Shown here piece after piece: positions 1 through 64,000 of a stretch of DNA of 64,000 bases. The position numbers were made by a program, and so were the translations under genes. The notes beneath the pieces were generated by a model. The model saw nothing but the letters and a program-made list of their open reading frames with translations, was not told the DNA's origin and made no database searches. Within the stretch, counting starts at the first letter, position 1. Each line of letters opens with the position of its first letter. Location of the stretch: IMG/VR virus record IMGVR_UViG_3300010350_000237, positions 1,052 to 65,051 of that record. One strand, given 5' to 3'. Source of the DNA: a virus.

Positions 1-840
1 CGAACTCCAGACGCTGGCGAACACTTCGGACGCGACCAGTCATACAGTCACGCTTTCAAACTCTGGCGGTTCCGTACAACTGGTCGAAGGTTCAAACGTA
101 ACCCTAACGACGACCGGTACCGGTTCCGACGGAATCGTTACGATCGCGGCAGCCAGCGCCCCAGGTACCGATCTTTCGTTTACTGGCGCGTCTTCGCCGG
201 TTACCCTGAATAGTTCGACCGGAACCGACGTAACCTTTACCGAAGGGGGAATCGTTACAATAACGGCAACTTCTTCGAACGTTACGATCAGCGCGACCGA
301 AGTCGATGGTTCGGTTACGAATGAACTCCAGACGCTGGCGAACACTTCGGACGCGACCAGTCATACGGTCACGCTTTCAAATTCGGGCGGGTCTGTTCAA
401 CTGGTCGAAGGGTCGAACGTAACCCTAACGACGACGGGTACCGGTTCCGACGGAATCGTTACGATCGCGTCGATCGAAGTCGATGGTTCGATTACGAACG
501 AAGGAATCCTGGGCGTCGGCGCTGGAGGGGCAACGTCGTCGACCCTGACGACAAACACGTCGACCGGTAACGACGTAACTATTAACGTCGCCGGTATTTT
601 ATCGATCAGCGAATCGACGTCTTCGAACGGCGGGTCGATAACGATTACCGGTACCGAAGTCGATGGTTCAGTAACGAACGAACTCCAGACGCTGGCGAAC
701 ACGTCGAACGCGACCAGTCATACCGTAACCCTGTCGAACTCCGGCGGGTCTGTCCAACTGGTCGAAGGTTCAAACATAACCCTTACGACGACCGGTACCG
801 GTTCCGATGGTATCGTTACGATCGCGTCGACGTCTGGAGG
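1..840 (+). repeat. In-frame 50-60 aa repeat modules (A,B,A,C,A) with EVDGS(V/I)TNE hinges
   Basis: Same modules as 57627-60800. Confidence 0.95.
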
Positions 841-1897
841 GATAACGGCAGCCGATAACGGTCTTACCCTGTCGGGAAGTACCGTAAAACTGGGCGGAGC
901 GTTGAACCAGTCGGGAACGTCGATCGAACAACCGACGAACGACGTTTTTCGATGGTATGGGGCCGGTAAATGGTCGGTTTCGTCCTGGACTGGGTTCGGT
1001 ATTGACCCGCGAAATTCGAAGGCCGGTATTTCTGGCCTGGAGGGTTCCCCGACGACCAATACGTCCCCGACGATCGACGCGATTCTGGAACTTAACCCGA
1101 ATAACAGTTCGGGAACGATTCAATCGAACAGCCTGGCTTTTGGAGGTTACGCGACGGACGCGGACGGATTTTGGATTCAATCCCGAAGCGGTTCGAACCC
1201 TTCTTTCGAATACCCGCTTTCCCTCCAGCCCAGGGGCGGACAGCTGTCGGTCGGTCGATTAACGAACCTTTCTTCCCTGGTAACCTTTACCGGTATCGGT
1301 CTTACTGGGTCAACTGCCGCCGGTTCTGTCCTTTTACTGGAGAACTCCGAAGGTAACGGTAAGACTTCCTTAATTATGGGAAGCGGGTCGAACAACGTAA
1401 CCGGCGAACTGGCTATGTTTCACGCGACGGACGCGTTACGACTGACGAACAGGAACGGAACGAACGGAACTTCTTCGATACGGTTCGCCGTGGGCGGTGA
1501 AACTTCCGACGTCGCGACGATACAAAAAAGTTCGGCGACGACGCTGGCCCGTATGGGCGTCGGTACAACTTCGCCCGGGTCGACGCTTCAAAGTGCCGGT
1601 TCTTTTGGTACTGGGTTCCTGGAAACTGTCGGGGCGCCGACCTTCGACGAAACGAAACGAACGGTTATTTATACGGCGTCGACGAACATTACCTGGACGT
1701 TACCGACGGCCGCGTCGTGTAACTGTCAGGGTCGCGAACTTATACTTCATCACGCCGGAACCGCCGGAACGATTACCCTTTCGCAATCTGTTACGAAAGG
1801 GAATTCGGGAAACTTTAACACGCTGTCGGCCGGAGAATGGGCGTATATCATTTACGGCGCGTCTTCGATACGCGGTTACAAACTAACTTCGAACTAA
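2..1897 (+). CDS. C-terminal part of a repeat-built fibre/adhesin-like protein (5'-truncated; probably continues the gene starting at 63126)
   Basis: Frame 2 is open from base 2 (ELQTLANTSDATSH...) and in frame with track ORF 902..1897; modules A-B-A-C-A, then a GVGTTSP segment and a C-terminal beta-rich domain. Confidence 0.85.
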   Translation, partial: ELQTLANTSDATSHTVTLSNSGGSVQLVEGSNVTLTTTGTGSDGIVTIAAASAPGTDLSFTGASSPVTLNSSTGTDVTFTEGGIVTITATSSNVTISATEVDGSVTNELQTLANTSDATSHTVTLSNSGGSVQLVEGSNVTLTTTGTGSDGIVTIASIEVDGSITNEGILGVGAGGATSSTLTTNTSTGNDVTINVAGILSISESTSSNGGSITITGTEVDGSVTNELQTLANTSNATSHTVTLSNSGGSVQLVEGSNITLTTTGTGSDGIVTIASTSGGITAADNGLTLSGSTVKLGGALNQSGTSIEQPTNDVFRWYGAGKWSVSSWTGFGIDPRNSKAGISGLEGSPTTNTSPTIDAILELNPNNSSGTIQSNSLAFGGYATDADGFWIQSRSGSNPSFEYPLSLQPRGGQLSVGRLTNLSSLVTFTGIGLTGSTAAGSVLLLENSEGNGKTSLIMGSGSNNVTGELAMFHATDALRLTNRNGTNGTSSIRFAVGGETSDVATIQKSSATTLARMGVGTTSPGSTLQSAGSFGTGFLETVGAPTFDETKRTVIYTASTNITWTLPTAASCNCQGRELILHHAGTAGTITLSQSVTKGNSGNFNTLSAGEWAYIIYGASSIRGYKLTSN

Positions 1898-2469
1898 TGA
1901 AACTTTTAACGACGTTCTTACTTCTTTTCCCTGTTCTGCAGGGGTTCGCCCAGGACACTAAAACGATCGAATTTTCTTTCGATACGCTCCGAATCGATAG
2001 TTTCTTTTTAGTAGAAACGACGACTTACCAGGCCCAGGACGCCAAACGTCCGACGACTTATTCGACGCCGTTTTTCTTTTCAGATACGACGGCGCTTAAT
2101 ACTTATATCGAAGCGAAAAAACAGCGACTGGTCGACCTGGAGGCGGCAAAAAACCAGATCGCGACCGAATATACCGAAGTTACCGATCAGGTTTCCGACC
2201 TGGAGGCTTTACGCGATTCAGTATTCCGGGGCGTAACCGGTTCCTTTATTCGACAAATACAACCGGCACAAAATTTGAACCAGTCGAAGTTTTCGAAACC
2301 AAGCCCGACTTCGGAATCCGTTTCCTGGCTGATTTACGAAGACCCGAAAGGTTCTGCGTTTGGCGTTTGGTTTGTTCCTTATAAACCTGATCTTCCAATA
2401 AAGAACGACGGGTTCCTTTTAAAGCCCGACGGAACCTTCGAAAAGGTTCGAAGGAAGCGGGGTAATTAG
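1897..2469 (+). CDS. Signal-peptide protein with a central coiled coil
   Basis: ATG overlaps upstream TAA; MKLLTTFLLLFPVLQGFA|QD. Confidence 0.75.
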   Translation: MKLLTTFLLLFPVLQGFAQDTKTIEFSFDTLRIDSFFLVETTTYQAQDAKRPTTYSTPFFFSDTTALNTYIEAKKQRLVDLEAAKNQIATEYTEVTDQVSDLEALRDSVFRGVTGSFIRQIQPAQNLNQSKFSKPSPTSESVSWLIYEDPKGSAFGVWFVPYKPDLPIKNDGFLLKPDGTFEKVRRKRGN

Positions 2470-2494
2470 TTATTCACCTTTTTAAAACGTACTT

Positions 2495-2974
2495 ATGGCA
2501 ACGCAAAAGAAAAATTTCACTGCCACGAACCCGAACTTTATCGCCCGAATTATCATCTTCCTGTTATCAGTCGGCGCGCTGGTCGGGGTTCAGTTTCCCA
2601 GTTCACCCGAAGCGATCGCCGATAATATCGTTACGACGGTATCGGCCGGCGGACTTGTCGCGGTCGCTGGCATTTTGCTGGTTTCGGTAGTAATGCCGAT
2701 TTACAACCTGGTAAGGACGAAGCCGAAGATTACGATATCGACGATCGTCGGAAGCCCTAACTTTTGGATTTACTTCGGTTCTTTCGTCCTGGGCTCGCTG
2801 GTCATTTGGGGAATAAACGTACCGGACGGGACAGCTGCGGAAATCGTCGGCGCGATCTGGGCGAAGGACTGGTCGGCACTTACGACCCTGGCCTTTACCA
2901 ATATTATCGACCCGGTAATTCGCTGGTTTCTTGACAGGAAAAACGTTCGCGAAGCCGCTTTCCTGGAGAACTAA
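2495..2974 (+). CDS. Putative holin (about 4 TM helices, internally duplicated)
   Basis: Hydrophobic segments; directly upstream of the endolysin. Confidence 0.65.
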   Translation: MATQKKNFTATNPNFIARIIIFLLSVGALVGVQFPSSPEAIADNIVTTVSAGGLVAVAGILLVSVVMPIYNLVRTKPKITISTIVGSPNFWIYFGSFVLGSLVIWGINVPDGTAAEIVGAIWAKDWSALTTLAFTNIIDPVIRWFLDRKNVREAAFLEN

Positions 2975-3044
2975 AAAATCCAGGAAATCGGTTTTTGGAA
3001 TGGGACGGCCTTCGGTGTAAAACTGCGGGCCGTTCGCTTAATTT

Positions 3045-3623
3045 GTGAAAATGTACTTCGAAAAAGTAAACGATCAGTTCCTGGAAGCCATGGGCAAAGC
3101 CCTGGGCCGAAAACTTAACCAGGTACAAAAAGACAGCGTCGTCGCCATATTACAGGCGATCGACGAATTCGGTATCGAAGACCCGAATCGGGTCGCGTAT
3201 ATCCTGGGAACGTGCTGGCACGAAAGCCGGTTTTCCCCGATCGAAGAAATTCGCGCCCGTCCTGGAACAAAGATCGCCCAGTTTCAAAACCGTTACTGGC
3301 CGTCTGGGTACTTCGGTCGTGGTTTCGTACAATTAACTTGGCGGAGGAATTACGCGAAGTTTTCGAAGATACTGGACGTCGACCTGGTCGGTTCTCCAGA
3401 ACTGGCGCTGGACGTCCAGATCGCGGCGAAGATTCTGGTTCAGGGTATGACCCAGGGACTATTTACGGGCGTCGGACTGGACAAATATTTCGCCCCAGGG
3501 CAGCCCCCGAAATGGTTCAGCGCCCGAAGGATAGTAAACGGAACGTTCCACGCCGACAGGGTCGCGAAGGCAGCGATTAAAATTCTGGCGGTTTTACTTG
3601 TAAATCAGGACGAACCGTCTTAA
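3045..3623 (+). CDS. Endolysin, glycoside hydrolase family 19-like
   Basis: AYILGTCWHES, YFGRGFVQLTW..NY and ARRIVNG motifs; GTG start. Confidence 0.9.
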   Translation: MKMYFEKVNDQFLEAMGKALGRKLNQVQKDSVVAILQAIDEFGIEDPNRVAYILGTCWHESRFSPIEEIRARPGTKIAQFQNRYWPSGYFGRGFVQLTWRRNYAKFSKILDVDLVGSPELALDVQIAAKILVQGMTQGLFTGVGLDKYFAPGQPPKWFSARRIVNGTFHADRVAKAAIKILAVLLVNQDEPS

Positions 3624-3695
3624 ATTGTCATTCGAAAAAGTTACAAAGGAACCTAAACTTTAACCTTTACGGCTTTTCATGGGATTATAACGGGG

Positions 3696-3728
3696 AACGC
3701 CTGGTCGAAAACGTCGCGACCGGGCGTT
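3696..3728 (+). terminator. Hairpin closing the late/lysis operon
   Basis: AACGCCTGGTCG / CGACCGGGCGTT stem, but no clear U tract. Confidence 0.4.
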
Positions 3729-3760
3729 CGACGTTATAAAAAGATCGGCGAAATACGCGT

Positions 3761-3829
3761 TAAAAGTTGGGCGTTATAAAAATAAAATTTATCTTTGTAA
3801 GGTCAAACGATAACAGTTAAACAAACGAT
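3761..3829 (+). promoter_or_regulatory. Early promoter + conserved leader, copy 1
   Basis: GTTG(3766)-N20-TATCTTTG(3790), followed by TAAGGTCAAACGATAACAGTTAAACAAACGAT. Confidence 0.85.
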
Positions 3830-3837
3830 CTTAAATT

Positions 3838-4131
3838 ATGAAATTCACTTTCCAGACGACGTTCGAAGACCTTAACGAAGAAACTTACGACGTCGAAGTA
3901 ACCGGTACCTTTATTCGCGGTCGTATGGGAACCCGAACCGGATTCGATCGATTCCCAGAACCAGACGAACCGGACGAATTCGAAATCGAATCGATAACGG
4001 AAGTCGGGACAGGACGCGAATTCGACGAAGACGATAACCCGAACGAATTCTTACGGATAGTCGACCAGGGTATCGAACAGGGTTCCGAAAAGTTTTACGA
4101 AGGTCTGGAGGAACCAGAATACGAATTTTAA
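3838..4131 (+). CDS. Small, very acidic early protein
   Basis: 97 aa; about 29 D/E versus 8 K/R by hand count. Confidence 0.75.
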   Translation: MKFTFQTTFEDLNEETYDVEVTGTFIRGRMGTRTGFDRFPEPDEPDEFEIESITEVGTGREFDEDDNPNEFLRIVDQGIEQGSEKFYEGLEEPEYEF

Positions 4132-4153
4132 AATATCCGGTTACGCTTCATTC

Positions 4154-4185
4154 GGCCCAGGGTTCGCGCTCTGGGTCTTTTTTTT
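4154..4185 (+). terminator. Intrinsic terminator
   Basis: GGCCCAG...CTGGGTC stem followed by T8. Confidence 0.8.
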
Positions 4186-4187
4186 AT

Positions 4188-4256
4188 TAAAGTTTGGGCG
4201 TTATAAAAATTACCTTTAAATTTGTAACGTCAAACGATAACAGTTAAACAAACGAT
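4188..4256 (+). promoter_or_regulatory. Early promoter + conserved leader, copy 2
   Basis: TTTG-N20-TAAATTTG(4217), then TAACGTCAAACGATAACAGTTAAACAAACGAT. Confidence 0.9.
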
Positions 4257-4262
4257 TCACTT

Positions 4263-5261
4263 ATGAAATTAAAAGTTTTCAAAACCGCCCGTCCGAATAC
4301 GACATACTTACAAGGTATCGGACACGTCGAAGGAACTCCGGCTGGAAGTCTGAAAGTCGGTAATACCCTTATCTGGAATAACGGCGCTTATTCGACCGTC
4401 GTCGAAATCGTAAAGGAAACCCCGAAGACGATTACGATTCTGGAGGAATACCCCGACAGCATTTCGACGACAGGTACTTCGACCTTCGAACGTAAACTAT
4501 TAAAGAAGCGTATCGTCGCACGTCCAGCGATCGAACTTCCTGGTAAGAATACAGACGTCGAAGTTCCAATGTCTTACGCCCTCACTTCGTCCCAGGCTGA
4601 CGATCAGGTTCCCAGCGAAGGTTCTGGTACCGATCAGCGCGACGGCGTCGTTCTGGTAACGTCTGGGCCTGACGTCGACCAGGTTACCGAACTGTTCGAT
4701 AACCCAGATCGCGACAAGCTGTTAAACGGTACCTGGGAAGTAACCGAAGAAACGGAATTCGACCGACTGGCTGCCTTAAATTTCCCAGACGAACCAAAAC
4801 CGGACGACCCGGAATATTACCCGAACCAGGTTACGTTCGATCGCGTCTTAAACCTTTACCCAGGATTTAAAGTCGTCGGCGTCGAAGAATTTTATACCCC
4901 GGCGACCGGCTGGGTAAACCCGAAGAATATTATCGGAGAACACGCGCTGGAACACTGGAAACCGGAAGAACTGGTTCAATACCTGGCAGACAGTTTTAAA
5001 GACTGCGAAAACCCGACGTTCTGTCTTCTTATCGAATCGAACGACGGGAAACGGTTAAAAAATCCTGATTACAAACTTTCCGAATTACTGGTCGGACTGG
5101 AAGTCGACGATCGGGTTCTTTACGAATCCAGACCAGGACGTCAGGAAGAAGGAATCGTTTCGTCGATCAAAGTTAAGAACGGTACGGCGAAGGTCTGGGT
5201 TCGTTATTCGACCGGAAGTACCGGCGCGCTTACTCCTTTGGTTAAATTATCAAAAGCCTGA
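4263..5261 (+). CDS. Hypothetical multidomain early protein (SH3-like N- and C-terminal segments)
   Basis: Long ORF following a promoter; acidic linker. Confidence 0.75.
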   Translation: MKLKVFKTARPNTTYLQGIGHVEGTPAGSLKVGNTLIWNNGAYSTVVEIVKETPKTITILEEYPDSISTTGTSTFERKLLKKRIVARPAIELPGKNTDVEVPMSYALTSSQADDQVPSEGSGTDQRDGVVLVTSGPDVDQVTELFDNPDRDKLLNGTWEVTEETEFDRLAALNFPDEPKPDDPEYYPNQVTFDRVLNLYPGFKVVGVEEFYTPATGWVNPKNIIGEHALEHWKPEELVQYLADSFKDCENPTFCLLIESNDGKRLKNPDYKLSELLVGLEVDDRVLYESRPGRQEEGIVSSIKVKNGTAKVWVRYSTGSTGALTPLVKLSKA

Positions 5262-5263
5262 AC

Positions 5264-5656
5264 ATGAAAGAAGCGACCGAAATTAAAAACGAACTTACCG
5301 TTTACCACGACGGCGCGTATGGCTATTCCTCCAGGGAAAACGGTCGGTCGACCTGTTACGTCGACTGTCCGTTCTGTAAAGCGACCGTTACCTGTTACGT
5401 CTGGTCTTTGGCAGGGTGCGGGAAAAAATGTCCGACGTGTAACGCATTACTGACGACGTCGACAGCGACGAAGCGTTATAAGATAAAGGAAAGTAAAAAA
5501 TTCAAAGGGAAGTTATCCTGTCCGTCGTCCTGCGGGCCGTCGGATTATTGCCCGGGCGGAAAATGCGATCGACGCGGCTGTTATGAATACGACCCGTCGA
5601 AGTTCAACGTCGTAAAGGCCCGTCTTTCTGTTACTGTCAAAACTAAAAACGGTTAA
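5264..5656 (+). CDS. Cys-rich zinc-ribbon protein
   Basis: CPFC...CGKKCPTC and a second Cys cluster. Confidence 0.7.
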   Translation: MKEATEIKNELTVYHDGAYGYSSRENGRSTCYVDCPFCKATVTCYVWSLAGCGKKCPTCNALLTTSTATKRYKIKESKKFKGKLSCPSSCGPSDYCPGGKCDRRGCYEYDPSKFNVVKARLSVTVKTKNG

Positions 5657-5658
5657 TT

Positions 5659-5937
5659 ATGGCTTGTATCGATTGTAAGTTTTACGTTCCCTCCAGTACC
5701 AGACCAGTCGTCGAACAGGGCGTCGGGTTCCTGTCGTTCAGTTCCGAACCCGTTCCGAAACATTGTTCGAAAGGGTTCGACGATATCTTCGCCCTTTGGT
5801 GGAAAAATAACGGAATGAAACCTGGAGCCGAAGCCAGACTGGACGTTCCCGAATGTTTCGAACAGACAGCGATCGCGGACGTCTTCGACAGCCTTTTTAC
5901 GAATATCGATCGGATAACGAAACTTTTGGAAAGTTGA
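5659..5937 (+). CDS. Hypothetical protein with N-terminal CxxC
   Basis: MACIDCKFY; coupled to the upstream ORF. Confidence 0.65.
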   Translation: MACIDCKFYVPSSTRPVVEQGVGFLSFSSEPVPKHCSKGFDDIFALWWKNNGMKPGAEARLDVPECFEQTAIADVFDSLFTNIDRITKLLES

Positions 5938-5988
5938 AAAAAACCGGATAAATTGCAGCTGTTTTCATTTGGTTTTTGGGGGTTTATG

Positions 5989-6022
5989 ACCCGTTCGACG
6001 AAACTGTCGGGCGGGTTTTTTT
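5989..6022 (+). terminator. Intrinsic terminator
   Basis: ACCCGTTCGAC / GTCGGGCGGGT stem followed by a T run. Confidence 0.8.
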
Positions 6023-6042
6023 ATGCGTTATAAAAATAATCG

Positions 6043-6108
6043 TTTTAAAGTTTGGGCGTTACAAAAATACCCTTTAAATTTGTAACCTCAAACGGTTAAT
6101 AAAACGAT
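6043..6108 (+). promoter_or_regulatory. Early promoter + shortened leader, copy 3
   Basis: TTTG-N20-TAAATTTG(6075), then TAACCTCAAACGGTTAATAAAACGAT. Confidence 0.85.
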
Positions 6109-6114
6109 TTAAAA

Positions 6115-6465
6115 ATGAAAAATTCCTTCGCTTGTACGCTCGCAACCCAGATTTACCGTCAGTCTAAAAAGTCCGATAACCCGATTACCTGGGCGGACGC
6201 TATGTCCTGGGCTTGGCTGATCGTCAATAAAACCGAACAGGTTCTTACCCTGGTAACATTCACGAAAGTAAAAGACGGTTCGATCTGTCGTCGCGTTGTT
6301 TCCGAAAGCATATCGACCTATTATACCCCGAAAGGAACGGGTCGCCCGCTGAAAGAAAACCAGGTTCTGTTCGTCGACCTGGGTAAATATGTCGTCGACG
6401 GTAAGTCTTTCTTAATTTCAACTTATACCGACAAAATCGTAAGCCGGGTAAATCTGGCAGCGTAA
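6115..6465 (+). CDS. SH3-fold / WYL_2 (DUF2693)-like protein
   Basis: AMSWAW...VTFTKVKDGSICRR...GTGRPLKENQVLFVDL resembles the Bacteroidota phage WYL_2 pattern. Confidence 0.5.
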   Translation: MKNSFACTLATQIYRQSKKSDNPITWADAMSWAWLIVNKTEQVLTLVTFTKVKDGSICRRVVSESISTYYTPKGTGRPLKENQVLFVDLGKYVVDGKSFLISTYTDKIVSRVNLAA

Positions 6466-6534
6466 AGAATAAACGGGGTCGATCGTCCTGGTCGACCCTT
6501 CCCTTTCACTTTTTTTAAACGTCAAAATTTAATT

Positions 6535-6810
6535 ATGGCATTTGATTTTTTTAAAAAAACGGCGAATATCGTTCGCGTCGATCAGGAAGATAACGTCGAA
6601 GTTTCTCCAGACTTCCCGTCTGTTCAGAAAGCAAATCACGCGCTGGGCGCTCACCTTGCCGGGAACGGGTCGATCGTACTTAACCAGGACGTAAACGAAC
6701 ACGACGGACGGGTCGTAACAGCGATCGAAAAGTCGGCCTTCGGTTCGCGTACCTGGTTCGAAATCGGTTACGAAGTCCTTCCGTCCGACATTATCCAAAA
6801 CGGGGAATAA
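6535..6810 (+). CDS. Hypothetical protein
   Basis: ORF with A-rich leader. Confidence 0.65.
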   Translation: MAFDFFKKTANIVRVDQEDNVEVSPDFPSVQKANHALGAHLAGNGSIVLNQDVNEHDGRVVTAIEKSAFGSRTWFEIGYEVLPSDIIQNGE

Positions 6811-6868
6811 ACAAAATCTTCAAACCTGGGACGACCGACGCGTTCGGTCGTCCCTCAAATTTTAAAAC

Positions 6869-7096
6869 GTGAATAATCAAAGAAGAAAGAAAATAGCGAA
6901 ACTTATCGAACGTCTGGAAGACATTATTTCCGAACTGGAGGAACTGAAAGAAGAAGAACAGGAATCCTTCGACAACCTTCCAGAATCGATTCAGGAATCC
7001 GAACGCGGCGAATCAATGGAAACCGCGATTCAGGAACTGGAAGAAGCCCTGGATAACACGCAAAACGCTGTCGATAACCTTCAAAATATAGAATAA
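6869..7096 (+). CDS. Conserved acidic coiled-coil phage protein
   Basis: MNNQRRK...EEQESFDNLPESIQESERGE pattern. Confidence 0.75.
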   Translation: MNNQRRKKIAKLIERLEDIISELEELKEEEQESFDNLPESIQESERGESMETAIQELEEALDNTQNAVDNLQNIE

Positions 7097-7680
7097 TGAA
7101 CCAGGTACTTAATTCAGATAATACGACGATCATTCAAAAACGCGAAGACGGGTATTACGTCGAACGCTGCGGTATCGGTAAATTCTTCCCGATCAGCGAA
7201 CGCGTCGACTGGAAAACCTGTCGCGATCTGGCCGACGCTTTTGCTGCACGTCTGGAAGTCTTTACGTCGGTATCGATGAGCCTTTCGGAATGGAAGATTA
7301 CGTTCTGGGCTCTGAAACAGATCGTCGATAAGGTCGAAAAAGACTTCCCTTACGAAGGGGTCGAAGGATTCGCCGAAGGCGACTTTACTTACTTCGCCGA
7401 TCTTTCGAACCAGACGATCGGCGTCCAGTTCGGCGCCCTTATCGTTTACCTTTCGAACAGTAAATCGGAGGCGGGAAAATTCCAGTATATCGTCGAAATA
7501 ATTACCGGGTACCTTCCGAAGAAAACGACGGTCGTCTGTTCTGGAGTATCAGCCGAAACGGTCGTCGCGATCGTCAGAAATTCGCCCCGTTCCCAGTCAT
7601 ATAAAGAACCCTTTTTTAAACAGCTGTTCTTTTCTCCGGCGAATATGGATTTTTTTAATTCTGTCCGCCTGACTGATTAA
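7096..7680 (+). CDS. Hypothetical protein
   Basis: TAATG-coupled ORF. Confidence 0.7.
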   Translation: MNQVLNSDNTTIIQKREDGYYVERCGIGKFFPISERVDWKTCRDLADAFAARLEVFTSVSMSLSEWKITFWALKQIVDKVEKDFPYEGVEGFAEGDFTYFADLSNQTIGVQFGALIVYLSNSKSEAGKFQYIVEIITGYLPKKTTVVCSGVSAETVVAIVRNSPRSQSYKEPFFKQLFFSPANMDFFNSVRLTD

Positions 7681-7700
7681 AATAACGTTATATTTGCAAC

Positions 7701-8021
7701 GTGAACGGGAACTTCGATATCAGAAAGAAAGAAGATCGTAACCTGGTCGCCAAACTTCGAAATACGGTTTCAGACTTGAATTTTTACTGTTACCGGTTCC
7801 TGGTTCGCGCCGGTTACGAATCTTCGCCCAGGACGGGAATAAAGGACGGCGAAAATTTGATCGCGAAGGGCGACAGGGTTCCGCCCCAGGTATGCGAAAT
7901 AATCCTTAGGTATTACATAATTCTGGAGTATTCAGAACCCCGAAACGCGAACGACTTTTTTTACGAAACCTGGATTTACTTACACGAATACGATAAAATT
8001 CTTAACGATGCAATTTTCTAA
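7701..8021 (+). CDS. Hypothetical protein
   Basis: GTG-start ORF filling the gap. Confidence 0.6.
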   Translation: MNGNFDIRKKEDRNLVAKLRNTVSDLNFYCYRFLVRAGYESSPRTGIKDGENLIAKGDRVPPQVCEIILRYYIILEYSEPRNANDFFYETWIYLHEYDKILNDAIF

Positions 8022-8460
8022 AAATCAAAAGTTAATCGACCCGGCGGAATCGACCCGTCGGCAGCACGCAATACCGGAAGACGTACACAAATTCGCGCTT
8101 ACGGCACAGATCGAATTTAAGGGCGATCGCGGTCGCGGTCGGGGTAACGTTCCGACCTTACCAGACATTTATTACGCGCTTACGAAAGAAGGGTTCCAGT
8201 TACTGGCGGACGGTCGGATTAAAGACCCGAAGTTCGTCGAAGTCGGTCGTCCTGACGGCTGCGTTTTCGCCCAGATCGTCTTCGAAGAAACCTTCGATAA
8301 ACAACTTCGCGAACTCAAAGAAGCGGCCGAAGACGGGGTTTTCCCGATTGAACCTTACAAAGAAATCAGTCTTATTTCGCTGGCGGTTAACCTTATTCGG
8401 TACGCTATCGACGCCCGCGAAAACCCGAAAAAATACCCGAAGAAACGGTCGAAAAAGTAA
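8008..8460 (+). CDS. Hypothetical protein
   Basis: Overlapping co-oriented ORF. Confidence 0.65.
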   Translation: MQFSKNQKLIDPAESTRRQHAIPEDVHKFALTAQIEFKGDRGRGRGNVPTLPDIYYALTKEGFQLLADGRIKDPKFVEVGRPDGCVFAQIVFEETFDKQLRELKEAAEDGVFPIEPYKEISLISLAVNLIRYAIDARENPKKYPKKRSKK

Positions 8461-8511
8461 CTTCGACCTTCCGTTATATTCCTTCAATTTCTTAACTTTA
8501 AAACGTCAATT

Positions 8512-9543
8512 ATGGCAGAACAGTTAAAAACGATTCAGACAGTCGAACCGCAAATCGAAGCCCTTTCGCCGTTATACCTGGACGATCAGTTCGGGAAGAA
8601 CGTCGAACGTATCGCTTCGCAAAAGGTCTTTCGGGTTAATATCGGCGCTGGCCGACATTACCGGAACGAAGCGGGCGAAACCTTCAAAAGTATAACGACC
8701 TTCCTTTCCCAGACAATGCCGCCGAATAAGTTCCTTAATACCTGGAGGGAAAACAAAATCGAAGAACTGGGTTCGGTCGACGCGGCTTACGAATTTGTTC
8801 AATCGACGGCCGATTACGGTACCGGGTTACATATTGCCGTCGCTGACTTTTGTCGGAACGGGTTCGTCGACTGGGTCGAATTTGAAACCTTCGTTTACGA
8901 ATACCTTATGTCGGTAGGGTTCACAAATTCGACCCTTCATTCGGCGGCGCGTGAACTGGTAAACGACTTCGCTTCGATGCTGGCTTTTGTTCACCAATAC
9001 GAAGTTAAAATCCTGGCGGTCGAAATTCCGGTTTTCAGTTCTGACGGATTCGCGACCCTGGTCGACCTGGTCGTCGAAATGAACGCTTTAAATTACACCG
9101 ACAAAACACCGGCGGACAAAAGACAGCGAATCCGGGCGATCGTAAACCTTAAATCTGGGAAGAAGGGGTTCTTCGAAAGTCACGTCTTCCAGCTTATCGG
9201 AGAACGTCGGGCGTTTAACGAAACCTATTCCCAGACCTGCGGTTTCCAGATCGAAGAAGTCTTTAACCTTGCCCCGTCGGACTGGAGGAAAGAACCGACT
9301 TTTAAACTGGCGCGACAAACGAAGCCGATCGTCGAACGGGGCCTGGACGAAGAATTTGATCTTTACGTTCAGGTCGGGAAGAAAAAAGGAATCCTGGGTC
9401 GTCCGACGAAACAGTTCCCTTTATTTACTGGAGTAACGAAGTTCGGAGGGAACCCGACCGAACAGCTTCAAATTTTGGATTACGAACAGTACGCCGTTAT
9501 TCGTCTGGGCGCCCTTGCCGGTAAGGACGAAGACGCGGAATAA
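8512..9543 (+). CDS. PD-(D/E)xK exonuclease-like recombination protein (variant active site)
   Basis: SITTFL..GTGLH..VEIPV..ATLVDL..IVNLKSG..QL motif order. Confidence 0.7.
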   Translation: MAEQLKTIQTVEPQIEALSPLYLDDQFGKNVERIASQKVFRVNIGAGRHYRNEAGETFKSITTFLSQTMPPNKFLNTWRENKIEELGSVDAAYEFVQSTADYGTGLHIAVADFCRNGFVDWVEFETFVYEYLMSVGFTNSTLHSAARELVNDFASMLAFVHQYEVKILAVEIPVFSSDGFATLVDLVVEMNALNYTDKTPADKRQRIRAIVNLKSGKKGFFESHVFQLIGERRAFNETYSQTCGFQIEEVFNLAPSDWRKEPTFKLARQTKPIVERGLDEEFDLYVQVGKKKGILGRPTKQFPLFTGVTKFGGNPTEQLQILDYEQYAVIRLGALAGKDEDAE

Positions 9544-9588
9544 TTACGATTTTCAACCTTTAACGCTTTACTTTAAAACGCTTTTATT

Positions 9589-10581
9589 ATGGCAGAAAAG
9601 ACAAATCAAACCGCAACCCAGAACCCGTTCGGAGCCCCCGACAAAGGCGATCTTCCAGTCGAAAGGACGAATTACCCGATCGTCGAATACGGGACAATGA
9701 AAACCCCGGCGAACCTGGTTAAACACATTACGAAAGCAATGATCGACGAAGCGATCGCGACGAATAAACTGGGCTTTTCATACTGGGACAAAGACCAGGG
9801 CCTTCGGGTACATTTGGGCGATAAATTTACCTTCGTCGTCCTGGAGGTTTACAGTCAAATTTCGGGACAGAAAGAAATCGGCCCGAAGACCTTCGAACGT
9901 TATTACTCAAACAAAGTAAAGGATTCCAGGTCGGAACCCTTCGCGATCTTCCGACAGGGCGATAAACCCAGGAAGCCGATCGAAAAGGGACTTTACCAGG
10001 ATTTAAAAGGCGACGAAAAGAAAGGTATTCCGTCCAGGATTCCGAAGGGCTGTTCGTTTCACCTGGTTTTCGTCGTTTACTGGCTGGAGGGTAACCGTCT
10101 TCTTAATTTGAAAGGTTCCGTTATGGTATCGAACCAGATTAAAGAAGCGATCGTCGCCGCCGAACGCGGAACCGGACGGTCGAAAAAGACTTCTGACGTA
10201 AGTCTTTTCGGGCTTGCCGATACCGGCAGTCTTTGGGGCTTTCAGTTCAAAACATACCGTCGGGTTACGAAAGAAGGCGACGAATACAAAGGGTCGGGCG
10301 ACTGTTATTTCGTTCCTGACTTTTACGCTGGCGTCGTAAAGAACGAAGGGCCGAACGCGAACCCAGACCTTTACGCGATCTGTAAATCGCACCAGGACGA
10401 CGTCCGTCTTCAATACGAACAAATGATCGAACGCCGGAAGAAGTACGGCGACGAAACTCTGGAAGGAACCGACGACGACGATACTGGAGAAACTTCGATC
10501 GACCAGGAAACCGACGCCCGGTTCCCGACTGACGAACAGACAGCACCGCCGCCGGCGTCTGGCGACGACTTACCTTTTTAA
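9589..10581 (+). CDS. Putative ssDNA-binding/annealing protein
   Basis: Acidic tail ending DDLPF; lies next to the exonuclease. Confidence 0.6.
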   Translation: MAEKTNQTATQNPFGAPDKGDLPVERTNYPIVEYGTMKTPANLVKHITKAMIDEAIATNKLGFSYWDKDQGLRVHLGDKFTFVVLEVYSQISGQKEIGPKTFERYYSNKVKDSRSEPFAIFRQGDKPRKPIEKGLYQDLKGDEKKGIPSRIPKGCSFHLVFVVYWLEGNRLLNLKGSVMVSNQIKEAIVAAERGTGRSKKTSDVSLFGLADTGSLWGFQFKTYRRVTKEGDEYKGSGDCYFVPDFYAGVVKNEGPNANPDLYAICKSHQDDVRLQYEQMIERRKKYGDETLEGTDDDDTGETSIDQETDARFPTDEQTAPPPASGDDLPF

Positions 10582-10592
10582 CCTTCCCAGGT

Positions 10593-11213
10593 ATGAAAGA
10601 CCAGGTTATTATTAAAGCCGAATCTTTCGTCGATCGGGAAGGACTTCTTCGGCTGCCGCGTGAACTTTTGAAGGGCGCGGCAGTCTTTTCCGGTAAACCT
10701 GTTATTATATCAGTCGAAGAAAAACTTCCCTTTCGGACGTTAGACCAAAACGCGTATTACTTCGCCGCGATCGTCCGTCCGATTACGGACTTCTTTATCG
10801 AACACGGCGAACCGTTTAACGAACAGATCGTTCACGACATTTTAAAGACGAAGTTCCTGGGCGTTTATCGTCAGTACCCAGGGTCTTCGGAAGTCGAACT
10901 TCTTTACGTCCGATCGTCGTCGTCGTTAAAGGTGTTCGAATTCTCTTTTTATATCGAAGACTGTATTCGTTACGCGGCCGAAGACCTGGAACTGGTTATC
11001 GAACCGCCCAGGAAGTCCAGGGCCGAATTTTCCTTCCTGGAGTACCCGAAAGAAGGGGAAAGTCGAAAACGTTACCTGAATCGAATTACTGGGTACGTCG
11101 AAGACATTACCAGGAAGGAAGACGTTCTTCGATACTTCGAACAGAACGACGACTGGAGGGAAGACGCCGATATTAAGTCGATCTTCCGAAAAAGGTACGA
11201 CGCTATCGCTTAA
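10593..11213 (+). CDS. NinB-like recombination protein
   Basis: RTLDQNAYYFA...VHDILK...SSSLKVFEFSFYIE..IRYAAE. Confidence 0.7.
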   Translation: MKDQVIIKAESFVDREGLLRLPRELLKGAAVFSGKPVIISVEEKLPFRTLDQNAYYFAAIVRPITDFFIEHGEPFNEQIVHDILKTKFLGVYRQYPGSSEVELLYVRSSSSLKVFEFSFYIEDCIRYAAEDLELVIEPPRKSRAEFSFLEYPKEGESRKRYLNRITGYVEDITRKEDVLRYFEQNDDWREDADIKSIFRKRYDAIA

Positions 11214-11234
11214 AAACGCCGGATTTATGTTAAC

Positions 11235-11272
11235 GGGCGGACTTTCGTAAAAAAAAGTTCGCCCTTCTTTTT
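11235..11272 (+). terminator. Intrinsic terminator
   Basis: GGGCGGACTT / AAGTTCGCCC stem followed by TTCTTTTT. Confidence 0.8.
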
Positions 11273-11335
11273 GTCGTTATTAAAATCCCGCCTAAATTTG
11301 TAACGTCAAACAATAACAGTTAATTTAAACGATTC
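11270..11335 (+). promoter_or_regulatory. Early promoter + conserved leader, copy 4
   Basis: TTTG(11270)-N19-TAAATTTG(11293), then TAACGTCAAACAATAACAGTTAATTTAAACGAT. Confidence 0.85.
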
Positions 11336-11339
11336 GAAA

Positions 11340-12401
11340 ATGTCATTACCGAAAGAAATTACCGTCGGACAACTTCGCGAAGAACTGAAATATCGGAGCC
11401 GCGAAGCGATGAACAAAAACTGGACGTTCGTCTTCGCTGGCGAAATCCTTCCCGAAGAACATATTAACGTGCCGTTCGATCAGGCGCTGGAATTTGTCGG
11501 GCAAATCGCTATTCCCCAAAAAGGAAGACCCGGTTCGATTACTGGGGCCGCTCAAAGACTTTTAAAAGCCTGGAAGGAACCCGTACCGGCTGAAACCTGG
11601 GAAGATTACCTGGAGGAACCGAAAGAAGACGTTCACCCGATCGAAGCCGTTCTTCGTTCCGTCGAACAGGATAAAGCGAAGAATAACGGGTTTACTCCAG
11701 TCGTACCAGGTACCGAAAAGACCTTCCAGGAAGTCGTCGAAGAAAAGAATAAAGGACAGGAACCAGGGGTTCCCGATTCGCTGGTCTGGTACCGGGTCGA
11801 ACTGGAAAAGGTTCGAAAGCAGATCGGAGAACTTTCGCACGAAGAAATTACCGGAAAGAAGGGCGCCGAACTTTTGAAAAAGTCGCGATTCCTGGAAATG
11901 AAGATCGCGTTATCGGAGAAACCAAAAAAGTCGACCTGGGAAAAGGTCGTCGACTTCTTCGCTTCGCTTACTGGTCTGGACTGGGTTTATCTGGTTACCG
12001 TCGGAATCGCCGATTACGGACTTATTGTCCTTCTTAAAGAAATGGGACTGGCGGCTGGCGTTGTTTATACCCTTATTTCGTTTCACGCTCTGGCGATGGC
12101 TCGAAGTCGGAAGTCCCAGGTTACCGCCTCCAGGGGTATCGTCGCGGTCTGGTTACTTGAATTACTGGCCTTCTTCGTTCACCTGACTTTATTTAACCGT
12201 CGTTTGTGGGGTTCGATTAACGAACTTCCTTTTAACGTTACCGAAGACCTGGGCGACGAATACCGTCCTTTTTTGATCGCGGTAATACTGGCGGTTCTGT
12301 TCAGCGCGGCGGGAATTTACGCGGTATCGACGACGCTGGCACTTTTGAAGGAACGAATCGACGCCGAAGAATACGAACTGGAACACGGAAAACAGTATTA
12401 A
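11340..12401 (+). CDS. Membrane protein (soluble N-terminus, coiled coil, about 4 C-terminal TM helices)
   Basis: Hydrophobic stretches in the last 150 aa. Confidence 0.75.
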   Translation: MSLPKEITVGQLREELKYRSREAMNKNWTFVFAGEILPEEHINVPFDQALEFVGQIAIPQKGRPGSITGAAQRLLKAWKEPVPAETWEDYLEEPKEDVHPIEAVLRSVEQDKAKNNGFTPVVPGTEKTFQEVVEEKNKGQEPGVPDSLVWYRVELEKVRKQIGELSHEEITGKKGAELLKKSRFLEMKIALSEKPKKSTWEKVVDFFASLTGLDWVYLVTVGIADYGLIVLLKEMGLAAGVVYTLISFHALAMARSRKSQVTASRGIVAVWLLELLAFFVHLTLFNRRLWGSINELPFNVTEDLGDEYRPFLIAVILAVLFSAAGIYAVSTTLALLKERIDAEEYELEHGKQY

Positions 12402-12413
12402 ACCGTCGACGAT

Positions 12414-12800
12414 ATGGATAACGCGATTATCGTTCCAGGCCCGAAGTTCGACGAAATGATCGAAAAGATCAGCTGTCAAAGTATCGCCGAAGGGAAGAAC
12501 AGCCCGACGGTAAAGTTCGGAGGAAAGACGTTCGTAATTACTTCGGCGGCTGGTACCGGAACCGGTTATTACTGGGAATCCGTCGGCGGTTACGAAGTTG
12601 TTCCCGAAGCCCTTTACCTGGGCGACCTGGTACCAATGAAGTACCAGGTTCACTTCGGGGCGGTTCTGGACGGTAAACGTCCGCGATCGTATAACGGTCT
12701 TCTTCTTACGGCTGACGGTAAACCTTTCGTTTGTATCGGCGAAAAAATCAGTTTTAAACCCAGTCTGGAGGGAAAGCAAATCGACCTTTTCAAAGATTAA
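12414..12800 (+). CDS. Hypothetical protein
   Basis: Co-oriented ORF. Confidence 0.7.
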   Translation: MDNAIIVPGPKFDEMIEKISCQSIAEGKNSPTVKFGGKTFVITSAAGTGTGYYWESVGGYEVVPEALYLGDLVPMKYQVHFGAVLDGKRPRSYNGLLLTADGKPFVCIGEKISFKPSLEGKQIDLFKD

Positions 12801-12812
12801 AATAACGTCAAA

Positions 12813-13109
12813 ATGGAAAATAACAAAAAAGAAGATTCGCTGGAATGGCGCGTTCACCCGTCCAGACTTTTCGAAGAAATTATTACCGGTACGCCGGGCG
12901 GCGCGATTTTAAAAAACCCTTTAACGATACTTTGGGAAATCCTTCGAAAGGTCGGAAAACGCGCTTCGGAACTTAACGACCCGGAACTTAACGCGTTAAT
13001 GTGCCGACTGTCGGTTTACGCGATCGCGAACCCAGACGAACAGGATTATAACCCGGAACTTACGGAAGAAATAATCGAAATCGCCAAAGCTTTAAAGGGT
13101 AAAGAATGA
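12813..13109 (+). CDS. Hypothetical protein
   Basis: Preceded by TAACGTCAAA. Confidence 0.7.
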   Translation: MENNKKEDSLEWRVHPSRLFEEIITGTPGGAILKNPLTILWEILRKVGKRASELNDPELNALMCRLSVYAIANPDEQDYNPELTEEIIEIAKALKGKE

Positions 13110-13687
13110 AACGTTTTATTCAGTTCATAACGACCCAGACGTCGTTCTTTCGTCAGTTCCTGGCGGGCGACATTCTTCCCAGTCTGGAGGAATACGGAAT
13201 CGAAGAACGACCCAGACGTAACGTCCAGGTAAAAGAAGACAGACGCGCCGAAGGTAAGGTCGTCTTCGGTACCGAATACGTTACCAGGAAATCGGACAAA
13301 GACCCGAACGTCGTCGAAACTGTCCAGGCGAATCGTCCGCCGGAATCGTCGACCGAAGTCGTCCTGGACGAATACGATATCGCGTACCTGGACGACGTCG
13401 TCGGTACAAAATGGCGTAAATCGGAGGGCCGGGCGAAGGTTATAAAATGGTTCTGGTTAAAGCGTTTATCGGCCGCCCAGATCGAACAGGAAAAGACCGA
13501 TAAGAAGACGAAAAAACTGGAAACCGGATTTTCCGAACGGACGGTCGCCGATTACATAAAAGCGTATTACGACGCCGACGACGCAAGGGCCGAAAAGGGG
13601 AAACCCAGACAGCGCGAAAGTCGATTCGTCGAAACGATCGGGAAGGAAGAAGAACCGGAAAGTAAAGAACACGTCGTCGAATGGTAA
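13106..13687 (+). CDS. Hypothetical protein, possible C-terminal HTH
   Basis: LSAAQIE...GFSERTVADYIKAY. Confidence 0.6.
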   Translation: MKRFIQFITTQTSFFRQFLAGDILPSLEEYGIEERPRRNVQVKEDRRAEGKVVFGTEYVTRKSDKDPNVVETVQANRPPESSTEVVLDEYDIAYLDDVVGTKWRKSEGRAKVIKWFWLKRLSAAQIEQEKTDKKTKKLETGFSERTVADYIKAYYDADDARAEKGKPRQRESRFVETIGKEEEPESKEHVVEW

Positions 13688-13731
13688 CGCCCCCCTATCG
13701 ACCAGAATCCCAGAATCCGTTTTTTGTATGT

Positions 13732-13830
13732 AATTCGGTGCAAACTTTTTTTGCACCCGTGAAAATCAGCCAGTTATAACAAAAAAATCGCACCGCCGAA
13801 AATGCAATTAAGGTGCAATTCGGTGCGAAA
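13732..13830. promoter_or_regulatory. Operator-like GGTGC/GCACC array
   Basis: GGTGCAAA-N5-TTTGCACC (13737-13757) plus half-sites at 13790, 13812 and 13822. Confidence 0.55.
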
Positions 13831-13842
13831 AAACCCGCGAAT

Positions 13843-14631
13843 ATGGAAAATTTAGTTTTAGAAGATCGGAAGGTCGGAACCGAAACGACGGGAAAGACGA
13901 CCTTCGAAAAGTATAACCCCGACGTCGCTGGAGTAACGAAAGAAGTAAACGGCTTAACCCTGGTCTGGGACGAAGGGGTCGAACTGTTTGTTCTTCCAGT
14001 CGGTAAGAAGTCGCCGTTCCAGATCATATTCGACGAACCGTCTGGACAGCTTATCCAGGTTCAGAACGCCGACTTTATTTATCGCGATCGGAGGGCTGAA
14101 AGTCCAGACGGAACCAAAATCCAGGAACGGGTTTTTATCGGTCGGATTCCGAAGAAAAAACCAGGGACGACCGATATCGACTTCGAAGAAATATTCCTTC
14201 CAGACCCTGACGTCCAGAAAGCGATTATTCGGGCGAAAGTCCTGGAGTTAAAGAAGGTATTTATCGAACACTTACTGGCAGTAAACCGGTTATTCCTGGT
14301 CGGTTCTGTCGTATCGATCGTCTTCTTCTTTTGGTACCTGATTACCGGACTGGATATCCTGGCCGCTGCGCTGACGATCGGCGCGGCTCCGGCGCTGGGC
14401 GAAGTTGGTTACCTTCTTGTTTGGGGCGTCGGTCTGGTCGGACTGGGATTCCTGGCGAAATACACCGTTCCGGCTCTTTTACGTCGGAGGAATACAGACG
14501 CGGAATACGAAACCGAATACGCTGGTCGGGAATCGGCCCAGAACACGACGATAAACGTAAACGTTAACCAGGGTAACCGGACGTCGGGCGATAACGGCGC
14601 CCAGGGTTACGTTAATAATCGGCAGTTATGA
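13843..14631 (+). CDS. Membrane protein (2-3 TM helices)
   Basis: ATG at 13843 preferred to the track's GTG at 13813; hydrophobic C-terminal half. Confidence 0.7.
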   Translation: MENLVLEDRKVGTETTGKTTFEKYNPDVAGVTKEVNGLTLVWDEGVELFVLPVGKKSPFQIIFDEPSGQLIQVQNADFIYRDRRAESPDGTKIQERVFIGRIPKKKPGTTDIDFEEIFLPDPDVQKAIIRAKVLELKKVFIEHLLAVNRLFLVGSVVSIVFFFWYLITGLDILAAALTIGAAPALGEVGYLLVWGVGLVGLGFLAKYTVPALLRRRNTDAEYETEYAGRESAQNTTINVNVNQGNRTSGDNGAQGYVNNRQL

Positions 14632-15221
14632 ACCTACAAATCGAACTCGAACACGCCGAACAGTCTTCGTTCTGGTTCACCTTTAAAGCGGGTAACGCCT
14701 TCGTCGCGTTGTTCTTCTTTATCCTGATCGGGAACGAACATACTGTCTTCGGATTCCTGGGGCTTGCCCTCCAGACGATCTTCCTTTTTGTACGGGTTCC
14801 GGTACTTATCGAAAAGTTCGAACACCGTTTAAAGATCGTAACCTTTAAAACACAGATCGAAAACCTTTACGTCTGTTCGATATACGAAGGACAGGAAGAC
14901 GACCTGGTCGTCGACACGTTTAACCGGACGGTCGAACTTCTTCGTCAGTCTGGGAATAACCACGAAGTCCGGGTTCACCTGCTTTTGTTTCGGGACGTTA
15001 AGACCTTTACCTGGTTCTTCGATAGTTCTGGAAAGTTGGTAAAGACGAACGACTGGAGGAAAGAAGGGTCTTCTTTCGAAACCTGGGAAGAATACCAGGA
15101 ATTCGTCGAAGACTTCAAAAGAACCGATCGCGATAAAAGACTTCGACAACTTCGAAAAGATAACGCCGGCTTCGACTGGGTTAACGAAAACGTTTTCGGA
15201 CAATGGCAAAGCGAAGCGTAA
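14628..15221 (+). CDS. Membrane protein (2 N-terminal TM helices)
   Basis: ATGA overlap; hydrophobic N-terminus. Confidence 0.7.
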   Translation: MNLQIELEHAEQSSFWFTFKAGNAFVALFFFILIGNEHTVFGFLGLALQTIFLFVRVPVLIEKFEHRLKIVTFKTQIENLYVCSIYEGQEDDLVVDTFNRTVELLRQSGNNHEVRVHLLLFRDVKTFTWFFDSSGKLVKTNDWRKEGSSFETWEEYQEFVEDFKRTDRDKRLRQLRKDNAGFDWVNENVFGQWQSEA

Positions 15222-15763
15222 AAAGGAAGACTGGACACAAAAGCCAGACGCGAATCCTGGGTAAAACATTTAATTACCTTATGGCTAACTTCCCGTTATT
15301 CTTTATAACGAAGTTCGGTATCAGCGACACGACAAAGAAACGGGTAAAGAGCGTCGACGAAACGACGCCCGGGTCGGTCTTCCTTTTAATGTCCGCCGAA
15401 CTTTTATACGGGTACCAGGCCGAACAGTTTGTTCATTCGCTTTACTGCCTGCAGAACTGGTATAATATACTTCGGACGGTCGGACTGGGTCGTCTTTGGC
15501 AGGGCTCCGGGCATACCGAATGGTTCCTTAACTTTTCGCCGATCGTCGGAATATCTGTCGCGTACCTGAATTACCGGTTTCACCTGGGACTTATACCCGA
15601 AGACTTCTTTTACTCCAGGTACGAACGGCTGGCGCTGTTCTTCTTTACTCCGATCTTTTGGCTGGACGGTATTTTGTGGCTGTTATTCTTTCGCGTCCTT
15701 CGCGCTGTCCTGGGCTTCGCCGTTATTTTTTTAATCGCTTATTTAGTTGTCAAATCGAAATAA
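15203..15763 (+). CDS. T5orf172/GIY-YIG-like domain fused to C-terminal TM helices
   Basis: TKFGISDTTKKRV...AEQFVHSLY...GSGHTEWF, then hydrophobic helices. Confidence 0.6.
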   Translation: MAKRSVKRKTGHKSQTRILGKTFNYLMANFPLFFITKFGISDTTKKRVKSVDETTPGSVFLLMSAELLYGYQAEQFVHSLYCLQNWYNILRTVGLGRLWQGSGHTEWFLNFSPIVGISVAYLNYRFHLGLIPEDFFYSRYERLALFFFTPIFWLDGILWLLFFRVLRAVLGFAVIFLIAYLVVKSK

Positions 15764-15777
15764 GTCGGCGATATTTG
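15746..15777 (+). promoter_or_regulatory. Putative promoter of the candidate sRNA
   Basis: GTTG(15746)-N20-GATATTTG(15770); same spacing as copies 1 and 5, one mismatch to TAnnTTTG. Confidence 0.5.
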
Positions 15778-15781
15778 CGGT

Positions 15782-15855
15782 ACTGAATTCGTTTATTAAC
15801 TGTTATTCAAGTTTTGACGTTAACGGCATCCGCGACCCGGCTGCCGTTTTTTTTT
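15782..15855 (+). ncRNA. Candidate trans-acting antisense sRNA against the shared early leader
   Basis: Contains the reverse complement of the leader blocks; ends in an AACGGCA/TGCCGTT hairpin + T9; no ORF. Confidence 0.55.
15822..15855 (+). terminator. Intrinsic terminator
   Basis: AACGGCA-T-CCG-loop-CGG-C-TGCCGTT, T9 at 15847-15855. Confidence 0.8.
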
Positions 15856-15864
15856 GTCCGTAGA

Positions 15865-15896
15865 TTTGCCCCTGATCGCAAAACCCGTTATATTTA
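15865..15896 (+). promoter_or_regulatory. Promoter of the replication operon
   Basis: TTTG(15865)-N20-TATATTTA(15889). Confidence 0.55.
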
Positions 15897-15930
15897 CCCC
15901 GTCAAAATCTTTTAAACGAATTCTGTATTT

Positions 15931-16791
15931 ATGAACGACTTACCATTTACGCACGTTTACGAACGCGCACGTCGGAAGATGAGGTTAAGCCGCGACGAAT
16001 ACGCCCTGGTTAATTATGTTCATACCTGGGCAGGTTACCCTGGAGGTTCGCGCCCAGGCTGGTGCGATCGAACCCTTTCACAAAAAGCGGCGTTTATCGG
16101 AGTTACCGAACGGGGTCTTACGAAGATGCAAAACCGAATGATCGACGCGACCCTTATCGAAAAAGACCCGCTTACTTCACACGTCAGGGCGACGAAAGTC
16201 TGGTTTGAAATTATCCACGACGCGAAGGTCGAAGAATCCAAAAAGGCGACCTTACTGAAGGAACAAAGTTCCGTTAATGACAGGGAACAAAGTTCCTCAA
16301 AAACAGGGAACAAAGTTCCTCAAAACGGGGAACAAAGTTCCGTTAATCCCTGGAACAAAGTTCCTATACATAATAAAGGGTTTTTATTTAACCCTATGGA
16401 ATCAGATAAAGAAGATATTATCGAAATCGAAAGTCCAGTCGAAACGATCGTCGGTCTTCTTAATCGGTTAACTGGTTCTTCATTCAGGACGAAGACGGAA
16501 GGAACGATTAAAGCGATTAACGCCCGACTTTCTGACAAGTACACGGTCGACGATATTTTACTGGTCGTCGAATACAAGGTCGAAGACTGGATTAACGACC
16601 CGGAAATGTCGAAGTATCTCCAGCCGTCGACCCTTTTCCGTCCCTCACATTTCGAAAATTATTTCCAGGCTGCCCAAAAATGGAAAGCAGCCGGAAAACC
16701 TAAAATAGTAAAAAATGGAAAGTTCCCTTCAAGTAATAACGGGCGGGTCGGCGCTGACGTTAAAGAAAGCACTTCCGGCGCTTTTAACTGA
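15931..16791 (+). CDS. Replication initiator (lambda O-like; Phg_2220_C-like C-terminal domain)
   Basis: N-terminal wHTH-like region; LNRLTGSSFR...WINDPEMSKYLQPSTLFRPSHFENYF; internal iterons. Confidence 0.85.
   Translation: MNDLPFTHVYERARRKMRLSRDEYALVNYVHTWAGYPGGSRPGWCDRTLSQKAAFIGVTERGLTKMQNRMIDATLIEKDPLTSHVRATKVWFEIIHDAKVEESKKATLLKEQSSVNDREQSSSKTGNKVPQNGEQSSVNPWNKVPIHNKGFLFNPMESDKEDIIEIESPVETIVGLLNRLTGSSFRTKTEGTIKAINARLSDKYTVDDILLVVEYKVEDWINDPEMSKYLQPSTLFRPSHFENYFQAAQKWKAAGKPKIVKNGKFPSSNNGRVGADVKESTSGAFN
16260..16400. repeat. Replication origin: five GGAACAAAGTTCC iterons followed by an AT-rich tract
   Basis: Copies at 16260, 16284, 16307, 16329, 16352 (spacing 22-24 bp); hyphenated dyad GGAAC-AAA-GTTCC. 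Confidence 0.85.
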
Positions 16792-18124
16792 CGTCCGTCG
16801 CCATGGGGCGAAAAACCTGGCGGAATCGTCCGTCGAATCTGTCGCGGTTGCGCTGGAAGGAATCGTTAAAGACCCAGTTCTTTCGAAGTTCCCGTTCGAC
16901 CAGGCGTCCTTCGTCGAAATCGTTTATCGGGTTATTCGCTCCGGCACAGTCCTGGAGCGTTCGGCGCTGGCGAAACACCTTACCCCGAAGGCAGCCTGTT
17001 TTTTCCCAAATGTCAAACGACAGACGGACGAATCGTTCGATAATATCCAGTCGATAATCGAACAGGTATTAAAACCGATGTTTCAAATTTTGGCCGATCA
17101 CTTCGGCGTTAACTTTAACGGCGACCCGGATTCTGTCGCGTATTCGATAATTCAGGAATACGGCGGACTTTCCGTCGCGGACTTCCTGATCTTCTTCGAA
17201 CGGGCGAAAACCAGACGTTACGTCCTGGATTACCAGCATATCGCCAGCCGCGGAATAAACGCCGACTTTCTGTTTTCCTGGCTCGACCAGTACGTCCAGG
17301 AAAAGACCGACGACGTCGAAGAAATGTATCAAAAATTCAAGTACCCAGACGATAAGATCGCCGACGAACCTGGAAACGTCGAACGTTTAAAGGAAATCAG
17401 AATCGCGATCGAAGTAAAACAGCGCGAACGCGCCGAACTTCTTTCCAGGGCTCAAACATTACGGGCGAACTTCGAATCCGAACTTTACGAATCGGTTCTG
17501 GTAACCCAGTATTTTAAGTTTCAGGAAGTCGAAGTTATAAAGTCTGGCGACGAAGGAATCCTGTTCGATGCTAACGGGAACCCGACCAGGGTAAAAGTTC
17601 GGCAGGAAGTAATTTGCGATTCCGGCGACCCGAATCGCGGACGAAGCGAAGTTCTTCCGTTCAGGGTTCCGAAAGACGGGTCGGTCGATCGACTTGTAAA
17701 ACGGGAACTTTTCGAATTCGTAACTTTTGGGAAGTCCAAAGAAACGGAAGAACTGTTCGGAGCTTATAAAAACCGGGTCTGGGAAAAATACCAGGACGAA
17801 GAAGGCGATACCGTCGCGCTGGTAAATTATGAAATGAAACACGCGCTTACCCAGGTATCGGCGGTTAAACGTTCGCTGGACGTCGTAACCCTGATCTTCG
17901 CAGACCTGGAGCGTAAAGGGGTTAAAGGTTCTCCAGAACAGATTCGCGGTTATGTTTCCGATACCCTCCAGGGATTCGAACAGACTTACTTCGACGATTA
18001 TCTTCCGTACTGTTTTCGGGTCAACTGCCCACCAATGACGAAAGACGAATATAACCTGTCGGTCGTCCTGGAATACCTGGTTTCCCAGGGACAGCCGAAC
18101 CCGTTTAAATCTTTATTCGAATGA
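16715..18124 (+). CDS. Replication-associated protein, possible helicase loader
   Basis: Overlaps the initiator 3' end (O/P-like layout); LSVADFLIFFERAK..Y motif. Confidence 0.45.
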   Translation: MESSLQVITGGSALTLKKALPALLTDVRRHGAKNLAESSVESVAVALEGIVKDPVLSKFPFDQASFVEIVYRVIRSGTVLERSALAKHLTPKAACFFPNVKRQTDESFDNIQSIIEQVLKPMFQILADHFGVNFNGDPDSVAYSIIQEYGGLSVADFLIFFERAKTRRYVLDYQHIASRGINADFLFSWLDQYVQEKTDDVEEMYQKFKYPDDKIADEPGNVERLKEIRIAIEVKQRERAELLSRAQTLRANFESELYESVLVTQYFKFQEVEVIKSGDEGILFDANGNPTRVKVRQEVICDSGDPNRGRSEVLPFRVPKDGSVDRLVKRELFEFVTFGKSKETEELFGAYKNRVWEKYQDEEGDTVALVNYEMKHALTQVSAVKRSLDVVTLIFADLERKGVKGSPEQIRGYVSDTLQGFEQTYFDDYLPYCFRVNCPPMTKDEYNLSVVLEYLVSQGQPNPFKSLFE

Positions 18125-18417
18125 AAAACTTAATCGTATGGGGCGCGTTTTTCGCTGTCCTGGGTATTCTGTCCCAGAACGTCGGCGACTTTCTGCAGGA
18201 ATCCGGTCTGGTTCCTTATGTCGTCGGCGGTACGATCGTTTTCGCGATCGCGTTTAAGGTCGTCGGCATAAAACCGGTAAAGGGTCGGAAGAAACGATCG
18301 ACAGTACGAAAAAAAACCTCCAGACGGAAAGTCACGAAGTCAAAGCCCCCGACAGTCGGGGCGTATCGAACGAACGGTTCGTATATTCCGCAACAGTACC
18401 GACAAAATTCTAACTAA
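18121..18417 (+). CDS. Small membrane protein with basic tail
   Basis: Two hydrophobic segments. Confidence 0.65.
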   Translation: MKNLIVWGAFFAVLGILSQNVGDFLQESGLVPYVVGGTIVFAIAFKVVGIKPVKGRKKRSTVRKKTSRRKVTKSKPPTVGAYRTNGSYIPQQYRQNSN

Positions 18418-18602
18418 TGAATCCGATATTTTTAATAATAATACTTTCTTTCGTCGCGACGCTGATCTTCGTCCTGTTCTGTCTTTTCGTTTCCTGGGCT
18501 GTCGATCACACGTCGACGTATCAACCTTACCAGGGTACGTTTATTCAGTACTTGGGCGACAAGTTTCGGACATTTATAAACCTGTTAAAAGATATCGTTT
18601 AA
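18417..18602 (+). CDS. Small membrane protein
   Basis: TAATG coupling; one TM segment. Confidence 0.65.
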   Translation: MNPIFLIIILSFVATLIFVLFCLFVSWAVDHTSTYQPYQGTFIQYLGDKFRTFINLLKDIV

Positions 18603-18603
18603 A

Positions 18604-19089
18604 ATGGGGAAACGCGGACAAATAAAGCAAGCCCCAGACGGTCGTCTTTACACCGACGAATCGACTTTACAAATTTCCTGCGTAAAAGGGTTTCGGATAA
18701 GGTACCCGGAATTCGAAGACCTTCTTTTCGCGATACCAAACGGCGCCCGTATCGGCGGTAAGATCGGGAAGAAGGGTTTCCCGATTCTGGCTTCGATACT
18801 GAAAGCCGAAGGAATGACCGAAGGCGTTCCCGATCTGTTACTGGCTTTCCCGACTGGAGGGTTCGCCGGACTTTTTATCGAAATGAAAACGATCGTCGGT
18901 TCCCTGGAACCTGAACAGCGTCTTAAATGTAAAAGACTGTCGGAAGTCGGTTACGCTGTCGCGAAATGCGAAACCGCCGACCAGTTCGATCGGACTGTCG
19001 ACGCGTACCTGTCCGAAATGTTTATCCAATCCGAATTCTGGAAATATAAAAGGAAGGTAAAAAATCCCCTTCCAGGTTTGGAGGGGTAA
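18604..19089 (+). CDS. VRR-NUC domain nuclease
   Basis: LFAIPNG...EG..GVPDL...FIEMK..G.L..EQ. Confidence 0.9.
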   Translation: MGKRGQIKQAPDGRLYTDESTLQISCVKGFRIRYPEFEDLLFAIPNGARIGGKIGKKGFPILASILKAEGMTEGVPDLLLAFPTGGFAGLFIEMKTIVGSLEPEQRLKCKRLSEVGYAVAKCETADQFDRTVDAYLSEMFIQSEFWKYKRKVKNPLPGLEG

Positions 19090-19107
19090 AAATAACGCCT
19101 AACTTTG
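19077..19107 (+). promoter_or_regulatory. Bacteroidota-type promoter
   Basis: TTTG(19077)-N19-TAACTTTG(19100). Confidence 0.75.
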
Positions 19108-19131
19108 CAGAACACAATTTAAAACGAATAA

Positions 19132-19548
19132 ATGGAAGTTTTAAAATTTCACTTCGATGGCTCTTGCGAACCGTATAACCCAGGGGGCCGAATGGGCTTC
19201 GGCGTTCACATTTCAGGACATACCGCCGGGGTAATTCATACGATCAGCGAAACGACCGACTTCGATAACGGGAATTCGAATAACGTTGCGGAGTATCGCG
19301 CCCTTTGTCTGGGTCTGGAATGGCTGATCGAAAACGGGTACCAGGGAAACCCCGTCCAGGTCTTCGGCGATTCGATGCTGGTAATAAACCAGATGAACGG
19401 AACCTGGAAAGCCCGCGGCGGTCGGTATTACTCCGACTATCTTCGGGCGGTCGAACTTCGCGAACAGTTCGACCAGGTAACCTTTACCTGGGTACGTCGC
19501 GAACAGAACCAGATCGCCGACGACCTTTCCAAAAAAGTAACAGTTTAA
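19132..19548 (+). CDS. rnhA: Ribonuclease HI
   Basis: FDGS..NPG, SNNVAEY, GDSMLVINQM, WVRREQNQIADDLS; four acidic catalytic residues present. Confidence 0.92.
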   Translation: MEVLKFHFDGSCEPYNPGGRMGFGVHISGHTAGVIHTISETTDFDNGNSNNVAEYRALCLGLEWLIENGYQGNPVQVFGDSMLVINQMNGTWKARGGRYYSDYLRAVELREQFDQVTFTWVRREQNQIADDLSKKVTV

Positions 19549-19578
19549 CCGTCGATTTATCGACCTAATATTTAACAA

Positions 19579-20274
19579 ATGAAGAATAAAAAAACGAAGT
19601 TCGAAAAACGTTTTATGTCCGAAAAAGTCGTCGACGGCGACGATAAAGTCCCGCTTTACAATTCGGACTTAAAGATCAGCGAAAAGGAATTCGACGCGCT
19701 GGGCGATCAAACGGCTTTACTCCGAATCGTCCGTTTTAATGTCGATAATAATTCCGAATACATTGTCGAACAAATGGGGCCGGAAATAGTCGCGGAAATG
19801 AAAGAAGAAATCGGCGACGACCTGGGTACTGGAAAATTTGTTCACGTCGATTACCACGGCGACAAGTCCTTTATTATCGAAGTTTACAAAGCTGTAAAAA
19901 ATTCGCCCGACCTCCAGGAACTGTTCGAAGGGGTTTATAAAATGATGCAGCTGGAAAAATCGTCGCTGGGCGGACTGTTTAACAAAATCCTGAACGACGA
20001 AATCGACCTGGATTCCGACGAAGGACTGGAAGAAATCGCGATGGATATCGCGTCGGCATTTATGCGCGAAAAATTCGGCGATCGCTGGAAGGGCGGGAAT
20101 AGACCGTTTCCGAAAGGCGGTAAAGTCGTCTTCGGCGACGGCGATATTTTGGAACAACTTTTCGGAGAAAAGGACGGGGAACCGATACCCGAATCCGATA
20201 ACTGTCAATGCCCAATTTGTCGCGCCCGTCGCGCCGCTGGGATTCCAAAACGTTCGGACGATGGCGAAAAATAG
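19579..20274 (+). CDS. Hypothetical acidic protein with C-terminal CxCxxC
   Basis: NCQCPIC. Confidence 0.7.
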   Translation: MKNKKTKFEKRFMSEKVVDGDDKVPLYNSDLKISEKEFDALGDQTALLRIVRFNVDNNSEYIVEQMGPEIVAEMKEEIGDDLGTGKFVHVDYHGDKSFIIEVYKAVKNSPDLQELFEGVYKMMQLEKSSLGGLFNKILNDEIDLDSDEGLEEIAMDIASAFMREKFGDRWKGGNRPFPKGGKVVFGDGDILEQLFGEKDGEPIPESDNCQCPICRARRAAGIPKRSDDGEK

Positions 20275-20389
20275 CGAACACCCAAAGGATGCCGGAGGAA
20301 TAGTAACGCTTTTCGCGTCCGTCCCTTACTTATTGCTGGGCTCCGGTTTCCTGTTTATTGTTTACAAACTTTTAAAACTGATCTTTTGA
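20261..20389 (+). CDS. 42-aa single-TM protein (absent from the ORF track)
   Basis: MAKNSEHPKDAGGIVTLFASVPYLLLGSGFLFIVYKLLKLIF fills the gap. Confidence 0.55.
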   Translation: MAKNSEHPKDAGGIVTLFASVPYLLLGSGFLFIVYKLLKLIF

Positions 20390-20390
20390 A

Positions 20391-20846
20391 ATGGATAAAA
20401 TCTTAATTCCGAACCAAGACAGCGCGATCGACCGTATCGCGTTTATGCAATCCCAGGCGGACGAAACCCTTCCGGGGTATCGTTACGAACGCGCCCTTAA
20501 CGAAGAAGAACTGGAGGCCGAACGGGCGGAGTTTATCGACGTATCGATCGAACTGTCGAACGTTGAATTCGAAAAAGCCGAAGCGATGGCCGAATTTAAC
20601 CGTCGTATCAAAGAACTTAAAAACAAAGCGTCGACGTCGATCGACCTTATCCGTACCGGACGAATGGAAGTCGTCGAAGACGTTTACCAGATCGCCGACA
20701 TTACCGAACGTAAAGTCGTCCTTTACAACCAATGGGGCGACCCGATTCTGTCCCGTCCGTTTACTGGTACGGAACGTAAAGCGTACCAGACGTCGGCGTT
20801 CAATTCTCCCGAAGTTTCACTTTCTAAAACAGGTACAAATGAGTAA
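20391..20846 (+). CDS. Conserved Bacteroidota phage coiled-coil protein
   Basis: DRIAFMQSQAD..Y.R.L.EEEL pattern; paired with the next gene. Confidence 0.7.
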   Translation: MDKILIPNQDSAIDRIAFMQSQADETLPGYRYERALNEEELEAERAEFIDVSIELSNVEFEKAEAMAEFNRRIKELKNKASTSIDLIRTGRMEVVEDVYQIADITERKVVLYNQWGDPILSRPFTGTERKAYQTSAFNSPEVSLSKTGTNE

Positions 20847-21570
20847 AGAGCAATTAAAAGTAAAAATCGACGCTGGCGTCCAGGAACTTGTAATTCGCCA
20901 CGGCGACGCCGAACCGATACACGAACCGAACCAGATCGTCGTCGACGGTCGGATTAAAGCCCCGATCGAATACTTCCAGTCCCGTCGGAAGATAAAAGAA
21001 GATTACTTCGATCTTTCGAAGGTTATCGTCCTGGTAAAGCCGAACCAGTATAAAGTCGTTCTTATGGCTGACCCGACCAGTAAGTTCGGCGACGTTATCG
21101 AAGGACAGCTGTTCGGTAACCCGACCCTGGTCGAATTTCACCTGTCCGACAAAACCCAGGGCGAATTCTTTACGCCGAAGGAACTGGCGAAGGTCTTCCG
21201 TCGGAATCTTCGCTTCTTCGATAACCAGGACGAAGCCCGTCGAATGATTCACGAATTAAATAACCTGAAAGTCCAGACGTCGGGCAATATCGACAAACGC
21301 GAAGACAATCGGGGGAACAAAACGAACAGTTTCGAACAGTCTGTCGAATCGAATGTCCCGGTATCTTTTACCCTGTTAATGCCAGTCTTTGAAGGGGAAA
21401 AGCCGGTTCGGTTTCAGGTCGATATCTTCCTGGAGGTAACCGGGTCTTCGGTACATTGCCAACTTGATTCTGTTCAACTTTTGGAAGTTATCGATACCGA
21501 AAGCGAACGAATTCTGGGCGAATCGGTAAAAGACTTTTACGATTCAGACGTAACGGTCGTCTGTAAATAG
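20839..21570 (+). CDS. Conserved Bacteroidota phage protein (DUF2303/YfdQ-like)
   Basis: ATG at 20839 preferred to the track's 20563; FTPKELAKVFRRNLRFF, FTLLMPVFEG. Confidence 0.6.
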   Translation: MSKEQLKVKIDAGVQELVIRHGDAEPIHEPNQIVVDGRIKAPIEYFQSRRKIKEDYFDLSKVIVLVKPNQYKVVLMADPTSKFGDVIEGQLFGNPTLVEFHLSDKTQGEFFTPKELAKVFRRNLRFFDNQDEARRMIHELNNLKVQTSGNIDKREDNRGNKTNSFEQSVESNVPVSFTLLMPVFEGEKPVRFQVDIFLEVTGSSVHCQLDSVQLLEVIDTESERILGESVKDFYDSDVTVVCK

Positions 21571-21666
21571 CGACCTGGAAGATTAAACCGAAGGCGGGGA
21601 CGGGGCGTAACGGGCGAAATGTCGCAACGGCGCCCCGTTATTATTTAACCAGTAAACGATAAAGAA

Positions 21667-21975
21667 ATGAATAACTTAACACTTAACGCCGACGTCTGGC
21701 TGGTCGTTTCCAAAGGTAGGAAATGGCGTAAACTGGACGTTCGTCTGGCGATAAAAGAACCTTCTTTAAAACCTGGAGAAATACCGATTAAAGCGAAGAT
21801 CGAAATTCCCGAAGCGGTATTCCTCCAGCCCCAGTTTAAAGTTACCCTGGCGGTTCCTGAAATAGACCCAGTCGAACCCGAAGTCGATATTCAAACTAAC
21901 CTTGCTCACCTTGCAAAAAAGAACCTGGGCGTAACCCTTTTCTTCGAACCTTTAAAAGTCGAAAACGATGGCTGA
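21667..21975 (+). CDS. Hypothetical protein
   Basis: Co-oriented ORF. Confidence 0.7.
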   Translation: MNNLTLNADVWLVVSKGRKWRKLDVRLAIKEPSLKPGEIPIKAKIEIPEAVFLQPQFKVTLAVPEIDPVEPEVDIQTNLAHLAKKNLGVTLFFEPLKVENDG

Positions 21976-22768
21976 AAATTCAAAAATCGAATGGACTGGC
22001 GCGACCTGGAATCCGTTTATCGGGTGCGAAAAGGTTTCCCAGGGCTGTAAATTTTGTTACGCGGAAACGCTGGTCGAAAATAGATTTAAACGAAAGTTCC
22101 GCGACGTCAAACAAACGAAACCGCCGACCTTTTACTTCCCGGTAAGGTATTCGAGAACCTTTACGGGTAACGAACCCTTTTACGAACGGCTGGTCTTTAC
22201 CTGTTCGCTGTCCGACTTCTTTATCGAACAGGGCGACGAATTCCGTCCCGAACTTTGGGATATTATTCGCGATACTCCGAACCTTATTTACCAGGTACTT
22301 ACCAAACGACCCGAAAGAATCGCGGCTTCGTTACCTCCAGACTGGGGCGCTGGTTATCCTAACGTTTGGCTGGGCGTAACGACCGAAGACCAGAAATCCT
22401 TCGACGAACGGGTTCCGATACTGTCCAGGATTCCAGCCCGGGTTCGGTTCCTGTCGGTCGAACCGATGCTGGGGCCGATCGAAGTAAATGGTTTTTTGCC
22501 CGTTATTGATATGGCGGTTATCGACTGGGTTATCCTGGGCGGGGAATCTGGACAAAAAGGAAAGTTTCGGCCGGCGTCGATCGACTGGTTCGATTCGGTA
22601 ATTCGCACCTGTCGCGATCTGGACGTTCCGGTTTTCTTTAAACAACTTGGCACACATTTGGCGAAAGAATACGGAATGTCCGATTCTAAGGGCGGAAAGT
22701 TCGACGAACTTCCTGCAGGACTTCGCGTCCGGCAATGGCCCAAAGTTTACGAAACCGCGCAATTATGA
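21968..22768 (+). CDS. DUF5131 / Gp37Gp68 family radical-SAM-like protein
   Basis: MAENSKIEWT..TWNP..GCEKVSQGCKFCYA; LTKRPER; SVEPMLG; WVILGGESG. Confidence 0.92.
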   Translation: MAENSKIEWTGATWNPFIGCEKVSQGCKFCYAETLVENRFKRKFRDVKQTKPPTFYFPVRYSRTFTGNEPFYERLVFTCSLSDFFIEQGDEFRPELWDIIRDTPNLIYQVLTKRPERIAASLPPDWGAGYPNVWLGVTTEDQKSFDERVPILSRIPARVRFLSVEPMLGPIEVNGFLPVIDMAVIDWVILGGESGQKGKFRPASIDWFDSVIRTCRDLDVPVFFKQLGTHLAKEYGMSDSKGGKFDELPAGLRVRQWPKVYETAQL

Positions 22769-22992
22769 AAAATTTGTTCGTCTTCCTGGTTCGTCTGGTC
22801 AATGTACCCGGCGCGATCGCTGCTTTACTGATATACGAATTCGGAATGTATCGAAGCCAGCGATCAGGCAAGGAACATACCCTTTACCGAATCCAACTTC
22901 GTAACGTATTACTGGGCGCGTTGCCCTGGTTATCGTTTACGCTTTGGATATTCTTATTCCTGGTATTGATCTTAAAACAGATATCCTTTTAA
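22765..22992 (+). CDS. Small membrane protein
   Basis: ATGA overlap; two hydrophobic segments. Confidence 0.6.
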   Translation: MKNLFVFLVRLVNVPGAIAALLIYEFGMYRSQRSGKEHTLYRIQLRNVLLGALPWLSFTLWIFLFLVLILKQISF

Positions 22993-22993
22993 A

Positions 22994-23404
22994 ATGGCTT
23001 TACGGGTTCAACGTTCGCGAATTTCAAAACCTGGTATTCCTCCAGGGGCTGTTTACGTCGGTCGTCCGTCCCAATGGGGCAACCCTGCGAAGATCGGCGA
23101 ATTTTACCTGGTACCTGGAGGAACGCCCGTCCTGGTCGAAAACAACTTCCTGGCGGTCGATCTGTTTTACGAATACTGTAAAAGATACGCCAGAACAGAC
23201 CCGAAAGGATTCTTCGACTGGGTTTTCCCGTTAATAGATAAAAACCTTTGTTGCTGGTGCGGTACGGGCGATCTTTGTCACGCCGACGTTTTACTGTATC
23301 TTTCGAAAGTCGTAAAAGAAGTCGTCGGTCGGGAAGACTACCTTTCCAGGATATCGGAGGGCGTGAAAAATTGGCCGACCCTGTCGGACTTTATAAAAAT
23401 TTGA
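22994..23404 (+). CDS. DUF4326 family protein
   Basis: VYVGRPSQWGNP...KNLCCWC....CHADVL. Confidence 0.88.
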   Translation: MALRVQRSRISKPGIPPGAVYVGRPSQWGNPAKIGEFYLVPGGTPVLVENNFLAVDLFYEYCKRYARTDPKGFFDWVFPLIDKNLCCWCGTGDLCHADVLLYLSKVVKEVVGREDYLSRISEGVKNWPTLSDFIKI

Positions 23405-23406
23405 AT

Positions 23407-23643
23407 ATGACGAATAATACCTTCCTGATTAAGAAAATAAACTTCGACCTGGAACCAGACTTTACGGGCGTTTCGGTTTATATTCAATTCGAAAAAGAAG
23501 AAGCGTTTCTTCCGTTTCGCTCCGGCTGGGTTTATAAAAAGTTTCCGTCGACGATGGGCGTTCAAGACATACTTAATTCGATGGCGGATTTAAACTTCGT
23601 TATGTGGGAACGGAAGGTCGAACTTCCTTTTTCGGTGAACTGA
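23407..23643 (+). CDS. Hypothetical protein
   Basis: ATG at 23407. Confidence 0.6.
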   Translation: MTNNTFLIKKINFDLEPDFTGVSVYIQFEKEEAFLPFRSGWVYKKFPSTMGVQDILNSMADLNFVMWERKVELPFSVN

Positions 23644-23718
23644 AAACCTGGACAGTTATTTCGTCGGCGTTCAATTTGTGGAACGGTATTCGGGGTTAAA
23701 TAAGGATAACTTTAACTT

Positions 23719-24252
23719 ATGGATAACCCGACAATTATTTCCGCGATTGTTAGCGGCGTAATATCCTTCGTCCTGGGCGGGGGGCTGATCGCTTACCTTC
23801 AATTTCGACGCGACGGTCGTAAAGACGACAGGTCTTTCGCCGAAGGTGAACGCGAACGGTTACTGTCCCAGGTCGGCGTTTTGAATAACGCGGTAAGTTC
23901 ATTATCGGCCCGACTGATACCGACGAACTTCCCGTTATGGATAAAGGATTCGAACCGGCGATATATCGACGTAAACCCAGCCTGGGAACTCCAGATCGGC
24001 GGTCGGCTGGGAATGTTCAAACTGGAGGTTTACGGGAAGACCGACGAAGAAGTCTTTCACAATGCCCCAGAACTGGCGGCGATATTTTCCGAAATGGATA
24101 AAGAAGCCCTGGATTCGGGCGGAATATCAGTAAGAACCGGCGTATCTTTCCCAAAAGACCCGACGAAGAAGATCGTCGTAAAGGAAGTCGTAATTCACGA
24201 CATTTTCGGACAAGTCATTTATAAAGGAATGGCTTTCCCGTCTGGCGAATAG
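23719..24252 (+). CDS. N-terminal TM helix + short coiled coil + PAS domain
   Basis: PLWIKDSNRRYIDVNPAWE...EVYGKTDEEVF..PELAAIFSEMDKEAL (PAS_4 pattern). Confidence 0.8.
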   Translation: MDNPTIISAIVSGVISFVLGGGLIAYLQFRRDGRKDDRSFAEGERERLLSQVGVLNNAVSSLSARLIPTNFPLWIKDSNRRYIDVNPAWELQIGGRLGMFKLEVYGKTDEEVFHNAPELAAIFSEMDKEALDSGGISVRTGVSFPKDPTKKIVVKEVVIHDIFGQVIYKGMAFPSGE

Positions 24253-24292
24253 TTTGTTCGATATACTTCATTTGTTTTATTTGTTTTAGGTG

Positions 24293-24325
24293 GCGTCCCT
24301 GGGCTGGTTCCAGGGGCGCTTCTTT
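24293..24325 (+). terminator. Intrinsic terminator
   Basis: GCGTCCCTGG / CCAGGGGCGC stem followed by TTCTTT. Confidence 0.75.
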
Positions 24326-24349
24326 ATTAAAAGTTTGGCGAAATATTGG

Positions 24350-24418
24350 TTAAAAGTTGGGCGTTATAAAAATCGTCCTTAAATTTGTAACGTCAAACGA
24401 TAACAGTTAAACAAACGT
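24350..24418 (+). promoter_or_regulatory. Early promoter + conserved leader, copy 5
   Basis: GTTG-N20-TAAATTTG(24380), then TAACGTCAAACGATAACAGTTAAACAAACG. Confidence 0.9.
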
Positions 24419-24425
24419 TCAGAAA

Positions 24426-25709
24426 ATGAGTAACGAAGTTCATAAAATGCCGCTTTTAAACCAGGGTTACGTCCCGTCGCCGGTCGTTAACGCGCTTACT
24501 CTTTCCGACGACGACCTGGTCGGGAAAACCGTTCGTTATAAAAATCCAAAATGGCCAGCCGAACAGGGAACCTTTACCGTCGGCGGTCGCCAGAAAGTTT
24601 GGGGTAACGACGAAAGCGGAAAATATACGATAATCGAAGGTTACCGTCTTTTTTCGCTGGAGCATAACTACGACTTCGGTCGTCCAGTAAATCCTTCGGA
24701 AATCGAAGTCGTCGAACCAGTCCTGGAAAAAGTCGATCTTACCCAGTACGATAAGTTTCTGGTTATGTTTTCCGGCGGTAAAGATTCGACGGCGGTCTTT
24801 CTTTACTTGCTTGAACAGGGCGTACCAGTCGAAAAAATCGAATTATGGCATCACGACGTCGACGGTCGCGGTTCGCTTTTTATGGACTGGGAATCGACGC
24901 CGGGTTACTGTCGCGCTTTCGCCGAAGCGTTCGGGGTTCCGATCTTCTTTTCCTGGAAGGACGGCGGATTCGAACGGGAAATGTCCAGGGAAGAATCGCT
25001 TACCGCGCCGATCTTTTTCGAAGAACCCGTCGAAGGAACTCCAGGTCTTACGGTCGTTCGTCAGACTGGAGGAACCAGGGGGAAACCCAGTACCCGCCGG
25101 AAGTTTCCGCAGGTATCGCCAGACCTGTCGGTTCGCTGGTGTTCGGCTTATTTGAAGATCGACGTCGGTACGTCCGCGATCAGGAACCAGGAACGGTTTA
25201 ACGGTAAAAAGACCCTGGTCTTATCTGGAGAACGCGGCGAAGAAAGTAAAGCCCGGGCAAATTACGCGATATTCGAACCCGATCGGGCAGATCGTCGCGA
25301 CGGTCGAAGTAAAAGATACGTCGACCGGTTCCGTCCGATCAGGGACTGGAGCGAAAAGGAAGTCTGGTCGATAATTGAAAAGTACCGGGTTCGGGTTCAT
25401 CCGGCGTATTACCTGGGATTCGGTCGGGTTTCGTGTAAGTTCTGCATTTTCGGAAGTCGCGACCAGCTGTCCAGCGCGTTCGCGATCAGTCCAGACCAGG
25501 GGCTTCGAATCGCTGGTTACGAAGACCAGTTCGGCGTTACGATGAAACGTAAAGAACGTCTGGTCGACTTTATCGCGTCCGGGACACCTTATCCGATGGA
25601 TTCCGCGATCGTCAGTCTGGCGACGTCTGACGAATACACAGAATCGATTTTTACCGATAACTGGGTTCTTCCGTCTGGAGCGTTCGGCGAAAGTTGTGGG
25701 CCGGTATAA
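24426..25709 (+). CDS. PAPS-reductase-family (PP-loop) protein with ~100 aa N-terminal extension
   Basis: FSGGKDS, RWCSAYLKI, GERGEES..RA, PIRDWSEKEVW, HPAY..G.GRVSCKFC. Confidence 0.9.
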   Translation: MSNEVHKMPLLNQGYVPSPVVNALTLSDDDLVGKTVRYKNPKWPAEQGTFTVGGRQKVWGNDESGKYTIIEGYRLFSLEHNYDFGRPVNPSEIEVVEPVLEKVDLTQYDKFLVMFSGGKDSTAVFLYLLEQGVPVEKIELWHHDVDGRGSLFMDWESTPGYCRAFAEAFGVPIFFSWKDGGFEREMSREESLTAPIFFEEPVEGTPGLTVVRQTGGTRGKPSTRRKFPQVSPDLSVRWCSAYLKIDVGTSAIRNQERFNGKKTLVLSGERGEESKARANYAIFEPDRADRRDGRSKRYVDRFRPIRDWSEKEVWSIIEKYRVRVHPAYYLGFGRVSCKFCIFGSRDQLSSAFAISPDQGLRIAGYEDQFGVTMKRKERLVDFIASGTPYPMDSAIVSLATSDEYTESIFTDNWVLPSGAFGESCGPV

Positions 25710-25738
25710 AAAAAACGCCAAAAAAATAACGTTAAAAG

Positions 25739-25816
25739 TTTGTCGATTCGAAAAAGACCGTTACGTTTGTAACGTCAAATTTAAACAGTTAACAGTTTCA
25801 CCAAAACGAATTCATT
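25739..25816 (+). promoter_or_regulatory. Early promoter + variant leader, copy 6
   Basis: TTTG(25739)-N19-TACGTTTG(25762), then TAACGTCAAA..ACAGTTAA..AAACGAATTC. Confidence 0.8.
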
Positions 25817-26587
25817 ATGTCTTATCTGGTTTCAGACCTTGCCCCGATCAAAGCCCACCGTTCCGAAAAATACGTCGTTATCGATACGTCGAAAGTCGTC
25901 GAACACCTTCTTACGATGGGATTCAAAGTCCGCGAAATTATGCGGTCGAAAAATGGTAAAGGTGTTCACCGTGTACGGCTTCGCTCCGACGTTCCGTTCG
26001 TCAATTCAAAGGGCGAAATCCTGTTTTTCGAAATTACGATTCTTAATTCTTACGATAAGTCTTGTTTCTTCCGGGTTAAAACTGGCATCTTCCGACAGGT
26101 TTGTTCGAACGGTTTATGTATTCAGGTCGAAGGACTGGGCGAAGAATACGTTATTCGCCACATGGGAACCGAAGCGGAAATCGCCGAAGGTATCGAGATT
26201 CGCGCCGCTGAACTTGCCCCGACCGTTTTCGAAGTTCAGGAAACTTTGGCGACGACCCTTCTTACCGACCGGCAGATTATCGACCTGGCTGTCCGCGCTG
26301 CCGAAATCCGGTTTAATAAGAAGTTCACCCGTAAACAGGTTAAAAAACTTTTGGACGTCGCACGTCCCGAAGACGACGGTCGCGACGCTTGGGCGATCTT
26401 TAACGTCCTGGAAGAAAAGGTTATTAAAGGCGGGGTTAAACTGGAGGGACAGAAAAGAACCAGTCGTCCGATTACACGCGGAAAGGTAGCCCAGGTTTAC
26501 GGCGAACAACTTTTCGACGCTGTCCTGGAAATGTCAACCGTCGGCAAACTTTCGCCGTACAAACTTCCCGCCGAACTTGTCAACTGA
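25817..26587 (+). CDS. DUF932 (DUF945) family protein
   Basis: RSEKY..I.T; ILNSYDKS..F....GIFRQVCSNGL; R.ED...AWAIFN.LEE. Confidence 0.85.
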   Translation: MSYLVSDLAPIKAHRSEKYVVIDTSKVVEHLLTMGFKVREIMRSKNGKGVHRVRLRSDVPFVNSKGEILFFEITILNSYDKSCFFRVKTGIFRQVCSNGLCIQVEGLGEEYVIRHMGTEAEIAEGIEIRAAELAPTVFEVQETLATTLLTDRQIIDLAVRAAEIRFNKKFTRKQVKKLLDVARPEDDGRDAWAIFNVLEEKVIKGGVKLEGQKRTSRPITRGKVAQVYGEQLFDAVLEMSTVGKLSPYKLPAELVN

Positions 26588-26614
26588 TCGAAACCGTAAC
26601 CGATAACTTTAACC

Positions 26615-26645
26615 GGCGACCTGGGTTCTTCCTGGGTCGCCTTTT
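26615..26645 (+). terminator. Intrinsic terminator
   Basis: GGCGACCTGGG / CCTGGGTCGCC stem followed by TTTT. Confidence 0.65.
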
Positions 26646-26657
26646 ACCGTTTTAATT

Positions 26658-27263
26658 ATGTCGACCGAAAAAATTCACGAAATACTTAACGGACTGGGAT
26701 TCCAGCCGATGAACCAGGGCGACGAACCTGGTCACGAACCCCGATTCTTCAAAACTTACGACGCGATCGGGGTCGTCGTTATTTTCGACCTACCGTCTGG
26801 CGAACTGGTCGCGTTCGACCTGGGCGACGAAGATCAGGTTTACGCGTTCCGTTCCGGCGATCTGGTAATTAAGGACTTTAACGACAGTCTTCCGACGTTG
26901 TACCTTACGAAGACGGTAAAACTCCAGGGGTCGAATCTTTGTCGTTTAATAAACGTTTACCGAATCGTTACTTTAAAACAACTGGAAGACGCGATCGAAG
27001 TTTTCGAAAAGTCGATCGAAGTTCGACTTCTTAACGAACTTTTACCTTACGCGATAGGGGAACGGGTCATTTATAACGACGGCGAATTCTCCCTTTACGG
27101 ACAGATCGAAGATATCGAAGTTACCGAATCGTCGACGAAGTACATTATTAAACTTTGGAACGGACGACGGGTCGCGACGGTAAGCGAAGACAATCTTTCG
27201 AAGTCCCTCCAGTCCCGACGTCGTTTCGACTATTTTAACGGATTACAAACCGTCCAGATATGA
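26658..27263 (+). CDS. Hypothetical protein (C-terminal SH3-like)
   Basis: YAIGERVIYND. Confidence 0.7.
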   Translation: MSTEKIHEILNGLGFQPMNQGDEPGHEPRFFKTYDAIGVVVIFDLPSGELVAFDLGDEDQVYAFRSGDLVIKDFNDSLPTLYLTKTVKLQGSNLCRLINVYRIVTLKQLEDAIEVFEKSIEVRLLNELLPYAIGERVIYNDGEFSLYGQIEDIEVTESSTKYIIKLWNGRRVATVSEDNLSKSLQSRRRFDYFNGLQTVQI

Positions 27264-27988
27264 AAAAAGAAAAAATCGACCCGAAGGACGTCGTCCGACA
27301 GATCGTTCGGGAATCGCTGGCAGCCCAGGAAGCCGCGCTTAAAAAAGTCCTGGAAGAAGAAGGTCTGGAAATGACGAAGGACGTATTAAGTCGCGTCGTC
27401 AGGGCTTCGTTTCTATCGGAGAAAGCGAACCAGAACGGCGTTCAGGGAATGTTTATTTTAGACCAGGGACAACCGACCGAAAAGGTTCTGTTTTATTTCA
27501 GGGAACCGACCAGGAAAGACCCGAAGGTTAAAATCTGGTTCCCTGGAGAAATCGACGTCCAGATCGGAAAGAACGCGGCGACAGCTGTTCGAATGATCGG
27601 TTCGGCCCAGCGACAGAACAAACGATTCGCCCGGGTATTCTTTGTCGGTGAACATAACCGACCAGGACTTTCGCCCCTGGACTTTACGACCTGGACGGGA
27701 AATGTTATCGACCAGATCGTCGTCGGCGCGAATTTCCAGACGATTCGCACGAACCTGGCAGATACTGACGTAAAACCAGTCGACCCGGCGCCATGGGCGG
27801 AGGAATGGCACGAACGGAACCAGCCCAGCGAAGAAGACGCCGTCGTTCTTTTGGGTAAATGGGTTCAGCGACATTTCGACCGGCGTCCTGGGCCGACATA
27901 CTTCGACGTTAAACATCCGTCGGCGTTCAGCGTTAGAAAAAACGCTGGCGCGTATGTCCAGGAAGTCGTAAATTTGTTAAATGGTTGA
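27260..27988 (+). CDS. Hypothetical protein
   Basis: ATGA overlap. Confidence 0.7.
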   Translation: MKKEKIDPKDVVRQIVRESLAAQEAALKKVLEEEGLEMTKDVLSRVVRASFLSEKANQNGVQGMFILDQGQPTEKVLFYFREPTRKDPKVKIWFPGEIDVQIGKNAATAVRMIGSAQRQNKRFARVFFVGEHNRPGLSPLDFTTWTGNVIDQIVVGANFQTIRTNLADTDVKPVDPAPWAEEWHERNQPSEEDAVVLLGKWVQRHFDRRPGPTYFDVKHPSAFSVRKNAGAYVQEVVNLLNG

Positions 27989-28385
27989 AACATTCGAAGA
28001 CATTACCGCCCCGCTTACCGAAGACGAACTTACCGTCCTTCCTTATCTTATCGCTGGACTGGAGAAAAGAACCAGCAAAAACCCGATTCGATCGCCTGAA
28101 ATCGTAAAGGGGTTAAACGCGAACCTGGATAAATACCCGATAAAGAAGAAGAAGTTCAAAATTACCGGTACCAGACTTCGAAAAATGATAAACCACTTAC
28201 GAATAAATTCGATCTGTCCGGTAATGGCGACCAGCGACGGATATTTTACGTCGACAGACCCGGAAGAAATCGAACGAAACATTCGTTCCCTAAAAGATCG
28301 CGCCCGCGCCATACTTGCCGCGGCCGATGGATTAAACGCGTTCCTGGTTCCTGGATTCAAACCGGCGACCTTATTCGATAAATGA
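27981..28385 (+). CDS. Winged-HTH-like protein
   Basis: SPEIV...RLRKMINHLR...P.MATSDGYF. Confidence 0.65.
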   Translation: MVETFEDITAPLTEDELTVLPYLIAGLEKRTSKNPIRSPEIVKGLNANLDKYPIKKKKFKITGTRLRKMINHLRINSICPVMATSDGYFTSTDPEEIERNIRSLKDRARAILAAADGLNAFLVPGFKPATLFDK

Positions 28386-28531
28386 CAGTTAAAACCGTTT
28401 TTTGTATGTGCTGTCCTTATACCTGGACAGCGTTCGTTCGGGACGACGCGACGAACGTCGTTTTTACTGGACTTTGCCCGACCTGTTTCCTTTCCAGGTT
28501 CGGAACGATTATAAAATACCGTGACAAATGA
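28382..28531 (+). CDS. 49-aa zinc-ribbon protein (absent from the ORF track)
   Basis: CMCC...CPTC; ATGA overlaps at both ends. Confidence 0.65.
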   Translation: MTVKTVFCMCCPYTWTAFVRDDATNVVFTGLCPTCFLSRFGTIIKYRDK

Positions 28532-29118
28532 AGTTATTTTTCAAAACCGAATTTCTGGAGGAACCCAAAGATCGGGACGCCGAAGTTACCGACCTGCAGA
28601 ACTGGCCCAGGATTACGGGTCTGGCCTGGGTCGTCGTTACTGACGACGGGGCTGTCGTTCGCGGTTTCCGGTTTAAGGTGAAACACGACGTCGACCCGCC
28701 GGTCTTCCCTCCAGACGTCCAGAAAATTATCGAAGAACAGGGCCACCCGGCGAAGTACGTTATCGACCGGTTTATGTACGACGTCGGCGTCTGCGATACC
28801 CTGATCGCCCACGACTTGAAAACACATTTCGGAACCCTGGCAGCCGAAGCGATCAGGTACGGAAGCCGGGCGAAGAAGCGTATCGAAAACCGACTTTGTA
28901 CGATGGACGATATCGACGAAGTTTACGCGGACGATGGTCGTTCCCTGTCCGATCTTTATTACGCGCTGTTCGAAGCGGAAATCGACGACGACCTGGAAGT
29001 TATGGTCGCACTCCAGGCGGAAATCGAAATCGTCCAGGAACTGATTACCAGGGGAATCGTCAGGACTGGGAAGGTCGACGTCGAAGACCTGGTTCACGAA
29101 ATACGAACCATGCGTTAA
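28528..29118 (+). CDS. DEDDh/DnaQ-like exonuclease fold with degenerate catalytic residues
   Basis: FFKTE..P....VTDL.NWPRI..LAW; LIAHDLKTH; LCTM. Confidence 0.7.
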   Translation: MKLFFKTEFLEEPKDRDAEVTDLQNWPRITGLAWVVVTDDGAVVRGFRFKVKHDVDPPVFPPDVQKIIEEQGHPAKYVIDRFMYDVGVCDTLIAHDLKTHFGTLAAEAIRYGSRAKKRIENRLCTMDDIDEVYADDGRSLSDLYYALFEAEIDDDLEVMVALQAEIEIVQELITRGIVRTGKVDVEDLVHEIRTMR

Positions 29119-29187
29119 TTTTGTAATTTCTCCGAATGGTACGTTATTTGCAGTATGGGAAACCGAAGGGAATTATTCAAAACCGAT

Positions 29188-29226
29188 AAGTCCGTCGTCT
29201 TTTAACCGGGGGCGTCGGGCTTTTTT
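29188..29226 (+). terminator. Intrinsic terminator
   Basis: AAGTCCG / CGGGCTT stem followed by T6. Confidence 0.6.
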
Positions 29227-29232
29227 ATTCGT

Positions 29233-29814
29233 ATGGCAAAGGTAAAGAAAGGTAAAGTCGCCGATCTTATCCAGGACGATAAGAACGCGAACCAGGGAAC
29301 GATCGTCGGCGACCGAATGATCGGCGAAAGTATTAAAACGCTGGGCCTGGGACGTTCTGTCCTGGTCGATAAGGATAACCGTCTTATCGCTGGGAATAAG
29401 ACCCAAAAAAAGACCCTGGAAGAAGGAATTCAAAACGCGATTATCGTCGAAACCGATGGTAAAGAACTGATCGTCGTTAAACGAACCGACCTTTCCCTGG
29501 ACGACGAAAAAGCCCGGGCGCTGGCGCTGGCTGATAACCGAACGGCCGAAACGAACCTTAACTGGGATAACCAGAACGTCCAGATTCACTTCGACGCAGC
29601 TGTTAACATGGGACTGGGCGACCTGGTATTCGATACCGACGTTACTATCGGGGGCGACGCTGCCGGCGGGGGCTCTGGCGCTCCGAAAGACCTGTCGAAT
29701 TCCCTGGACGAAGTATTTAAAATCGAAATCGAATTCGCCGACGAAATGGCTTTAAAGGAAGCGTTCGAACAACTTACCGAACTGGGCTATCAATGCAAAA
29801 TATTAACATTGTAA
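29233..29814 (+). CDS. ParB/Srx-like domain protein
   Basis: DDKNAN..T...SI..LG.GRSVLVDK...IAGN; ALADNRTAE. Confidence 0.8.
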   Translation: MAKVKKGKVADLIQDDKNANQGTIVGDRMIGESIKTLGLGRSVLVDKDNRLIAGNKTQKKTLEEGIQNAIIVETDGKELIVVKRTDLSLDDEKARALALADNRTAETNLNWDNQNVQIHFDAAVNMGLGDLVFDTDVTIGGDAAGGGSGAPKDLSNSLDEVFKIEIEFADEMALKEAFEQLTELGYQCKILTL

Positions 29815-30482
29815 GGAAGATCGAAGTCGAAGATACCTTTCGGAATTCGTCGATCGTCGGAATGTTTGATTTACAGCCCGACAGTTACGTCGAAGAATTC
29901 CAGGGACAGTTCGACCCGCCTCCAGACTGGCAGATCGGCGCGATCGTCGGTAATTCTGGAACCGGTAAAACGACGATCGCGAAAGAACTTTTCCCCGATT
30001 CGTATATTACGAAATTCAAGTACGACCGGAATAAATCGGTCGTCGATTGTATGCCGGAGGGCGTAACCGTAAAGGAAATCGCCCAGGTATTTAATTCCGT
30101 CGGTTTTTCTTCGCCCCCTTCCTGGCTCAAACCTTACGAAGTCCTATCGAACGGCCAGAAAATGCGTACCGATTTAGCCCGCGCCCTTCTTCTTAATAAA
30201 GACCTGATCGTCTTCGACGAATTTACCAGCGTCGTCGACCGTAACGTCGCACAGATCGGAAGTCTGGCTGTCCAGAAAGCGATCAGGAAGACGAAACGTC
30301 GTTTTATCGCGGTAACCTGTCATTTCGACGTTTTACCCTGGTTAATGCCCGACTGGGTATTCGACGCGAACGACTTTACAATGTCCGTTTTTACGGAAAA
30401 AAAAAGCCCGAAATTAACGTCGAAATATTCCAGACAAACGATCGCAGCGTCTGGAAAATCTTTGCTAAACATCACTATTTAA
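29793..30482 (+). CDS. Stand-alone ABC ATPase (0-frame product)
   Basis: GNSGTGKT, LSNGQ, IVFDEFTS, VTCH; no TM partner. Confidence 0.9.
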   Translation: MQNINIVRKIEVEDTFRNSSIVGMFDLQPDSYVEEFQGQFDPPPDWQIGAIVGNSGTGKTTIAKELFPDSYITKFKYDRNKSVVDCMPEGVTVKEIAQVFNSVGFSSPPSWLKPYEVLSNGQKMRTDLARALLLNKDLIVFDEFTSVVDRNVAQIGSLAVQKAIRKTKRRFIAVTCHFDVLPWLMPDWVFDANDFTMSVFTEKKSPKLTSKYSRQTIAASGKSLLNITI

Positions 30483-30880
30483 ACCATAATTTCCACCGAT
30501 CGGCGGACGTCTTTCTTATGTATTGTAACGGGGAACTTTGCGGTCTTTCGTCCGCGATTAACTTCGTTCACCCGATCGTTAAAAATACCAGGAAAGAACA
30601 CCGAACAGTCGTTCTTCCTGATTACCAGGGCGTCGGACTGGGCGTTCTTTTAAGGAACTTCGTCGCCGAACATTATCGAAAGAAGGGTCTTTCGTTTATT
30701 ACGGTTACGTCGAACCCAGCGTTAATTCATTACATGAAAAGGTCGCCTTTGTGGATATGTACCTTTTACGGTCGACAGTCGGCGCAAAGGGGCCAATTAA
30801 AATGGCTGAACAATACAGCGGCGACGAAGCGGTTAACGACGTCCTGGAAATATGTCGGCACGAAATTTTCGGTAAAATAA
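30404..30880 (+). CDS. GNAT acetyltransferase domain, reached by a -1 shift at A9 (30397-30405)
   Basis: -1 frame is open from 30404: KPEINVEIFQTNDRSVWKIFAKHHYL...HRTVVLPDYQGVGLG. Confidence 0.85.
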   Translation, partial: KPEINVEIFQTNDRSVWKIFAKHHYLNHNFHRSADVFLMYCNGELCGLSSAINFVHPIVKNTRKEHRTVVLPDYQGVGLGVLLRNFVAEHYRKKGLSFITVTSNPALIHYMKRSPLWICTFYGRQSAQRGQLKWLNNTAATKRLTTSWKYVGTKFSVK

Positions 30881-30911
30881 ACCCGAACGCAGTGTAAACG
30901 CAGTGTAAAAC

Positions 30912-31367
30912 ATGGAAGAACAGGCAAACGATAACAGACCGACCATACCCGGAAGGAACGGCGGAACGCTCCGACCTTTTCGACCTGGTCAATCGGGAAA
31001 CCCGGCAGGCATGAAAAAGGGAACGAAACACTTTTCGACCATTATTAAAAAGATGCTGGACGAAACGGTTAACGTAACGGTAAACGGGGTAACGATTCAG
31101 TTAACCAGGGCCGAAGCGTTAATGTTAGAAAAATTCCGACTGGCGACGAACAGTCCCTTCGACGCGGTTCGTCTTCGGGCGATTATGGATATCGAAGATC
31201 GTATCGACGGGAAGCCTGTCGCGGCCCTTCCCGATGCTGGTTCGGACGGCGACGACGTTTACGTCTTTTATATTCCAAACCAGCACAGTCGTAAACGACA
31301 GATCGAAGACCAGGGCGGAATCGAAGACGCCGACGTTTTAGACCTTCCAGAAAACCTTTCCGAATAA
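30912..31367 (+). CDS. terS: Terminase small subunit (putative)
   Basis: PFRPGQSGNPAGMKKG (DUF5681-type motif); upstream of TerL. Confidence 0.65.
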   Translation: MEEQANDNRPTIPGRNGGTLRPFRPGQSGNPAGMKKGTKHFSTIIKKMLDETVNVTVNGVTIQLTRAEALMLEKFRLATNSPFDAVRLRAIMDIEDRIDGKPVAALPDAGSDGDDVYVFYIPNQHSRKRQIEDQGGIEDADVLDLPENLSE

Positions 31368-31395
31368 GTCAACCTTTAACGCTTAAATACGTACG

Positions 31396-31953
31396 ATGAA
31401 AAATTTACTTTTCTTTCTTTTCCCGATCTTCTTTTCCCTCCAGGTTCAGGCCCAGGGCGACTTCGATTACCAGTTTTACCCAGCGCCGGTTTACCAGAAA
31501 TACTTCGAACGCTTCGATCAGGATTCGACCGTCGACCGTTCTGGATTGAACGAAACCGATACGATTCCCAGGGTTTTAAAAATCGATTCGACGAAGACAG
31601 ACGTCCAGGTCGTCGTTAAAAAGGACGGCGATCGACTTGTTATTTCCGATATCAAACACCCAGGGGCGCCGTTATACTCCGAACGGGTTCGGTTCCTGGG
31701 CGTACTGGAAGACGGGTTCGGTTCGCTGTTTTACGAATCACTGGGAACCGAAAAAGAACAGATCGTCGTAAACCCGACCAGGGGCTTCGCGGTTGTTTCT
31801 TTCAGGAAATGTTTTAAAGAAGTCGACGGCAGGAAGATATCGCCCTGGACGGCCGAAGTCCCAGACGACGACGATAAACCCGACTTTTGTAACTTTATAA
31901 ACCATAACTTCGGTAATATTGCGGTAAACAAATACCGACCGGCAAATCCTTAA
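31396..31953 (+). CDS. Signal-peptide protein
   Basis: MKNLLFFLFPIFFSLQVQA|QG. Confidence 0.7.
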   Translation: MKNLLFFLFPIFFSLQVQAQGDFDYQFYPAPVYQKYFERFDQDSTVDRSGLNETDTIPRVLKIDSTKTDVQVVVKKDGDRLVISDIKHPGAPLYSERVRFLGVLEDGFGSLFYESLGTEKEQIVVNPTRGFAVVSFRKCFKEVDGRKISPWTAEVPDDDDKPDFCNFINHNFGNIAVNKYRPANP

Positions 31954-31956
31954 CGT

Positions 31957-32430
31957 ATGGCCTGCACCCTTTCGCCCCTGTTATCTGTCGACGCTTGTTC
32001 CTGTTACGAATACGAACAGGCGAAGAAGTCCTTACCAGCGATAACGATAAAACAACCTTTCGCCAGTCTGGTCGGCTGGGGCGTAAAGACGATCGAAGTT
32101 CGATCTTCAAATCTTAACTATCGGGGGCCGTTAATTATCTGTTCGGGGAAAAAGGTCTTCGACGGCGTTTCCCTTCTTATGCCGAACAGTCTGGAGTATT
32201 ACCGACAGTACAAAAGTATTATGCCCCAGGGACAGGCGATCGCCGTCGTCGAACTGGTCGACTGCCGACCAATGAAGCCGAAAGACGCCGATCTTTCTTT
32301 CGTCCCTTACTCCGAAGGTCTTTATTCCTGGATATTACGCGACGCGACGTCGATCGAACCTTTCGAAGTTTCTGGTAATATTGGAATCTTCCATTTAAAA
32401 CAGAACCGAATCGTCTTTCGACATTTTTAA
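31957..32430 (+). CDS. ASCH domain protein
   Basis: AITIKQPFASLV..GVKTIEVRS....YRGPLII. Confidence 0.9.
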   Translation: MACTLSPLLSVDACSCYEYEQAKKSLPAITIKQPFASLVGWGVKTIEVRSSNLNYRGPLIICSGKKVFDGVSLLMPNSLEYYRQYKSIMPQGQAIAVVELVDCRPMKPKDADLSFVPYSEGLYSWILRDATSIEPFEVSGNIGIFHLKQNRIVFRHF

Positions 32431-32444
32431 AAAGCGGGCGACGG

Positions 32445-32476
32445 GTTGCGCACCTGTCGCCCGTTCGTTATCTTTG
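32445..32476 (+). promoter_or_regulatory. Bacteroidota-type promoter overlapping a hairpin
   Basis: GTTG(32445)-N20-TATCTTTG(32469); CGGGCGAC/GTCGCCCG stem. Confidence 0.6.
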
Positions 32477-32510
32477 CGTTATATTTTTACCGTTACAAAA
32501 CGCGTCAAAC

Positions 32511-33464
32511 ATGGAAACGGCACTTATCGAAGAAATTCACGAACAGTTTACCTTCGACCTTTTCGAATCAGTCAGACAGGCGAACGACTTTACTTACCTG
32601 GAGAAATACCGGCCCGTCGGAGTAAAGGCCGAAGACTTTGTCGACCAGGTCGAAAAGTATCGGGTCTTTTATCCTGGTAATAACTTCGTTACCGAAAAAC
32701 AGATCGGCGATATCTGTCGTAAATACGATCTGGTTCTGGGTTCCTTCCTGAACTTTACCGGAATTATACCGGTAAAAAATCGGCTGGAACTGAAACTGTT
32801 CAGACTTCGACCCGAAGACGAAAAGTTCGAAGACCCTTCGATTCCTGGCCGAATACTCCAGGCTTTGACAAGCAATAAACACGGCGTCGAAGGTACCCTT
32901 TCGACTTTCGAAGGGTCGACGTTAAGTCTTCGGTCTGGTTACATTCCTGGCGATATGGAAAAGCCGTTCGAACTGTTACCGATCGGCGATTCGTTTGTCC
33001 TGGTATCAGCGAACAGCGAACACGACGTTTACCGTCTGTTTTTGAAGATCGACATTTTCGGTTCCGAATGGCTGGTCGATATGGGCCTGGCGTCAATTAA
33101 AGACGGTCTGGTCTGGGTCGAATGGAAGGTCGGTCGGGAAGAACGCGGCCTGGTACATAAATTCGAAGTTTCGCTTACGATACCGACTTCGACGATTACC
33201 AGGTCGACGGCGTTTAATCTGTCGTCGAACGTATGTCCTTCGGTCGTCGCGCCTGGCACAATGTTTGAACGATATAAAGGCGCTGTCGAAGTCGTCGATT
33301 ATCGTCTTCGATTTAAACCAGGTCTGGTTCCTGGCGACCCGAAGTCCTTCGTTCATATCGACGACCCGATAATTTTACAGCCGGTACCGTTCGGGTACCT
33401 TGTCGTTACAAAATGGGGTAAAGAATCAAATATCGGAGAAATCCAGAACGCAAAAACGAATTGA
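32511..33464 (+). CDS. Conserved Bacteroidota phage protein
   Basis: FVTEKQI..ICRKY.L and DPIILQPV..GYLVVTKWG.E. Confidence 0.7.
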   Translation: METALIEEIHEQFTFDLFESVRQANDFTYLEKYRPVGVKAEDFVDQVEKYRVFYPGNNFVTEKQIGDICRKYDLVLGSFLNFTGIIPVKNRLELKLFRLRPEDEKFEDPSIPGRILQALTSNKHGVEGTLSTFEGSTLSLRSGYIPGDMEKPFELLPIGDSFVLVSANSEHDVYRLFLKIDIFGSEWLVDMGLASIKDGLVWVEWKVGREERGLVHKFEVSLTIPTSTITRSTAFNLSSNVCPSVVAPGTMFERYKGAVEVVDYRLRFKPGLVPGDPKSFVHIDDPIILQPVPFGYLVVTKWGKESNIGEIQNAKTN

Positions 33465-33470
33465 AAGCCC

Positions 33471-33516
33471 GCCCGACTTGTCTTCCTACCCTCCAGACAG
33501 TCGGGCAATTTTTTTT
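33471..33516 (+). terminator. Intrinsic terminator
   Basis: GCCCGACT / AGTCGGGC stem followed by T8. Confidence 0.7.
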
Positions 33517-33519
33517 ATT

Positions 33520-33783
33520 ATGGGACAATGGCCTTTAAATAACAAGGGCCTTTGGCAGTCGCTTACACCTGGGCAGAAATGGGCCGCGATTCTGGGCGCT
33601 CCGATTATGTTTTTAATGTTAAGACAGTATTCCGAACTTACTTCTTATGTCGGTAATAAAGTCGTCGAAGTCGTCCTGTTATTCGCTGGGTTTTTCCTGG
33701 TACCCTGGGTTTACGCTGCCGGGCTCGGTCTGGTTCTTGCTGTTATTATTGAAGTCCTTTTTTACAGAAATCGACGTCGATAA
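33520..33783 (+). CDS. Small 2-TM membrane protein
   Basis: ATG at 33520. Confidence 0.6.
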   Translation: MGQWPLNNKGLWQSLTPGQKWAAILGAPIMFLMLRQYSELTSYVGNKVVEVVLLFAGFFLVPWVYAAGLGLVLAVIIEVLFYRNRRR

Positions 33784-33784
33784 A

Positions 33785-35311
33785 ATGAGAATAAACGTAA
33801 AGCCCCAGGTCGGGTTCCAGGAAAAGGCGACGGACTGTCCGGCGGATATCGCGATTATCGGAGGTTCGGCCGGTTGCGGGAAAACGTTCTGTTTACTTTA
33901 CGAACCCTTGAAATACGTCGTCGACCCGACGCCGAACTTTAAAGGGATTATCTTTCGGCGGGAAGCGGTACAAATCAAAACGACCGGCGGTCTTTGGGAT
34001 CAGGCGAAAAGTCTGTTTCGGAAACTCCAGCCCGGGTTCCGTCCGACGCCCTTCGGAGGAAACCAATACTTTAAATTTTCCTTCCCGACCGGCTTCGATT
34101 TACAGCTGGCGCACCTTCACAAAGAAGACGACGTTTACGGTTACCAGGGGGCCGAAATTCCGTATATCGCTTTCGATGAACTGACGCACTTCACCGAAGA
34201 ACAGTTCTTTTATATGTTATCCAGGAACCGATCGGGCGACTGTCTGGTCGAACCATACGTCCGCGCTTCGACGAATCCGCAGGGCGAAGGCTGGGTTAAG
34301 CGACTTATTTCGCCCTGGATATACCCAGACGATTATCCAGTCGAAATTCTTCGCGGCGCTCCGATTCCTGAAATGCAGGGCGTCGTTTTGTACATGGCGA
34401 GAATCGATAATCGGGTCGTTATGGCCGAAACTCCAGAACAGATTCTGACGTCCTTACCGGCCCAGGTCGCGGCCCAACTTTTACCAGGGGCGATTCGATC
34501 GATAACCTTCGTCGCTGGGAAACTGTTCGAAAATCAGGTTCTTTTAAAATCGAACCCTGGGTACCTGGGCAACCTTTTAGGACTTACCGAAACAGAACGC
34601 GCCCAACTTTTAGACGGTCGTTGGATTAACTTGGATAACGACGCGTTTCGACTTTACACGAACCAGGCGATCGGCGATATTTTTTCGAACGACTTCGTCA
34701 GGAAAACCGGCGTTCGATATATTACGGCAGATATCGCCCTGGAGGGTACCGACAAATTCGTAATTATTGTCTGGGACGGCTGGGTTATTGTCGAAATCAG
34801 GGTCTTCGATAAGTCCCTGGGCGACCAGGTCGTCGCGGAAATAAAACGCGCTGCCGCGGACTGGTCGGTTCCTGTTCGACGTATCGCTTTCGATTCTGGA
34901 GGCGTCGGCGCGTACTTAAAAGGATTCCTTCGGACAGCTTATCCGTTCGTCGGAGGCGGGGCGCCGATCGCTGAACAGAAAGTTACCAAAATACACGGCG
35001 AAAAGACAGCGACAAACCGGCCCCAGTATTTGAACCTTCGCGCCCAGGCGTATTTTTTACTTCGCGATAAAATCGAAAACTGTTCGATCTTTGCCGAAGA
35101 CGTAACGTACCAGACGGAAATCGAACAGGAACTTCGGGCGATCAGGAAACCCGAAACCAATACCGACGGGAAACTTCGGATTATACCAAAGGAACAAATA
35201 AGGAAAGCGATCGGTCGAAGTCCAGACTTCGCGGACGCGATATCGATTCGCCCGATCTTTGATATCTTACCTAAAATCGAAATTCCGACCCGACGGGTCG
35301 CCTCACTTTAA
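33785..35311 (+). CDS. terL: Terminase large subunit
   Basis: Walker A GGSAGCGKT, Walker B IAFDE, nuclease ADIA..G.D and SPDFADA; ATG at 33785. Confidence 0.95.
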   Translation: MRINVKPQVGFQEKATDCPADIAIIGGSAGCGKTFCLLYEPLKYVVDPTPNFKGIIFRREAVQIKTTGGLWDQAKSLFRKLQPGFRPTPFGGNQYFKFSFPTGFDLQLAHLHKEDDVYGYQGAEIPYIAFDELTHFTEEQFFYMLSRNRSGDCLVEPYVRASTNPQGEGWVKRLISPWIYPDDYPVEILRGAPIPEMQGVVLYMARIDNRVVMAETPEQILTSLPAQVAAQLLPGAIRSITFVAGKLFENQVLLKSNPGYLGNLLGLTETERAQLLDGRWINLDNDAFRLYTNQAIGDIFSNDFVRKTGVRYITADIALEGTDKFVIIVWDGWVIVEIRVFDKSLGDQVVAEIKRAAADWSVPVRRIAFDSGGVGAYLKGFLRTAYPFVGGGAPIAEQKVTKIHGEKTATNRPQYLNLRAQAYFLLRDKIENCSIFAEDVTYQTEIEQELRAIRKPETNTDGKLRIIPKEQIRKAIGRSPDFADAISIRPIFDILPKIEIPTRRVASL

Positions 35312-35322
35312 ACGATTTATTT

Positions 35323-36048
35323 ATGTTATTACTGACACAAACAAAAGCCCTTTACGCGGCCTTTCGGTCTGAACGATCAGCGACCGACGTCGCGGTTCTC
35401 CAGTTACGCGAATTTCTTACAAACCAGTTCGGCCACGACGGGACGAAAGCCTGGAAGGAAGTCGACGAACAGACCCACACACGACAGAAACAAAAGCCTG
35501 GAGAACGTTCGCTTCGTCGGTTTCAGCACCCTTTGGCGACCAGACAGGTCGCAGCGTCCCAGGTAAAACAGGGACAACCGATACCGGTTACAGAAATCAC
35601 AGAACGAACAGTCGGAGAACAGAACGTCGGACCGACGGTCGTTAACGAAGCGGGCGTTCGTCAGGAAGACGGGTCGGTTACACCTTTGCAGGAATACCGC
35701 CAGAATCTTCCAGACGAACCAATTACCGAAGAACAGGCGAACGTTTCTTCGAATCCTTCCGACGTCCCTGGAGGGGGCGACGCGCCGGGAAAGTCCGAAG
35801 TATCGGAAGGGGATTCGAACGAAAACCTACCGTCGACCTCAACAAACTTGCCGGAGGTTGTTGCGGATAATCTTCTTATCGATCTGCAGGAAGTCGCGAA
35901 AGTCAAAGCGAAGACAGCGGCCGGTAAGTATTCACGCGACCAACTTGTCGCGACCCTTAAAAATTATAATATCGCTTATAAGGAAGACGGCAGTAACACA
36001 CAACTTGCCGCGAACCTTATCAGTTACGCGAACCAAAACGTCGATTAA
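35323..36048 (+). CDS. Hypothetical protein, low-complexity middle, possible HeH/LEM C-terminus
   Basis: YSRDQLVATLKNYNIAYK. Confidence 0.65.
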   Translation: MLLLTQTKALYAAFRSERSATDVAVLQLREFLTNQFGHDGTKAWKEVDEQTHTRQKQKPGERSLRRFQHPLATRQVAASQVKQGQPIPVTEITERTVGEQNVGPTVVNEAGVRQEDGSVTPLQEYRQNLPDEPITEEQANVSSNPSDVPGGGDAPGKSEVSEGDSNENLPSTSTNLPEVVADNLLIDLQEVAKVKAKTAAGKYSRDQLVATLKNYNIAYKEDGSNTQLAANLISYANQNVD

Positions 36049-36996
36049 ATGTATCAGGGCACTTTAAAGAAGCCGGACGGGTCGGTTCTGGCGAAATTCG
36101 ATATTCCTTCGAACTTGTCAGAACTGCCCCTTAACCGGTTTATCGACTTCCTGGTCGAATGTCGGAAGATGGACGAAGACGCGGATAACGTCGCCGAATA
36201 TGTAACGAAAGCGGTCGCCGAATTTACTGGGTACCCGTTCGAACAGATGGTCGTCGCCCAGTACGAAACGTTTTCGGAACCTGGCCTTATCGATTCGATC
36301 GCGAAGATTTTCGCACACGCTTTAAAACTGTTATCGAAGGCGAAGGGTACCTTACTTACTCCAGAACAGGCGGTCTTTAATTACAAAGGCGAAAAGTTCA
36401 GGATTCCGGTAATACTCCAGTCGGCGGTAAAAGGGGAAACGATTCTTCCAGGACTTTCGGCGATCGAAGTTATCGAAGTCGCGGAGGTTCACAGATTCAA
36501 AAAACAGGTTACCGAAAACCAGGCAGACCCAGACGGAAGACTTCGTCGAAGGATTAACAAAGTTATCGAAGAACAGGCGGCCGGTACCGGTATGCTGGGC
36601 GACCTTTCTTCGCACTTCGATAAGATCAAAACGCTGGAACTTGAAAAGGCCGGCGACCCGAACGGTTCCCTTATTTATTCGACGTATCTTAAAACGCTGG
36701 CAATACTGGCCCGAAAGGACGGCGAAAACCTTCCTTTTAAAGATTCGGAACGGGAAGCCTGGATTCAGAACCGGGCGTCTTTCTTTTCCGAAATCGACGC
36801 CGCGACAGCGTTAAACGTAGATTTTTTTTTGAGCAGTATTTTGCGGAACTCCGAAAACGTAATGCCTGTCGCTGGTTTTTTGAGCCTCCAAAGTTTCGCA
36901 GCCGTGGCGGCGACCCAGTTAAAGAAAGGGAAGCGTTCGAAAGGTCGATCGCGCACACGGAAGAAACGTTTAAAAAGGTCGGCTGGCGGCAAATGA
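36049..36996 (+). CDS. Putative tail assembly chaperone, 0-frame product
   Basis: Followed by a frameshift-accessible extension. Confidence 0.55.
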   Translation: MYQGTLKKPDGSVLAKFDIPSNLSELPLNRFIDFLVECRKMDEDADNVAEYVTKAVAEFTGYPFEQMVVAQYETFSEPGLIDSIAKIFAHALKLLSKAKGTLLTPEQAVFNYKGEKFRIPVILQSAVKGETILPGLSAIEVIEVAEVHRFKKQVTENQADPDGRLRRRINKVIEEQAAGTGMLGDLSSHFDKIKTLELEKAGDPNGSLIYSTYLKTLAILARKDGENLPFKDSEREAWIQNRASFFSEIDAATALNVDFFLSSILRNSENVMPVAGFLSLQSFAAVAATQLKKGKRSKGRSRTRKKRLKRSAGGK

Positions 36997-37118
36997 CTGT
37001 TGCGTTACTTTCGAAGGGCTGGTTCGATTCTCCAGATATGTCTGCGCTGGAATCAGTTTATCGGGCTACCTTTGAAGACGCGGTTCGTTTATTATCAATC
37101 GAAAAGGCTTCGTTATGA
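36828..37118 (+). CDS. Hidden -1 frame extension of the 36049 gene (gpGT-like)
   Basis: T9 at 36822-36830; -1 frame open (FEQYFAELRK...LESVYRATFEDAVRLLSIEKASL*); TGA overlaps the next ATG. Confidence 0.75.
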   Translation, partial: FEQYFAELRKRNACRWFFEPPKFRSRGGDPVKEREAFERSIAHTEETFKKVGWRQMTVALLSKGWFDSPDMSALESVYRATFEDAVRLLSIEKASL

Positions 37119-37879
37119 ATTTACAAATAACTGATTATTACCGGGTTCTTCGCGACGCTGTCCGATATTACCCAGTTGCGAATCCGGTTCGACCCTGTTC
37201 GCAACTCCAGACCTTTCGTCTTTTACAGCGTGACCCGCGACAGAATTCGGAAGTCGGAACCGATACCCTGGGCGTAATTCCTACCGATAAGAATACGCCG
37301 TTCTTTTATTCCCGTTCCTGGGAACTGTCGAAATTCGACGCGAATCAAATACGGTACCAGTACCCAGTTTTGACAGCGTTCGAAATCGCGAACGACGCGG
37401 ACGGCGCGATCTTCCAGGGGAATATCAGTCGAACGTATTTACTGGAGCTTTCTGTTTTAGATACATTCCTGGGCGATAAAGCGAAAGACGCGCCCCAGTC
37501 CTGCGCCGGTCGTCCTATAAACCAAATTTATTTAGATACTGAACAGTTACTGGATTCGGTTCTTAAATACCTGGGCGGAATTGTAACAGCGACGACAGAC
37601 GTCGACCCTGTCGAAAAGATTTACTTCCTTCCTTTTCTGGGGTATGCAAAGGCCCAGGCCCAGATCGCCAGTTATTCGGTAAAGACTTACCCAGGTACGG
37701 TTCTTGCGGGCGATAATAAGGCCCTTCGTTTTATACGGGTCGAATACCCGGCGAAAAACATTTACGGGACGAAGGTTCAGATAAAAATTAAGGTTCAAAA
37801 TTGCCCGACTGTCGACTTCGCGAACGACGCCCTTTCCCTGGGTTCGATCGGATTCGAAAGCGGGTGCAAAAACTGTTAA
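37115..37879 (+). CDS. Putative tail terminator/completion protein
   Basis: Position; YPVL...TYLLELSVLD...DTEQLL. Confidence 0.45.
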   Translation: MNLQITDYYRVLRDAVRYYPVANPVRPCSQLQTFRLLQRDPRQNSEVGTDTLGVIPTDKNTPFFYSRSWELSKFDANQIRYQYPVLTAFEIANDADGAIFQGNISRTYLLELSVLDTFLGDKAKDAPQSCAGRPINQIYLDTEQLLDSVLKYLGGIVTATTDVDPVEKIYFLPFLGYAKAQAQIASYSVKTYPGTVLAGDNKALRFIRVEYPAKNIYGTKVQIKIKVQNCPTVDFANDALSLGSIGFESGCKNC

Positions 37880-37880
37880 G

Positions 37881-38075
37881 ATGCCGAATAAAAAGTCGAA
37901 TAAAAACCCGAATAAAAACCCGGACGGAATCGTCGCGATTTTTACGATTGACCCTTCCGATATTCGAAACGTCGTCGTTAAAGACGGGGTTATCGTAAAG
38001 TTAAAAATGAAGCGACGCGGCACTTATCAGGGAAAATATTATTCACGTCCAATTTTAAAAGATTCTTTAGAATGA
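37881..38075 (+). CDS. Small basic protein
   Basis: NKKSNKNPNKNP repeat. Confidence 0.55.
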   Translation: MPNKKSNKNPNKNPDGIVAIFTIDPSDIRNVVVKDGVIVKLKMKRRGTYQGKYYSRPILKDSLE

Positions 38076-39016
38076 AAAACTTTACCTGGCGGTTTCTTCG
38101 GTTTCCGTCTTTCTGGCTTTACCTGGCGCTGGCTGGCGCTGTTTTTACATTTTCCCTTTGTACTGACACCGGACAGAACGCGATCGACAGCCCTGGAGTA
38201 AGCCAGACGGTCGTCGATACCTTCCAGAACTGGAGCTGTTTAACGATCGACGAACCGTCCGATCTTCGTCGCGCTGTCGGCGCGAAGGGTAAATTCTGGC
38301 CGACCGGTTATGTTTTTAAGATCGGGTTTGTCGGCCCGACGACGGTCGAACTTATCAGTCAAACGAAGAAGTACGCCCAGGACTGGACGAATTACGCGAA
38401 CGTCGAATTCACTTACCCAGCGTCGGGGCCTTACGATATCCGAATTTCGTTTTATCCGTCGTCTGGCGCCTGGTCTTATGTCGGTACGGACTGTAAATCG
38501 ATCGCCCAAAGTAAGGCGACGATGAACCTGGGCTGGATGGGACGCGACGTCGTCCAGCATGAATTCGGTCACGCGCTGGGCCTTTACCACGAACACCAAA
38601 ACCCGGAAGGGGGTATTTGCTGGAATGAAGCCCAGGTTATCCGGGACTTATCCGGCCCGCCGAACAACTGGTCGACGTCGACGATTCGATCGAATGTCTT
38701 AAACAAGTTTTCGCCCGCCGCAGTAATAACGACAGCTTTCGATCGGTCTTCGGTTATGTGTTATCCGATACCGTCGTCCTGGACTTGTAATAACGTCGCG
38801 ATTCCTGGCGGGAAACAGATATCGACATTCGACGCCGACTTTATCGCGATCAGGTACCCAGGAAAGCAGGTCGAACAGGATTCGACGTTAAAAATATCGT
38901 CCGAACAAGTCGACCAGATAATTCGCTTACTGGAGGCCCGACGGGTCGAATCCGATACCTTTAACGCCAGACTTTTAAGGTCTGAACAAATTGTTCGGGG
39001 AATCCTGCAGAAATGA
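38072..39016 (+). CDS. Metzincin (astacin/M12A-like) zinc metalloprotease with N-terminal hydrophobic signal
   Basis: HEFGHALGLYHEH and Met-turn SVMCY. Confidence 0.9.
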   Translation: MKNFTWRFLRFPSFWLYLALAGAVFTFSLCTDTGQNAIDSPGVSQTVVDTFQNWSCLTIDEPSDLRRAVGAKGKFWPTGYVFKIGFVGPTTVELISQTKKYAQDWTNYANVEFTYPASGPYDIRISFYPSSGAWSYVGTDCKSIAQSKATMNLGWMGRDVVQHEFGHALGLYHEHQNPEGGICWNEAQVIRDLSGPPNNWSTSTIRSNVLNKFSPAAVITTAFDRSSVMCYPIPSSWTCNNVAIPGGKQISTFDADFIAIRYPGKQVEQDSTLKISSEQVDQIIRLLEARRVESDTFNARLLRSEQIVRGILQK

Positions 39017-39546
39017 ATTTAAAGGAAGTCGTTACGGATATTATGTCCGAATTTCGGACAGCGTTACGGTCTGAACTGGGTCGTCAGGGCCACGTTTTGA
39101 CCGGTAAACTGTCCGATTCGATCGACTTCGAAGTTTCCGCCGATGGTACTTCCGTCGTCGGTCGAATGTATTTTGAAGATTACGGTATTTACGTCGAAAC
39201 CGGCGTTACTGCCGACCGGATTCCCTTCGGCGGTCGTTCTGGTAAAGGAGGAACGTCGCAATATATCCAGGGCTTAATTACTTTCTGGGAAGATCGCGGC
39301 CTTTCGGGGCGGGAAGCGATCGGGGCCGCGTTCGCGACAGCGAATAAACACGCCCGGGAAGGTATGCCGACCCGTTCCAGTTTAAGGTTTTCACAGACTG
39401 GAGAACGAACCGGATTCGTCCGCACCGTTCTGGAGGAACAAAGTAAACCGATCGCCGATAAGCTTTTCGAAAAGTACGGCGACCTGTTCGTCCTGGATAT
39501 ACAAAGCGCACTTTCTGAATACGATAATATAAAATTCGCGGCGTGA
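39013..39546 (+). CDS. Neck/tail completion protein (HK97 gp10-like)
   Basis: TGKLSDSI..EV...YGIYVETG. Confidence 0.6.
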   Translation: MNLKEVVTDIMSEFRTALRSELGRQGHVLTGKLSDSIDFEVSADGTSVVGRMYFEDYGIYVETGVTADRIPFGGRSGKGGTSQYIQGLITFWEDRGLSGREAIGAAFATANKHAREGMPTRSSLRFSQTGERTGFVRTVLEEQSKPIADKLFEKYGDLFVLDIQSALSEYDNIKFAA

Positions 39547-42500
39547 AACTTTTATTCGAACTTGTCGTCCAGGACGCAAACGTCGGGGCAAAATTAGCGG
39601 TTCTCCGATCTGAACTTCGGGAAATAAACACCGAATTACGAAAGGTCGACCAGGATTCGAAGGCGTTCGAATCACTATCGGAAGAAGCGGCGGCGACGCG
39701 AATCGAAATCGACAAGCTTACCGAACAACAAAAAGCGTTAAACAAGGAATTCAAGGCTGCCCAGGTTCCGGCCGATTCCCTGGCTGGTCTTCGTCTGGAG
39801 TATTCGAAACTTGTCGTCGAAATATCCAAATTATCGAAAGCGGAACGGGAATCCGACGTCGGCAAAACCCTGATAAAAAACGCTGCCGGGCTGAAAGAAG
39901 AAATTTCAGCCATGGAACAGGAAGTCGGGAATTTTACCGGGTCTGTCGGGAATTATAAGAATTCGATCGTATCAGCGGCCGACGCGCTGGGAAGTTTCGG
40001 GGGAACCCTGGGCGAACAGGCCGGAATCCTTAACACGGCGATAAACCTTTTCGAACAGGGTAAAACGTCGCTTGGTAATTTCGGTAACGCTGCCCGGGAA
40101 GGGTTCCAGTCATTTAAGGACGGGGTCGCGTCGTTCAAAGATTACCTTACCGCGTCGAAGGATTTAAAGAAAGCGAACGAAGACGTCGCGGAATCAGGAA
40201 TCGAAGCCGCGACAGCGACCGAAGCGACCGGGAAAGCCGGACAGGTAGCGGGCGAAGGAATGAAGGCTGGAGCGAAGGGCGCCCAGTTATTCAGCGCGGC
40301 GGGTACTGTCCTTAAAGCGGTACTGGCTGCACTGGGTATCGGACTTATTATCGCGGCGATCGTCGGACTGATCGCGGTCTTCCAAAGGTTCGCCCCGATC
40401 GTCGGCTTCGTCGAACAGGCTGTCGCCGGGCTTTCGGCTGTTTTCGACGTTCTGGTAAGTCGCGTCGCCCAGGTCGTCGCGGTTTTCGGGCGTTTGTTTA
40501 GCGGGGAAATAGGTCTGTCCGAAGCGTTCGACGAAGTCGGCGAAGCTGTCGACGGTATGGGTTCCCAAATGATCGAAGCAGCGAAGAACGCGGCCCAGTT
40601 AAAAAAGGAAATGCAAGAACTGGAATACGCCCAGAAAGACTTTACCCTTACGACAGCACGCGCCGAAGTCGCTGTTCAAAAGTTATCTGTCGCGCTCAAA
40701 GACAGAACCAGGTCGGATTCTGAACGTCTTAAAATAGCGGCACAAATAACGAAGATCGAAACCGAAAACCTGGCAGAACGAACCGCCTTAATCGATAAGG
40801 AACTGGATATCGAACGTCGTAAATTACTTCTTACCGGACAGATTACCGAAGAACAGGCGAACCAGATCGCCCAGGGTAACTTCGATCTGGCCCGACAACT
40901 GGAAGACGAATACAAACTTACGGCAGACCAGGCCGATCGGATTCGCGAATTACTGGTCGAACGGGTTCGGGCCGAAGGCGATTCGGCGACATTATTGGAA
41001 CGGGTACAAAACCGGAAAAACGAAATTTACGACGAAGCGGGTCGTCGGAGGGAAGCAGCCGAACAGAAAGCGCAAGCGGCAGCCGAAAAGGAAGCCCGCG
41101 CCCTGGAAGCCCAGATCGGACGGATTCGCGAATTACAAAAGTCGATTCGCGAACTGGACGCGTCGACCCTTACCAGCGACTTCGACCGGAAGGAAACCGA
41201 ACTGGAAAACAAACGTCTGGACGCTTTGGATAAAGTCGCGAAGGCCCGCGAAACCCTCCAGAAAAAGATCGCCGACCAGGGGGGCGTCGCGACAACTGCC
41301 GACGCCGAAGAACTTCGTCTTATCGAAGAACAAACGGCGTCAATAATCGCGGCTTACGATATACAGATTCGCGAAGTTCGCGATCAAAGACAGACAGCGA
41401 TCGAAGAACAAAAACGGGAACTGGAAGACTTATTCCAGGAAGTTAAACTTTTGGCAGATCGTAACGCCCAGGCCCTTGCCCAGACCGAAGTCGAAATCGC
41501 GAATACCGACTTTACCAGACAACAGACCGAACTTACCCAGGTACTGAAAGACCGGAAACTGGAGCTTACGAAACAACTGGAAGAAGGGGTTATTTCCCAG
41601 CGACAGTTCGACGAAGCGTTTACGACAGAACAGGAATCCTTTAACGTTCGTACTTTGACGCTGGAGCGTGAACGGGCCGAAAAGGTAACAGCGATCGCCG
41701 AAGAACTGGCCCAGACCAGAATCGAAGTCGCGAAGTCTGAACTTAACGCCCGTATCGCGACGATCGAAGAAACGACCAGACAGGAAATCGAAGCGGCAAG
41801 GGAGCAAGCCCAGCAAACCGGCGAAGACCCGTCGGTTCGTATCGCTGAACTTAGGAAGAAGGCGATCGAAGAACGAAAAGCCGCTGAACTTGAATACCAG
41901 GACGCGGTAAGACAGACGGTCGACCAGACCGAACAAATCCAGATCGACGCGCTTAATCGCGTAAACGACGCCGACCAGAAAGTCCACGAAGACAAACTGG
42001 CCCGACTGAAAGAAGAAGAAGAACTTCGGAAGGAAATCGGCGAAGCGGCTCTGGAGGCTGCCGGAACGATCGCTGGCGCTATTTTCGAAATTCAGCGAAA
42101 CAGTATCGACCGGGAACGGGACGAACAAATTCAGGCGCTGGACGAAGAAACGGAACGGAAAAGGGAGAAAGCGGCCGGCGACGCTGACGAACTGGCGAAG
42201 ATCGACGCGGCATACCAGAAACGGAAGGAGGCGATCGAACTGGACGCGGCGAAAAAGAAGAAGCGAATCGCGATCGTCGAAGCGGTTATTAACACGGCTT
42301 TGGCTATTACGAAGGCGCTTACGGGCGCGATTCCGCCCCTGTCGTTTGTACTTGCCGCGCTTGCCGCTGTCGCTGGCGCTGCCCAGATCGCGGTTATCAA
42401 TAGTCAGAAATTCGCCCAGGGGGGCGCGCTTCGTCTTCGTTCTGGAGTATTTGGCGGACGTCCGCACAGTCAGGGAGGAACGAAAGGGGTCTTCGACGAT

Positions 42501-42851
42501 GGCACCCAGGTCGAAGTCGAAGAAGACGAAATTTTTGTTATCCTGAACAAAAGAGCATCGAAGAAAATCCGACAGTTATCCGAATTCAATTACTTACACG
42601 GCGGACGGAAGTTCGAATCGGGCGGAACGCTGGACTTTACGCCCCAGGTCGGAGCCCCAGGCGAAGCGGGCGGCACAGTTTTGGCGATTACGACCGAAGC
42701 GTCGTTTACCGACGACCAGGTCGACGCGTTCGCGACAGCTGTCGCCGATAAGACTTCGGCGAAAACAGGTTCGGCGGTCGTCGCCGGTCTGGACGACAGA
42801 AACAGAACGGCCGAAAGGGAAGCGGCCCTGGAAACTTCCCGCGAAGTATGA
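39543..42851 (+). CDS. Tape measure protein
   Basis: 1102 aa, long coiled coils, hydrophobic patches, SVGNY and FAQGG motifs. Confidence 0.9.
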   Translation: MKLLFELVVQDANVGAKLAVLRSELREINTELRKVDQDSKAFESLSEEAAATRIEIDKLTEQQKALNKEFKAAQVPADSLAGLRLEYSKLVVEISKLSKAERESDVGKTLIKNAAGLKEEISAMEQEVGNFTGSVGNYKNSIVSAADALGSFGGTLGEQAGILNTAINLFEQGKTSLGNFGNAAREGFQSFKDGVASFKDYLTASKDLKKANEDVAESGIEAATATEATGKAGQVAGEGMKAGAKGAQLFSAAGTVLKAVLAALGIGLIIAAIVGLIAVFQRFAPIVGFVEQAVAGLSAVFDVLVSRVAQVVAVFGRLFSGEIGLSEAFDEVGEAVDGMGSQMIEAAKNAAQLKKEMQELEYAQKDFTLTTARAEVAVQKLSVALKDRTRSDSERLKIAAQITKIETENLAERTALIDKELDIERRKLLLTGQITEEQANQIAQGNFDLARQLEDEYKLTADQADRIRELLVERVRAEGDSATLLERVQNRKNEIYDEAGRRREAAEQKAQAAAEKEARALEAQIGRIRELQKSIRELDASTLTSDFDRKETELENKRLDALDKVAKARETLQKKIADQGGVATTADAEELRLIEEQTASIIAAYDIQIREVRDQRQTAIEEQKRELEDLFQEVKLLADRNAQALAQTEVEIANTDFTRQQTELTQVLKDRKLELTKQLEEGVISQRQFDEAFTTEQESFNVRTLTLERERAEKVTAIAEELAQTRIEVAKSELNARIATIEETTRQEIEAAREQAQQTGEDPSVRIAELRKKAIEERKAAELEYQDAVRQTVDQTEQIQIDALNRVNDADQKVHEDKLARLKEEEELRKEIGEAALEAAGTIAGAIFEIQRNSIDRERDEQIQALDEETERKREKAAGDADELAKIDAAYQKRKEAIELDAAKKKKRIAIVEAVINTALAITKALTGAIPPLSFVLAALAAVAGAAQIAVINSQKFAQGGALRLRSGVFGGRPHSQGGTKGVFDDGTQVEVEEDEIFVILNKRASKKIRQLSEFNYLHGGRKFESGGTLDFTPQVGAPGEAGGTVLAITTEASFTDDQVDAFATAVADKTSAKTGSAVVAGLDDRNRTAEREAALETSREV

Positions 42852-43072
42852 TAAAAAGAAGATTCGCGCAAAAACCGATCGACGCGCTTTTAAGGACGAT
42901 CGAAAAACTTAACGAAGTAAAGACCGGTAAACCGGCGTTCGCGAAGGCCCAGCCGGTCTTCGTACTGGGTATCGGTTACACGAAGGACGAAGACGAATAC
43001 GGGGTAACCGAATCGTATTTACTTCCCTTTACTTTGGTTCAAATTTACACGCCGAAAAGTTCGACAGAATGA
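42848..43072 (+). CDS. Hypothetical protein
   Basis: ATGA-coupled. Confidence 0.6.
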   Translation: MIKRRFAQKPIDALLRTIEKLNEVKTGKPAFAKAQPVFVLGIGYTKDEDEYGVTESYLLPFTLVQIYTPKSSTE

Positions 43073-44784
43073 TAACTTTAACAGAACAGCCCGACGGAAT
43101 GGTCGATCTTTTGGACGATCAAAAACCGCCGGTTCCTTTGTCCGATTGTGTTCGGTATTGTCTCCAGCCTGACGTCGCCGACGCGATCAGTACGCCCGGG
43201 GCGTTCGCGACCGTCGTCTTTGTCTTCCCGACGACGTGTACGGTACCCAGCGACGGGACGACGTTCAAAATTTGGGGTTACGATTTTACGATCGATTCGT
43301 CTTCGGACTTTTCGTCGTCGTCGTTTAAGGTCGATACGATCGGCCTTCTTACGATTTTGAACTTTTCGAATATGATTTACGCGAATATTTTCTTTAATCG
43401 GGCGGTAACGATCAGTTTCCAGGTCGTCGGTTCTGATTACGAAATAACGCTTACCTGGAACGAATGTCGCGAACAGCCCAGGTTCAGTTCGGAAGATATG
43501 GTTCTGGACGTCTTTACGACGATCGGAGGTTCCGCCACGCCTACGAACGGAACGTCGCCGGTTTACGTTGACGGGTTTCGAATTATAACCAGGGGTTACG
43601 TTCTGAAAGACGCGACGTATTCGGGTTCGGCCCTGGGGCCTTTCGTCGGTCTGGAATCCGAAAAACAATGCACGACAGTCGGCGAAACCTGCGTCGTTAT
43701 GAACGACGATTATTCGGAAGAACTTTATACACCCCTTCCCGATCTTACTTCGACGGCGTTTATCGATACGATTACCCTGGGCCGTTCAATGATGAAGCTT
43801 TTCGTTTTAGAATATGGCTGGACGTATCGCGAAAATTGTATCGCGAAAAGCGGTACGATCGTTCGTTCTAAAATGGGCCTTATATTAAACGCCGCTTTCC
43901 CTATCGAAGACCCGTTCCAGATACGTCGTTACTGGTACGGCCACCCCGACGGATTCCCGAACGGACTTACTTACGCCGAATTTTTAACGTACCAGCCGAA
44001 GGAAACGAAAGTTCGAACGGATTCCTTCGTCTGGCTCTGGATGCTGAACAGCTGGCAGGAAGATTTTGGGCAATATTCGTTAAAGGCCCGATTCGTTACT
44101 TATAACCTGGACGGAACGGTCGGGACGATTTATAACTTTATCGTTAACGACGGGGTATCGGACGCACATTCCTGGCACCAGCCTGTTAATTTCAACGTAT
44201 CGCCGTCCTTCCTGGTCGACCAGTTCGCGGTCGATCTTACGACGATTTTAAAGTACGAAGTTCAGGTCGTCGGGGTTAATACCGCAGACCCAAACGACAT
44301 TTACTTTAATGCGACCGAATATATCGGGTTCGTTCCTGTTATGGCTTGCGAATCACATACCGACCTTTACTTCCTTAATTCTCCCGGCGGTATCGATACC
44401 TTCGACGTTCAGATCGATAAGATCGAAGTCGTCCAGGACGGGAACGAAGTACAAATCGGAATACCTTGCGGAACTGATCGCTCCGATCGGGCGAAGTACG
44501 GCGGTCGAACCCTGGTAAGTCTTCGGAGTTATACAAAATACACGCTTTCGGCGGAACTCCAGCGAACAGACGCGAACCGTCGCTGGCTTACCGATCTTCG
44601 GAAGTCTCCGCAAAGGTGGATAAAGGTTACCGACGACGACGGTCAGCCACTGGCAAAAAAAATCATCATTTCACCCGGCGCGATAAAGGTTAACGAAGTC
44701 GGCGTCGGAATTAAAATCGAATTGGAAGCTTATTCGCAGGACATACCGGCGCAATCCAGTTCCGAAAAACGTTTACAGGCATGA
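43069..44784 (+). CDS. Distal tail/baseplate protein
   Basis: Follows the tape measure; MITLTEQP, LYFLNSPGGIDTF. Confidence 0.6.
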   Translation: MITLTEQPDGMVDLLDDQKPPVPLSDCVRYCLQPDVADAISTPGAFATVVFVFPTTCTVPSDGTTFKIWGYDFTIDSSSDFSSSSFKVDTIGLLTILNFSNMIYANIFFNRAVTISFQVVGSDYEITLTWNECREQPRFSSEDMVLDVFTTIGGSATPTNGTSPVYVDGFRIITRGYVLKDATYSGSALGPFVGLESEKQCTTVGETCVVMNDDYSEELYTPLPDLTSTAFIDTITLGRSMMKLFVLEYGWTYRENCIAKSGTIVRSKMGLILNAAFPIEDPFQIRRYWYGHPDGFPNGLTYAEFLTYQPKETKVRTDSFVWLWMLNSWQEDFGQYSLKARFVTYNLDGTVGTIYNFIVNDGVSDAHSWHQPVNFNVSPSFLVDQFAVDLTTILKYEVQVVGVNTADPNDIYFNATEYIGFVPVMACESHTDLYFLNSPGGIDTFDVQIDKIEVVQDGNEVQIGIPCGTDRSDRAKYGGRTLVSLRSYTKYTLSAELQRTDANRRWLTDLRKSPQRWIKVTDDDGQPLAKKIIISPGAIKVNEVGVGIKIELEAYSQDIPAQSSSEKRLQA

Positions 44785-45134
44785 AAAAACAAATCCTTTA
44801 CCTGGTATTTTTCGCCGGGCTTTTAACGCTTGGCTGTCACAAACAACCGAAGCCGTCTTTCCTGGGAAAATGGGAAACGGTAACGACTGTCGGTTTTAAA
44901 TGGGAATACGATATTTCGTCGAATACGAACTGTCGAAAACTTCCTGAATATTTCGGGGAAACCCTTTTCTGTTATCCTTACGATATCGGCGACGATAATA
45001 CGTTCGTCGTACACACTCCAGAACCGGAAGTCTGGGAATTTAATTTCGTTGACGACTGCGGCGACGTGGCCGACGTATGGGTAACACTTCCCGACGGGGA
45101 AAAGCAACAGTTTATTTTAAAGCGTATTGAATGA
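44781..45134 (+). CDS. Lipoprotein (lipocalin-like)
   Basis: MKKQILYLVFFAGLLTLG|C; FLGKWE. Confidence 0.75.
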   Translation: MKKQILYLVFFAGLLTLGCHKQPKPSFLGKWETVTTVGFKWEYDISSNTNCRKLPEYFGETLFCYPYDIGDDNTFVVHTPEPEVWEFNFVDDCGDVADVWVTLPDGEKQQFILKRIE

Positions 45135-47821
45135 ACGCCGATAATATCGAAATTCAGGTTACCAATTTACCGCCGGAGGTTTCGGCGCGTTTTGAAGGAA
45201 AGACGACGGTCGATTTAGACCTTCCTGTCGACTTTTCGCTTCGTCTATCGAAGGACGTTTTATCGCTGTCTGTCCTGGGAAAGATAAAGGTCGAAGGAAT
45301 CCTGGGCTTCGGTCTTCCTTATACCGATACGAATAACATTGTATTCGGAGCGTACAAAACGCCGCTTACCCTGGATAACAGAACGGTATTTTATACCGTC
45401 CAGGTAAAAGTCGACGGTCACGGCCTCCAGTTCGATCGCCTCCAGATAAAAGGTCGGGACGACAAAAAATCCGAATGGGAAGTCGAACTTTCCCGTCGGC
45501 CCGATCACTGGGTCGAACTGTCGTCCCAGTTAAAGACGAACGAACTGGACTTCGGGTCGTTCACAATGTCAAAGACGGCGATAATCGGAAACTGGACGAC
45601 GCCCGCTTACGAAGGCGATTACACCGACCCGAATACCGGACAAAGGCCCTATTACTGGCCCCTGGTCGATTATGGGGGCTGGGTCGATCTGTCGGAGGCG
45701 CCCCAGGGTTCGATCGGACGATTTAAGGCGGTCGCGGTCGAAGACTTCCGACCCTGGCTTTCTTGGATTTATATTCTTCGCGCTGGGTTCTGTCGAATCG
45801 GTTGGAACTTGGAATCGGTACTGTTCGACCTGGACGACATTCGTCGTCTTTGGGTTTACGACCTTCGACCGGATTACTTTATCGCTTCAAATCGCGGCGG
45901 TCGGGTTATCGGTCGAAATTATACGCAATACGAATGGCTGCCGAATATCGGGGGGGCTGACTTCCTTCGGTTTACCGATCTGGCGTTCGGTCTTACCGGT
46001 ACACATATTACCGTCGCCGGTAAAACTTATTGCGGACTTCGTAACGTAACAGGGGTCGCGCTCAAATATAAATTTTACCTTAAAGGCGACTTTTTTAACG
46101 ATCGTCCGAATCCCTTCCCGGCCTGGTTTTCGATTATGGAACTGGAGCAAAACGGGGCAGATTACGATTTTACGGGCGAACAGATATCGGAAGACGCCTT
46201 TCTGGTACAATTCGACGCAAACGAAACCCAGTCGGTAACATACGAAGAAACGGTTACCCTTAAACCTGGACAGATCGGCGTCGTTCATATCAATGTTTTA
46301 CCGACGTCAGGATTCAAGGTCGAACCGGGTCTTTACTTTACAGTTACTCCGGCGAACGATTCCCTTTTTACCGACGATATCGTAACCGTTTCGGAATGTG
46401 TTTCCGACGATATGTCGATTCTGGACTGGTTAAAAGCGTTTTTGCACCTGGTAAACGGTCGGTTAAATACTGACTGGGAAACGAAGACAGTTACGATTTA
46501 CCCGAATAAAACGTCGAAACTTTGGTCTGGAACAGCCCCTGGATTCCTTCTTCGGGAATCGCCGATCGTTGACCTGGAAGACCTGGTCGTTCCTGGTTCG
46601 ATTCAGACGAAACCAATACGTCCGAACCTTAAAAGATATACGCGGTTTCAGTTCAAAGACACGACGGACGCTTATATCAAAAGCCTTAATTTACTGGAGC
46701 CAGCGCACAGTCGGACGCTATTAAACAGCGTCGACTTTCCGAACGGTATCGAAGAAATAAAGAACCCGTTTATCGAACCGACGCTGGAGGGGGTACCGTC
46801 AGACATAGCAAGCGGGGCCGGAAGTCGAAACCCCTTACCATATTTGCCCCGTCTTTGGGATAATACCGAAGGGAATCGTTCTTTCAACCTGGGAAAAAGG
46901 GTTCTTTACGCATACGACCCAGTTCAACAGATAAACCCGGCGCCGATTACGTCCGCCAGTGTTTATTCGACATTCTTTTTTGATTATCCGCCGAACCCTG
47001 GAGGGGACGGACTTGTCGAAGAATTTGGTTACGCTTCAAACCTTCCGACCCGCGAATTAACTCCGACGCCGACGGTTACGCCGTACTTCGTTTTCGGGTC
47101 GACAGGCGTCGATCTTTTTACCGTCTTTTATCTTGGTTATACGCAGGACAACCGTAACGGGAATACCGTCGATCTTCTTCTTCGTATGAAAACGAAGGAT
47201 TACTTTTCTTACGACTTCCGAAATCTTTACCGGTTCAGACTTCGCGGAATTCCGATCGTCGCGCCGATGCAAGCGGTAAGGGACTTCGCGGCCGGGAATT
47301 CTGATCTTCCGACGCCGGTTACGTTCTTCGTCGAACCGTCGGAAACGGACTGTTGCGATCTTCCTTGCGGTTGTCAGTTTAAAACGTGTGAATATTATCA
47401 GGATTTAGGGTATAACGTTCGACAGTCGACTTTAAATTCCTGGTTAATATCTTCCTTCGTCGTCGATGGTATCGAACAACTTACCGCGCCGGTCGCGTTG
47501 GGACTGATTAAGATAATCGATATCGGGGGGAAACCATACGTTACGAACCTGGTCGACGTGCTGAACGGTATCGGCGCGCCGTATTTTTCTTTTTCGTATT
47601 CGACCAGGGTTCACCCAGAAAAGGGACTTCGGTACTTTAAAATTAAAAATCTGGCTTGCGTTCCGTTTTCGATTACGATTACCGTCGGAGGTTCGGAAGG
47701 TTATATTTATACCCAGGACAGCCAGCAACAGGCAATTTTCCAGGCCGGGTTCGACGATATGGGTTACGGTTCTTCGTTTACCGGCGTTCCTGAAAATTGT
47801 GTTCCGACAACCGAATATTAA
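45131..47821 (+). CDS. Tail tip/hub protein
   Basis: 896 aa; LDL...F.LP.T..N..VF N-terminus; YWPLVDYG. Confidence 0.65.
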   Translation: MNADNIEIQVTNLPPEVSARFEGKTTVDLDLPVDFSLRLSKDVLSLSVLGKIKVEGILGFGLPYTDTNNIVFGAYKTPLTLDNRTVFYTVQVKVDGHGLQFDRLQIKGRDDKKSEWEVELSRRPDHWVELSSQLKTNELDFGSFTMSKTAIIGNWTTPAYEGDYTDPNTGQRPYYWPLVDYGGWVDLSEAPQGSIGRFKAVAVEDFRPWLSWIYILRAGFCRIGWNLESVLFDLDDIRRLWVYDLRPDYFIASNRGGRVIGRNYTQYEWLPNIGGADFLRFTDLAFGLTGTHITVAGKTYCGLRNVTGVALKYKFYLKGDFFNDRPNPFPAWFSIMELEQNGADYDFTGEQISEDAFLVQFDANETQSVTYEETVTLKPGQIGVVHINVLPTSGFKVEPGLYFTVTPANDSLFTDDIVTVSECVSDDMSILDWLKAFLHLVNGRLNTDWETKTVTIYPNKTSKLWSGTAPGFLLRESPIVDLEDLVVPGSIQTKPIRPNLKRYTRFQFKDTTDAYIKSLNLLEPAHSRTLLNSVDFPNGIEEIKNPFIEPTLEGVPSDIASGAGSRNPLPYLPRLWDNTEGNRSFNLGKRVLYAYDPVQQINPAPITSASVYSTFFFDYPPNPGGDGLVEEFGYASNLPTRELTPTPTVTPYFVFGSTGVDLFTVFYLGYTQDNRNGNTVDLLLRMKTKDYFSYDFRNLYRFRLRGIPIVAPMQAVRDFAAGNSDLPTPVTFFVEPSETDCCDLPCGCQFKTCEYYQDLGYNVRQSTLNSWLISSFVVDGIEQLTAPVALGLIKIIDIGGKPYVTNLVDVLNGIGAPYFSFSYSTRVHPEKGLRYFKIKNLACVPFSITITVGGSEGYIYTQDSQQQAIFQAGFDDMGYGSSFTGVPENCVPTTEY

Positions 47822-47832
47822 AACCGTTTACA

Positions 47833-48576
47833 ATGTCGACCGACGATCAGATAAAAGACTTATTCGAAAGGTTTAAAGCCCTTCACCCAGGTAATAACGA
47901 AGCGTTCGACCCGACCCTGGACAACCTTCGACGCTGGAACTGGGCGATCAGGGAAGCCGACAGGCGGAATTCGGTCGAATACGAAAAGTTCGGCGATATC
48001 GACCCGAACCTGGTAGCGTCCGCCCAGGCACTGGCAGAAAGTCGGGCGTCCAGGACGTTCGGTCGGCTGCCCCAGTACATACGAACGAAATTCGAAGAAC
48101 TGGCGTCCTTCTTCCCTGGTCGCGACGTTTACGCGACAGGAAGTCGGGTAACGGGGGAATATGTCGACCCGACGTCGGGCGCGAAGATTCGTCGTATGCG
48201 ACAGGTATTACGAAAGAAGGAAGTCGTCGAAAGCGATTACGATATTATCGTCGACCCTTTACCGAAAGGTAAGATCGCGGATATCCGAAAAGGGTTACCG
48301 CCCTGGGCCGACCTGGTAATTAACCCGTTACCGGACGAACCGAAAATTTTAATTCCAATGTGGGACTTTTCAAAATTGCCGGAAGATAAACACGCCGAAG
48401 TTATTGATCTGTTCGAACGTCGTTCCTGGGGCCAACTTATGGCGATACACAACGAACACCAACTTTCAAGGGAATTTTATTGCTGCGAAACAGACGCGGT
48501 TCGTCGCTGGTTTACCTGGGGCATCGAAAACGGACATATCAAAAAACCGAATGAAGATAAGAAAGAACAGGGTTAA
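47833..48576 (+). CDS. Pol-beta superfamily nucleotidyltransferase domain protein
   Basis: VYATGSRVTG...SDYDIIV; ATG at 47833. Confidence 0.75.
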   Translation: MSTDDQIKDLFERFKALHPGNNEAFDPTLDNLRRWNWAIREADRRNSVEYEKFGDIDPNLVASAQALAESRASRTFGRLPQYIRTKFEELASFFPGRDVYATGSRVTGEYVDPTSGAKIRRMRQVLRKKEVVESDYDIIVDPLPKGKIADIRKGLPPWADLVINPLPDEPKILIPMWDFSKLPEDKHAEVIDLFERRSWGQLMAIHNEHQLSREFYCCETDAVRRWFTWGIENGHIKKPNEDKKEQG

Positions 48577-48832
48577 ACGATGGATTCAGACAAGTATCGA
48601 AATTTGTTCCCTGGTTTCTGCAGAATCTTTTAAAACTGATATCGAAACCGGGAACGTCGTCTTACTTTGTCCTTCGGAAGTTATCGACCTTTTACGAAGG
48701 AAATCGTTACTTACGGAAGTAACCGGTAAGACTTACTTCGAATACCAGGGGGCCTTCGGCATAACTTTTGTCGAAGTTCGAAAAGACCAGAAAGAAAGAA
48801 TCGGGTTATTCCTGGAGAAAAAGGCCGAATAA
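48551..48832 (+). CDS. Hypothetical protein
   Basis: ATG at 48551 preferred. Confidence 0.55.
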   Translation: MKIRKNRVKRWIQTSIEICSLVSAESFKTDIETGNVVLLCPSEVIDLLRRKSLLTEVTGKTYFEYQGAFGITFVEVRKDQKERIGLFLEKKAE

Positions 48833-49099
48833 ATGGAAGATAAACGCACGAAGGAAGAACGTTTTCGGGAACGTTACGAACTTATGACCTTACGACTGGC
48901 GCGGCATTTGAAAATGTCGACGGTCGAAAAGTACGAAGACCTTCCGAAGTCTGTAAAAGATACTTTTTGTCGATGGAAGTATAACGAAATCGTCCTTCCC
49001 TTAATCGTCTTCGATAAATCGAACGGGCTGTCTCTCCGACAGCTGGAAATAAAATACGGTCTTCCGAAATCGACGATTCAATACCATTTAAAAAAATAA
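48833..49099 (+). CDS. HTH protein (possible late regulator)
   Basis: GLSLRQLEIKYGLPKSTIQYHL. Confidence 0.7.
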   Translation: MEDKRTKEERFRERYELMTLRLARHLKMSTVEKYEDLPKSVKDTFCRWKYNEIVLPLIVFDKSNGLSLRQLEIKYGLPKSTIQYHLKK

Positions 49100-49179
49100 C
49101 GTCCAACTTTTTCGGACGCGTAAAGGCCCCAGGCCCCGCGTCTGACTGATATCGGTCTTTTCTTTGCGGTAAAAGGTTT

Positions 49180-50121
49180 ATGCCGGTATCGTCTGAAAAT
49201 ATCGAACAGGAAGCGACCGATCTTCGCCTTAATCGCGATATCGAAGGTTTCCTTATTACGTCCGAAATGCTGGAAATCGAATTCGACTTCGCGCTTTCGG
49301 AGTTTAACCGGTATATGCAAGAAGTCCTTATGTTAAGGGCTGGGTTCACTTTTGACGATCTACAAATAAAGGAACGGCGTAAAGAATGTCTTCCGAAACT
49401 GATCGTTCCGTCCGAATCTTCTTATCGTTTTGTCGATCGCTGGGATATTCAAAATCTGGAGGAAACGCCGCCCGGGTCGATCGCCCTGTTAAAGTTAAAC
49501 GGGGTAATGAGAACACAAAGCGGGCTTTCTTCGCCTGGCGCCGATCGTATGGCGTCCGACCTTCGTAACGCTTTCCACAATGAAAACGTAAAAGGGGTAA
49601 TTATCGAAACCCTGTCGGGCGGGGGCGAATCAATTGCCGGAACGGTCATAAAGTCAGCGATCAGCGAAAGGAATAAACCCGTCGTCGGGTTCGCTCACCT
49701 GGCAGCGTCCGCCGCTTATCGCGCCCTGGCAGGAACCGACGAAATTATCGGTTCAAATGATCGCGCCGAATTCGGTTCGATCGGAACAATGTTAACCTTA
49801 GATACCAAAATCTTAAACAAGTACCGGGAACGGTTTACGGACATTTACGGGGCCGATGTTCCCAAAAAGAACCAGGAATTCCGCGCCGCGCTCGCTGGCG
49901 ACTTTTCCGGCCTCCAGGAACGGGTTAACGTCTTAACCCGTCAATTCCACGAAGAAATTAAATCCGACCGTCCGTTAAGGGGCGAACGGGACTTTATAAA
50001 AGAAACCCTTTCGGGGGCTGTCTTCGACGCGAAGGAATCGAAACGTCGGGGGCTTGTTGACGCAATCGGGAATTTACAGTTCGCAGTTAAGCGGGTCAAT
50101 TCCCTATTAAAAAACTATTAA
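49180..50121 (+). CDS. Prohead protease, peptidase S49 (SppA-like)
   Basis: SGGG, KPVV, AASAAY, GSIG. Confidence 0.9.
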   Translation: MPVSSENIEQEATDLRLNRDIEGFLITSEMLEIEFDFALSEFNRYMQEVLMLRAGFTFDDLQIKERRKECLPKLIVPSESSYRFVDRWDIQNLEETPPGSIALLKLNGVMRTQSGLSSPGADRMASDLRNAFHNENVKGVIIETLSGGGESIAGTVIKSAISERNKPVVGFAHLAASAAYRALAGTDEIIGSNDRAEFGSIGTMLTLDTKILNKYRERFTDIYGADVPKKNQEFRAALAGDFSGLQERVNVLTRQFHEEIKSDRPLRGERDFIKETLSGAVFDAKESKRRGLVDAIGNLQFAVKRVNSLLKNY

Positions 50122-50146
50122 CCCGAAAGGGGAAAATTTTACGAAC

Positions 50147-50686
50147 ATGAAATTCGAAATCAAAAATTCGAAACTGTATTCCCAAATTATGGAAGGGCTG
50201 GTTTCCTTCTTTGAACTTGACGCGGACACGGCCACCGAAACCGACGTTCACGCAAAAATCGAAGGTTCCGAACCTTTATCGAAAATGCTGGAAGCAGCCG
50301 CGACGAAAGCCGTCGGCGATCTGAAAGACCAGGTTACGAAACTTACAGAAAAGGTTACGGGCCTGGAACAAAGCGTTACCGACCTAACGGCCCGGGCAGA
50401 AAAGGCCGAAGGCCAGATCGCGGCGAAGGACGATCGTATCGAAGAACTTCAAACCGAAATCGGCGAAAAGGCGAACGCGATCGACGCGCTGAAAACCCAG
50501 CATAAAACAGAAACCGATCGACTGTCAGGTAAGATCGCCAGTCTTCGCGCTGGAGAAGAAAAAGAAACCGACCAGGGCGAAGAACACGACGCGACGAAAG
50601 TCGGAAAAGGTAACGACGGCGTAAAAGTCCACGTTATCCAGTCGAAGGCCCTCAAAGGTCTGGTTACCCGTCAGCCCCTGAACTGA
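50147..50686 (+). CDS. Capsid scaffolding protein
   Basis: Coiled coil between protease and capsid genes. Confidence 0.7.
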   Translation: MKFEIKNSKLYSQIMEGLVSFFELDADTATETDVHAKIEGSEPLSKMLEAAATKAVGDLKDQVTKLTEKVTGLEQSVTDLTARAEKAEGQIAAKDDRIEELQTEIGEKANAIDALKTQHKTETDRLSGKIASLRAGEEKETDQGEEHDATKVGKGNDGVKVHVIQSKALKGLVTRQPLN

Positions 50687-50764
50687 CGATAAAAATATTT
50701 GACGACCGGCGCGGTAAAGAACCCAGTCTTCATTTACAAACACATTTTAAAATTTTTTTGAATT

Positions 50765-51961
50765 ATGCCAATGATCGAAGGAGGCTTCGGCCTCACCGCA
50801 ACCGATGCCGGTCGGCGTATAACTGTACAAACGGAATCCGCGCTTACGATTTTTGAAAATATTTCCGTCGTACAAACCGACCAGTATGCCCGCGCTTTGG
50901 GCCTTTACGGCGACGTCGTCCTGGGCTCCGATCTTAAAGGTCGTTTCGGTTCTTTCAATACTCCGAAACACGTCCTTTCAAACCGGAAGAACGGCTGTAC
51001 CTGGAACCCGAAAGGCGGGGTTCGTCTGAATATCGACGAATTTCCGACCTGCGCCGAAGAATACGACGGCGAACAGTGTCTGGACACATTTTTAGGCACC
51101 TGTTTCGAACGTCTGTTCGGCCCTGGACATACCGTCCGCGATATGACGCCGGCGCTGGAAGACTTACTGGCTCAAATGATGGTAAAGGTTTACCAGGGTA
51201 TCGGTAATTCGTTCTTCGACCTTTACCATTATGCGAATCACCCGCTTATTACCCAGGCGAACAACGAAGGATTTTACCGGGTCGGGGTTCCTGAATGGGA
51301 AGATTATGTCGACCAAATGTTAAGCGTCGAATGTGGCGGAGTAATTACGCAACTGGACGCGCTGGCCGCGAAAAACGAACCTTATTATAACCTGGACATT
51401 CCCGAAAGCGATCTGAACATTACGACCGGCGCTTATACCGGCGACGTTATCGCGTTGTTCGAAATGCTGAAAGCCGAAGCGTCGTCAGACCTTCAAACAA
51501 TGATCGACACGGGTATGTCGATTAACGGCGCCCCACGTTTCCCGATTATTCTGGTAACGAAGGACATTTTCAAGGCTTACAAAGATTGGATTACCGCGAA
51601 GGCAGGAACGAACGAACTGGCTTACCGTTACACGCTGGAAACTGCTGACGGTACGACCCGTCTTATGCGAAACGTCCTTCTTTACGATAATATGCCCGTC
51701 GTTCGCTGGGACGCTCCGGCACGTTTCGACGCGATCACTGGAGCCCAGTCGCACCGCGCTGGAATCTTTTCGCCCGGCGTTTTCGGCATCCTTCACGACG
51801 TCGCCGATCTTCGTCAATGGGAAGGCATGGGTCTTATCCTGGAGCAAAGCCAGATGCTGAAAGACAAGGGTAAAATTTACATGACAACCGGGTTCCGTTG
51901 GGGCGCTGGCATAGCGAACACCGACTTCGGCGTAATGGCGTCGAATATCCTGCACCCGTAA
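50765..51961 (+). CDS. Major capsid protein
   Basis: 398 aa, follows protease and scaffold. Confidence 0.75.
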   Translation: MPMIEGGFGLTATDAGRRITVQTESALTIFENISVVQTDQYARALGLYGDVVLGSDLKGRFGSFNTPKHVLSNRKNGCTWNPKGGVRLNIDEFPTCAEEYDGEQCLDTFLGTCFERLFGPGHTVRDMTPALEDLLAQMMVKVYQGIGNSFFDLYHYANHPLITQANNEGFYRVGVPEWEDYVDQMLSVECGGVITQLDALAAKNEPYYNLDIPESDLNITTGAYTGDVIALFEMLKAEASSDLQTMIDTGMSINGAPRFPIILVTKDIFKAYKDWITAKAGTNELAYRYTLETADGTTRLMRNVLLYDNMPVVRWDAPARFDAITGAQSHRAGIFSPGVFGILHDVADLRQWEGMGLILEQSQMLKDKGKIYMTTGFRWGAGIANTDFGVMASNILHP

Positions 51962-52020
51962 ACCTGGAGGAACCAGGAACGAAGTAAATCTTATCCGTTT
52001 AACATTACAATTTTTAAAAT

Positions 52021-52569
52021 ATGGCTTGCACCTTAGTAGGTATAAACAGCGTTACCGACTGCACCCCGAACCAGGGGGGAATCGTTAAGTCGTTCGGCTG
52101 TAAGCTGTCCGACATAACTTCGGTAACGATTACCGCCGGAGTAATTACAAACTTTACGATGGCCAGCGTCGGACTTTGGGAAGAATACGTTTACGACGGC
52201 GACGGAACCGCAAACTTTAACCAGACGGGCAGCGTCAATAACAACCGGTTCAGTAATGAACAGGCCGCGTTCGTCAAGTTTAAAGGGATTACCGCCGCTT
52301 ATGTCGATGCCGCGAACAATGCCAAAGACTGTTGCGACGTCGTCTTTATTCACGTCCTGGCGAACGGTACCCGTCTGGTTCAGGGATTCGAAGCCCTTGC
52401 CGCCACTGGCGCGCCGGAGCGTACACAGAACCGGAATACGCGGATTATCCCGAACGTAAATACCGACACGACACAGAACGAAGCCCGTATGGAATTTAAC
52501 ATTACGGGGAATTCGAATTCGTTCACGCTGACGACCGATCTGGACGACGCCGCTATTTTGGCGCTGTAA
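52021..52569 (+). CDS. Major tail tube protein (putative)
   Basis: MAC.L....DC....GGI N-terminus typical of Bacteroidota phage tube proteins. Confidence 0.6.
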   Translation: MACTLVGINSVTDCTPNQGGIVKSFGCKLSDITSVTITAGVITNFTMASVGLWEEYVYDGDGTANFNQTGSVNNNRFSNEQAAFVKFKGITAAYVDAANNAKDCCDVVFIHVLANGTRLVQGFEALAATGAPERTQNRNTRIIPNVNTDTTQNEARMEFNITGNSNSFTLTTDLDDAAILAL

Positions 52570-52619
52570 ACGATCGGGAAGATCGAAACCTTAACAATTC
52601 ATTTCAAACGCTTAATGAA

Positions 52620-52886
52620 ATGGCTAAAAAATATCAGGTTAAAGCCGATAAACTGGCCCGATATCCCGACGCGGTAACGCTTGTCGTTCGCGGTACGGAA
52701 AAGGTCGCCGTCGCGCTTTCGGGTAAGTCTGTTACCGTTACGAAGAAAGCGTCGAAAGCCGGGCCGGAAATTACGAAGTCGGTACCAGGGGCCACCCAGG
52801 CCGATTTAAAGTACCTGTTCGAAAATGAAAAGCACCCCTTTGTCGAAGAAGTCGACGAAGCGGGTTCGGCAATGACGAAAACTTAA
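52620..52886 (+). CDS. Hypothetical structural-region protein
   Basis: Co-oriented ORF. Confidence 0.65.
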   Translation: MAKKYQVKADKLARYPDAVTLVVRGTEKVAVALSGKSVTVTKKASKAGPEITKSVPGATQADLKYLFENEKHPFVEEVDEAGSAMTKT

Positions 52887-52898
52887 AATCGGTAACGA

Positions 52899-54344
52899 AT
52901 GTCGGAAGTTATAAATCTGGACTGTTGCGAACCTGACGAAGCAACGAACCCGAAACGGGACTTATTCAAACGTCGGGCGAAGCGGGTCGATCATTTGTTC
53001 CGACTTGAAAATCCGATTCCGTCGGAAGTAAAAGATACCAGGACGTTAAAAAAGATTTTTAAGGATTACAACCTGGTTCCGTATGCTGGCAAAACAGCCA
53101 GTTCCGGGCATAGTCTTTTGACCTGGTACCTTTTACTGGCGAATCTTTCCCCGACGAATTCGGCCGCGATTAAGAAAAAAGTAAAGTACGCGGTCGGAGG
53201 GAAGGCCCGAATCGTTCGGTCTGTCGACCCTGAATTCGAAACGGGGGAAGAACTGGCGGAGGTTACACCGGCGGAGGCGATCGCGTTCGTCGATCAGTTA
53301 AAAACGTTCTTTGAATTTGAAGGGGGAATTTCTTCTTTTCACCGACGTATCGGCTGGCAGTACGAAGCCACTGGTAACGCATTTGTCGAAATGTCGATCG
53401 CTACGGAAGGCGGACAGACCCGAATCTTCCTTCGCGCTCACAAAACGACGAACGTTCTTTATTTCAATACAGAACCAGGAAAGCCGAAGATCGTCGCGAT
53501 ATCGCCGGTCTGGGAAGATAAATACCTGGAAAAGAACCCGCCCAGGGAAGTACCGATTTACCCTTTATTCGTAAACGACGACGGGGTTCTTCGGACAATG
53601 TTTCACTTAAAAAGCGGGTCTTACACCTGGTACGGGCGTCCGCCCAGTACGGGGGCAGATATTTACAAATACCGCGAAATCCAGGACGCGATTTATCTGG
53701 TTAAAGCCGCGGCGTCTGACTTTACCGGACGACTTATCGTCGAACTGGAAGACGACGACCCGGAATTTTCCGCCGCGCTGGAGAATGAAAAGGCGAAGAA
53801 GAACGGGTTCGACGGGTTCGTCGATCAGTTCGAAGAAAATTACACGAACAAAGGCGAAGACCCGCAATCGGTAATGGTCGTTTCCAGACCTTACGGTTCG
53901 CGTCCGATGTTTGTTTTCCAGGTTTCGCCGAATATGAAGCAAGCCTGGTACCAGGTAACGGGCGAAATCAGCGAAGAAAAGATTTTTCGCGCTCACATGG
54001 TAACGCCGCGTTTTATGGGAAAGGAAGTTTCGTCGGGGTTTTCGACCGACGTTTATCTGTCCGATTACCTGTTAAACATGGAACCGGTTATCGACGAACT
54101 GCACGACGAACTTACCAACTTTACGAACAGCATTTTATCGGCCGGCTGGTCATTTATGGGACAGGAAGAAGCGAACGTTTATTCGATCGCTTTTGCCCCG
54201 CCGATATCGTCTTCCCTGGAGGAATACAAAAGCGGAAAGACCCAGTCGACAAATCAGCCCCAGGCCCAGAACCAGAATCCAGACCCGAACCAGGCCCCAG
54301 ACCCGAATAACAATCCAAACGACCCAAAGGAAGAAAACGCGTAA
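52899..54344 (+). CDS. Portal protein
   Basis: SPTNSAAIKKK, TGNAFVE, WYG.P, KIFRAH.V.P..MG. Confidence 0.75.
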   Translation: MSEVINLDCCEPDEATNPKRDLFKRRAKRVDHLFRLENPIPSEVKDTRTLKKIFKDYNLVPYAGKTASSGHSLLTWYLLLANLSPTNSAAIKKKVKYAVGGKARIVRSVDPEFETGEELAEVTPAEAIAFVDQLKTFFEFEGGISSFHRRIGWQYEATGNAFVEMSIATEGGQTRIFLRAHKTTNVLYFNTEPGKPKIVAISPVWEDKYLEKNPPREVPIYPLFVNDDGVLRTMFHLKSGSYTWYGRPPSTGADIYKYREIQDAIYLVKAAASDFTGRLIVELEDDDPEFSAALENEKAKKNGFDGFVDQFEENYTNKGEDPQSVMVVSRPYGSRPMFVFQVSPNMKQAWYQVTGEISEEKIFRAHMVTPRFMGKEVSSGFSTDVYLSDYLLNMEPVIDELHDELTNFTNSILSAGWSFMGQEEANVYSIAFAPPISSSLEEYKSGKTQSTNQPQAQNQNPDPNQAPDPNNNPNDPKEENA

Positions 54345-54346
54345 CG

Positions 54347-54991
54347 ATGGATTTAATAACGCCTTTCGAAGTTCTCAAATATAGCCCGGCGGGTTTCGAT
54401 TACCCGACGTCGTCTTTTTGTGAACTGATACCACAAATCGAACAGGAATTCGCAGACGAATGCCTGGGAACGACCCTTTACGATTACCTGGTTTCGAAAT
54501 TAACGACTTATCCTTCTTCGGTTTCTGAATACGACCCGAACGTTTCGTATTCCCTGGACGACCTGGTTATTCGGAACGGTTGTACGTTTAAATCGACAGC
54601 GAATTCCAATACGACCGACCCGATCGTTTCGGGGTCTGACTGGACAGCGTTCGAACGGTTCACCGATGCCGGGTCGAATCAACTCTGGACAGGATATCTT
54701 CGGTTTTTACTGGCTTTGAAGGTGTACGACGCTTCTTTAATCTTTACGACTTATCGATCTGGAGCCGGGGGGCTTACCGTAAACCAGGGCGACGGTTCTG
54801 GTTTCAGGTCGGCGAACAAAGCGGAAATTATCCAAACGTCGGCGAAGCTGGACGGACAGATCAAAAGAACGACCGATAATATGTTACGATGGCTAACAAA
54901 GAACGCCGAAACTCTGGGACTTCCGTTCCCGGTATGTCTGGAGGGTTGCGAAACACCGTCCCGACATTCGCGACGCTGGGGCTTTCGTTAA
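54347..54991 (+). CDS. Head-tail adaptor (putative)
   Basis: Follows portal; LG..LYDYL. Confidence 0.55.
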   Translation: MDLITPFEVLKYSPAGFDYPTSSFCELIPQIEQEFADECLGTTLYDYLVSKLTTYPSSVSEYDPNVSYSLDDLVIRNGCTFKSTANSNTTDPIVSGSDWTAFERFTDAGSNQLWTGYLRFLLALKVYDASLIFTTYRSGAGGLTVNQGDGSGFRSANKAEIIQTSAKLDGQIKRTTDNMLRWLTKNAETLGLPFPVCLEGCETPSRHSRRWGFR

Positions 54992-55001
54992 TCCTGAACG
55001 T

Positions 55002-55301
55002 ATGAACTTTATCGATAGGGCCGCCGCCTTACTTGCTTTAAAAACCCTGGTTACGACCCTGGTCGAACCTGAAATCGCGGAACAACGTCTGGCAACTTGC
55101 GAAGCGTGTAAATTATTCGACCACGAATCGCGACGCTGTAAAGTTTGTAAATGTTACGTCGACGCGAAAACGAAAGCCCTGGAGAACTGGAACCCTTTAA
55201 AATTAAGATACGAAATAACTCACTGCCCGAAGGGGTACTGGGGCGACCAGGAAGTCGCGAATTATTACGCACAAATCGACGGCGAACAGCCGATTAACTA
55301 A
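55002..55301 (+). CDS. Cys-rich small protein (DUF6171-like)
   Basis: RLATCEAC...CKVCKC...CPKGYW. Confidence 0.7.
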   Translation: MNFIDRAAALLALKTLVTTLVEPEIAEQRLATCEACKLFDHESRRCKVCKCYVDAKTKALENWNPLKLRYEITHCPKGYWGDQEVANYYAQIDGEQPIN

Positions 55302-55321
55302 ATTTTAAAATCAGTTTTACC

Positions 55322-56044
55322 ATGTTACGAAAAAATTCTGTCCCAGATCAGAACCCGGACAACCTGCTCAAAACGACACGGGGGGAACTGGGTTGCTGCG
55401 GCGACGACGCCGTCGAATGTCAAAACACGACGTCTTATACCCAGGCGAACAGCGTTTCGGCGCTTAATCTTTTGGAAAAGGGCGTCGCGACTGTCGTTCC
55501 TTTGTCGATCGCTGGAGCCGAAACCGCCGAAAATGTAAAGGCCGCGATCGAAGCCGCGCTTTACGAAATCGGGTATTACGAAGACGACCAGGGCGACTTC
55601 CCAGGGGTAACCGTTACCGATGCTGGCGCGACGCTGGACGTCGTACTTACGGGCGATATCGTTCCCGTTTCCCTGGTAACGTCTGGCGGTACCGTAACCT
55701 TTACGGCCGCTTGCGACAAAACAGGGAATTGCGACTTCGCTGTCCTGGACTTCACCGCTGGCGCTGGTTCTGAACTCCACATAAACGGCGCGACCGAATC
55801 GCTGGGAACGATTACGCCCGGGACGACAACGTCGGGCGACGTTCAAACAGCTGTCGAAGGCGCACTGGATAACCAGGGTATCACATACGACAGCGTTACG
55901 GTTACGACGACGGGTTCGGGCGGTTCCCAGACCTATAACGTAACGATCGCCGGGGCTCCAGCCCAGTCGACGTTTTACCTGGTCGGCGCCAGCCTTGTAA
56001 AATTTTATCTGGAGCGTTCGAATTGCGTCCAGGTATTCGCGTAA
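55322..56044 (+). CDS. Structural-region protein with two similar halves
   Basis: TAENVKAAIEAAL / TSGDVQTAVEGAL. Confidence 0.65.
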   Translation: MLRKNSVPDQNPDNLLKTTRGELGCCGDDAVECQNTTSYTQANSVSALNLLEKGVATVVPLSIAGAETAENVKAAIEAALYEIGYYEDDQGDFPGVTVTDAGATLDVVLTGDIVPVSLVTSGGTVTFTAACDKTGNCDFAVLDFTAGAGSELHINGATESLGTITPGTTTSGDVQTAVEGALDNQGITYDSVTVTTTGSGGSQTYNVTIAGAPAQSTFYLVGASLVKFYLERSNCVQVFA

Positions 56045-56075
56045 ACTGAACTTCGCGTTCGAATTCTGGAAACCG

Positions 56076-57200
56076 ATGTTTCGACTTTTGTCTTTATCGT
56101 GCCTTATTATAATGGGTCTGGCTGGTTCACTTACCGGCCAGACTTTCACGTTCGAATGTGTTTGCGCTCACCTTACCGGCGATACTTGCGACATTTGTCC
56201 GAATAATAATTTACTGGTATCGCGGTCTTTTCATGGACTTTTAATTCGAAGGAACGGAACGCCTTACAAATGGATAGACGAACCTTATACGATTAAAAGG
56301 TACCAGAACGAAAGCGTTCAATTTCTTGAACAGATACCAAACCCCGACCAGGTAACGATCGCTTTATTCCAGACGCCCTTCGCGACGATGGAAGATTTTG
56401 TCGATTCGACGACCTGTTTCTGTTCTTTGGGCGGGTCGATGAACAGCGTCGCCGTCGATACTCCGATTATTGGCGACGGTTCTCCAGGGAACCCGGTAAC
56501 GATCGGACAGTTCGGAGCCGATACGACAATGTTTTTAAACTGGAACGGGTCGCACTGGTACCCGTCGAAAGTTGCGATTACCGACCTTTTAAACGACTTA
56601 CCTTATTACCTGAACGACGAAGACGCGCTGGCGAACGGGCTTACTCCAGGAAAGACGTACTTACTGGCTGCCGGGAATACATTCGCCCTTCCGACCGGAC
56701 TTTATAAAGTCGTTATCGGTTGCGGGTACGACTGCGCGATTACGATTAAAGTTTACGTTTCCGACCAGGTCGCGACCCTTAACGGGGTTCCTGCAGGACG
56801 GGAATACGTTCTGGCCCAGGGGAACGAATACGGTCTTCTTTACGGCTGGGTTAAAGCGATCGGCGCGGACTTGTCGCCGACTGATACCCTGGAATGCAAC
56901 CTGGTACTTCCTTCTTATACTGACGACCCGACGGCGATTATCGGAGGGCTGTCGACCGGCGAATTTTATACGGTAACGGTTTCGAATCCTTACGGCGCGC
57001 CCGAAGGCATTCAAAGAATGGTTTCGACGACGTCGACCAGTTCCGGCGACCCGCCGACCTGTTGCGAAGATTCGACTTTACCTTATTACCAGAACGACGC
57101 GGCCGCGATTACTGGAGGGCTGTCGTCTGGGTACTTTTATTATCTGTCGTCCGACAATACGCTGGGCTGGCCATACGGGACGAAAAAAGTTATTCCATAA
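56076..57200 (+). CDS. Signal-peptide, Cys-rich protein with four LPxYxxDxxA..GGL..G repeats
   Basis: MFRLLSLSCLIIMGLAGSLTG|QT. Confidence 0.8.
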   Translation: MFRLLSLSCLIIMGLAGSLTGQTFTFECVCAHLTGDTCDICPNNNLLVSRSFHGLLIRRNGTPYKWIDEPYTIKRYQNESVQFLEQIPNPDQVTIALFQTPFATMEDFVDSTTCFCSLGGSMNSVAVDTPIIGDGSPGNPVTIGQFGADTTMFLNWNGSHWYPSKVAITDLLNDLPYYLNDEDALANGLTPGKTYLLAAGNTFALPTGLYKVVIGCGYDCAITIKVYVSDQVATLNGVPAGREYVLAQGNEYGLLYGWVKAIGADLSPTDTLECNLVLPSYTDDPTAIIGGLSTGEFYTVTVSNPYGAPEGIQRMVSTTSTSSGDPPTCCEDSTLPYYQNDAAAITGGLSSGYFYYLSSDNTLGWPYGTKKVIP

Positions 57201-60200
57201 ATGAAACGAATTTTCCAGATCGCGTTTTTCCTGTCAATTTCGCCGACGTTTTTATTTTCCCAGGCGATCGTTAAAGGTTCGGGCATTGTTTACACGAACG
57301 GAGCCCCGACGCACAGTATCGACATAAATACGGACGCCGAAGTCGCTATCGATACCGCGTCCGGTTACTGGTACGAAAGAAGTCGCGACGGGGCTGGCTG
57401 GATTTTGGCCGGTTTCCGTATTCAGTTACTGGCGGGGTCTTCGGCACCTTCCGGGGCTCCAGCCGACAAAGAATCCGAAGTCGTCGTTAACGACGTCGAT
57501 TCCCTTTATCGATGGCGTTCCGGGGCCTGGCGCCACTTAAACAAAGTCGTTACTTATACGGCTGGGACTGGTATAAATATTACGTCCGGTAATGTTATCG
57601 AAAATACCGGCGATCTGTCGGATTCGAACGAAGGAATCCTGGGCGTCGGCGCTGGAGGGGCCACGTCTTCGACCCTTACCAGTAATACGTCCGGCGCTGC
57701 CGGGGTAACAATAAACGCGGCCGGTATTCTGTCGATCAGCGAAACGACGTCGACGAATGGCGGGTCGATTACGATTACCGGTACCGAAGTCGACGGTTCA
57801 GTAACGAACGAAGGAACCCTGGGCGTCGGCGCTGGAGGGGCCACGTCTTCGACGCTTCTTTCCAATACGTCAGGCGCGACAGGGGTAACGGTAAACGTCG
57901 CCGGTATTTTATCGATCAGCGAATCGACGTCGGCGAATGGCGGTTCGATTACGATTACCGGTACCGAAGTCGACGGGTCGGTAACGAATGAACTCCAGAC
58001 GATCGCCAATACGTCAGACGCGACCAGTCATACGGTCACGCTTTCAAACTCTGGCGGTTCTGTCCAACTGGTCGAAGGTGCGAACGTAACCTTAACGACG
58101 ACGGGTACGGGTTCCGATGGAATCGTTACGATCGCGGCTTCGTCTGGAGGCGGGGCCGATCTTTCGTATTCTGGAGCATCGTCGCCCGTAACCCTGGCAA
58201 GTTCGACAGGAACCGACGTAACTTTTACGGAAGGGGGAATCGTTACGATAACGGCTTCGTCGTCGAACCTGACGATCAGCGCGACCGAAGTCGACGGTTC
58301 GGTAACGAACGAAGCCTGGACGATAGACGCGGACGACGCCGATACCGAAGTTATCAGTAACCAGACGGTAAAATTTGAAGGGGCCGGTATAACGACGACC
58401 GATTATAACCCAGCGACCGACGTTCTGTTAATCACTTCGACCGAAGTCGACGGTTCGGTAACGAATGAACTCCAGACGATCGCCAATACGTCAGACGCGA
58501 CCAGTCATACGGTCACGCTTTCGAATTCTGGCGGGTCGGTACAACTGGTCGAAGGGTCAAACATAACCCTAACGACGACCGGTACCGGGTCGGACGGAAT
58601 CGTTACGATCGCGTCGACTGGAGGGGGGACGACCGATCTTTCTTATACTGGGTCGACTTCGCCGGTAACCCTGGCAAGTTCGACAGGTAACGACGTAACG
58701 ATAACGGAAGGGGGAATCGTTACGATAACGGCGACTTCTTCGAACCTGACGATCAGCGCGACCGAAGTCGATGGTTCAGTTACGAATGAACTCCAGACGA
58801 TCGCCAATACTTCGGACGCGACCAGTCATACGGTCACGCTTTCAAACTCCGGCGGTTCTGTTCAACTGGTCGAAGGTGCGAACGTAACCTTAACGACGAC
58901 GGGTACGGGTTCCGACGGAATCGTTACGATCGCGGCGACGTCTGGAGGCGGAACCGATCTTTCGTATTCTGGAGCATCGTCGCCGGTTACCCTGGTAAGT
59001 TCTTCGGGTAACGACGTAACCTTTACCGAAAGCGGAATCGTTACAATAACGGCGACTTCTTCGAACCTGACGATCAGCGCGACCGAAGTCGATGGTTCAA
59101 TAACGAACGAAGGAATCCTGGGCGTCGGCGCTGGAGGGGCGACGTCTTCGACAATCATTACGAACACGTCGACCGGGAACGACGTAACTGTAAACGTCGG
59201 CGGTATTTTATCGATCAGCGAATCGACGTCGACGAACGGCGGGTCGATAACGATTACCGGTACGGAAGTCGACGGTTCGGTAACGAATGAACTCCAAACG
59301 ATCGCCAATACGTCAGACGCGACCAGTCACACGGTAACCCTGTCTTCTTCGGGCGGGTCGATTCAATTCGTCGAAGGGGCAAACGTTACGCTTACGACGA
59401 CGGGTACGGGTTCCGACGGAATCGTTACGATCGCGGCGACGTCTGGAGGCGGAACCGATCTTTCGTATTCTGGAGCATCGTCGCCGGTTACCCTGGTAAG
59501 TTCTTCGGGTAACGACGTAACCTTTACCGAAAGCGGAATCGTTACGATAACAGCGACGTCGTCGAACCTGACGATCAGCGCGACCGAAGTCGACGGTTCG
59601 GTAACGAATGAACTCCAGACCCTGGCGAATACTTCGGACGCGACCAGTCATACGGTCACGCTTTCGAATTCGGGCGGGTCGGTACAACTGGTCGAAGGGT
59701 CAAACGTAACCCTAACGACGACCGGTACGGGTTCCGATGGGATTGTTACGATCGCGTCGACCGAAGTCGACGGTTCGATTACAAACGAAGGAATCCTGGG
59801 CGTCGGCGCTGGAGGGGCAACGTCGTCGACCCTGACGACAAACACGTCGACAGGTAACGACGTAACGGTAAACGTCGCCGGTATTTTATCGATCAGCGAA
59901 TCGACGTCTTCGAACGGCGGGTCGATTACGATTACCGGAACCGAAGTCGACGGGTCGGTAACAAACGAACTCCAGACCCTGGCGAACACTTCAAACGCGA
60001 CCAGTCATACGGTCACGCTTTCAAACTCCGGCGGTTCTGTTCAACTGGTCGAAGGCGCGAATGTAACCCTAACGACGACCGGTACCGGGTCGGACGGAAT
60101 CGTTACGATCGCCGCGACGTCTGGAGGCGGGGCCGATCTTTCCTTTACTGGGTCGACTTCGCCGGTTACTCTGAACAGTTCGACCGGAACCGACGTAACC

Positions 60201-61895
60201 TTTACCGAAAGCGGAATCGTTACGATAACAGCGACGTCGTCGAACGTTACGATCAGCGCGACGGAAGTCGACGGTTCGGTAACGAACGAACTCCAGACGA
60301 TCGCCAATACTTCGGACGCTACCAGTCACACGGTAACCCTGTCTTCTTCCGGCGGTTCCGTCCAATTGGTCGAAGGGACAAACGTAACCCTAACGACGAC
60401 GGGTACCGGCTCCGATGGAATCGTTACGATCGCGTCGACCGAAGTCGATGGTTCGATTACAAACGAAGGAATCCTGGGCGTCGGCGCTGGAGGCGCGACG
60501 TCGTCGACGATTATTACGAACACGTCGACCGGCAACGCGGTAACAATAAACGCGGCCGGTATTCTGTCGATCAGCGAATCGACGTCTTCGAATGGCGGGT
60601 CGATTACGATTACCGGAACCGAAGTCGACGGTTCGGTAACGAATGAACTCCAGACGATCGCCAATACGTCAAACGCGACCAGTCATACGGTCACGCTTTC
60701 AAACTCCGGCGGTTCTGTCCAACTGGTCGAAGGGTCAAACATAACCCTAACGACGACCGGTACCGGCTCCGACGGAATCGTTACGATCGCGTCGACTGGA
60801 GGTTCCGGCGATATGATACTTTCGGCCGTTCAGACTATTACCGGCGCGAAGACCTTCGGCGCTGCCGGGAATGTCGGTAAGTTGATTATTGCCGGGAATA
60901 CAAGCGGCACGACAATTTTAAACGCGGCTGCCGTCGCTGGTTCTGGAACCGTAACACTTCCGACGACTGGAACGCTGTCGACGCTGGCCGGAACCGAAAC
61001 CCTTACAAATAAGACGATATCGTTCAGTAATAACACGCTTACGAACGTAATGTCGACAACAACAGCGCAAAGCGTTACGGCTGGGATAAAAAAGACCTTC
61101 CAGGCGAACGGAACGACAGCTGGTTTTCGACTTGCCGGTGTTTCGTCCGACCCTTCTTCCCTGACGGCCGGCGATATCTGGTATCGGACAGATTCCGAAA
61201 AACTAACATACCAGGGCGCGGCGTCGACGCGAAGCCTGGTCGCCGAAAACTTAACCCAGACCCTAACGAACAAGACAATAAGCGGCGCGTCGAATACGAT
61301 TACGAACGTCAGTTTATCGACAGGCGTTACCGGTAACCTTCCAGTTACGAATCTTAATTCTGGTACTGGAGCAACGGCGACGACATTCTGGACAGGGAAC
61401 GGAACCTGGTCGGCCGAAGTCGACGGTTCAGTTACGAACGAAGGTTCGCTTTCGGTTTCTGCCGGAGGCTCGAACGACAGCCAGATCGCCAGTAATACTT
61501 CGGGAAGTACGAACGTAACGATATCGGGCGGAACGGGAATCCAGGTAACCGAATCGGGTTCGACGATAACAGTCAGCGCGACAGCGACAACGTTTAACGC
61601 CCAGACCGGGACGTCTTATACCCTGGTTCTGACGGATGCCGGGAAAATTGTAACAATGTCGAACGCGTCGGCGAATACGCTTACGATTCCGCCGAATAGT
61701 TCGGTCGCGTTCCCGACTGGGACGATAATAAATATCGTACAATACGGAGCCGGACAAACGACGATCGCCCCAGGTTCGGGCGTAACCTTAAACAGTGCGG
61801 ATTCGAAGACAAAACTTCGCGTTCAAAATTCCCCGTCTTCTATCGTTAAAACTGATACTAACGTATGGCTTTTATTTGGCGACATTTCAAATTAA
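57201..61895 (+). CDS. 1564-aa signal-peptide fibre/adhesin-like repeat protein
   Basis: MKRIFQIAFFLSISPTFLFS|QA; 19 repeat modules; C-terminal NAQTGTSYTLVLTDAGK domain. Confidence 0.85.
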   Translation: MKRIFQIAFFLSISPTFLFSQAIVKGSGIVYTNGAPTHSIDINTDAEVAIDTASGYWYERSRDGAGWILAGFRIQLLAGSSAPSGAPADKESEVVVNDVDSLYRWRSGAWRHLNKVVTYTAGTGINITSGNVIENTGDLSDSNEGILGVGAGGATSSTLTSNTSGAAGVTINAAGILSISETTSTNGGSITITGTEVDGSVTNEGTLGVGAGGATSSTLLSNTSGATGVTVNVAGILSISESTSANGGSITITGTEVDGSVTNELQTIANTSDATSHTVTLSNSGGSVQLVEGANVTLTTTGTGSDGIVTIAASSGGGADLSYSGASSPVTLASSTGTDVTFTEGGIVTITASSSNLTISATEVDGSVTNEAWTIDADDADTEVISNQTVKFEGAGITTTDYNPATDVLLITSTEVDGSVTNELQTIANTSDATSHTVTLSNSGGSVQLVEGSNITLTTTGTGSDGIVTIASTGGGTTDLSYTGSTSPVTLASSTGNDVTITEGGIVTITATSSNLTISATEVDGSVTNELQTIANTSDATSHTVTLSNSGGSVQLVEGANVTLTTTGTGSDGIVTIAATSGGGTDLSYSGASSPVTLVSSSGNDVTFTESGIVTITATSSNLTISATEVDGSITNEGILGVGAGGATSSTIITNTSTGNDVTVNVGGILSISESTSTNGGSITITGTEVDGSVTNELQTIANTSDATSHTVTLSSSGGSIQFVEGANVTLTTTGTGSDGIVTIAATSGGGTDLSYSGASSPVTLVSSSGNDVTFTESGIVTITATSSNLTISATEVDGSVTNELQTLANTSDATSHTVTLSNSGGSVQLVEGSNVTLTTTGTGSDGIVTIASTEVDGSITNEGILGVGAGGATSSTLTTNTSTGNDVTVNVAGILSISESTSSNGGSITITGTEVDGSVTNELQTLANTSNATSHTVTLSNSGGSVQLVEGANVTLTTTGTGSDGIVTIAATSGGGADLSFTGSTSPVTLNSSTGTDVTFTESGIVTITATSSNVTISATEVDGSVTNELQTIANTSDATSHTVTLSSSGGSVQLVEGTNVTLTTTGTGSDGIVTIASTEVDGSITNEGILGVGAGGATSSTIITNTSTGNAVTINAAGILSISESTSSNGGSITITGTEVDGSVTNELQTIANTSNATSHTVTLSNSGGSVQLVEGSNITLTTTGTGSDGIVTIASTGGSGDMILSAVQTITGAKTFGAAGNVGKLIIAGNTSGTTILNAAAVAGSGTVTLPTTGTLSTLAGTETLTNKTISFSNNTLTNVMSTTTAQSVTAGIKKTFQANGTTAGFRLAGVSSDPSSLTAGDIWYRTDSEKLTYQGAASTRSLVAENLTQTLTNKTISGASNTITNVSLSTGVTGNLPVTNLNSGTGATATTFWTGNGTWSAEVDGSVTNEGSLSVSAGGSNDSQIASNTSGSTNVTISGGTGIQVTESGSTITVSATATTFNAQTGTSYTLVLTDAGKIVTMSNASANTLTIPPNSSVAFPTGTIINIVQYGAGQTTIAPGSGVTLNSADSKTKLRVQNSPSSIVKTDTNVWLLFGDISN
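57627..60800 (+). repeat. 19 in-frame modules, order C C A B D A B A B C A B A C A B A C A
   Basis: Read from the translation; shared TEVDGS(V/I)TNE hinge. Confidence 0.9.
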
Positions 61896-62827
61896 CAACG
61901 GCGCTTTTATTCGTCGTCGGGTCTTTGTTTGGGCAGTTTACCGGTAACGGCGTTATCGGAGTTATCGCGTCGTCGATTCAGGTCGGAGGGTCAACGTTTA
62001 CGGGATTACTGGACACGGTACCGGACGCCGGATTCTTTTATTCGTTACGTCGTGTAAATAGTGCTTATACCGGCGATCTTTTGACCGTTAGACGTGCAAG
62101 CGACGACGCCGAACAGTCGATCGGTTACGTCGCCGATACCTTAGATCGGGCGTCAATAGAAAGTTTTTGTTCTGGAACGACCTGTTACGTTCCACTTTGG
62201 AACGATCAGTCTGGAAACGGACGGGACGCGCTGGGCTGGAACGAATCGACGACAAACGATAACCTTCCGATTATAGTAAACGCCGGAACGACGGTAACGC
62301 TTAACGGACGAATCGCGATTTATTGTCCTCATCCCAGGGCCTTTTTTTGGACGGACGCGTCGACAGATATCAGCGACTTAATTACTGCCGTCGGAGGCGG
62401 AGGCGGAACGAAGGCCGGTACGGCTCACGTCGTCGGGTATGTCGGGTCGACGCCGACCGACCCTTATTTATTTGCGCTGAACGACCCAGGGGGCGACGAA
62501 TATTGGTGGCTTTATTCTGACGGAAACGCCAGAATCGAATTTAATAGTACGGCTGCAAGTATGGGCGCCGACATAACCCGCGACGCGCAAACAATTTGGT
62601 GCGGACGGGTAACAGGAACGACGTTCGAAGTCTTCGAAAACGGTTCTTCGATCGGTTCTTCGACGAACGGTTCGTCCCAGACTTCGACGACGACCGAAGT
62701 CGAATTTAAGTTCGGAGGCGGGTCGTTTTCCAGTCGAACGATCGACGGTTATTACCAGGAAATCGGTTCCTGGAAAACGTCGGAAAATGTTACGACCCTT
62801 TATAATTCCGCGAATGCTTACTGGTAA
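61865..62827 (+). CDS. Signal-peptide LamG/ConA-like (arabinofuranosidase-catalytic-domain-like) protein
   Basis: ...VVGSLFG|QF; YSLRRVNSAYTG....VRRASD; WNDQSGNGRDA. Confidence 0.7.
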   Translation: MAFIWRHFKLTTALLFVVGSLFGQFTGNGVIGVIASSIQVGGSTFTGLLDTVPDAGFFYSLRRVNSAYTGDLLTVRRASDDAEQSIGYVADTLDRASIESFCSGTTCYVPLWNDQSGNGRDALGWNESTTNDNLPIIVNAGTTVTLNGRIAIYCPHPRAFFWTDASTDISDLITAVGGGGGTKAGTAHVVGYVGSTPTDPYLFALNDPGGDEYWWLYSDGNARIEFNSTAASMGADITRDAQTIWCGRVTGTTFEVFENGSSIGSSTNGSSQTSTTTEVEFKFGGGSFSSRTIDGYYQEIGSWKTSENVTTLYNSANAYW

Positions 62828-62839
62828 AAACTTTGTTTT

Positions 62840-63118
62840 ATGATAGTTCACAAACGTAAAAGCACAAACAAATTATTTGTTTTATGGTATGTCCAGAACG
62901 AAAAAGGCGTACCAGGGGAACCGACGATCTGGTTCTGGCCTTTGAAGACTTCCCGTCTGGGAATCTTTAATTCGCGACTGACGATCGACGATAAAGCCGA
63001 CCCGGTATCGTTCCCGAAAAGTAAAGTCGACGGTCTGTTCGACGAAATCGATATAAAACTTCCTTCCCTTCCGACGATACCAGGTATCGAACTTCCGAAG
63101 AAAACAGAAATCGAATAA
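62840..63118 (+). CDS. Hypothetical protein
   Basis: Co-oriented ORF. Confidence 0.65.
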   Translation: MIVHKRKSTNKLFVLWYVQNEKGVPGEPTIWFWPLKTSRLGIFNSRLTIDDKADPVSFPKSKVDGLFDEIDIKLPSLPTIPGIELPKKTEIE

Positions 63119-63125
63119 TTATCGA

Positions 63126-64000
63126 ATGAAGAAGATTTTTTTCGCCGTCGTTTTATCCCTTATCGCGTCGACCGGATTTTCCCAGGTCGCGAAGGGTACC
63201 GGTATTTTTTATTTTAACGGCCCGCCGTCGATACCGGTAAACGAATGTTACGACGGCGAAGTCGGAATCGACACTTCTTCGGGGTATTGGTACGAATATT
63301 CCAGGGACTTGGCGTCCTGGATAAAAGCCGGGTTTCGGGTTCAGTTATACGATACTTGCGCAAAACCGGTTTACGTTCCAGTCGACAAACAGTCCGAAGT
63401 CGTCCTTAATTCCTGCGATTCGCTTTATCGCTGGCGTTCCGGGGCCTGGTACCATTTAAACCCAGGTTCGGCGGTTACTGGCTGGACGATCGCGGCGGAC
63501 GACGTCGATACGGAACTGATAACGAACCAGACGGTCACGTTCTCCGGCGCTGGGATTACGACGACGGATTATAACCCAGCGACCGACGTCCTGTTAATAA
63601 CTTCGACGGAAGTCGACGGTTCGGTAACGAACGAACTCCAGACGCTGGCGAATACTTCGGACGCGACCAGTCATACGGTCACGCTTTCAAACTCTGGCGG
63701 GTCGGTACAACTGGTCGAAGGGGCAAACGTTACGCTTACGACGACGGGTACGGGCTCCGATGGGATTGTTACGATCGCGGCTTCGTCTGGAGGCGGAACC
63801 GATCTTTCGTACTCTGGAGCATCGTCGCCCGTAACCCTGAACAGCTCGACCGGTACCGACGTAACCTTTACGGAAGGCGGAATCGTAACGCTTACCGCGA
63901 CGTCGTCGAACCTAACGATCAGCGCGACGGAAGTCGACGGTTCGGTAACGAACGAACTCCAGACGCTGGCGAATACTTCGGACGCGACCAGTCATACGGT
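63126..64000 (+). CDS. N-terminal part of the second signal-peptide fibre/adhesin-like protein (3'-truncated; absent from the ORF track)
   Basis: MKKIFFAVVLSLIASTGFS|QVAKGTG; N-domain paralogous to 57201; modules D,A,B,A. Confidence 0.85.
   Translation, partial: MKKIFFAVVLSLIASTGFSQVAKGTGIFYFNGPPSIPVNECYDGEVGIDTSSGYWYEYSRDLASWIKAGFRVQLYDTCAKPVYVPVDKQSEVVLNSCDSLYRWRSGAWYHLNPGSAVTGWTIAADDVDTELITNQTVTFSGAGITTTDYNPATDVLLITSTEVDGSVTNELQTLANTSDATSHTVTLSNSGGSVQLVEGANVTLTTTGTGSDGIVTIAASSGGGTDLSYSGASSPVTLNSSTGTDVTFTEGGIVTLTATSSNLTISATEVDGSVTNELQTLANTSDATSHT

Follow-up and report, generated by a model that had tools for sequence, protein, structure and literature searches.

Genomic Context of the Element

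The stretch of DNA considered here (the window, 64,000 nucleotides) belongs to a phage from sewage sludge, and every gene in its ORF list is encoded on the + strand. Between an early operon and the replication-initiator gene lies a candidate anti-leader element (15782-15855, + strand), in which all three blocks of a leader common to six promoter-proximal genes are present in inverted order. On the upstream side, the operon that starts at the 11270 promoter is closed by a gene of 186 aa (15203..15763, + strand), which has no PHROG or Pfam match and whose synteny is kept in all relatives described below. On the downstream side, the initiator promoter (15865..15896, + strand; TTTG-N20-TATATTTA), nearly invariant in the relatives from its core to the transcript start, precedes the initiator mRNA leader (15901..15930, + strand), of which the GUCAAAA 5' end and the AAACGAAUUC block complement blocks 3 and 1 of the element. 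The initiator gene itself follows (15931..16791, + strand; Phg_2220_C, phrog_428) and contains iterons at 16257-16365. The intergenic segment had been described in the initial annotation as free of ORFs, and indeed no ORF of at least 40 aa is contained entirely in 15764-15930. A minus-strand transcript or a small protein has been considered as the product and rejected, as no promoter-like site has been found on the minus strand near 15700-16000, no gene is encoded on that strand, and no ORF lies entirely inside the element.

A promoter-like box of the Bacteroidota type ((G)TTG-N20-GATATTTG; 15746..15777, + strand) lies across the upstream gene's stop codon (15761-15763). Its TTTG is invariant in 13 of the 13 genomes compared and the TTG 20 nt upstream in 12 of them, and its position-weight score lies at the 99.8-99.97th percentile of the background in all 13. 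These scores, 2-13 versus a median of 24 for strong promoters, are far lower than those of the latter; the T of the TA dinucleotide within the box is absent in most genomes, and the A is also absent in four of the five genomes of the long type. Since the + strand carries all the genes and 11340-15763 contains no strong terminator, + strand RNA is expected over the element whether the box is active or not. The early-operon mRNA should run through the element to its terminator, and from the absence of strong terminators we infer a probable single transcript of 4.5 kb, reaching from the 11340 operon to the element.

In the published promoter consensus, TAnnTTTG occupies positions -12 to -5 relative to the transcript start (PMC9723704), and from this rule an RNA of ∼74 nt starting near 15782 is predicted (15782..15855, + strand). 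It would consist of an unpaired anti-leader body (15784-15818) followed by a terminator hairpin and U-run, and the predicted fold of the 75-nt RNA has an energy of -18.2 kcal/mol (z = -2.9). Block 1 (GAATTCGTTTA; 15785..15795, + strand) complements an AAACGA(A)TTC block located ∼6-17 nt upstream of start codons; the single exact copy of its reverse complement in the window is that at 15913-15923, which belongs to the leader of the next gene, and AATTCGTT is kept in the eight short-type genomes. Block 2 (TTAACTGTTATT; 15796..15807, + strand) complements the central ATAACAGTTAA block of the early leaders, with 12 of 12 positions matching at 11312-11323 and 11 of 12 at 3809, 4236, and 24399. It is kept in close relatives, and the central ATAACAGTTAA block is absent from the initiator leader of this genome. 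Block 3 (TTTTGACGTTA; 15812..15822, + strand) complements the first transcribed bases of the leaders (GUCAAA...), and its TTGAC is invariant in 13 of 13 genomes. The intrinsic terminator (15822..15855, + strand) is composed of a 7+3 bp hairpin (15822-15848) and nine T's (15847-15855). The inverted leader on the + strand with its three blocks, the complete match of block 2 to the sequence at 11312, the promoter-like signal (GTTG-N20-GATATTTG) upstream, and the hairpin with T9 downstream had all been proposed in the initial annotation, and each has been recovered at its position.

Two hallmarks of base-pairing small RNAs are thus found: a rho-independent terminator (hairpin plus T9, in all 13 genomes) and a conserved, unpaired seed, with blocks that are largely unpaired and leaders that rank at the top of 81 start regions. 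No Rfam family reaches the gathering score anywhere in the window, the element itself being without a family match, and searches of the element, of a relative, and of the whole window at E up to 10 have returned weak chance matches only.

Complementarity to the Leaders of Early Genes

The family of six promoters with a shared leader, on which the initial annotation was built, is present as the six-copy repeat family D11. The complement of block 3, TAACGTCAAAA, is located at 4225, 6517, 11301, 12803, 24388, and 25770 (0-1 mismatch), and the motif has 11 matches versus 3.6 expected, a count reached by none of 100 shuffles. The motif ACGTCAA occurs nine times on the + strand, seven of these within the 45 nt that precede a start codon, where 0.5 would be expected, and its reverse complement occurs on that strand once, inside the element only. 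When the reverse complement of 15782-15825 is aligned locally against the window, scores of 40, 36, 34, 34, 29, 29, and 28 are obtained on leader or start regions, compared with a mean best score of 23.3 and a maximum of 31 for 40 shuffled queries.

A sliding scan of raw duplex energy along the + strand has turned out to be unspecific, as some GC-rich coding windows reach -30 to -36 kcal/mol, raw energies that match or surpass those of the leaders, and the net binding energy on start regions has been adopted in its place. By this measure, the five best of the 81 start regions are all leaders (-24.0 to -16.5 kcal/mol, against a median of -5.2), and the mean of the top seven has been reached by none of 60 dinucleotide-preserving shuffles of the seed; the enrichment of pairing energy on the leaders that the initial annotation had predicted is therefore borne out. 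The predicted targets, all on the + strand, are the leaders of gene 4263 (4229..4262; net -24.0 kcal/mol, 29 bp), gene 11340 (11305..11339; -23.9 kcal/mol, 30 bp, alignment score 40), gene 24426 (24392..24425; -21.3 kcal/mol, 29 bp), gene 25817 (25774..25816; -20.9 kcal/mol, 25 bp, with a perfect AAACGAATTC block), and gene 3838 (3802..3837; -16.5 kcal/mol, 28 bp). Gene 11340 is the first gene of the very operon that ends at the element; its leader gives the best alignment of the window, and the orthologous leader ranks first in seven of twelve relatives. The counterpart of gene 25817 in the relatives is a DUF932 gene, whose orthologous leaders in L003, L004, and L005 also retain AAACGAATTC.

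Weaker pairing is predicted for the shortened leader of gene 6115 (6087..6114, + strand; -12.3 kcal/mol, 20 bp) and for the initiator leader, which forms 21 bp with the RNA in trans (-14.4 kcal/mol, from the predicted transcript start) and ranks 8th of the 81 start regions in the window. Seeds in front of an ATG are present at 12803-12813, 6518-6527, and 8502-8509 as reported earlier, and these three internal sites pair weakly. The initial estimate of about ten targets is accordingly generous: five leaders are strong, and those of gene 6115 and the initiator are moderate. Moreover, the number of targets is not independent evidence, because the leaders are homologous to one another.

If the five leaders are modelled from their predicted +1, duplexes of 25-30 bp and about -18 to -20 kcal/mol are obtained, which cover the whole 5' UTR and leave the terminator intact; a role in antitermination has been dropped, as the pairing with leaders reaches no further into the terminator stem than its first base. 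The complementarity ends 0-4 nt from the predicted +1 without ever extending into the -7 box, and is thus limited to what is transcribed. Promoters with very short leaders likewise have GTCAAA at +1, and initiation rather than pairing may be the reason why this block is conserved. Shine-Dalgarno motifs are absent, the start regions being A-rich at -13 to -11, and translation initiation in Bacteroidetes has been described as tuned by mRNA structure (PMC6847099).

Conservation Across Related Phages

The comparison set comprises 13 genomes, i.e., the window and 12 metagenomic relatives whose initiator proteins are 46-80% identical to that of the window. All 12 have been found by protein search only; at the DNA level, none has been obtained via the phage database, two single-protein scans of viral contigs, or a scan for the leader pattern. 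Scans with the initiator-promoter pattern have yielded two chance matches (L011, L013) and a duplicate of L009 (L012), which have been discarded. The public runs found for this phage are exclusively DNA runs from activated sludge and wastewater, with no RNA run listed. In the contigs of four DNA runs, a single diverged relative is present, whose element shows small indels.

Throughout the 13 genomes the same layout is kept: the box, unpaired anti-leader blocks of conserved sequence, and the terminator. Each relative has a strong hairpin followed by T7-T9, the stem of which differs in sequence from genome to genome with compensatory changes; unlike the blocks, neither the stem sequence nor the spacer next to the blocks is conserved. 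In the long-type clade (L007-L010, L016), the leaders lack AACAGTTAA and carry GTCAAATTGATTAAACAA, and the anti-leader has changed to TTGTTTATCATTTGAC. The same clade has an inserted GC-rich 5' hairpin whose sequence differs between its genomes, which is sensible for an RNA and not for an operator. Lineage-specific matches between anti-leader and leader have been observed in L003, L004, L006, and L010. When targets are predicted for the 12 relatives, the leader of the orthologous operon, that of the initiator, or both once more come out on top.

Covariation in related phages had been suggested in the initial annotation as a means of judging the pairing. A cross-genome matrix of duplex energies has given p = 0.0003, a value confounded by clade structure, and the comparison has been redone within clades by alignment score. 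Cognate anti-leader/leader pairs then out-align the non-cognate ones (initiator leader, p = 0.002; operon leader, p = 0.005), p-values that may still be inflated by finer relatedness. Among the mismatches between anti-leader and leader, 11 transitions are G:U-compatible versus 18 incompatible ones, and this lack of a G:U excess means that nothing specifically favors RNA over DNA pairing. Co-variation is also expected under a DNA-operator model or gene conversion.

Complementarity between the element and the initiator leader is present in all 13 genomes, and in four of the 12 relatives this leader heads the target predictions. The proposed early-to-replication switch is thus doubtful as worded, since an RNA of this kind would also damp the initiator, or act on it in cis.

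A Possible Anti-Leader RNA

The sequence anatomy of the element, its conservation, its co-variation with the leaders, and its pairing energetics are what the analysis shows, and we tentatively favor the explanation that the element may well encode, on the same strand as its targets, an antisense anti-leader RNA that blocks translation of the leader-bearing mRNAs. The sequence comparison suggests that one small RNA could be used by the phage to silence several of its own messages. The transcription of such an RNA, its start site, its targets, the sign of its effect, and its timing are what we infer from the DNA. The RNA would be either a small RNA of ∼74 nt made from its own weak promoter-like box, with its start near 15782, or the 3' end of the mRNA transcribed from the 11270 promoter across the early operon, and would in either form terminate at the strong terminator 15822-15855. 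Its unpaired body (15784-15818), the complement of the 5' UTR common to the promoter-proximal genes, would pair in trans from the first transcribed base of the leaders (GUCAAA) to a few bases before the AUG, with genes 11340, 4263, 24426, 25817, and 3838 as the strongest predicted partners and the initiator leader as a weaker one. Because initiation in this type of host proceeds without Shine-Dalgarno pairing and needs an open, A-rich start region, the leader duplex should block it, and may in addition expose the mRNA to double-strand cleavage. The expected outcome would be a delayed negative feedback on the expression of early genes and the initiator.

A bolder version of this proposal appears doubtful to us. 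It supposes that a virulent phage, in a host of the Bacteroidota type lacking Shine-Dalgarno sites, has a single 'master anti-leader' RNA, comparable to RegA/RegB of T4, which duplexes the entire 5' UTR of all promoter-proximal early mRNAs and of the initiator, beginning at the first transcribed nucleotide and reaching the start region; the position at the end of a 4.5-kb early operon would serve as a transcription-delay timer for the shut-off of early genes, and the leaders would be alike because they form a regulon.

An unlikely explanation, though one with several observations in its favor, is that the element pairs specifically with the adjacent initiator leader, the other leaders being similar merely because they belong to the same family. 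Blocks 1 and 3 could clamp the initiator leader in a read-through RNA, so that translation would occur only from mRNAs of the initiator's own promoter, or a free RNA could serve as a copy-control antisense whose main target in trans is the initiator mRNA. The predicted fold of the read-through RNA pairs anti-leader with initiator leader over 21-33 bp in 12 of the 13 genomes (-35.8 kcal/mol and z = -3.4 for the window; with a start 4 nt earlier, -38.9 kcal/mol and 25 bp), and within the window block 1 has an exact 11-nt match to the initiator leader only. This leader has the cognate advantage given above (p = 0.002) and comes first among the predicted targets of L003, L007, L008, and L016; as lineage-specific matches, CCGTCAATTTG is found in both L003 elements and five A's in both L004 elements. 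The c4 RNA of P1/P7 offers a precedent for an antisense RNA that obstructs its target's ribosome-binding region (PMC12197685) and is located in one operon with that target (PMC8198154). Against this explanation, nothing in the initiator leaders of the window, L002, L014, and L005 pairs with conserved block 2 (TTAACTGTT), which has a perfect partner in the early leaders, and the long-type ATTCGTTT block is partnerless in most initiator leaders and partnered in early ones. L010 has a 13-bp match with its own operon leader, the initiator ranks only 8th of 81 in the window (L015, 24th of 25; L010, 13th of 31), and read-through should be rare because the terminators are strong.

If the leader blocks bind a DNA-binding protein of phage or host that regulates the promoters, the inverted copy would be an extra site regulating the box at 15746-15777 or the initiator promoter, which we consider quite improbable. 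The blocks lie at +1 to ∼+35 of each promoter, a typical position for a repressor, in short-type genomes the inverted copy and its own box are separated by a comparable distance, and the G:U asymmetry test lends RNA pairing no support. In addition, TAACAGTTA/TAACTGTTA form a 9-bp near-palindrome, for which the orientation of the site would not matter to a dimer, and a clearly operator-like region elsewhere in the operon indicates that DNA-binding regulators are probably encoded. A protein site is harder to reconcile with a block spacing that differs by 0-9 bp for the anti-leader and is still more variable for the leaders, with the ∼40-nt hairpin between box and blocks in the long-type clade, from which the palindrome is missing, and with complementarity limited to the transcribed part; leader-like motifs are found also at operon-internal start codons that have no promoter match. 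Repeated promoter-leader cassettes are frequent in phage genomes and able to recombine, and the element could be an old inverted duplication of such a cassette in a 3' UTR, without a dedicated function and kept by gene conversion, with selection acting on the terminator alone. The terminator by itself does account for the hairpin and T-run, but the blocks are kept in 13 genomes with initiators of 46-80% identity while spacer and stem sequence are not, the identical stretches of just 8-13 bp are short for conversion, and the upstream TTTG box is conserved too, all of which makes this origin very improbable. Finally, the perfect 11-bp inverted repeats 15785-15795 and 15913-15923 enclose a 117-bp segment with the terminator and the initiator promoter, and could permit its inversion as a promoter switch. 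A single orientation is found in all 13 genomes, the genome, 96% complete, has no tyrosine or serine recombinase, and the match to distant leaders would be left unexplained; strand-changing joints are also missing from the contigs of four DNA runs, a weak argument since contigs drop rare forms. Such a switch is extremely improbable.

Relation to Known Regulatory RNAs

Among phage antisense RNAs, the c4 RNA of P1/P7, to which the CI RNA of satellite phage P4 is related, lies upstream of its target. The element would resemble c4 (Citron & Schuster 1990, cited in PMC8198154 and PMC12197685) as a short phage RNA from the same strand and operon as its target, with short complementary blocks, c4 blocking translation via the ribosome-binding region of the downstream gene; blocks 1 and 3 of the element face the leader of the next gene, the initiator, ∼100 nt downstream. 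The two also differ: the Rfam C4 family has no match up to E = 10 (15000-16500 and L009), the complementary bases of the element are situated in an unpaired stretch and those of c4 in hairpin loops, and the element ends at its own terminator while c4 is cut out of a precursor. The element furthermore has several predicted distant targets and belongs to a phage without an integrase or immunity context, in a host type without Shine-Dalgarno sites. With neither integrase nor resolvase in the genome, there is no sign of a temperate lifestyle.

As with small RNAs from mRNA 3' ends whose promoter is situated inside the upstream gene, the element and the upstream operon have one terminator in common, and its box overlaps the end of the upstream coding region. 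In Staphylococcus aureus, the icaR 3'-UTR pairs with the Shine-Dalgarno site in the 5'-UTR of one mRNA (PMC3868564). The best-matching leader of the element (gene 11340) similarly belongs to the same operon, and a 3'-to-5' interaction that represses the first gene is therefore possible; in contrast to icaR, the element complements the whole UTR of an mRNA family.

The plasmid RNAs CopA of R1 and RNAI of ColE2 limit replication initiators. Together with the opposite-strand antisense RNAs OOP of phage lambda and sar of P22 (PMC12197685), they share with the RNA predicted here the form of a small, terminator-ended RNA complementing the leader or start region of the mRNA of a phage regulator or replication initiator. 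They are transcribed from the strand opposite to their target, however, whereas the element is an upstream inverted repeat on the coding strand. The translational repressor RegA and the endoribonuclease RegB of T4 (review PMC3014915) are functional analogs only, in that one factor shuts off many early mRNAs at their start regions. These are proteins, and the element would act by RNA pairing.

Implications

To our knowledge, phage-encoded small RNAs are known almost solely from enterobacterial phages. Bacteroidota are not mentioned in a 2025 review of phage small RNAs (PMC12197685). If the anti-leader explanation is true, the element would represent the first candidate family of regulatory RNAs in phages whose hosts initiate translation without Shine-Dalgarno pairing, with a whole set of phage mRNAs controlled by one RNA via a common leader, and would provide a simple, testable model of antisense repression where initiation needs only an open, A-rich leader. 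The family of 13 genomes supplies natural sequence variants for the design of compensatory-mutation tests. The anti-leader reading would also explain why unrelated operons in these phages bear near-identical 5' UTRs.

The Early Leader and Its Same-Strand Complement

The viral record, found in activated-sludge metagenomes, comprises 65,174 bases (96% complete) and is mostly covered by the window, in which every called gene is encoded on the + strand (gene calling was crude and took ORFs of at least 50 aa with an ATG start). Within the fibre-like genes at both window ends (1–960, 57600–64000), direct repeats of 147–300 nt form large families with up to 19 copies. Promoters follow the Bacteroidota pattern of TTG, a spacer of 19–20 nt and TAnnTTTG. 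A Shine-Dalgarno motif has been found in 4 of 79 genes, below background, and throughout the window the start regions are A-rich, with 62–67% A at −13 to −11 and A again at −4/−3, position −7 having 6% A and 48% T. This is consistent with Bacteroidetes, in which translation initiation is modulated by the structure of the mRNA together with a small number of adenines upstream (PMC6847099). Motif and repeat searches have located a near-identical leader, TAAC-GTCAAAC-(G/A)ATAACAGTTAA-...-AAACGA(A)TTC-...-ATG, behind six strong + strand promoters (3766, 4193, 6051, 11270, 24356, and 25739). As the flavobacterial TAnnTTTG box occupies −12 to −5 (PMC9723704), the predicted transcript start of the early leaders is the G of GTCAAA (present at 3802, 4229, 11305, 24392, and 25774), all starts used here being rule-based predictions.

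The complement of this leader is located at 15782–15855 (+), within a 167-nt gap between a + strand ORF of 186 aa with no assigned function (15203–15763) and the + strand replication-initiator gene (15931–16791; Phg_2220_C domain, phrog_428 match). The initial annotation had proposed a multi-target antisense sRNA at this position, and each motif that it listed has been found in place, together with the claimed promoter-like signal upstream (GTTG-N20-GATATTTG, 15746–15777, +) and, by folding of the + strand, a terminator of a 7+3 bp hairpin with T9 downstream of the anti-leader blocks. Read on the minus strand, 15782–15825 is a whole leader copy with its three blocks correctly ordered, whose alignment scores to the leaders are 28–40, compared with a mean of 23 and a maximum of 31 for the best of shuffled queries; on the + strand of the window, this element alone contains the reverse complement of ACGTCAA. 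The ORF list and the promoter search have revealed neither a gene nor a promoter-like site on the minus strand here. Since the upstream operon lacks a strong terminator before 15822, + strand RNA across the element is expected regardless, and the conserved box suggests an additional transcript start near 15782.

Several further features have been noted in these regions. Leader-like motifs (AACGTCAA, AACGGTTAA) lie immediately 5' of operon-internal start codons (6517–6527, 8502–8509, 12803–12813, and 5631–5660), where no clear promoter has been detected, and gene 8512 carries the complete three-block pattern at 8501–8540, across its start codon and first codons. Five direct repeats (~GGGAACAAAGTTCC, spacing 22–23 bp) inside the initiator gene, at 16257–16365, are probably the iterons of a replication origin. 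From core to transcript start (15883–15903, CCGTTATATTTACCCCGTCAA), the initiator promoter is nearly invariant in the window and in 12 related metagenomic contigs (L002–L010, L014–L016), which exceeds what a promoter alone should require; CGTTATATTT is found again at 7690, 8475, and 32470 and may represent a separate promoter class or factor-binding site. In the same operon, the intergenic region 13688–13842, kept in five relatives, carries GGTGCAA/TTGCACC four times, as a perfect inverted repeat plus extra half-sites, and has the appearance of either an operator or a structured RNA 5' of gene 13843. A 2025 wastewater run (X4) contains, for window 5755–16000, a diverged relative with most pieces less than 99% alike and with small indels at 15805 (anti-leader), 15873 (spacer), and 15925–15926 (initiator leader).

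Predicted Pairing With Early Start Regions

Net binding energies, defined as the cofold energy minus both separate folds, have been calculated for a 75-nt RNA against −45 to +15 of 81 genes. As the initial annotation had anticipated, the leaders come out on top, with −24.0 kcal/mol for gene 4263, −23.9 for 11340, −21.3 for 24426, −20.9 for 25817, and −16.5 for 3838, the initiator gene ranking 8 of 81 (−12.5 kcal/mol) and the median being −5.2 kcal/mol; these targets are not independent, as the leaders are mutually homologous. The seven best targets average −19.3 kcal/mol, a value that none of 60 dinucleotide-preserving seed shuffles has attained (−11.2). Counted from the predicted +1, the modelled duplexes span the first mRNA nucleotide to a few bases 5' of AUG; five leaders form 25–30 bp and the initiator leader 21 bp, and the terminator remains folded. 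Complementarity ends 0–4 nt from the predicted start and never reaches the −7 box, and this confinement to transcribed bases matches RNA rather than the promoter cassette.

Conservation and Co-variation in Relatives

DNA-level searches have found no relatives, and a search with the initiator protein has found many, from which 12 distinct metagenomic contigs (initiators 46–80% identical) have been compared with the window, giving 13 genomes. Gene order and intergenic design are kept in all 12: the TTTG box directly follows the stop codon in every genome, has a TTG 20 nt before it in 12 of 13, and is followed by the conserved blocks (GA)ATTCGTTT and TTGAC, a strong hairpin with T7–T9, and the promoter and leader of the initiator gene. 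Rated as a promoter, this box reaches the 99.8–99.97th percentile in all 13 genomes yet lies far under strong promoters, so that it would be weak or regulated. The layout is either short, about 75 nt (window, L002, L014, L003–L006, L015), or long, about 110–123 nt (L007–L010, L016), the latter with an additional GC-rich 5' hairpin of different sequence in each genome. The hairpins after the blocks are unrelated in sequence among genomes and show compensatory changes, and the blocks that precede them are conserved and for the most part unpaired, a combination typical of base-pairing small RNAs.

The top predicted targets in the relatives are the orthologous operon leader and/or the initiator leader, and anti-leader and leaders have changed together. 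Leaders of the long-type clade have GTCAAATTGATTAAACAA in place of AACAGTTAA, and the corresponding anti-leader has TTGTTTATCATTTGAC; in L003, CCGTCAATTTG is common to the initiator leader and the reverse-complemented anti-leader, which in L004 both contain five A's. In L006 and L010, the anti-leader agrees far more closely with the genome's own operon leader than with that of any other genome. With partners permuted within clades, cognate alignments exceed non-cognate ones for the initiator leader (p = 0.002) and the 11340-leader orthologue (p = 0.005), values possibly inflated by finer relatedness.

Alternative Interpretations

A cis-acting or initiator-specific role appears unlikely, although it deserves some weight, as the initiator leader is clamped in the predicted read-through RNA of 12 of 13 genomes and is the best predicted target in 4 of 12 relatives. 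Against this reading speak the strong terminators, the conservation of block 2 though several initiator leaders offer it no partner, and the long-type ATTCGTTT block, which pairs with early leaders and not with most initiator leaders. A DNA operator, whose position and 9-bp near-palindrome would fit, and in whose favor a G:U asymmetry test has given no support for RNA pairing, is rendered still less probable by the variable spacing between blocks, by the extra hairpin of the long type, and by complementarity that is restricted to transcribed bases. That the element is an inverted duplication without function we consider very improbable, given that blocks and box are conserved beside an unconserved spacer, and an invertible switch is scarcely credible, given that all 13 genomes share a single orientation, that contigs of four DNA runs (which would drop rare forms) contain no inversion joints, and that the 96%-complete genome has no tyrosine or serine recombinase.

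Comparison With Known Systems and Proposed Circuit

The nearest analogue is the c4 RNA of P1/P7, which shares an operon with its target and base-pairs with the ribosome-binding region of that target (PMC8198154, PMC12197685). The element differs from it in architecture, target number, and context, and comparison with Rfam has given no match to the C4 model or to another family, so that membership in C4 has failed. It resembles small RNAs that arise from the 3' ends of mRNAs, as well as the 3'/5'-UTR interaction of icaR (PMC3868564), and it is unlike OOP, sar, and plasmid copy-control RNAs, which are antisense from the opposite strand; T4 RegA/RegB (PMC3014915) would be a functional parallel if the element acts as proposed.

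The evidence for function is wholly comparative and thermodynamic, and we tentatively favor, at slightly below even chances, a same-strand antisense RNA that would close leader-bearing start regions. Pairing along the whole leader should make the start region inaccessible where the host requires it to be open. Since the RNA is encoded last in an early operon of 4.5 kb, and the leader of that operon is among the top partners, the simplest circuit would be a delayed negative feedback, which may cover the leader-bearing genes, the replication initiator among them.

Follow-up and report, generated by a model that had tools for sequence, protein, structure and literature searches.

A nine-adenine run at the ATPase-acetyltransferase joint of a phage gene is probably a programmed recoding site

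When the reading frame of a phage gene breaks where one protein domain gives way to the next, and a run of nine adenines lies at the break, does the gene make two products, has it lost its second half, or is the break an error of sequencing? The question is raised by the window analyzed here, 64 kb of a 65,174-bp IMG/VR phage record from activated sludge (96% complete according to CheckV), in which an ABC-type ATPase and a GNAT acetyltransferase domain follow each other in different frames. The sequence-only reading had proposed that slippage on the A-run yields both the ATPase alone and an ATPase-GNAT protein, and this proposal is now supported by independent assemblies, by the clade-wise conservation of the frame break, by selection on the GNAT frame and by the lack of a GNAT start. 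We consider it very probable that the A9 run is a programmed -1 recoding or slippage site, giving two products from one phage gene; the slippage route, its efficiency and the roles of the two isoforms are what we infer beyond that.

Direct reading of the sequence bears out the earlier description of the locus in all points but one, including the A9 run, the end of the 0 frame at 30482, the GNAT domain in the -1 frame and a fusion of about 362 aa. In particular, the run is uninterrupted, with a G on either side, and the 0 frame reads ...ACG GAA AAA AAA AGC CCG... before it ends with LLNITI and a TAA codon (30480-30482). The ATPase motifs all lie in the 0-frame ORF (Walker A GNSGTGKT, signature LSNGQ and Walker B DEF). 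The -1 frame reads KPEINVEIFQTNDRSVWKIFAKHHYLNHNF...LPDYQGVGLG and runs to a TAA codon at 30878-30880; it is indeed open, but from 30245 onwards and not from 30404 as had been claimed. A scan of this frame between 30245 and 30530 for ATG, GTG and TTG codons found only the ATG at 30518, so that the claimed lack of an earlier ATG holds and extends to GTG and TTG. The conceptual fusion comprises 204 + 158 = 362 aa, which equals the length of the in-frame homologues P0047, P0050 and P0054. The feature coordinates are collected in Table 1.

Table 1. Positions of the features at and around the ATPase-GNAT joint, in window coordinates.
Feature	Position	Strand	Description
ParB-like N-terminal-domain gene	29233..29814	+	phrog_620, E 2.5e-15; 22-nt overlap with the start of the ATPase ORF
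Short product, 229 aa	29793..30482	+	ABC-type ATPase plus 25-residue out-of-frame tail SPKLTSKYSRQTIAASGKSLLNITI
Least variable stretch	30388..30492	+	A-run plus two-frame overlap (~80 nt downstream)
Putative slip site, A9	30397..30405	+	0-frame codons GAA AAA AAA AGC; heptamer A_AAA_AAA in register at 30398-30404
GNAT acetyltransferase domain	30404..30880	+	-1 frame, 158 codons plus TAA; C-terminal half of the 362-aa product
Predicted 8-bp hairpin	30428..30456	+	UUCCAGAC(13 nt)GUCUGGAA; starts 22 nt after the run; z -1.27
ASCH-domain gene	31957..32430	+	PF04266, E 6e-6

Domain profiles place the break at the boundary between the two halves. The 0-frame part matches ABC_tran (PF00005, E 2e-9) and the -1 part matches Acetyltransf_1 (PF00583, E 3e-7). 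Moreover, on the 357 positions of phrog_11143 the 0-frame part matches 2-204 (E 1.8e-60) and the -1 part matches 200-353 (E 3.4e-28), and the two are colinear on this profile solely via a -1 shift within the A-run. The colinearity implies that the frame breaks exactly at the domain joint, a coincidence far greater than chance would produce. Unlike the in-frame phrog_11143 fusions (~357-365 aa; JGI label 'ABC-type ATPase with predicted acetyltransferase domain'), which have the whole profile and a ParB-like neighbour in common with the window, the window copy and 85 of its 120 nearest clusters need a -1 shift.

A protein search with the 229-aa ORF returned thousands of relatives. Among the nearest 120 clusters at 90% identity, the 85 in split form are 206-234 aa long (nearly all 226-234) with KK or KKK at the break, and the other 35 are fusions of 340-365 aa. 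At the nucleotide level, the ATPase and GNAT parts were placed by tblastn in 160 loci from IMG/VR and metagenomes, about 155 of which enter the counts. The GNAT part lies in the -1 frame at 33 of these ~155 loci (A8 at 3 loci, A9 at 19 and A10 at 11), always at an A8-A10 run at the same joint and in at least 14 distinct flanking contexts. It is in frame at 113 loci with A10 (C-A10-T, reading QKKNRP), at 2 with A11 and at 4 with no run, and it lies in the +1 frame at 2 loci with A11, which are probably one phage found twice. Most of the shifted loci have a -1-frame stop codon directly 5′ of the run, and the shift can therefore happen solely within the run.

The frame break is kept clade-wise in diverged relatives, which is the comparison that the sequence-only reading had called for. 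On the ATPase-domain tree, the window forms a clade with L082, L083 and L007 (SH-aLRT 94) in which four of four members are shifted and lie 0.7-0.9 substitutions per site apart. Across the whole tree there are about 10 changes between the in-frame and the shifted state, at least 3 of them forced by strong branches; for example, one shallow clade has A9 in 8 unique sequences and A10 in two (L058 and L155). The IMG/VR and metagenome scans missed the 82-88% relatives; two of these, obtained by exact protein look-up, show how the run itself changes. In L162 (84% amino acid identity), a G>A substitution creates ACG-A10-G and leaves the break unchanged. In L163 (88%, on a 62.6-kb contig), the G after A9 is lost, so that A9 is followed by CCC and the 0 frame stops after TEKKTRN; its GNAT part is now in the +1 frame, yet intact.

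The family extends to 89 deposited phage genomes, and the joint is also broken in members with quite different sequences. In-frame fusions are present in Arthrobacter, Rhodococcus, Pasteurella, Porphyromonas, Leptospira, Pseudomonas, Nonlabens and Pseudoalteromonas phages. In Streptococcus prophage 315.4, Javan141, MismyG, Lactococcus phage P335 and Oenococcus phage unk162, the ATPase has 225-226 aa and GNAT comes after it in the -1 frame; the joint is the same and has no homopolymer, and the -1 frame opens shortly before it without a start codon. The Streptococcus and Lactococcus phages retain CAG GTT TTT CxA TxY CCC CAC at the joint, and Oenococcus phage unk162 has ACA AAG GGC (A_AAG_GGC) following TTT TCT TTT. 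Annotations of these Firmicute phages either start the GNAT remainder at a TTG within the HYL motif or list it as a truncated protein of 88 aa. Further, a Gilliamella isolate prophage (from a genome assembly) is shifted with A9, an Alistipes MAG is shifted with A10, and a Clostridia MAG has CGT TTT TTC (T_TTT_TTC) at the joint. Bathyarchaeota MAGs contain multiple copies with ATA AAA AAA AAG (A9G) or CGA AAA AAA GAA (A7) and a -1 break, one copy being +1. The recurrence of breaks with differing slippery sequences across these groups implies that the output of a short and a long product at the ATPase-GNAT joint is, as far as the sequences indicate, a family-wide property.

From its pattern of substitution, the GNAT frame appears to be translated. 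Comparing the window, L162 and L163 (dS 0.5-0.95), the dN/dS ratio is 0.14-0.19 for GNAT and 0.12-0.16 for the ATPase, and all 158 GNAT codons are intact in every shifted relative examined. The first 38 of these codons (PEINVEIFQT.DRSVWK.FAKHHYLNHNFH...), which lie ahead of the ATG, are conserved and align with the start of the GNAT domain in the in-frame fusions. Independent initiation of GNAT was considered and is ruled out by the lack of an in-frame start before 30518 and the conservation of the 38 codons upstream of it.

Nucleotide constraint at the joint was examined by a variability scan over the 2.1-kb ParB-like/ATPase/GNAT/DUF5681 module in the window, L162 and L163. Variability is lowest in the stretch listed in Table 1, with 3 variable columns per 60, compared to a mean of 20 and a next lowest value of 8 at the Walker A motif. 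Three causes could underlie this minimum: a signal acting in cis, the coding of the 25-residue tail in an overlapping frame, or a patch of recent recombination. A synonymous-rate profile has the first 26 GNAT codons less variable in both the shifted and the in-frame class, which is a hint at most, as amino-acid composition is uncontrolled in it. Given codon bias alone, an uninterrupted run has an expected probability per independent draw of 0.63 for the AT-rich in-frame clade and of about 0.35 for this phage. As codon bias thus predicts the run in ~63% of draws, the conservation of A10 within the in-frame clade is weaker evidence than it appears.

Three other explanations of the break would do without recoding. 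A true A10 could have been miscalled as A9 during sequencing or assembly, homopolymers being the classic site of indel errors and in-frame homologues with A10 being at hand; this is scarcely credible given the assemblies. Logan contigs of 4 runs from 4 studies, two of which may be the source sample, were aligned to 29700-30900 and have 0 indels in that interval, although these are consensus contigs in which minority A10 genomes or transcripts would be invisible. One contig from a separate study (X3, 2018) is identical to the window over 29700-30486, and another (X4, 2020, depth 81), from a 92%-identical relative in wastewater, has 98 substitutions relative to the window but no gap. The check for an indel proposed by the sequence-only reading was thereby made on assembled contigs rather than raw reads, and all of them keep A9. 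The window has three homopolymers of at least 9 nt, namely an intergenic T9, the A9 at 30397 and a T9 at 36822; the last likewise coincides with a -1 frame continuation. The A8, T8 and G7 runs within long ORFs (at 44655, 33509 and 45950) leave their reading frames unbroken, and no general signature of homopolymer error was found among the window's long coding runs. Moreover, miscalls to A9 in the large in-frame A10 clade number 0 of 113 loci. The earlier reading had named A10 reads together with in-frame homologues as the pattern that would count against it: some homologues are indeed in frame with A10, but the contigs have A9 and the break is kept in 85 of the 120 clusters. That the gene is instead a pseudogene or a recent split, with a GNAT half killed by the frameshift and an ATPase functional on its own, is hardly more probable than a miscall. 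It would account for a GNAT frame without a start codon under standard decoding and for the mere fragments of GNAT that annotators of related phages call. Against it stand the intact 158 codons, a GNAT dN/dS on par with that of the ATPase, the conserved codons ahead of the ATG and a shifted state that is ancestral to a clade spanning 0.7-0.9 substitutions per site, and the selection data appear to have effectively refuted it. Phase variation at the DNA level, in which replication slippage in the phage population would turn GNAT off (A9) or on (A10) and the fusion would come from A10 genomes alone, is improbable, if less so than either of these. Poly-A tracts are a known type of phase-variation site (PMC3711429), the tree has its ~10 state changes, including the shallow clade in which L058 and L155 carry A10 and 8 unique sequences carry A9, and A11 variants occur (L042/L136). 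However, whole clades and the 85 clusters are fixed 'off' in consensus assemblies and nevertheless have a GNAT part under purifying selection at dS up to 0.95, and the Firmicute members break frame without any variable repeat. The identical run length in 4 assemblies of the phage and its relative also argues against phase variation, as a weak test in which contigs hide minority variants.

Under programmed recoding, standard decoding would yield the 229-aa ATPase with its short out-of-frame tail, and a fraction of expression events would shift to the -1 frame within the run and yield the 362-aa ATPase-GNAT protein with the junction TEKKKPEINVE. The shift could take either of two routes, which would lead to an identical protein: RNA polymerase may put one extra A into the mRNA at the 9-nt homopolymer, or the ribosome may slip -1 on A_AAA_AAA. 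Both have precedents, as bacterial RNA polymerase is prone to slip on A or T tracts of 9 nt, where it adds one or more residues with a reported efficiency of ~50% (PMC5009743), and A_AAA_AAA is a recognized -1 heptamer (PMC3711429). Given recoding, we lean slightly towards transcriptional over ribosomal slippage as the main contributor at A9, for three reasons: nearly every poly-A member retains a run of 8-11 nt, when a ribosome needs 7; A9 (out of frame) and A10 (in frame) have repeatedly replaced each other among lineages; and L163 needs another shift, in which its mRNA would lose one A or gain two, an outcome that a range of transcript lengths could supply and a -1 ribosomal shift could not.

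The same two products could also arise essentially by a -1 ribosomal shift of tandem tRNA-Lys on A_AAA_AAA, with a negligible contribution from the polymerase, and if the site is recoded this has a chance somewhat short of even. The heptamer is in the correct 0-frame register, the direction needed is nearly always -1 (33 loci vs 2-4), and there are relatives with sites that only a ribosome could use: A7 (CGA AAA AAA GAA), T_TTT_TTC, A_AAG_GGC, and GGTTTTTC/CCCCC in Firmicute phages. The members with A7, T_TTT_TTC or no homopolymer in fact argue for the ribosome as the general mechanism of the family. At the A9 site, however, the usual stimulators did not come to light. Single-sequence folds and an alifold of 8 relatives gave no convincing hairpin or pseudoknot at the usual spacing of 5-9 nt, with no significant or covarying structure; the sole stable hairpin lies farther downstream (Table 1), in sequence that is unusually conserved, and the alifold consensus is weak (-3.7 kcal/mol). 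An SD-like element (GGAG, GAGG, AGGA, GGGG or AAGG) is likewise absent from 30361-30397. Further, the runs exceed the length that a ribosome requires, the intact GNAT part of L163 is beyond rescue by a -1 shift, and the frequent A9/A10 flips within shallow clades would be more tolerable if slippage were ~50% efficient, which is the figure for polymerase (PMC5009743). Transcriptional slippage at A9 keeps its slight preference.

A phage parallel in its logic is the tail chaperone gene pair gpG/gpGT, where a low-efficiency ribosomal -1 frameshift makes a short and a C-terminally extended protein in a fixed ratio. As in the ATPase-GNAT family, the position of recoding is conserved and the slippery sequence differs between lineages; gpG/gpGT, however, is a structural-assembly gene pair and the present case is an enzyme fusion. 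The dnaX genes of Thermus thermophilus (tau/gamma, A9) and Chlorobi (two-ORF, A10) likewise have a homopolymer of 9-10 A at a domain boundary in a P-loop ATPase gene and express this gene as two products, one short and one long; in Chlorobi the long product requires the slip, as it would here (PMC5009743, PMC3711429). They differ in belonging to another protein family that is cellular and not of phage origin, in that the long form of Thermus dnaX is the unshifted one when here it is the shifted one, and in that dnaX slippage was shown experimentally and is here inferred. At the sites of E. coli dnaX and of IS elements (A_AAA_AAG or A_AAA_AAA), a lysine-codon heptamer lies in register and the shift is -1, as here, and the IS frameshift fuses two ORFs, as proposed for this gene (PMC3711429, PMC4066793). 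Those sites are accompanied, at set distances, by stimulators (SD-like elements and hairpins or pseudoknots), of which none was found at the present locus. In the mxiE / spa13 cases of Shigella flexneri, two overlapping ORFs are fused by polymerase slippage on a 9-nt homopolymer, which extends a set fraction of the product (PMC5009743). These are regulators on a bacterial virulence plasmid, without evidence of the conservation across phyla that is seen in this family.

The surroundings of the gene offer a lead to its function. The ParB-like gene precedes it, a DUF5681 gene lies downstream and an ASCH-domain gene further on; Firmicute phages and L162 again have both the ParB-like and the ASCH neighbour, and the ParB-like neighbour also lies beside the in-frame phrog_11143 fusions. 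No membrane subunit of a transporter is present in the gene's context, which lends no support to the 'ABC transporter' label that deposited records carry. NCBIfam gave only generic ABC matches below the cut-offs and no match for the GNAT part, and a sequence search of the PDB yielded nothing but generic ABC ATPases. The N4-acetylcytidine amidohydrolase YqfB is an ASCH protein (PMC6972931), and tRNA ac4C erasers have been reported among the ASCH proteins as well (bioRxiv 10.64898/2026.02.27.708502). An ATPase-plus-GNAT enzyme beside an ASCH protein thus suggests, from gene context, that N4-acylcytosine chemistry may be involved. As for the two isoforms, it is plausible that they form mixed ABC dimers with zero, one or two GNAT domains.

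A more speculative reading, which we think unlikely though far from negligible, would join these observations. The A-run would be a switch of ~50% polymerase slippage, with an isoform ratio nearly independent of A9 or A10; the conserved ~80 nt would be a new cis element, or encode a functional second-frame tail, that tunes the switch; and the products would form asymmetric ABC dimers with a single GNAT domain, possibly an ATP-driven N4-acylcytosine writer paired with its ASCH neighbour. If true, a near-50% switch would account for the ease with which lineages move in and out of frame while the run persists.

The logic of recoding proposed here is of a known kind, with dnaX, mxiE/spa13, IS transposases and gpG/gpGT as examples, and for this widespread phage family we found no description of it. 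In particular, recoding at an ATPase/GNAT joint was not found in the literature searched, including PMC5009743, PMC3711429 and PMC4066793, and in the GeneTack paper the ABC clusters are put down to translational coupling. In the family described here, one domain joint would be recoded in phages from sludge (Bacteroidota-type communities), marine and freshwater samples, in Gilliamella and Alistipes prophages, in P335 and 315.4, and in elements of Bathyarchaeota MAGs, with slippery sequences that vary among these groups. To our knowledge, few recoding sites besides those in tail-chaperone genes are conserved across many phage groups. Current annotation splits the gene, mislabelling its first half as a transporter and calling the GNAT remainder from spurious starts, and the true product would therefore be missed in thousands of records. 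Moreover, the natural pairs of A9 and A10 alleles are a ready system in which to measure slippage by polymerase against slippage by the ribosome, and the logic of a short and a long isoform may be a clue to the working of an uncharacterized, ParB-linked ATPase-acetyltransferase.

One relative with 88% amino acid identity (L163) has lost the G that follows the A9 run of the ATPase/GNAT gene, which places GNAT in the +1 frame and leaves an ATPase ORF of 207 aa; an exact-protein look-up found this protein on four contigs. Within the marine clade of in-frame genes, which otherwise carry A10, L042 and L136 have an A11 variant, and its 0 frame meets a TAG immediately 3′ of the run. The ATPase/GNAT gene is present in multiple copies per genome on Bathyarchaeota MAG contigs of up to 2 Mb (L182-L194), where nearly all copies contain an A7-A9 run, in the context ATA AAA AAA AAG or CGA AAA AAA GAA, together with a -1 break; a single copy (L186) has GNAT in +1.

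The deposited records of Streptococcus 315.4 (L164), Oenococcus unk162 (L165), Lactococcus P335 (L166), Javan141 (L199) and MismyG (L200) carry no annotation of the -1 frame break. There, the ATPase half is deposited as an 'ABC (iron siderophore/oligopeptide) transporter', and the GNAT remainder is either a truncated ORF or is called from a TTG within the conserved HYL motif. The record of Pseudoalteromonas phage SL25 has no annotated CDS over the stretch that holds its in-frame ATPase/GNAT gene.

Besides the A9 run, the window has only one 9-nt homopolymer within coding sequence, a T9, which may be a frameshift site of the tail-chaperone type.

Coordinates of the features
Feature	Sequence	Position	Remark
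ASCH-domain gene	window	31957-32430
T9 run	window	36822-36830	within ORF 36049-36993; -1 frame open to 37115
Joint lacking G after A9	L163	2590-2625
In-frame ATPase/GNAT gene	L201 (SL25)	801-1900

In Porphyromonas phage 009a (L170) and Pseudomonas phage Komp_PAO1_1 (L172), the gene directly after the in-frame ATPase/GNAT gene carries the annotation phosphoribosylglycinamide formyltransferase, a further neighbour with an acyl/formyl-transfer role. The ParB-like/ATPase-GNAT pair also repeatedly has an ASCH-domain gene nearby, as in the window, in its 84%-identical relative (L162), in Streptococcus 315.4 and in MismyG. ASCH proteins are described in the literature as N4-acetylcytidine amidohydrolases or erasers, a hint of N4-acylcytosine chemistry in the module.

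Follow-up and report, generated by a model that had tools for sequence, protein, structure and literature searches.

The window is a 64,000-nt stretch of DNA from an uncultured tailed phage of 65 kb found in activated sludge, whose genes include those for a terminase, a portal and a prohead protease besides a holin/endolysin pair. A block of genes with predicted signal peptides (SP) occupies positions 56076–64000 and resumes at 2–2469, after portal/adaptor-like genes and before the lysis genes (Table 1; ORFs are named by their first nucleotide). The genes of the block overlap or are tightly packed, and terminator-like sites are no commoner than in shuffled sequence. This arrangement is compatible with transcription of the portal gene, the block and the holin/endolysin genes as one late unit. 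The tail module (39543–47821) lies upstream of both the portal/adaptor-like genes and the block. The initial annotation spoke of a fibre position, which is roughly right: the block does precede the lysis cassette, but it follows portal/adaptor-like genes and not the tail module. Gene order is conserved in relatives L001 and L004–L008, where the three SP-less genes that follow the portal gene are always found upstream of the SP block. The more distant L009 retains the SP block and lysis-type genes and has different upstream genes. The last 199 nt of the contig show a ~95% match to contig positions 10–208. ORF 63126 and the 5'-open ORF 2–1897, listed separately in the first reading, are two ends of one gene, split inside its repeats by the contig ends.

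Table 1. Features of the signal-peptide block and related genes; leaders, cleavage sites (/) and export are predicted from sequence.
Feature	Position (nt)	Strand	Leader	Cleavage site	Remarks
Giant fibre 2, C-terminal part	2–1897	+			Repeats and a distal domain unlike that of fibre 1
Small exported protein, 190 aa	1897–2469	+	aa 1–18	...QGFA/Q	Coiled-coil segment
Holin candidate	2495–2974	+			Multi-pass membrane protein
Endolysin candidate (GH19/lysozyme-like)	3045–3623	+	SP-less		Pfam Glyco_hydro_19, 4e-5, slightly below curated cut-off
Separate small exported protein, 185 aa	31396–31953	+	aa 1–19	...QVQA/Q	Between DUF5681 (terS-like) and ASCH genes
Tail-fibre-like/tail-tip-like protein, 896 aa	45131–47821	+	SP-less		In the separate tail module
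Portal protein	52899–54344	+	SP-less		Language-model features: 77/100 nearest clusters Phage_portal, score 0.95
Three conserved genes (214, 99 and 240 aa)	54347–56044	+	SP-less		Weak DUF6712 and DUF6171 matches
Exported Cys-rich protein, 374 aa	56076–57200	+	aa 1–21 (nt 56076–56138)	...SLTG/Q	Mature N-terminus QTFTFEC
Giant fibre 1, 1564 aa	57201–61895	+	aa 1–20 (nt 57201–57260)	...FLFS/Q	Conserved N-domain, aa 21–~115
Exported LamG/ConA-like protein, 320 aa	61865–62827	+	aa 1–23 (nt 61865–61933)	...SLFG/Q	31-nt overlap with the end of fibre 1
92-aa ORF within the block	62840–63118	+	SP-less		No family match found
Giant fibre 2, N-terminal part	63126–64000	+	aa 1–19 (nt 63126–63182)	...TGFS/Q	Three-Cys N-domain, repeats; exits the window

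A signal followed by Gln had been claimed for six ORFs (56076, 57201, 61865, 63126, 1897 and 31396). All six are on the plus strand, and their coordinates and translations were checked and found correct. Each leader shows the n-h-c order of a charged segment, a hydrophobic segment and a small-x-small motif; residue −1 is G, S or A, and residue +1 is Gln. When 77 non-overlapping plus-strand ORFs were scanned for hydrophobicity, five of the six leader ORFs were prominent; ORF 1897 was outside this set and its leader was taken from the translation directly. The scan also picked several membrane proteins, the TerL ORF (with its first ATG taken as the start), and ORFs 44781 (LTLG/C) and 38072 (FSL/C), the only lipoprotein-like ones. 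None of the six leader ORFs has the Cys at +1 expected of a lipobox. The next in-frame ATG, GTG or TTG lies at codon 51 to 127, within conserved mature sequence, and this excludes a true start past the hydrophobic segment. The mature sequences are unrelated and all start with Q, so the Gln would reflect a rule rather than a family motif. Such a rule is known in Bacteroidota, where the leader of Sec/SPI substrates is tripartite, residues −1 and −3 are small and residue +1 is Gln (PMC5837995; PMC10653852), and where the Gln is cyclised to pyroglutamate, which stabilises extracytoplasmic proteins (Bochtler et al. 2018, PMC5837995; Szczesniak et al. 2023, PMC10653852). The leaders of the block share all three features. 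Gln at six of six sites is consistent with the Bacteroidota mean of 71% and unlike the comparison phyla tested, whose Q-values are low, mostly <20% (PMC5837995). Unlike cellular Q-rule substrates, the present proteins are of the fibre type and come from late genes of a lytic tailed phage, and their Gln frequency is near 100% rather than ~71%.

Homologues were surveyed for conserved signals, a check that the initial annotation had proposed. The N-domain common to both giant fibres defines a family of 385 cluster representatives and always stands at the protein N-terminus, in every case preceded by a signal peptide. The small-x-small/Q site is present in 143 of 150 representatives (the remainder are mostly N-terminally truncated), with A (76), S (33), G (33) or C (1) at −1. 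Q21, the +1 Gln, is invariant in an alignment of 38 diverse members (A1), and alignment A3 has Q in the +1 column in 24/27. Mean column identity in the N-domain family is 0.40 for the leader and 0.59 for the first mature columns; in the family of ORF 56076 (73 members, 41–96% identity) it is 0.37 and 0.73. The hydrophobic core is always present, with a maximum 9-aa Kyte-Doolittle mean of 3.0–3.2 across families. Judged from these alignments, the leaders of both families are kept as an architecture while their sequence varies. Cysteines give a second line of evidence. At N-domain positions 80 and 99, Cys occurs at both in 72 cases, at neither in 74 and at one in a single case (Fisher p = 6e-42, uncorrected for phylogeny), and the 56076 family has 11 invariant Cys. 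The co-varying pair and the invariant Cys point to disulfides and so to folding in an oxidising compartment, although disulfides could in principle form after lysis. The proposal that these proteins are exported thus gains strong comparative support from a leader conserved as a feature, an invariant +1 Gln, a Cys pair and the lack of an alternative start, and we regard export as highly probable.

The middle of fibre 1 consists of modular beta-rich repeats and is followed by a C-terminal tip domain (aa ~1462–1564). The tip is ~50% identical to the C-termini of minor tail proteins, all SP-less, from Gordonia, Variovorax and Marinobacter phages and from PhiJL001 (gp87), and it matches phrog_21978 at 4e-18. 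Fibre 2 spans the contig junction and has at least ~1245 aa in total; its distal domain had no match among GenBank phages. Members of the N-domain family carry SASA, GDSL and K1-lyase_C tailspike-type domains. The model of the N-domain itself (pLDDT 87.5) gave weak matches to tailspike N-termini and collagen trimerisation domains (best BFVD E = 4.6e-4 at TM 0.3; VIA Z ≤3.2). The N-domain is found in phages with unrelated capsid and tail modules. This spread seems odd for a virion-docking domain; an anchor in the host envelope or a nucleus for trimerisation would be compatible with it too. One crAss-like contig encodes a 3766-aa fibre with SP and N-domain together with an SP-plus-LamG protein, both inside its virion module.

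The LamG/ConA-like protein matches Pfam ArabFuran-catal (1.2e-9). Its close homologues have SP plus Q, while distant ones are signal-less and begin at the residue where the mature protein would start. These distant homologues match phrog_10356, 'virion structural protein', with E-values down to 3e-53. By the tip and LamG-like domain matches, the bodies read as true phage-fibre modules, in agreement with the fibre- or adhesin-like appearance first described. In the Cys-rich 56076 protein a ~40-aa motif (LPxYxNDxxAIxxGLxxGDxY...NTxGxPxG) occurs three to four times; the AF2 model of this protein has a pLDDT of 76, and a fold search with it returned no match. The ATG of ORF 1897 overlaps the stop codon of fibre 2, and a homologue with SP plus Q occupies the equivalent position in L001.

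No integrase gene was detected, as the initial annotation had noted, and a search of the genome_contigs collection (185,579 species genomes) found neither a prophage copy nor a host genome match. From the integrase-free genome and the absence of prophage copies in this collection, the lineage is judged to be lytic. The nearest TerL proteins belong to Bacteroides/Phocaeicola phages (30%). These TerL relatives, the Q-rule and the crAss-like kin indicate a Bacteroidota host, or possibly one of the Ignavibacteriota; Ignavibacterium likewise has a high Q-value (PMC5837995).

Several known systems resemble the block in part. The coliphage proteins T5 Llp, lambda Lom and Bor, and T4 Spackle have signal peptides, and their genes lie within or close to tail or lysis regions. 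Unlike the fibre-like block, the coliphage exported proteins are small lipoproteins or outer-membrane proteins that act on the cell, mostly early or in lysogeny. The filamentous-phage proteins pIII and pVIII are virion proteins with Sec signals that are assembled outside the cytoplasm, but filamentous particles are extruded without lysis, whereas the present phage has the packaging, head and lysis genes named above. SP-less proteins with the tip domain (Gordonia phage Tolls gp29, Alphaproteobacteria phage PhiJL001 gp87, phrog_21978) share the ~100 C-terminal residues at ~50% identity and also the position, as the final structural genes ahead of the lysis genes. The Gordonia and PhiJL001 proteins lack both signal peptide and N-domain, and their assembly presumably takes place in the cytoplasm. 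As for novelty, the phenomenon is partly known: signal-peptide proteins of P. gingivalis prophages have been published as obeying the Q-rule of the host (Matrishin et al. 2023, PMC10367356), the only published statement on phage proteins obeying this rule that we found. Those are five function-unassigned genes of temperate phages with a proposed role in outer-membrane alteration, unlike the giant fibre-type proteins of a lytic phage (PMC10367356). A further analogy comes from the cultured Bacteroidota siphophages Cellulophaga phi10:1 (gp091–094; NC_021802) and phi19:1 (gp101–103; NC_021799). These proteins start with SP plus Q, and their GenBank records list them as virion structural proteins from MS/MS. 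Annotated as structural protein, pectate lyase and tail fibre, they end the tail module just upstream of membrane proteins. They are smaller than the block proteins, and neither the N-domain nor 56076 is detectably related to them in sequence. We found no published discussion of the signal peptides of these Cellulophaga proteins.

In our preferred reading, which we hold to be about evenly balanced in probability, the phage is lytic and tailed, and the block encodes late proteins that are exported through Sec/SPI, mature as fibres in the periplasm and probably join the virions at lysis. Virion proteins of tailed phages are normally cytoplasmic, and export-matured fibres would depart from the known manufacture of tailed-phage fibres. 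Comparison shows that the leaders exist and follow the Gln rule, that Cys residues co-vary, that the homology is of the fibre type and that the position in the operon is late. Each block protein would be synthesised with a classical Sec signal peptide and cut by host signal peptidase I directly before Gln, which would become an N-terminal pyroglutamate by the Bacteroidota Q-rule. The two giant fibres and the Cys-rich, LamG-like and small coiled-coil proteins would fold in the periplasm, possibly with disulfides, and would be held there until the neighbouring holin and endolysin act. Opening of the inner membrane by the holin would bring cytoplasmic virions and periplasmic fibres into one compartment, and the fibres would then most probably attach to the particles, as appendages that recognise the host or destroy receptors. 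We infer the cleavage, the pyroglutamate formation, the periplasmic residence and, above all, the virion attachment. The giant fibre-like late proteins very probably fold outside the cytoplasm, because their leaders look like genuine host secretion signals cut before Gln. Given export, virion attachment is a little better than an even proposition.

The initial annotation, whose observation is confirmed and whose interpretation is partly supported, had left two fates for the exported proteins, as fibres attached at lysis or as a host-surface adhesin or mask. The data favour attachment at lysis without deciding. Exported non-virion proteins would act on the envelope of the infected cell or be freed at lysis as fibres or enzymes, which we consider possible but rather doubtful. 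They might mask or destroy receptors to block superinfection and keep progeny from being lost on debris, or strip the glycans of neighbouring cells or the floc matrix. The genuine-looking export signals suit such roles, as do the relatives with glycan esterase and lyase domains, and an N-domain kept whatever the virion type would be expected if its partner is a host component. Exported phage proteins also have precedents in T5 Llp and lambda Lom/Bor, and in the P. gingivalis prophage proteins that follow the Q-rule (PMC10367356). In addition, the tail module has its own SP-less fibre-like protein (45131), and the block proteins may therefore be dispensable for adsorption. The nearest atlas clusters of 45131 are viral, with C1q, SprB, BACON, fn3 and Phage-tail_3, which is a lead only. 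Against a non-virion role, the proteins showed neither a lipobox nor a T9SS C-terminal domain nor any other signal for sorting to the outer membrane, and they would therefore stay in the periplasm until lysis. NCBIfam and Pfam scans of the proteins gave no match to the T9SS sorting domains (TIGR04183/TIGR04131, PF18962); a genome-wide PF18962 search was also without match, but its controls were silent as well. Proteins of 1,250–3,800 aa with tips homologous to virion fibres would be an expensive receptor mask. Late expression is expected from the virion/lysis region, the lineage appears lytic, and the analogous Cellulophaga proteins are present in virion preparations, although co-purification could account for that MS/MS signal. 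The missing sorting signal, the late expression, the lytic lineage and the Cellulophaga MS/MS data are the reasons for which we favour the virion fate over a host-surface role.

It is unlikely that the small members of the block, chiefly 1897–2469, are spanin-like outer-membrane disruptors that belong to the lysis machinery and stand outside the fibre system. ORF 1897 does lie directly upstream of holin and endolysin and has a coiled-coil segment, and in relatives the membrane proteins at this place are interspersed with small lipoprotein-like ORFs. However, this phage has no lipoprotein ORF within 1800–3900, the 1897 leader has a cleavage site and Gln where an i-spanin has an uncleaved anchor, and the giant fibres would be left unexplained. 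Uncleaved hydrophobic N-termini, as inner-membrane anchors during assembly or segments with a role in the particle, would agree with the cytoplasmic habit of tailed-phage virion proteins and with AF2 models in which the leader is a helix, but are very unlikely, given that small residues at −3/−1 and an invariant +1 Gln recur over unrelated families, the leader evolves much faster than the mature start, SP-less homologues start precisely at the predicted mature N-terminus, and the Cys pair co-varies.

Six ORFs in the window begin with a hydrophobic leader followed directly by Gln, an arrangement proposed in the initial annotation that can be read in all six translations. Five of the six are flagged in a hydrophobicity scan of 77 non-overlapping + strand ORFs; 1897 is outside this ORF set and its leader is taken from the translation. 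The scan also flags the lipoprotein-like ORFs 44781 and 38072, the TerL ORF (in its first-ATG call) and several membrane proteins. The possibility that the true starts lie downstream of the leaders is closed, because the first in-frame start codon past each leader is 51-127 codons in, within conserved mature sequence.

Leader-bearing ORFs and other features with their coordinates (window positions unless a metagenomic locus is named; a slash marks the predicted cut)
Feature	Coordinates	Strand	Leader (aa)	Site	Remarks
Cys-rich protein	56076		21	SLTG/Q	
Giant fibre 1	57201-61895		20	FLFS/Q	
LamG-like protein	61865		23	SLFG/Q	
Giant fibre 2	63126		19	TGFS/Q	
Small coiled-coil protein	1897		18	QGFA/Q	
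Small, separate protein	31396		19	QVQA/Q	
Multi-pass membrane protein	2495				directly before endolysin
GH19-like endolysin	3045				without signal
Large terminase	33647-35311	+			phrog_979, 2.5e-72
Astacin/M12-type zinc metalloprotease	38072-39016	+		FSL/C	Pfam Astacin 7.9e-9; hydrophobic N-terminus
Tail module	39543-47821				
Lipoprotein-type ORF	44781-45134	+		LTLG/C	117 aa
Prohead protease	49180				
Portal	52899-54344	+			language-model features: Phage_portal in 77/100 nearest clusters
Small signal-less protein	L013:7429-7659				immediately upstream of signal-bearing fibre
Small signal-less protein	L015:9269-9982				immediately upstream of signal-bearing fibre
Small signal-less protein	L017:9637-10011				immediately upstream of signal-bearing fibre
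Signal-bearing fibre	L017:10001-23095				3766 aa; span given together with the 595-aa ArabFuran-catal protein

The reality of the leaders was judged by comparison of homologues. The family of the Cys-rich protein 56076 has 73 members with identity as low as 41%. Every full-length member carries a leader of ~21 residues, freely variable in sequence with a constant hydrophobic core, which ends in A, G or S and is followed by Q-T-F-T-F-E-C. Conservation in the leader versus the first 40 mature columns is 0.37 versus 0.73 and 0.40 versus 0.59 in two families. With residues 1-125 of fibre 1 (57201) as query, an exhaustive search that uses no profile gives 385 cluster representatives that share the ~95-residue domain behind the leader (N-domain). 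Among the best 150 of these 385, with protein lengths of 70 to 3839 aa, the match begins in the first ~30 residues in 149, and the sole exception, P0136, is an unrelated repeat protein. A small-x-small/Q site follows a hydrophobic stretch in 143 of the same 150; the remaining seven are mostly N-terminally truncated. The survey of homologues for conserved signals suggested in the annotation is positive for both families. The +1 Gln is among just eight invariant columns of a 38-sequence N-domain alignment. Since this Gln precedes unrelated mature sequences, it reflects a rule that the export pathway imposes, as opposed to a motif of one family. The pattern agrees with the Q-rule of Bacteroidota signal-peptidase-I substrates, for which the mean Q-value is 71% in Bacteroidota and mostly under 20% in Chlorobi, Chlamydiae and Spirochaetes, with Ignavibacterium album high as well; the Gln is converted to pyroglutamate by a periplasm-facing glutaminyl cyclase, which stabilises the proteins (PMC5837995, PMC10653852). 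Judged from these sequence patterns, Sec export and cleavage before Gln are very likely for the leader proteins.

The bodies behind the leaders resemble phage fibres and adhesins, as the annotation had supposed, and matches at the fibre 1 tip and among relatives of 61865 bear this out. The C-terminal tip of 57201 (~100 residues) matches phrog_21978. It shares ~50% identity with the C-terminal ends of minor tail proteins from many Gordonia phages, and also with proteins from phages of Variovorax and Marinobacter and from the Alphaproteobacteria phage PhiJL001. PhiJL001 gp87 has no signal peptide; its gene is one of the last structural ones, with the endolysin three genes further downstream. The 61865 protein contains a LamG/ConA-like 'ArabFuran-catal' segment. 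Its near relatives carry a leader and Gln, while many distant relatives have no leader, their N-termini coinciding exactly with the mature N-terminus predicted here. These leaderless relatives match phrog_10356 'virion structural protein' with E-values down to 3e-53, as well as annotated virion and minor tail proteins encoded by phages of Gordonia, Arthrobacter and Synechococcus. Modules that lack a signal in other phages are thus joined to a leader here. In the giant fibres they are joined to a leader-plus-N-domain cassette, which among the best 150 of 385 matches is not seen without its leader apart from mostly truncated members. Some of 52 scanned N-domain proteins contain SASA esterase, GDSL esterase or K1-lyase C-terminal domains, typical tailspike catalytic modules. 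The distal domain of fibre 2 (63126) has no match among GenBank phages. The O-glycosylation sequon D[ST][AILVMT] occurs at 15 sites in the signal-peptide proteins versus ~20 expected, in a shuffle test that is unreliable on repeats; the small proteins are mildly enriched. Fibre 1 has two such Bacteroidota sequons versus 10.8 +/- 2.9 in shuffles, with the same unreliability on repeats, and both fall within IDTA and DSLY, the N-domain motifs that are best conserved. This scarcity could be avoidance in the shaft or a repeat artefact.

Two Cys positions of the N-domain vary together. Among 147 N-domain sequences, Cys80 and Cys99 (57201 numbering) are both present in 72, both absent in 74 and single in only one (Fisher p = 6e-42, a statistic that ignores phylogeny). 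This covariation is the signature expected of a disulfide. The pair is present in fibre 2 and absent from fibre 1. The 56076 family keeps 11 invariant Cys, and the Cys pattern is evidence, at the level of sequence, for folding in an oxidising compartment. The N-domain model gives at most weak matches in PDB, BFVD, AFDB clusters and VIA-wide fold searches, and the 56076 model matches nothing in PDB (Foldseek best E = 0.2) or in the ESM atlas (TM by query 0.24 or less). Some relatives (P0066, P0068, P0074 and L008:9653-10789) have the N-domain where the 56076 family has its Cys-rich N-terminal part, with the C-terminal repeats of that family joined to it; the two N-terminal modules look interchangeable. 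That the N-domain is retained across unrelated virion types is the main puzzle.

All leader genes except 31396 form a block of ~11 kb, which takes up about 17% of the genome. The gene order is portal, three conserved genes without signal peptide (214, 99 and 240 aa), signal-peptide block, holin candidate and endolysin. Neighbouring genes overlap or are separated by 0-31 nt, and terminator-like sites are not commoner than in shuffles, which is compatible with co-transcription of the block with late genes. The order is identical in six related metagenomic loci (L001 and L004-L008), with up to seven leader proteins in succession; two of these have additional signal-less fibre-like genes just upstream. 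L009, a seventh and more distant locus, has the block and lysis-type genes too but differs in its upstream genes. The initial annotation placed the block at a fibre position. This is only roughly right: the block does lie in late genes before lysis, but the tail module, with its signal-less fibre-like protein 45131, sits elsewhere. Two ORFs of the tail region have leader-like N-termini of another type. ORF 44781 lies between the large tail-module genes 43069 and 45131, a placement that recalls T5 Llp adjoining the T5 receptor-binding protein, and could encode an exclusion factor or an o-spanin-like protein. The metalloprotease 38072, inside the tail operon, is a candidate further exported protein.

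The cassette is also found on other backbones. A small podovirus-like contig encodes it in an 809-aa protein with an esterase domain. In L017, a 70.7-kb crAss-like contig, the giant fibre is followed by a 595-aa signal-bearing ArabFuran-catal (LamG) protein, and both lie between the Crass_capsid and CrAss_Ring_2 genes, which extends signal-bearing fibres to crAss-like phages. The small proteins just upstream of the fibres in L013, L015 and L017, three unrelated backbones, each contain the ~40-aa repeat motif of 56076 as a single copy (hhalign probability 90-96%). By this sequence evidence the genes for the motif protein and the fibre form a conserved, co-travelling pair, and the N-domain could bind this protein or a host component.

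Similar leaders occur in cultured phages. In the Cellulophaga phages phi10:1 (gp091, gp092, the pectate lyase gp093 and the tail fibre gp094) and phi19:1 (gp101-gp103), leaders end in A or G followed by Q, the genes lie just upstream of membrane proteins, and GenBank annotates the products as structural from MS/MS of virions. They are analogous, rather than homologous, to the proteins described here. In the temperate Bacteroides phage BI-TP1 all 19 tail- and lysis-region proteins examined have no signal peptide, so leaders on tail proteins are not a general trait of Bacteroides phages. For P. gingivalis prophages, Q-rule leaders on proteins of unknown function have already been published (PMC10367356). 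Literature on tail fibres, crAss-like phages and Cellulophaga phage structural proteins yielded no description of signal peptides. As far as we have seen, leaders on tail-fibre-type proteins are a recurrent and seemingly unpublished habit of Bacteroidota phages. The window adds a large signal-coupled N-domain family, its disulfide covariation, its crAss-like occurrence and its linkage to the 56076-type motif protein.

No lipobox, T9SS C-terminal domain or other outer-membrane sorting signal was found on the six leader proteins, so they should stay periplasmic until lysis. The endolysin carries no signal peptide and depends on the holin to open the inner membrane. This opening would bring virions and periplasmic fibres into one compartment. 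Given export, we slightly favour maturation of the fibres in the periplasm followed by attachment to virions at lysis. The alternative is that the exported proteins act on the envelope or as free enzymes. A role in lysogenic conversion is argued against: no tyrosine integrase was found in the contig, in line with the annotation, the N-domain and 56076 profiles have no relative in 185,579 bacterial and archaeal species genomes (two genome_contigs scans), and neither these two nor the crAss-type N-domain matches a GenBank phage. T9SS cargo is rejected, since NCBIfam and Pfam scans found no C-terminal sorting domain. With periplasmic maturation as the preferred reading, a broader scheme is offered tentatively, at somewhat less than even chance. 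Many tailed Bacteroidota phages, including crAss-like ones, may build host-recognition fibres beyond the inner membrane, using an N-terminal export cassette (Sec leader, invariant Gln and ~95-aa domain) that sends bodies cytoplasmic elsewhere to the periplasm. There the bodies would gain pyroglutamate and disulfides, the one in the N-domain being optional, and the N-domain itself could serve as a trimerisation nucleus whose N-terminal position would suit N-to-C translocation. Joining to finished particles would occur only between holin triggering and outer-membrane rupture.

The textbook view places tailed-phage assembly wholly in the cytoplasm. If the receptor-binding fibres of Bacteroidota phages are Sec-exported and matured in the periplasm, virion completion would need host Sec, signal peptidase I, glutaminyl cyclase and disulfide machinery, and lysis would time it. 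The fibres would be blocked at the N-terminus and would contain disulfides, with consequences for how stable they are in sludge, sea water and the gut. Fibre and depolymerase genes of such phages, including crAss-like ones, would need leaderless or periplasmic expression, and prediction tools that drop signal-peptide proteins as non-structural would need revision.

The window makes up 64,000 bases of a single 65,174-base virus contig (96% complete by CheckV) with nearly all genes on the + strand, and the contig is that of a tailed phage. Its closest terminases, from Bacteroides and Phocaeicola phages, are only 30% identical, and the whole-region DNA has a single 56-nt match to GenBank phages. 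Near-identical DNA is present in activated-sludge metagenomes: most of the stretch recurs in two runs from other studies in addition to the likely source sample, and no RNA run contains it. The late order at 33647-56044 is unusual: terminase, a tail-like module with a 1102-aa coiled-coil protein and an 896-aa fibre-like protein, prohead protease, coiled-coil scaffold-like protein, capsid candidate and, last, portal. For most late proteins of this region, sequence searches of Pfam, PHROG and PDB give no match, and 39543, 43069, 45131 and 52899 have none in sequence searches against solved structures. The final 199 nt of the contig are ~95% identical to contig positions 10-208, within fibre repeats, and both open ORFs read the same peptide; 63126 to the end and 2-1897 are therefore one fibre gene broken by assembly inside repeats. 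Circular permutation or terminal redundancy is probable for this genome, and the assembler may have collapsed repeat units of fibre 2.
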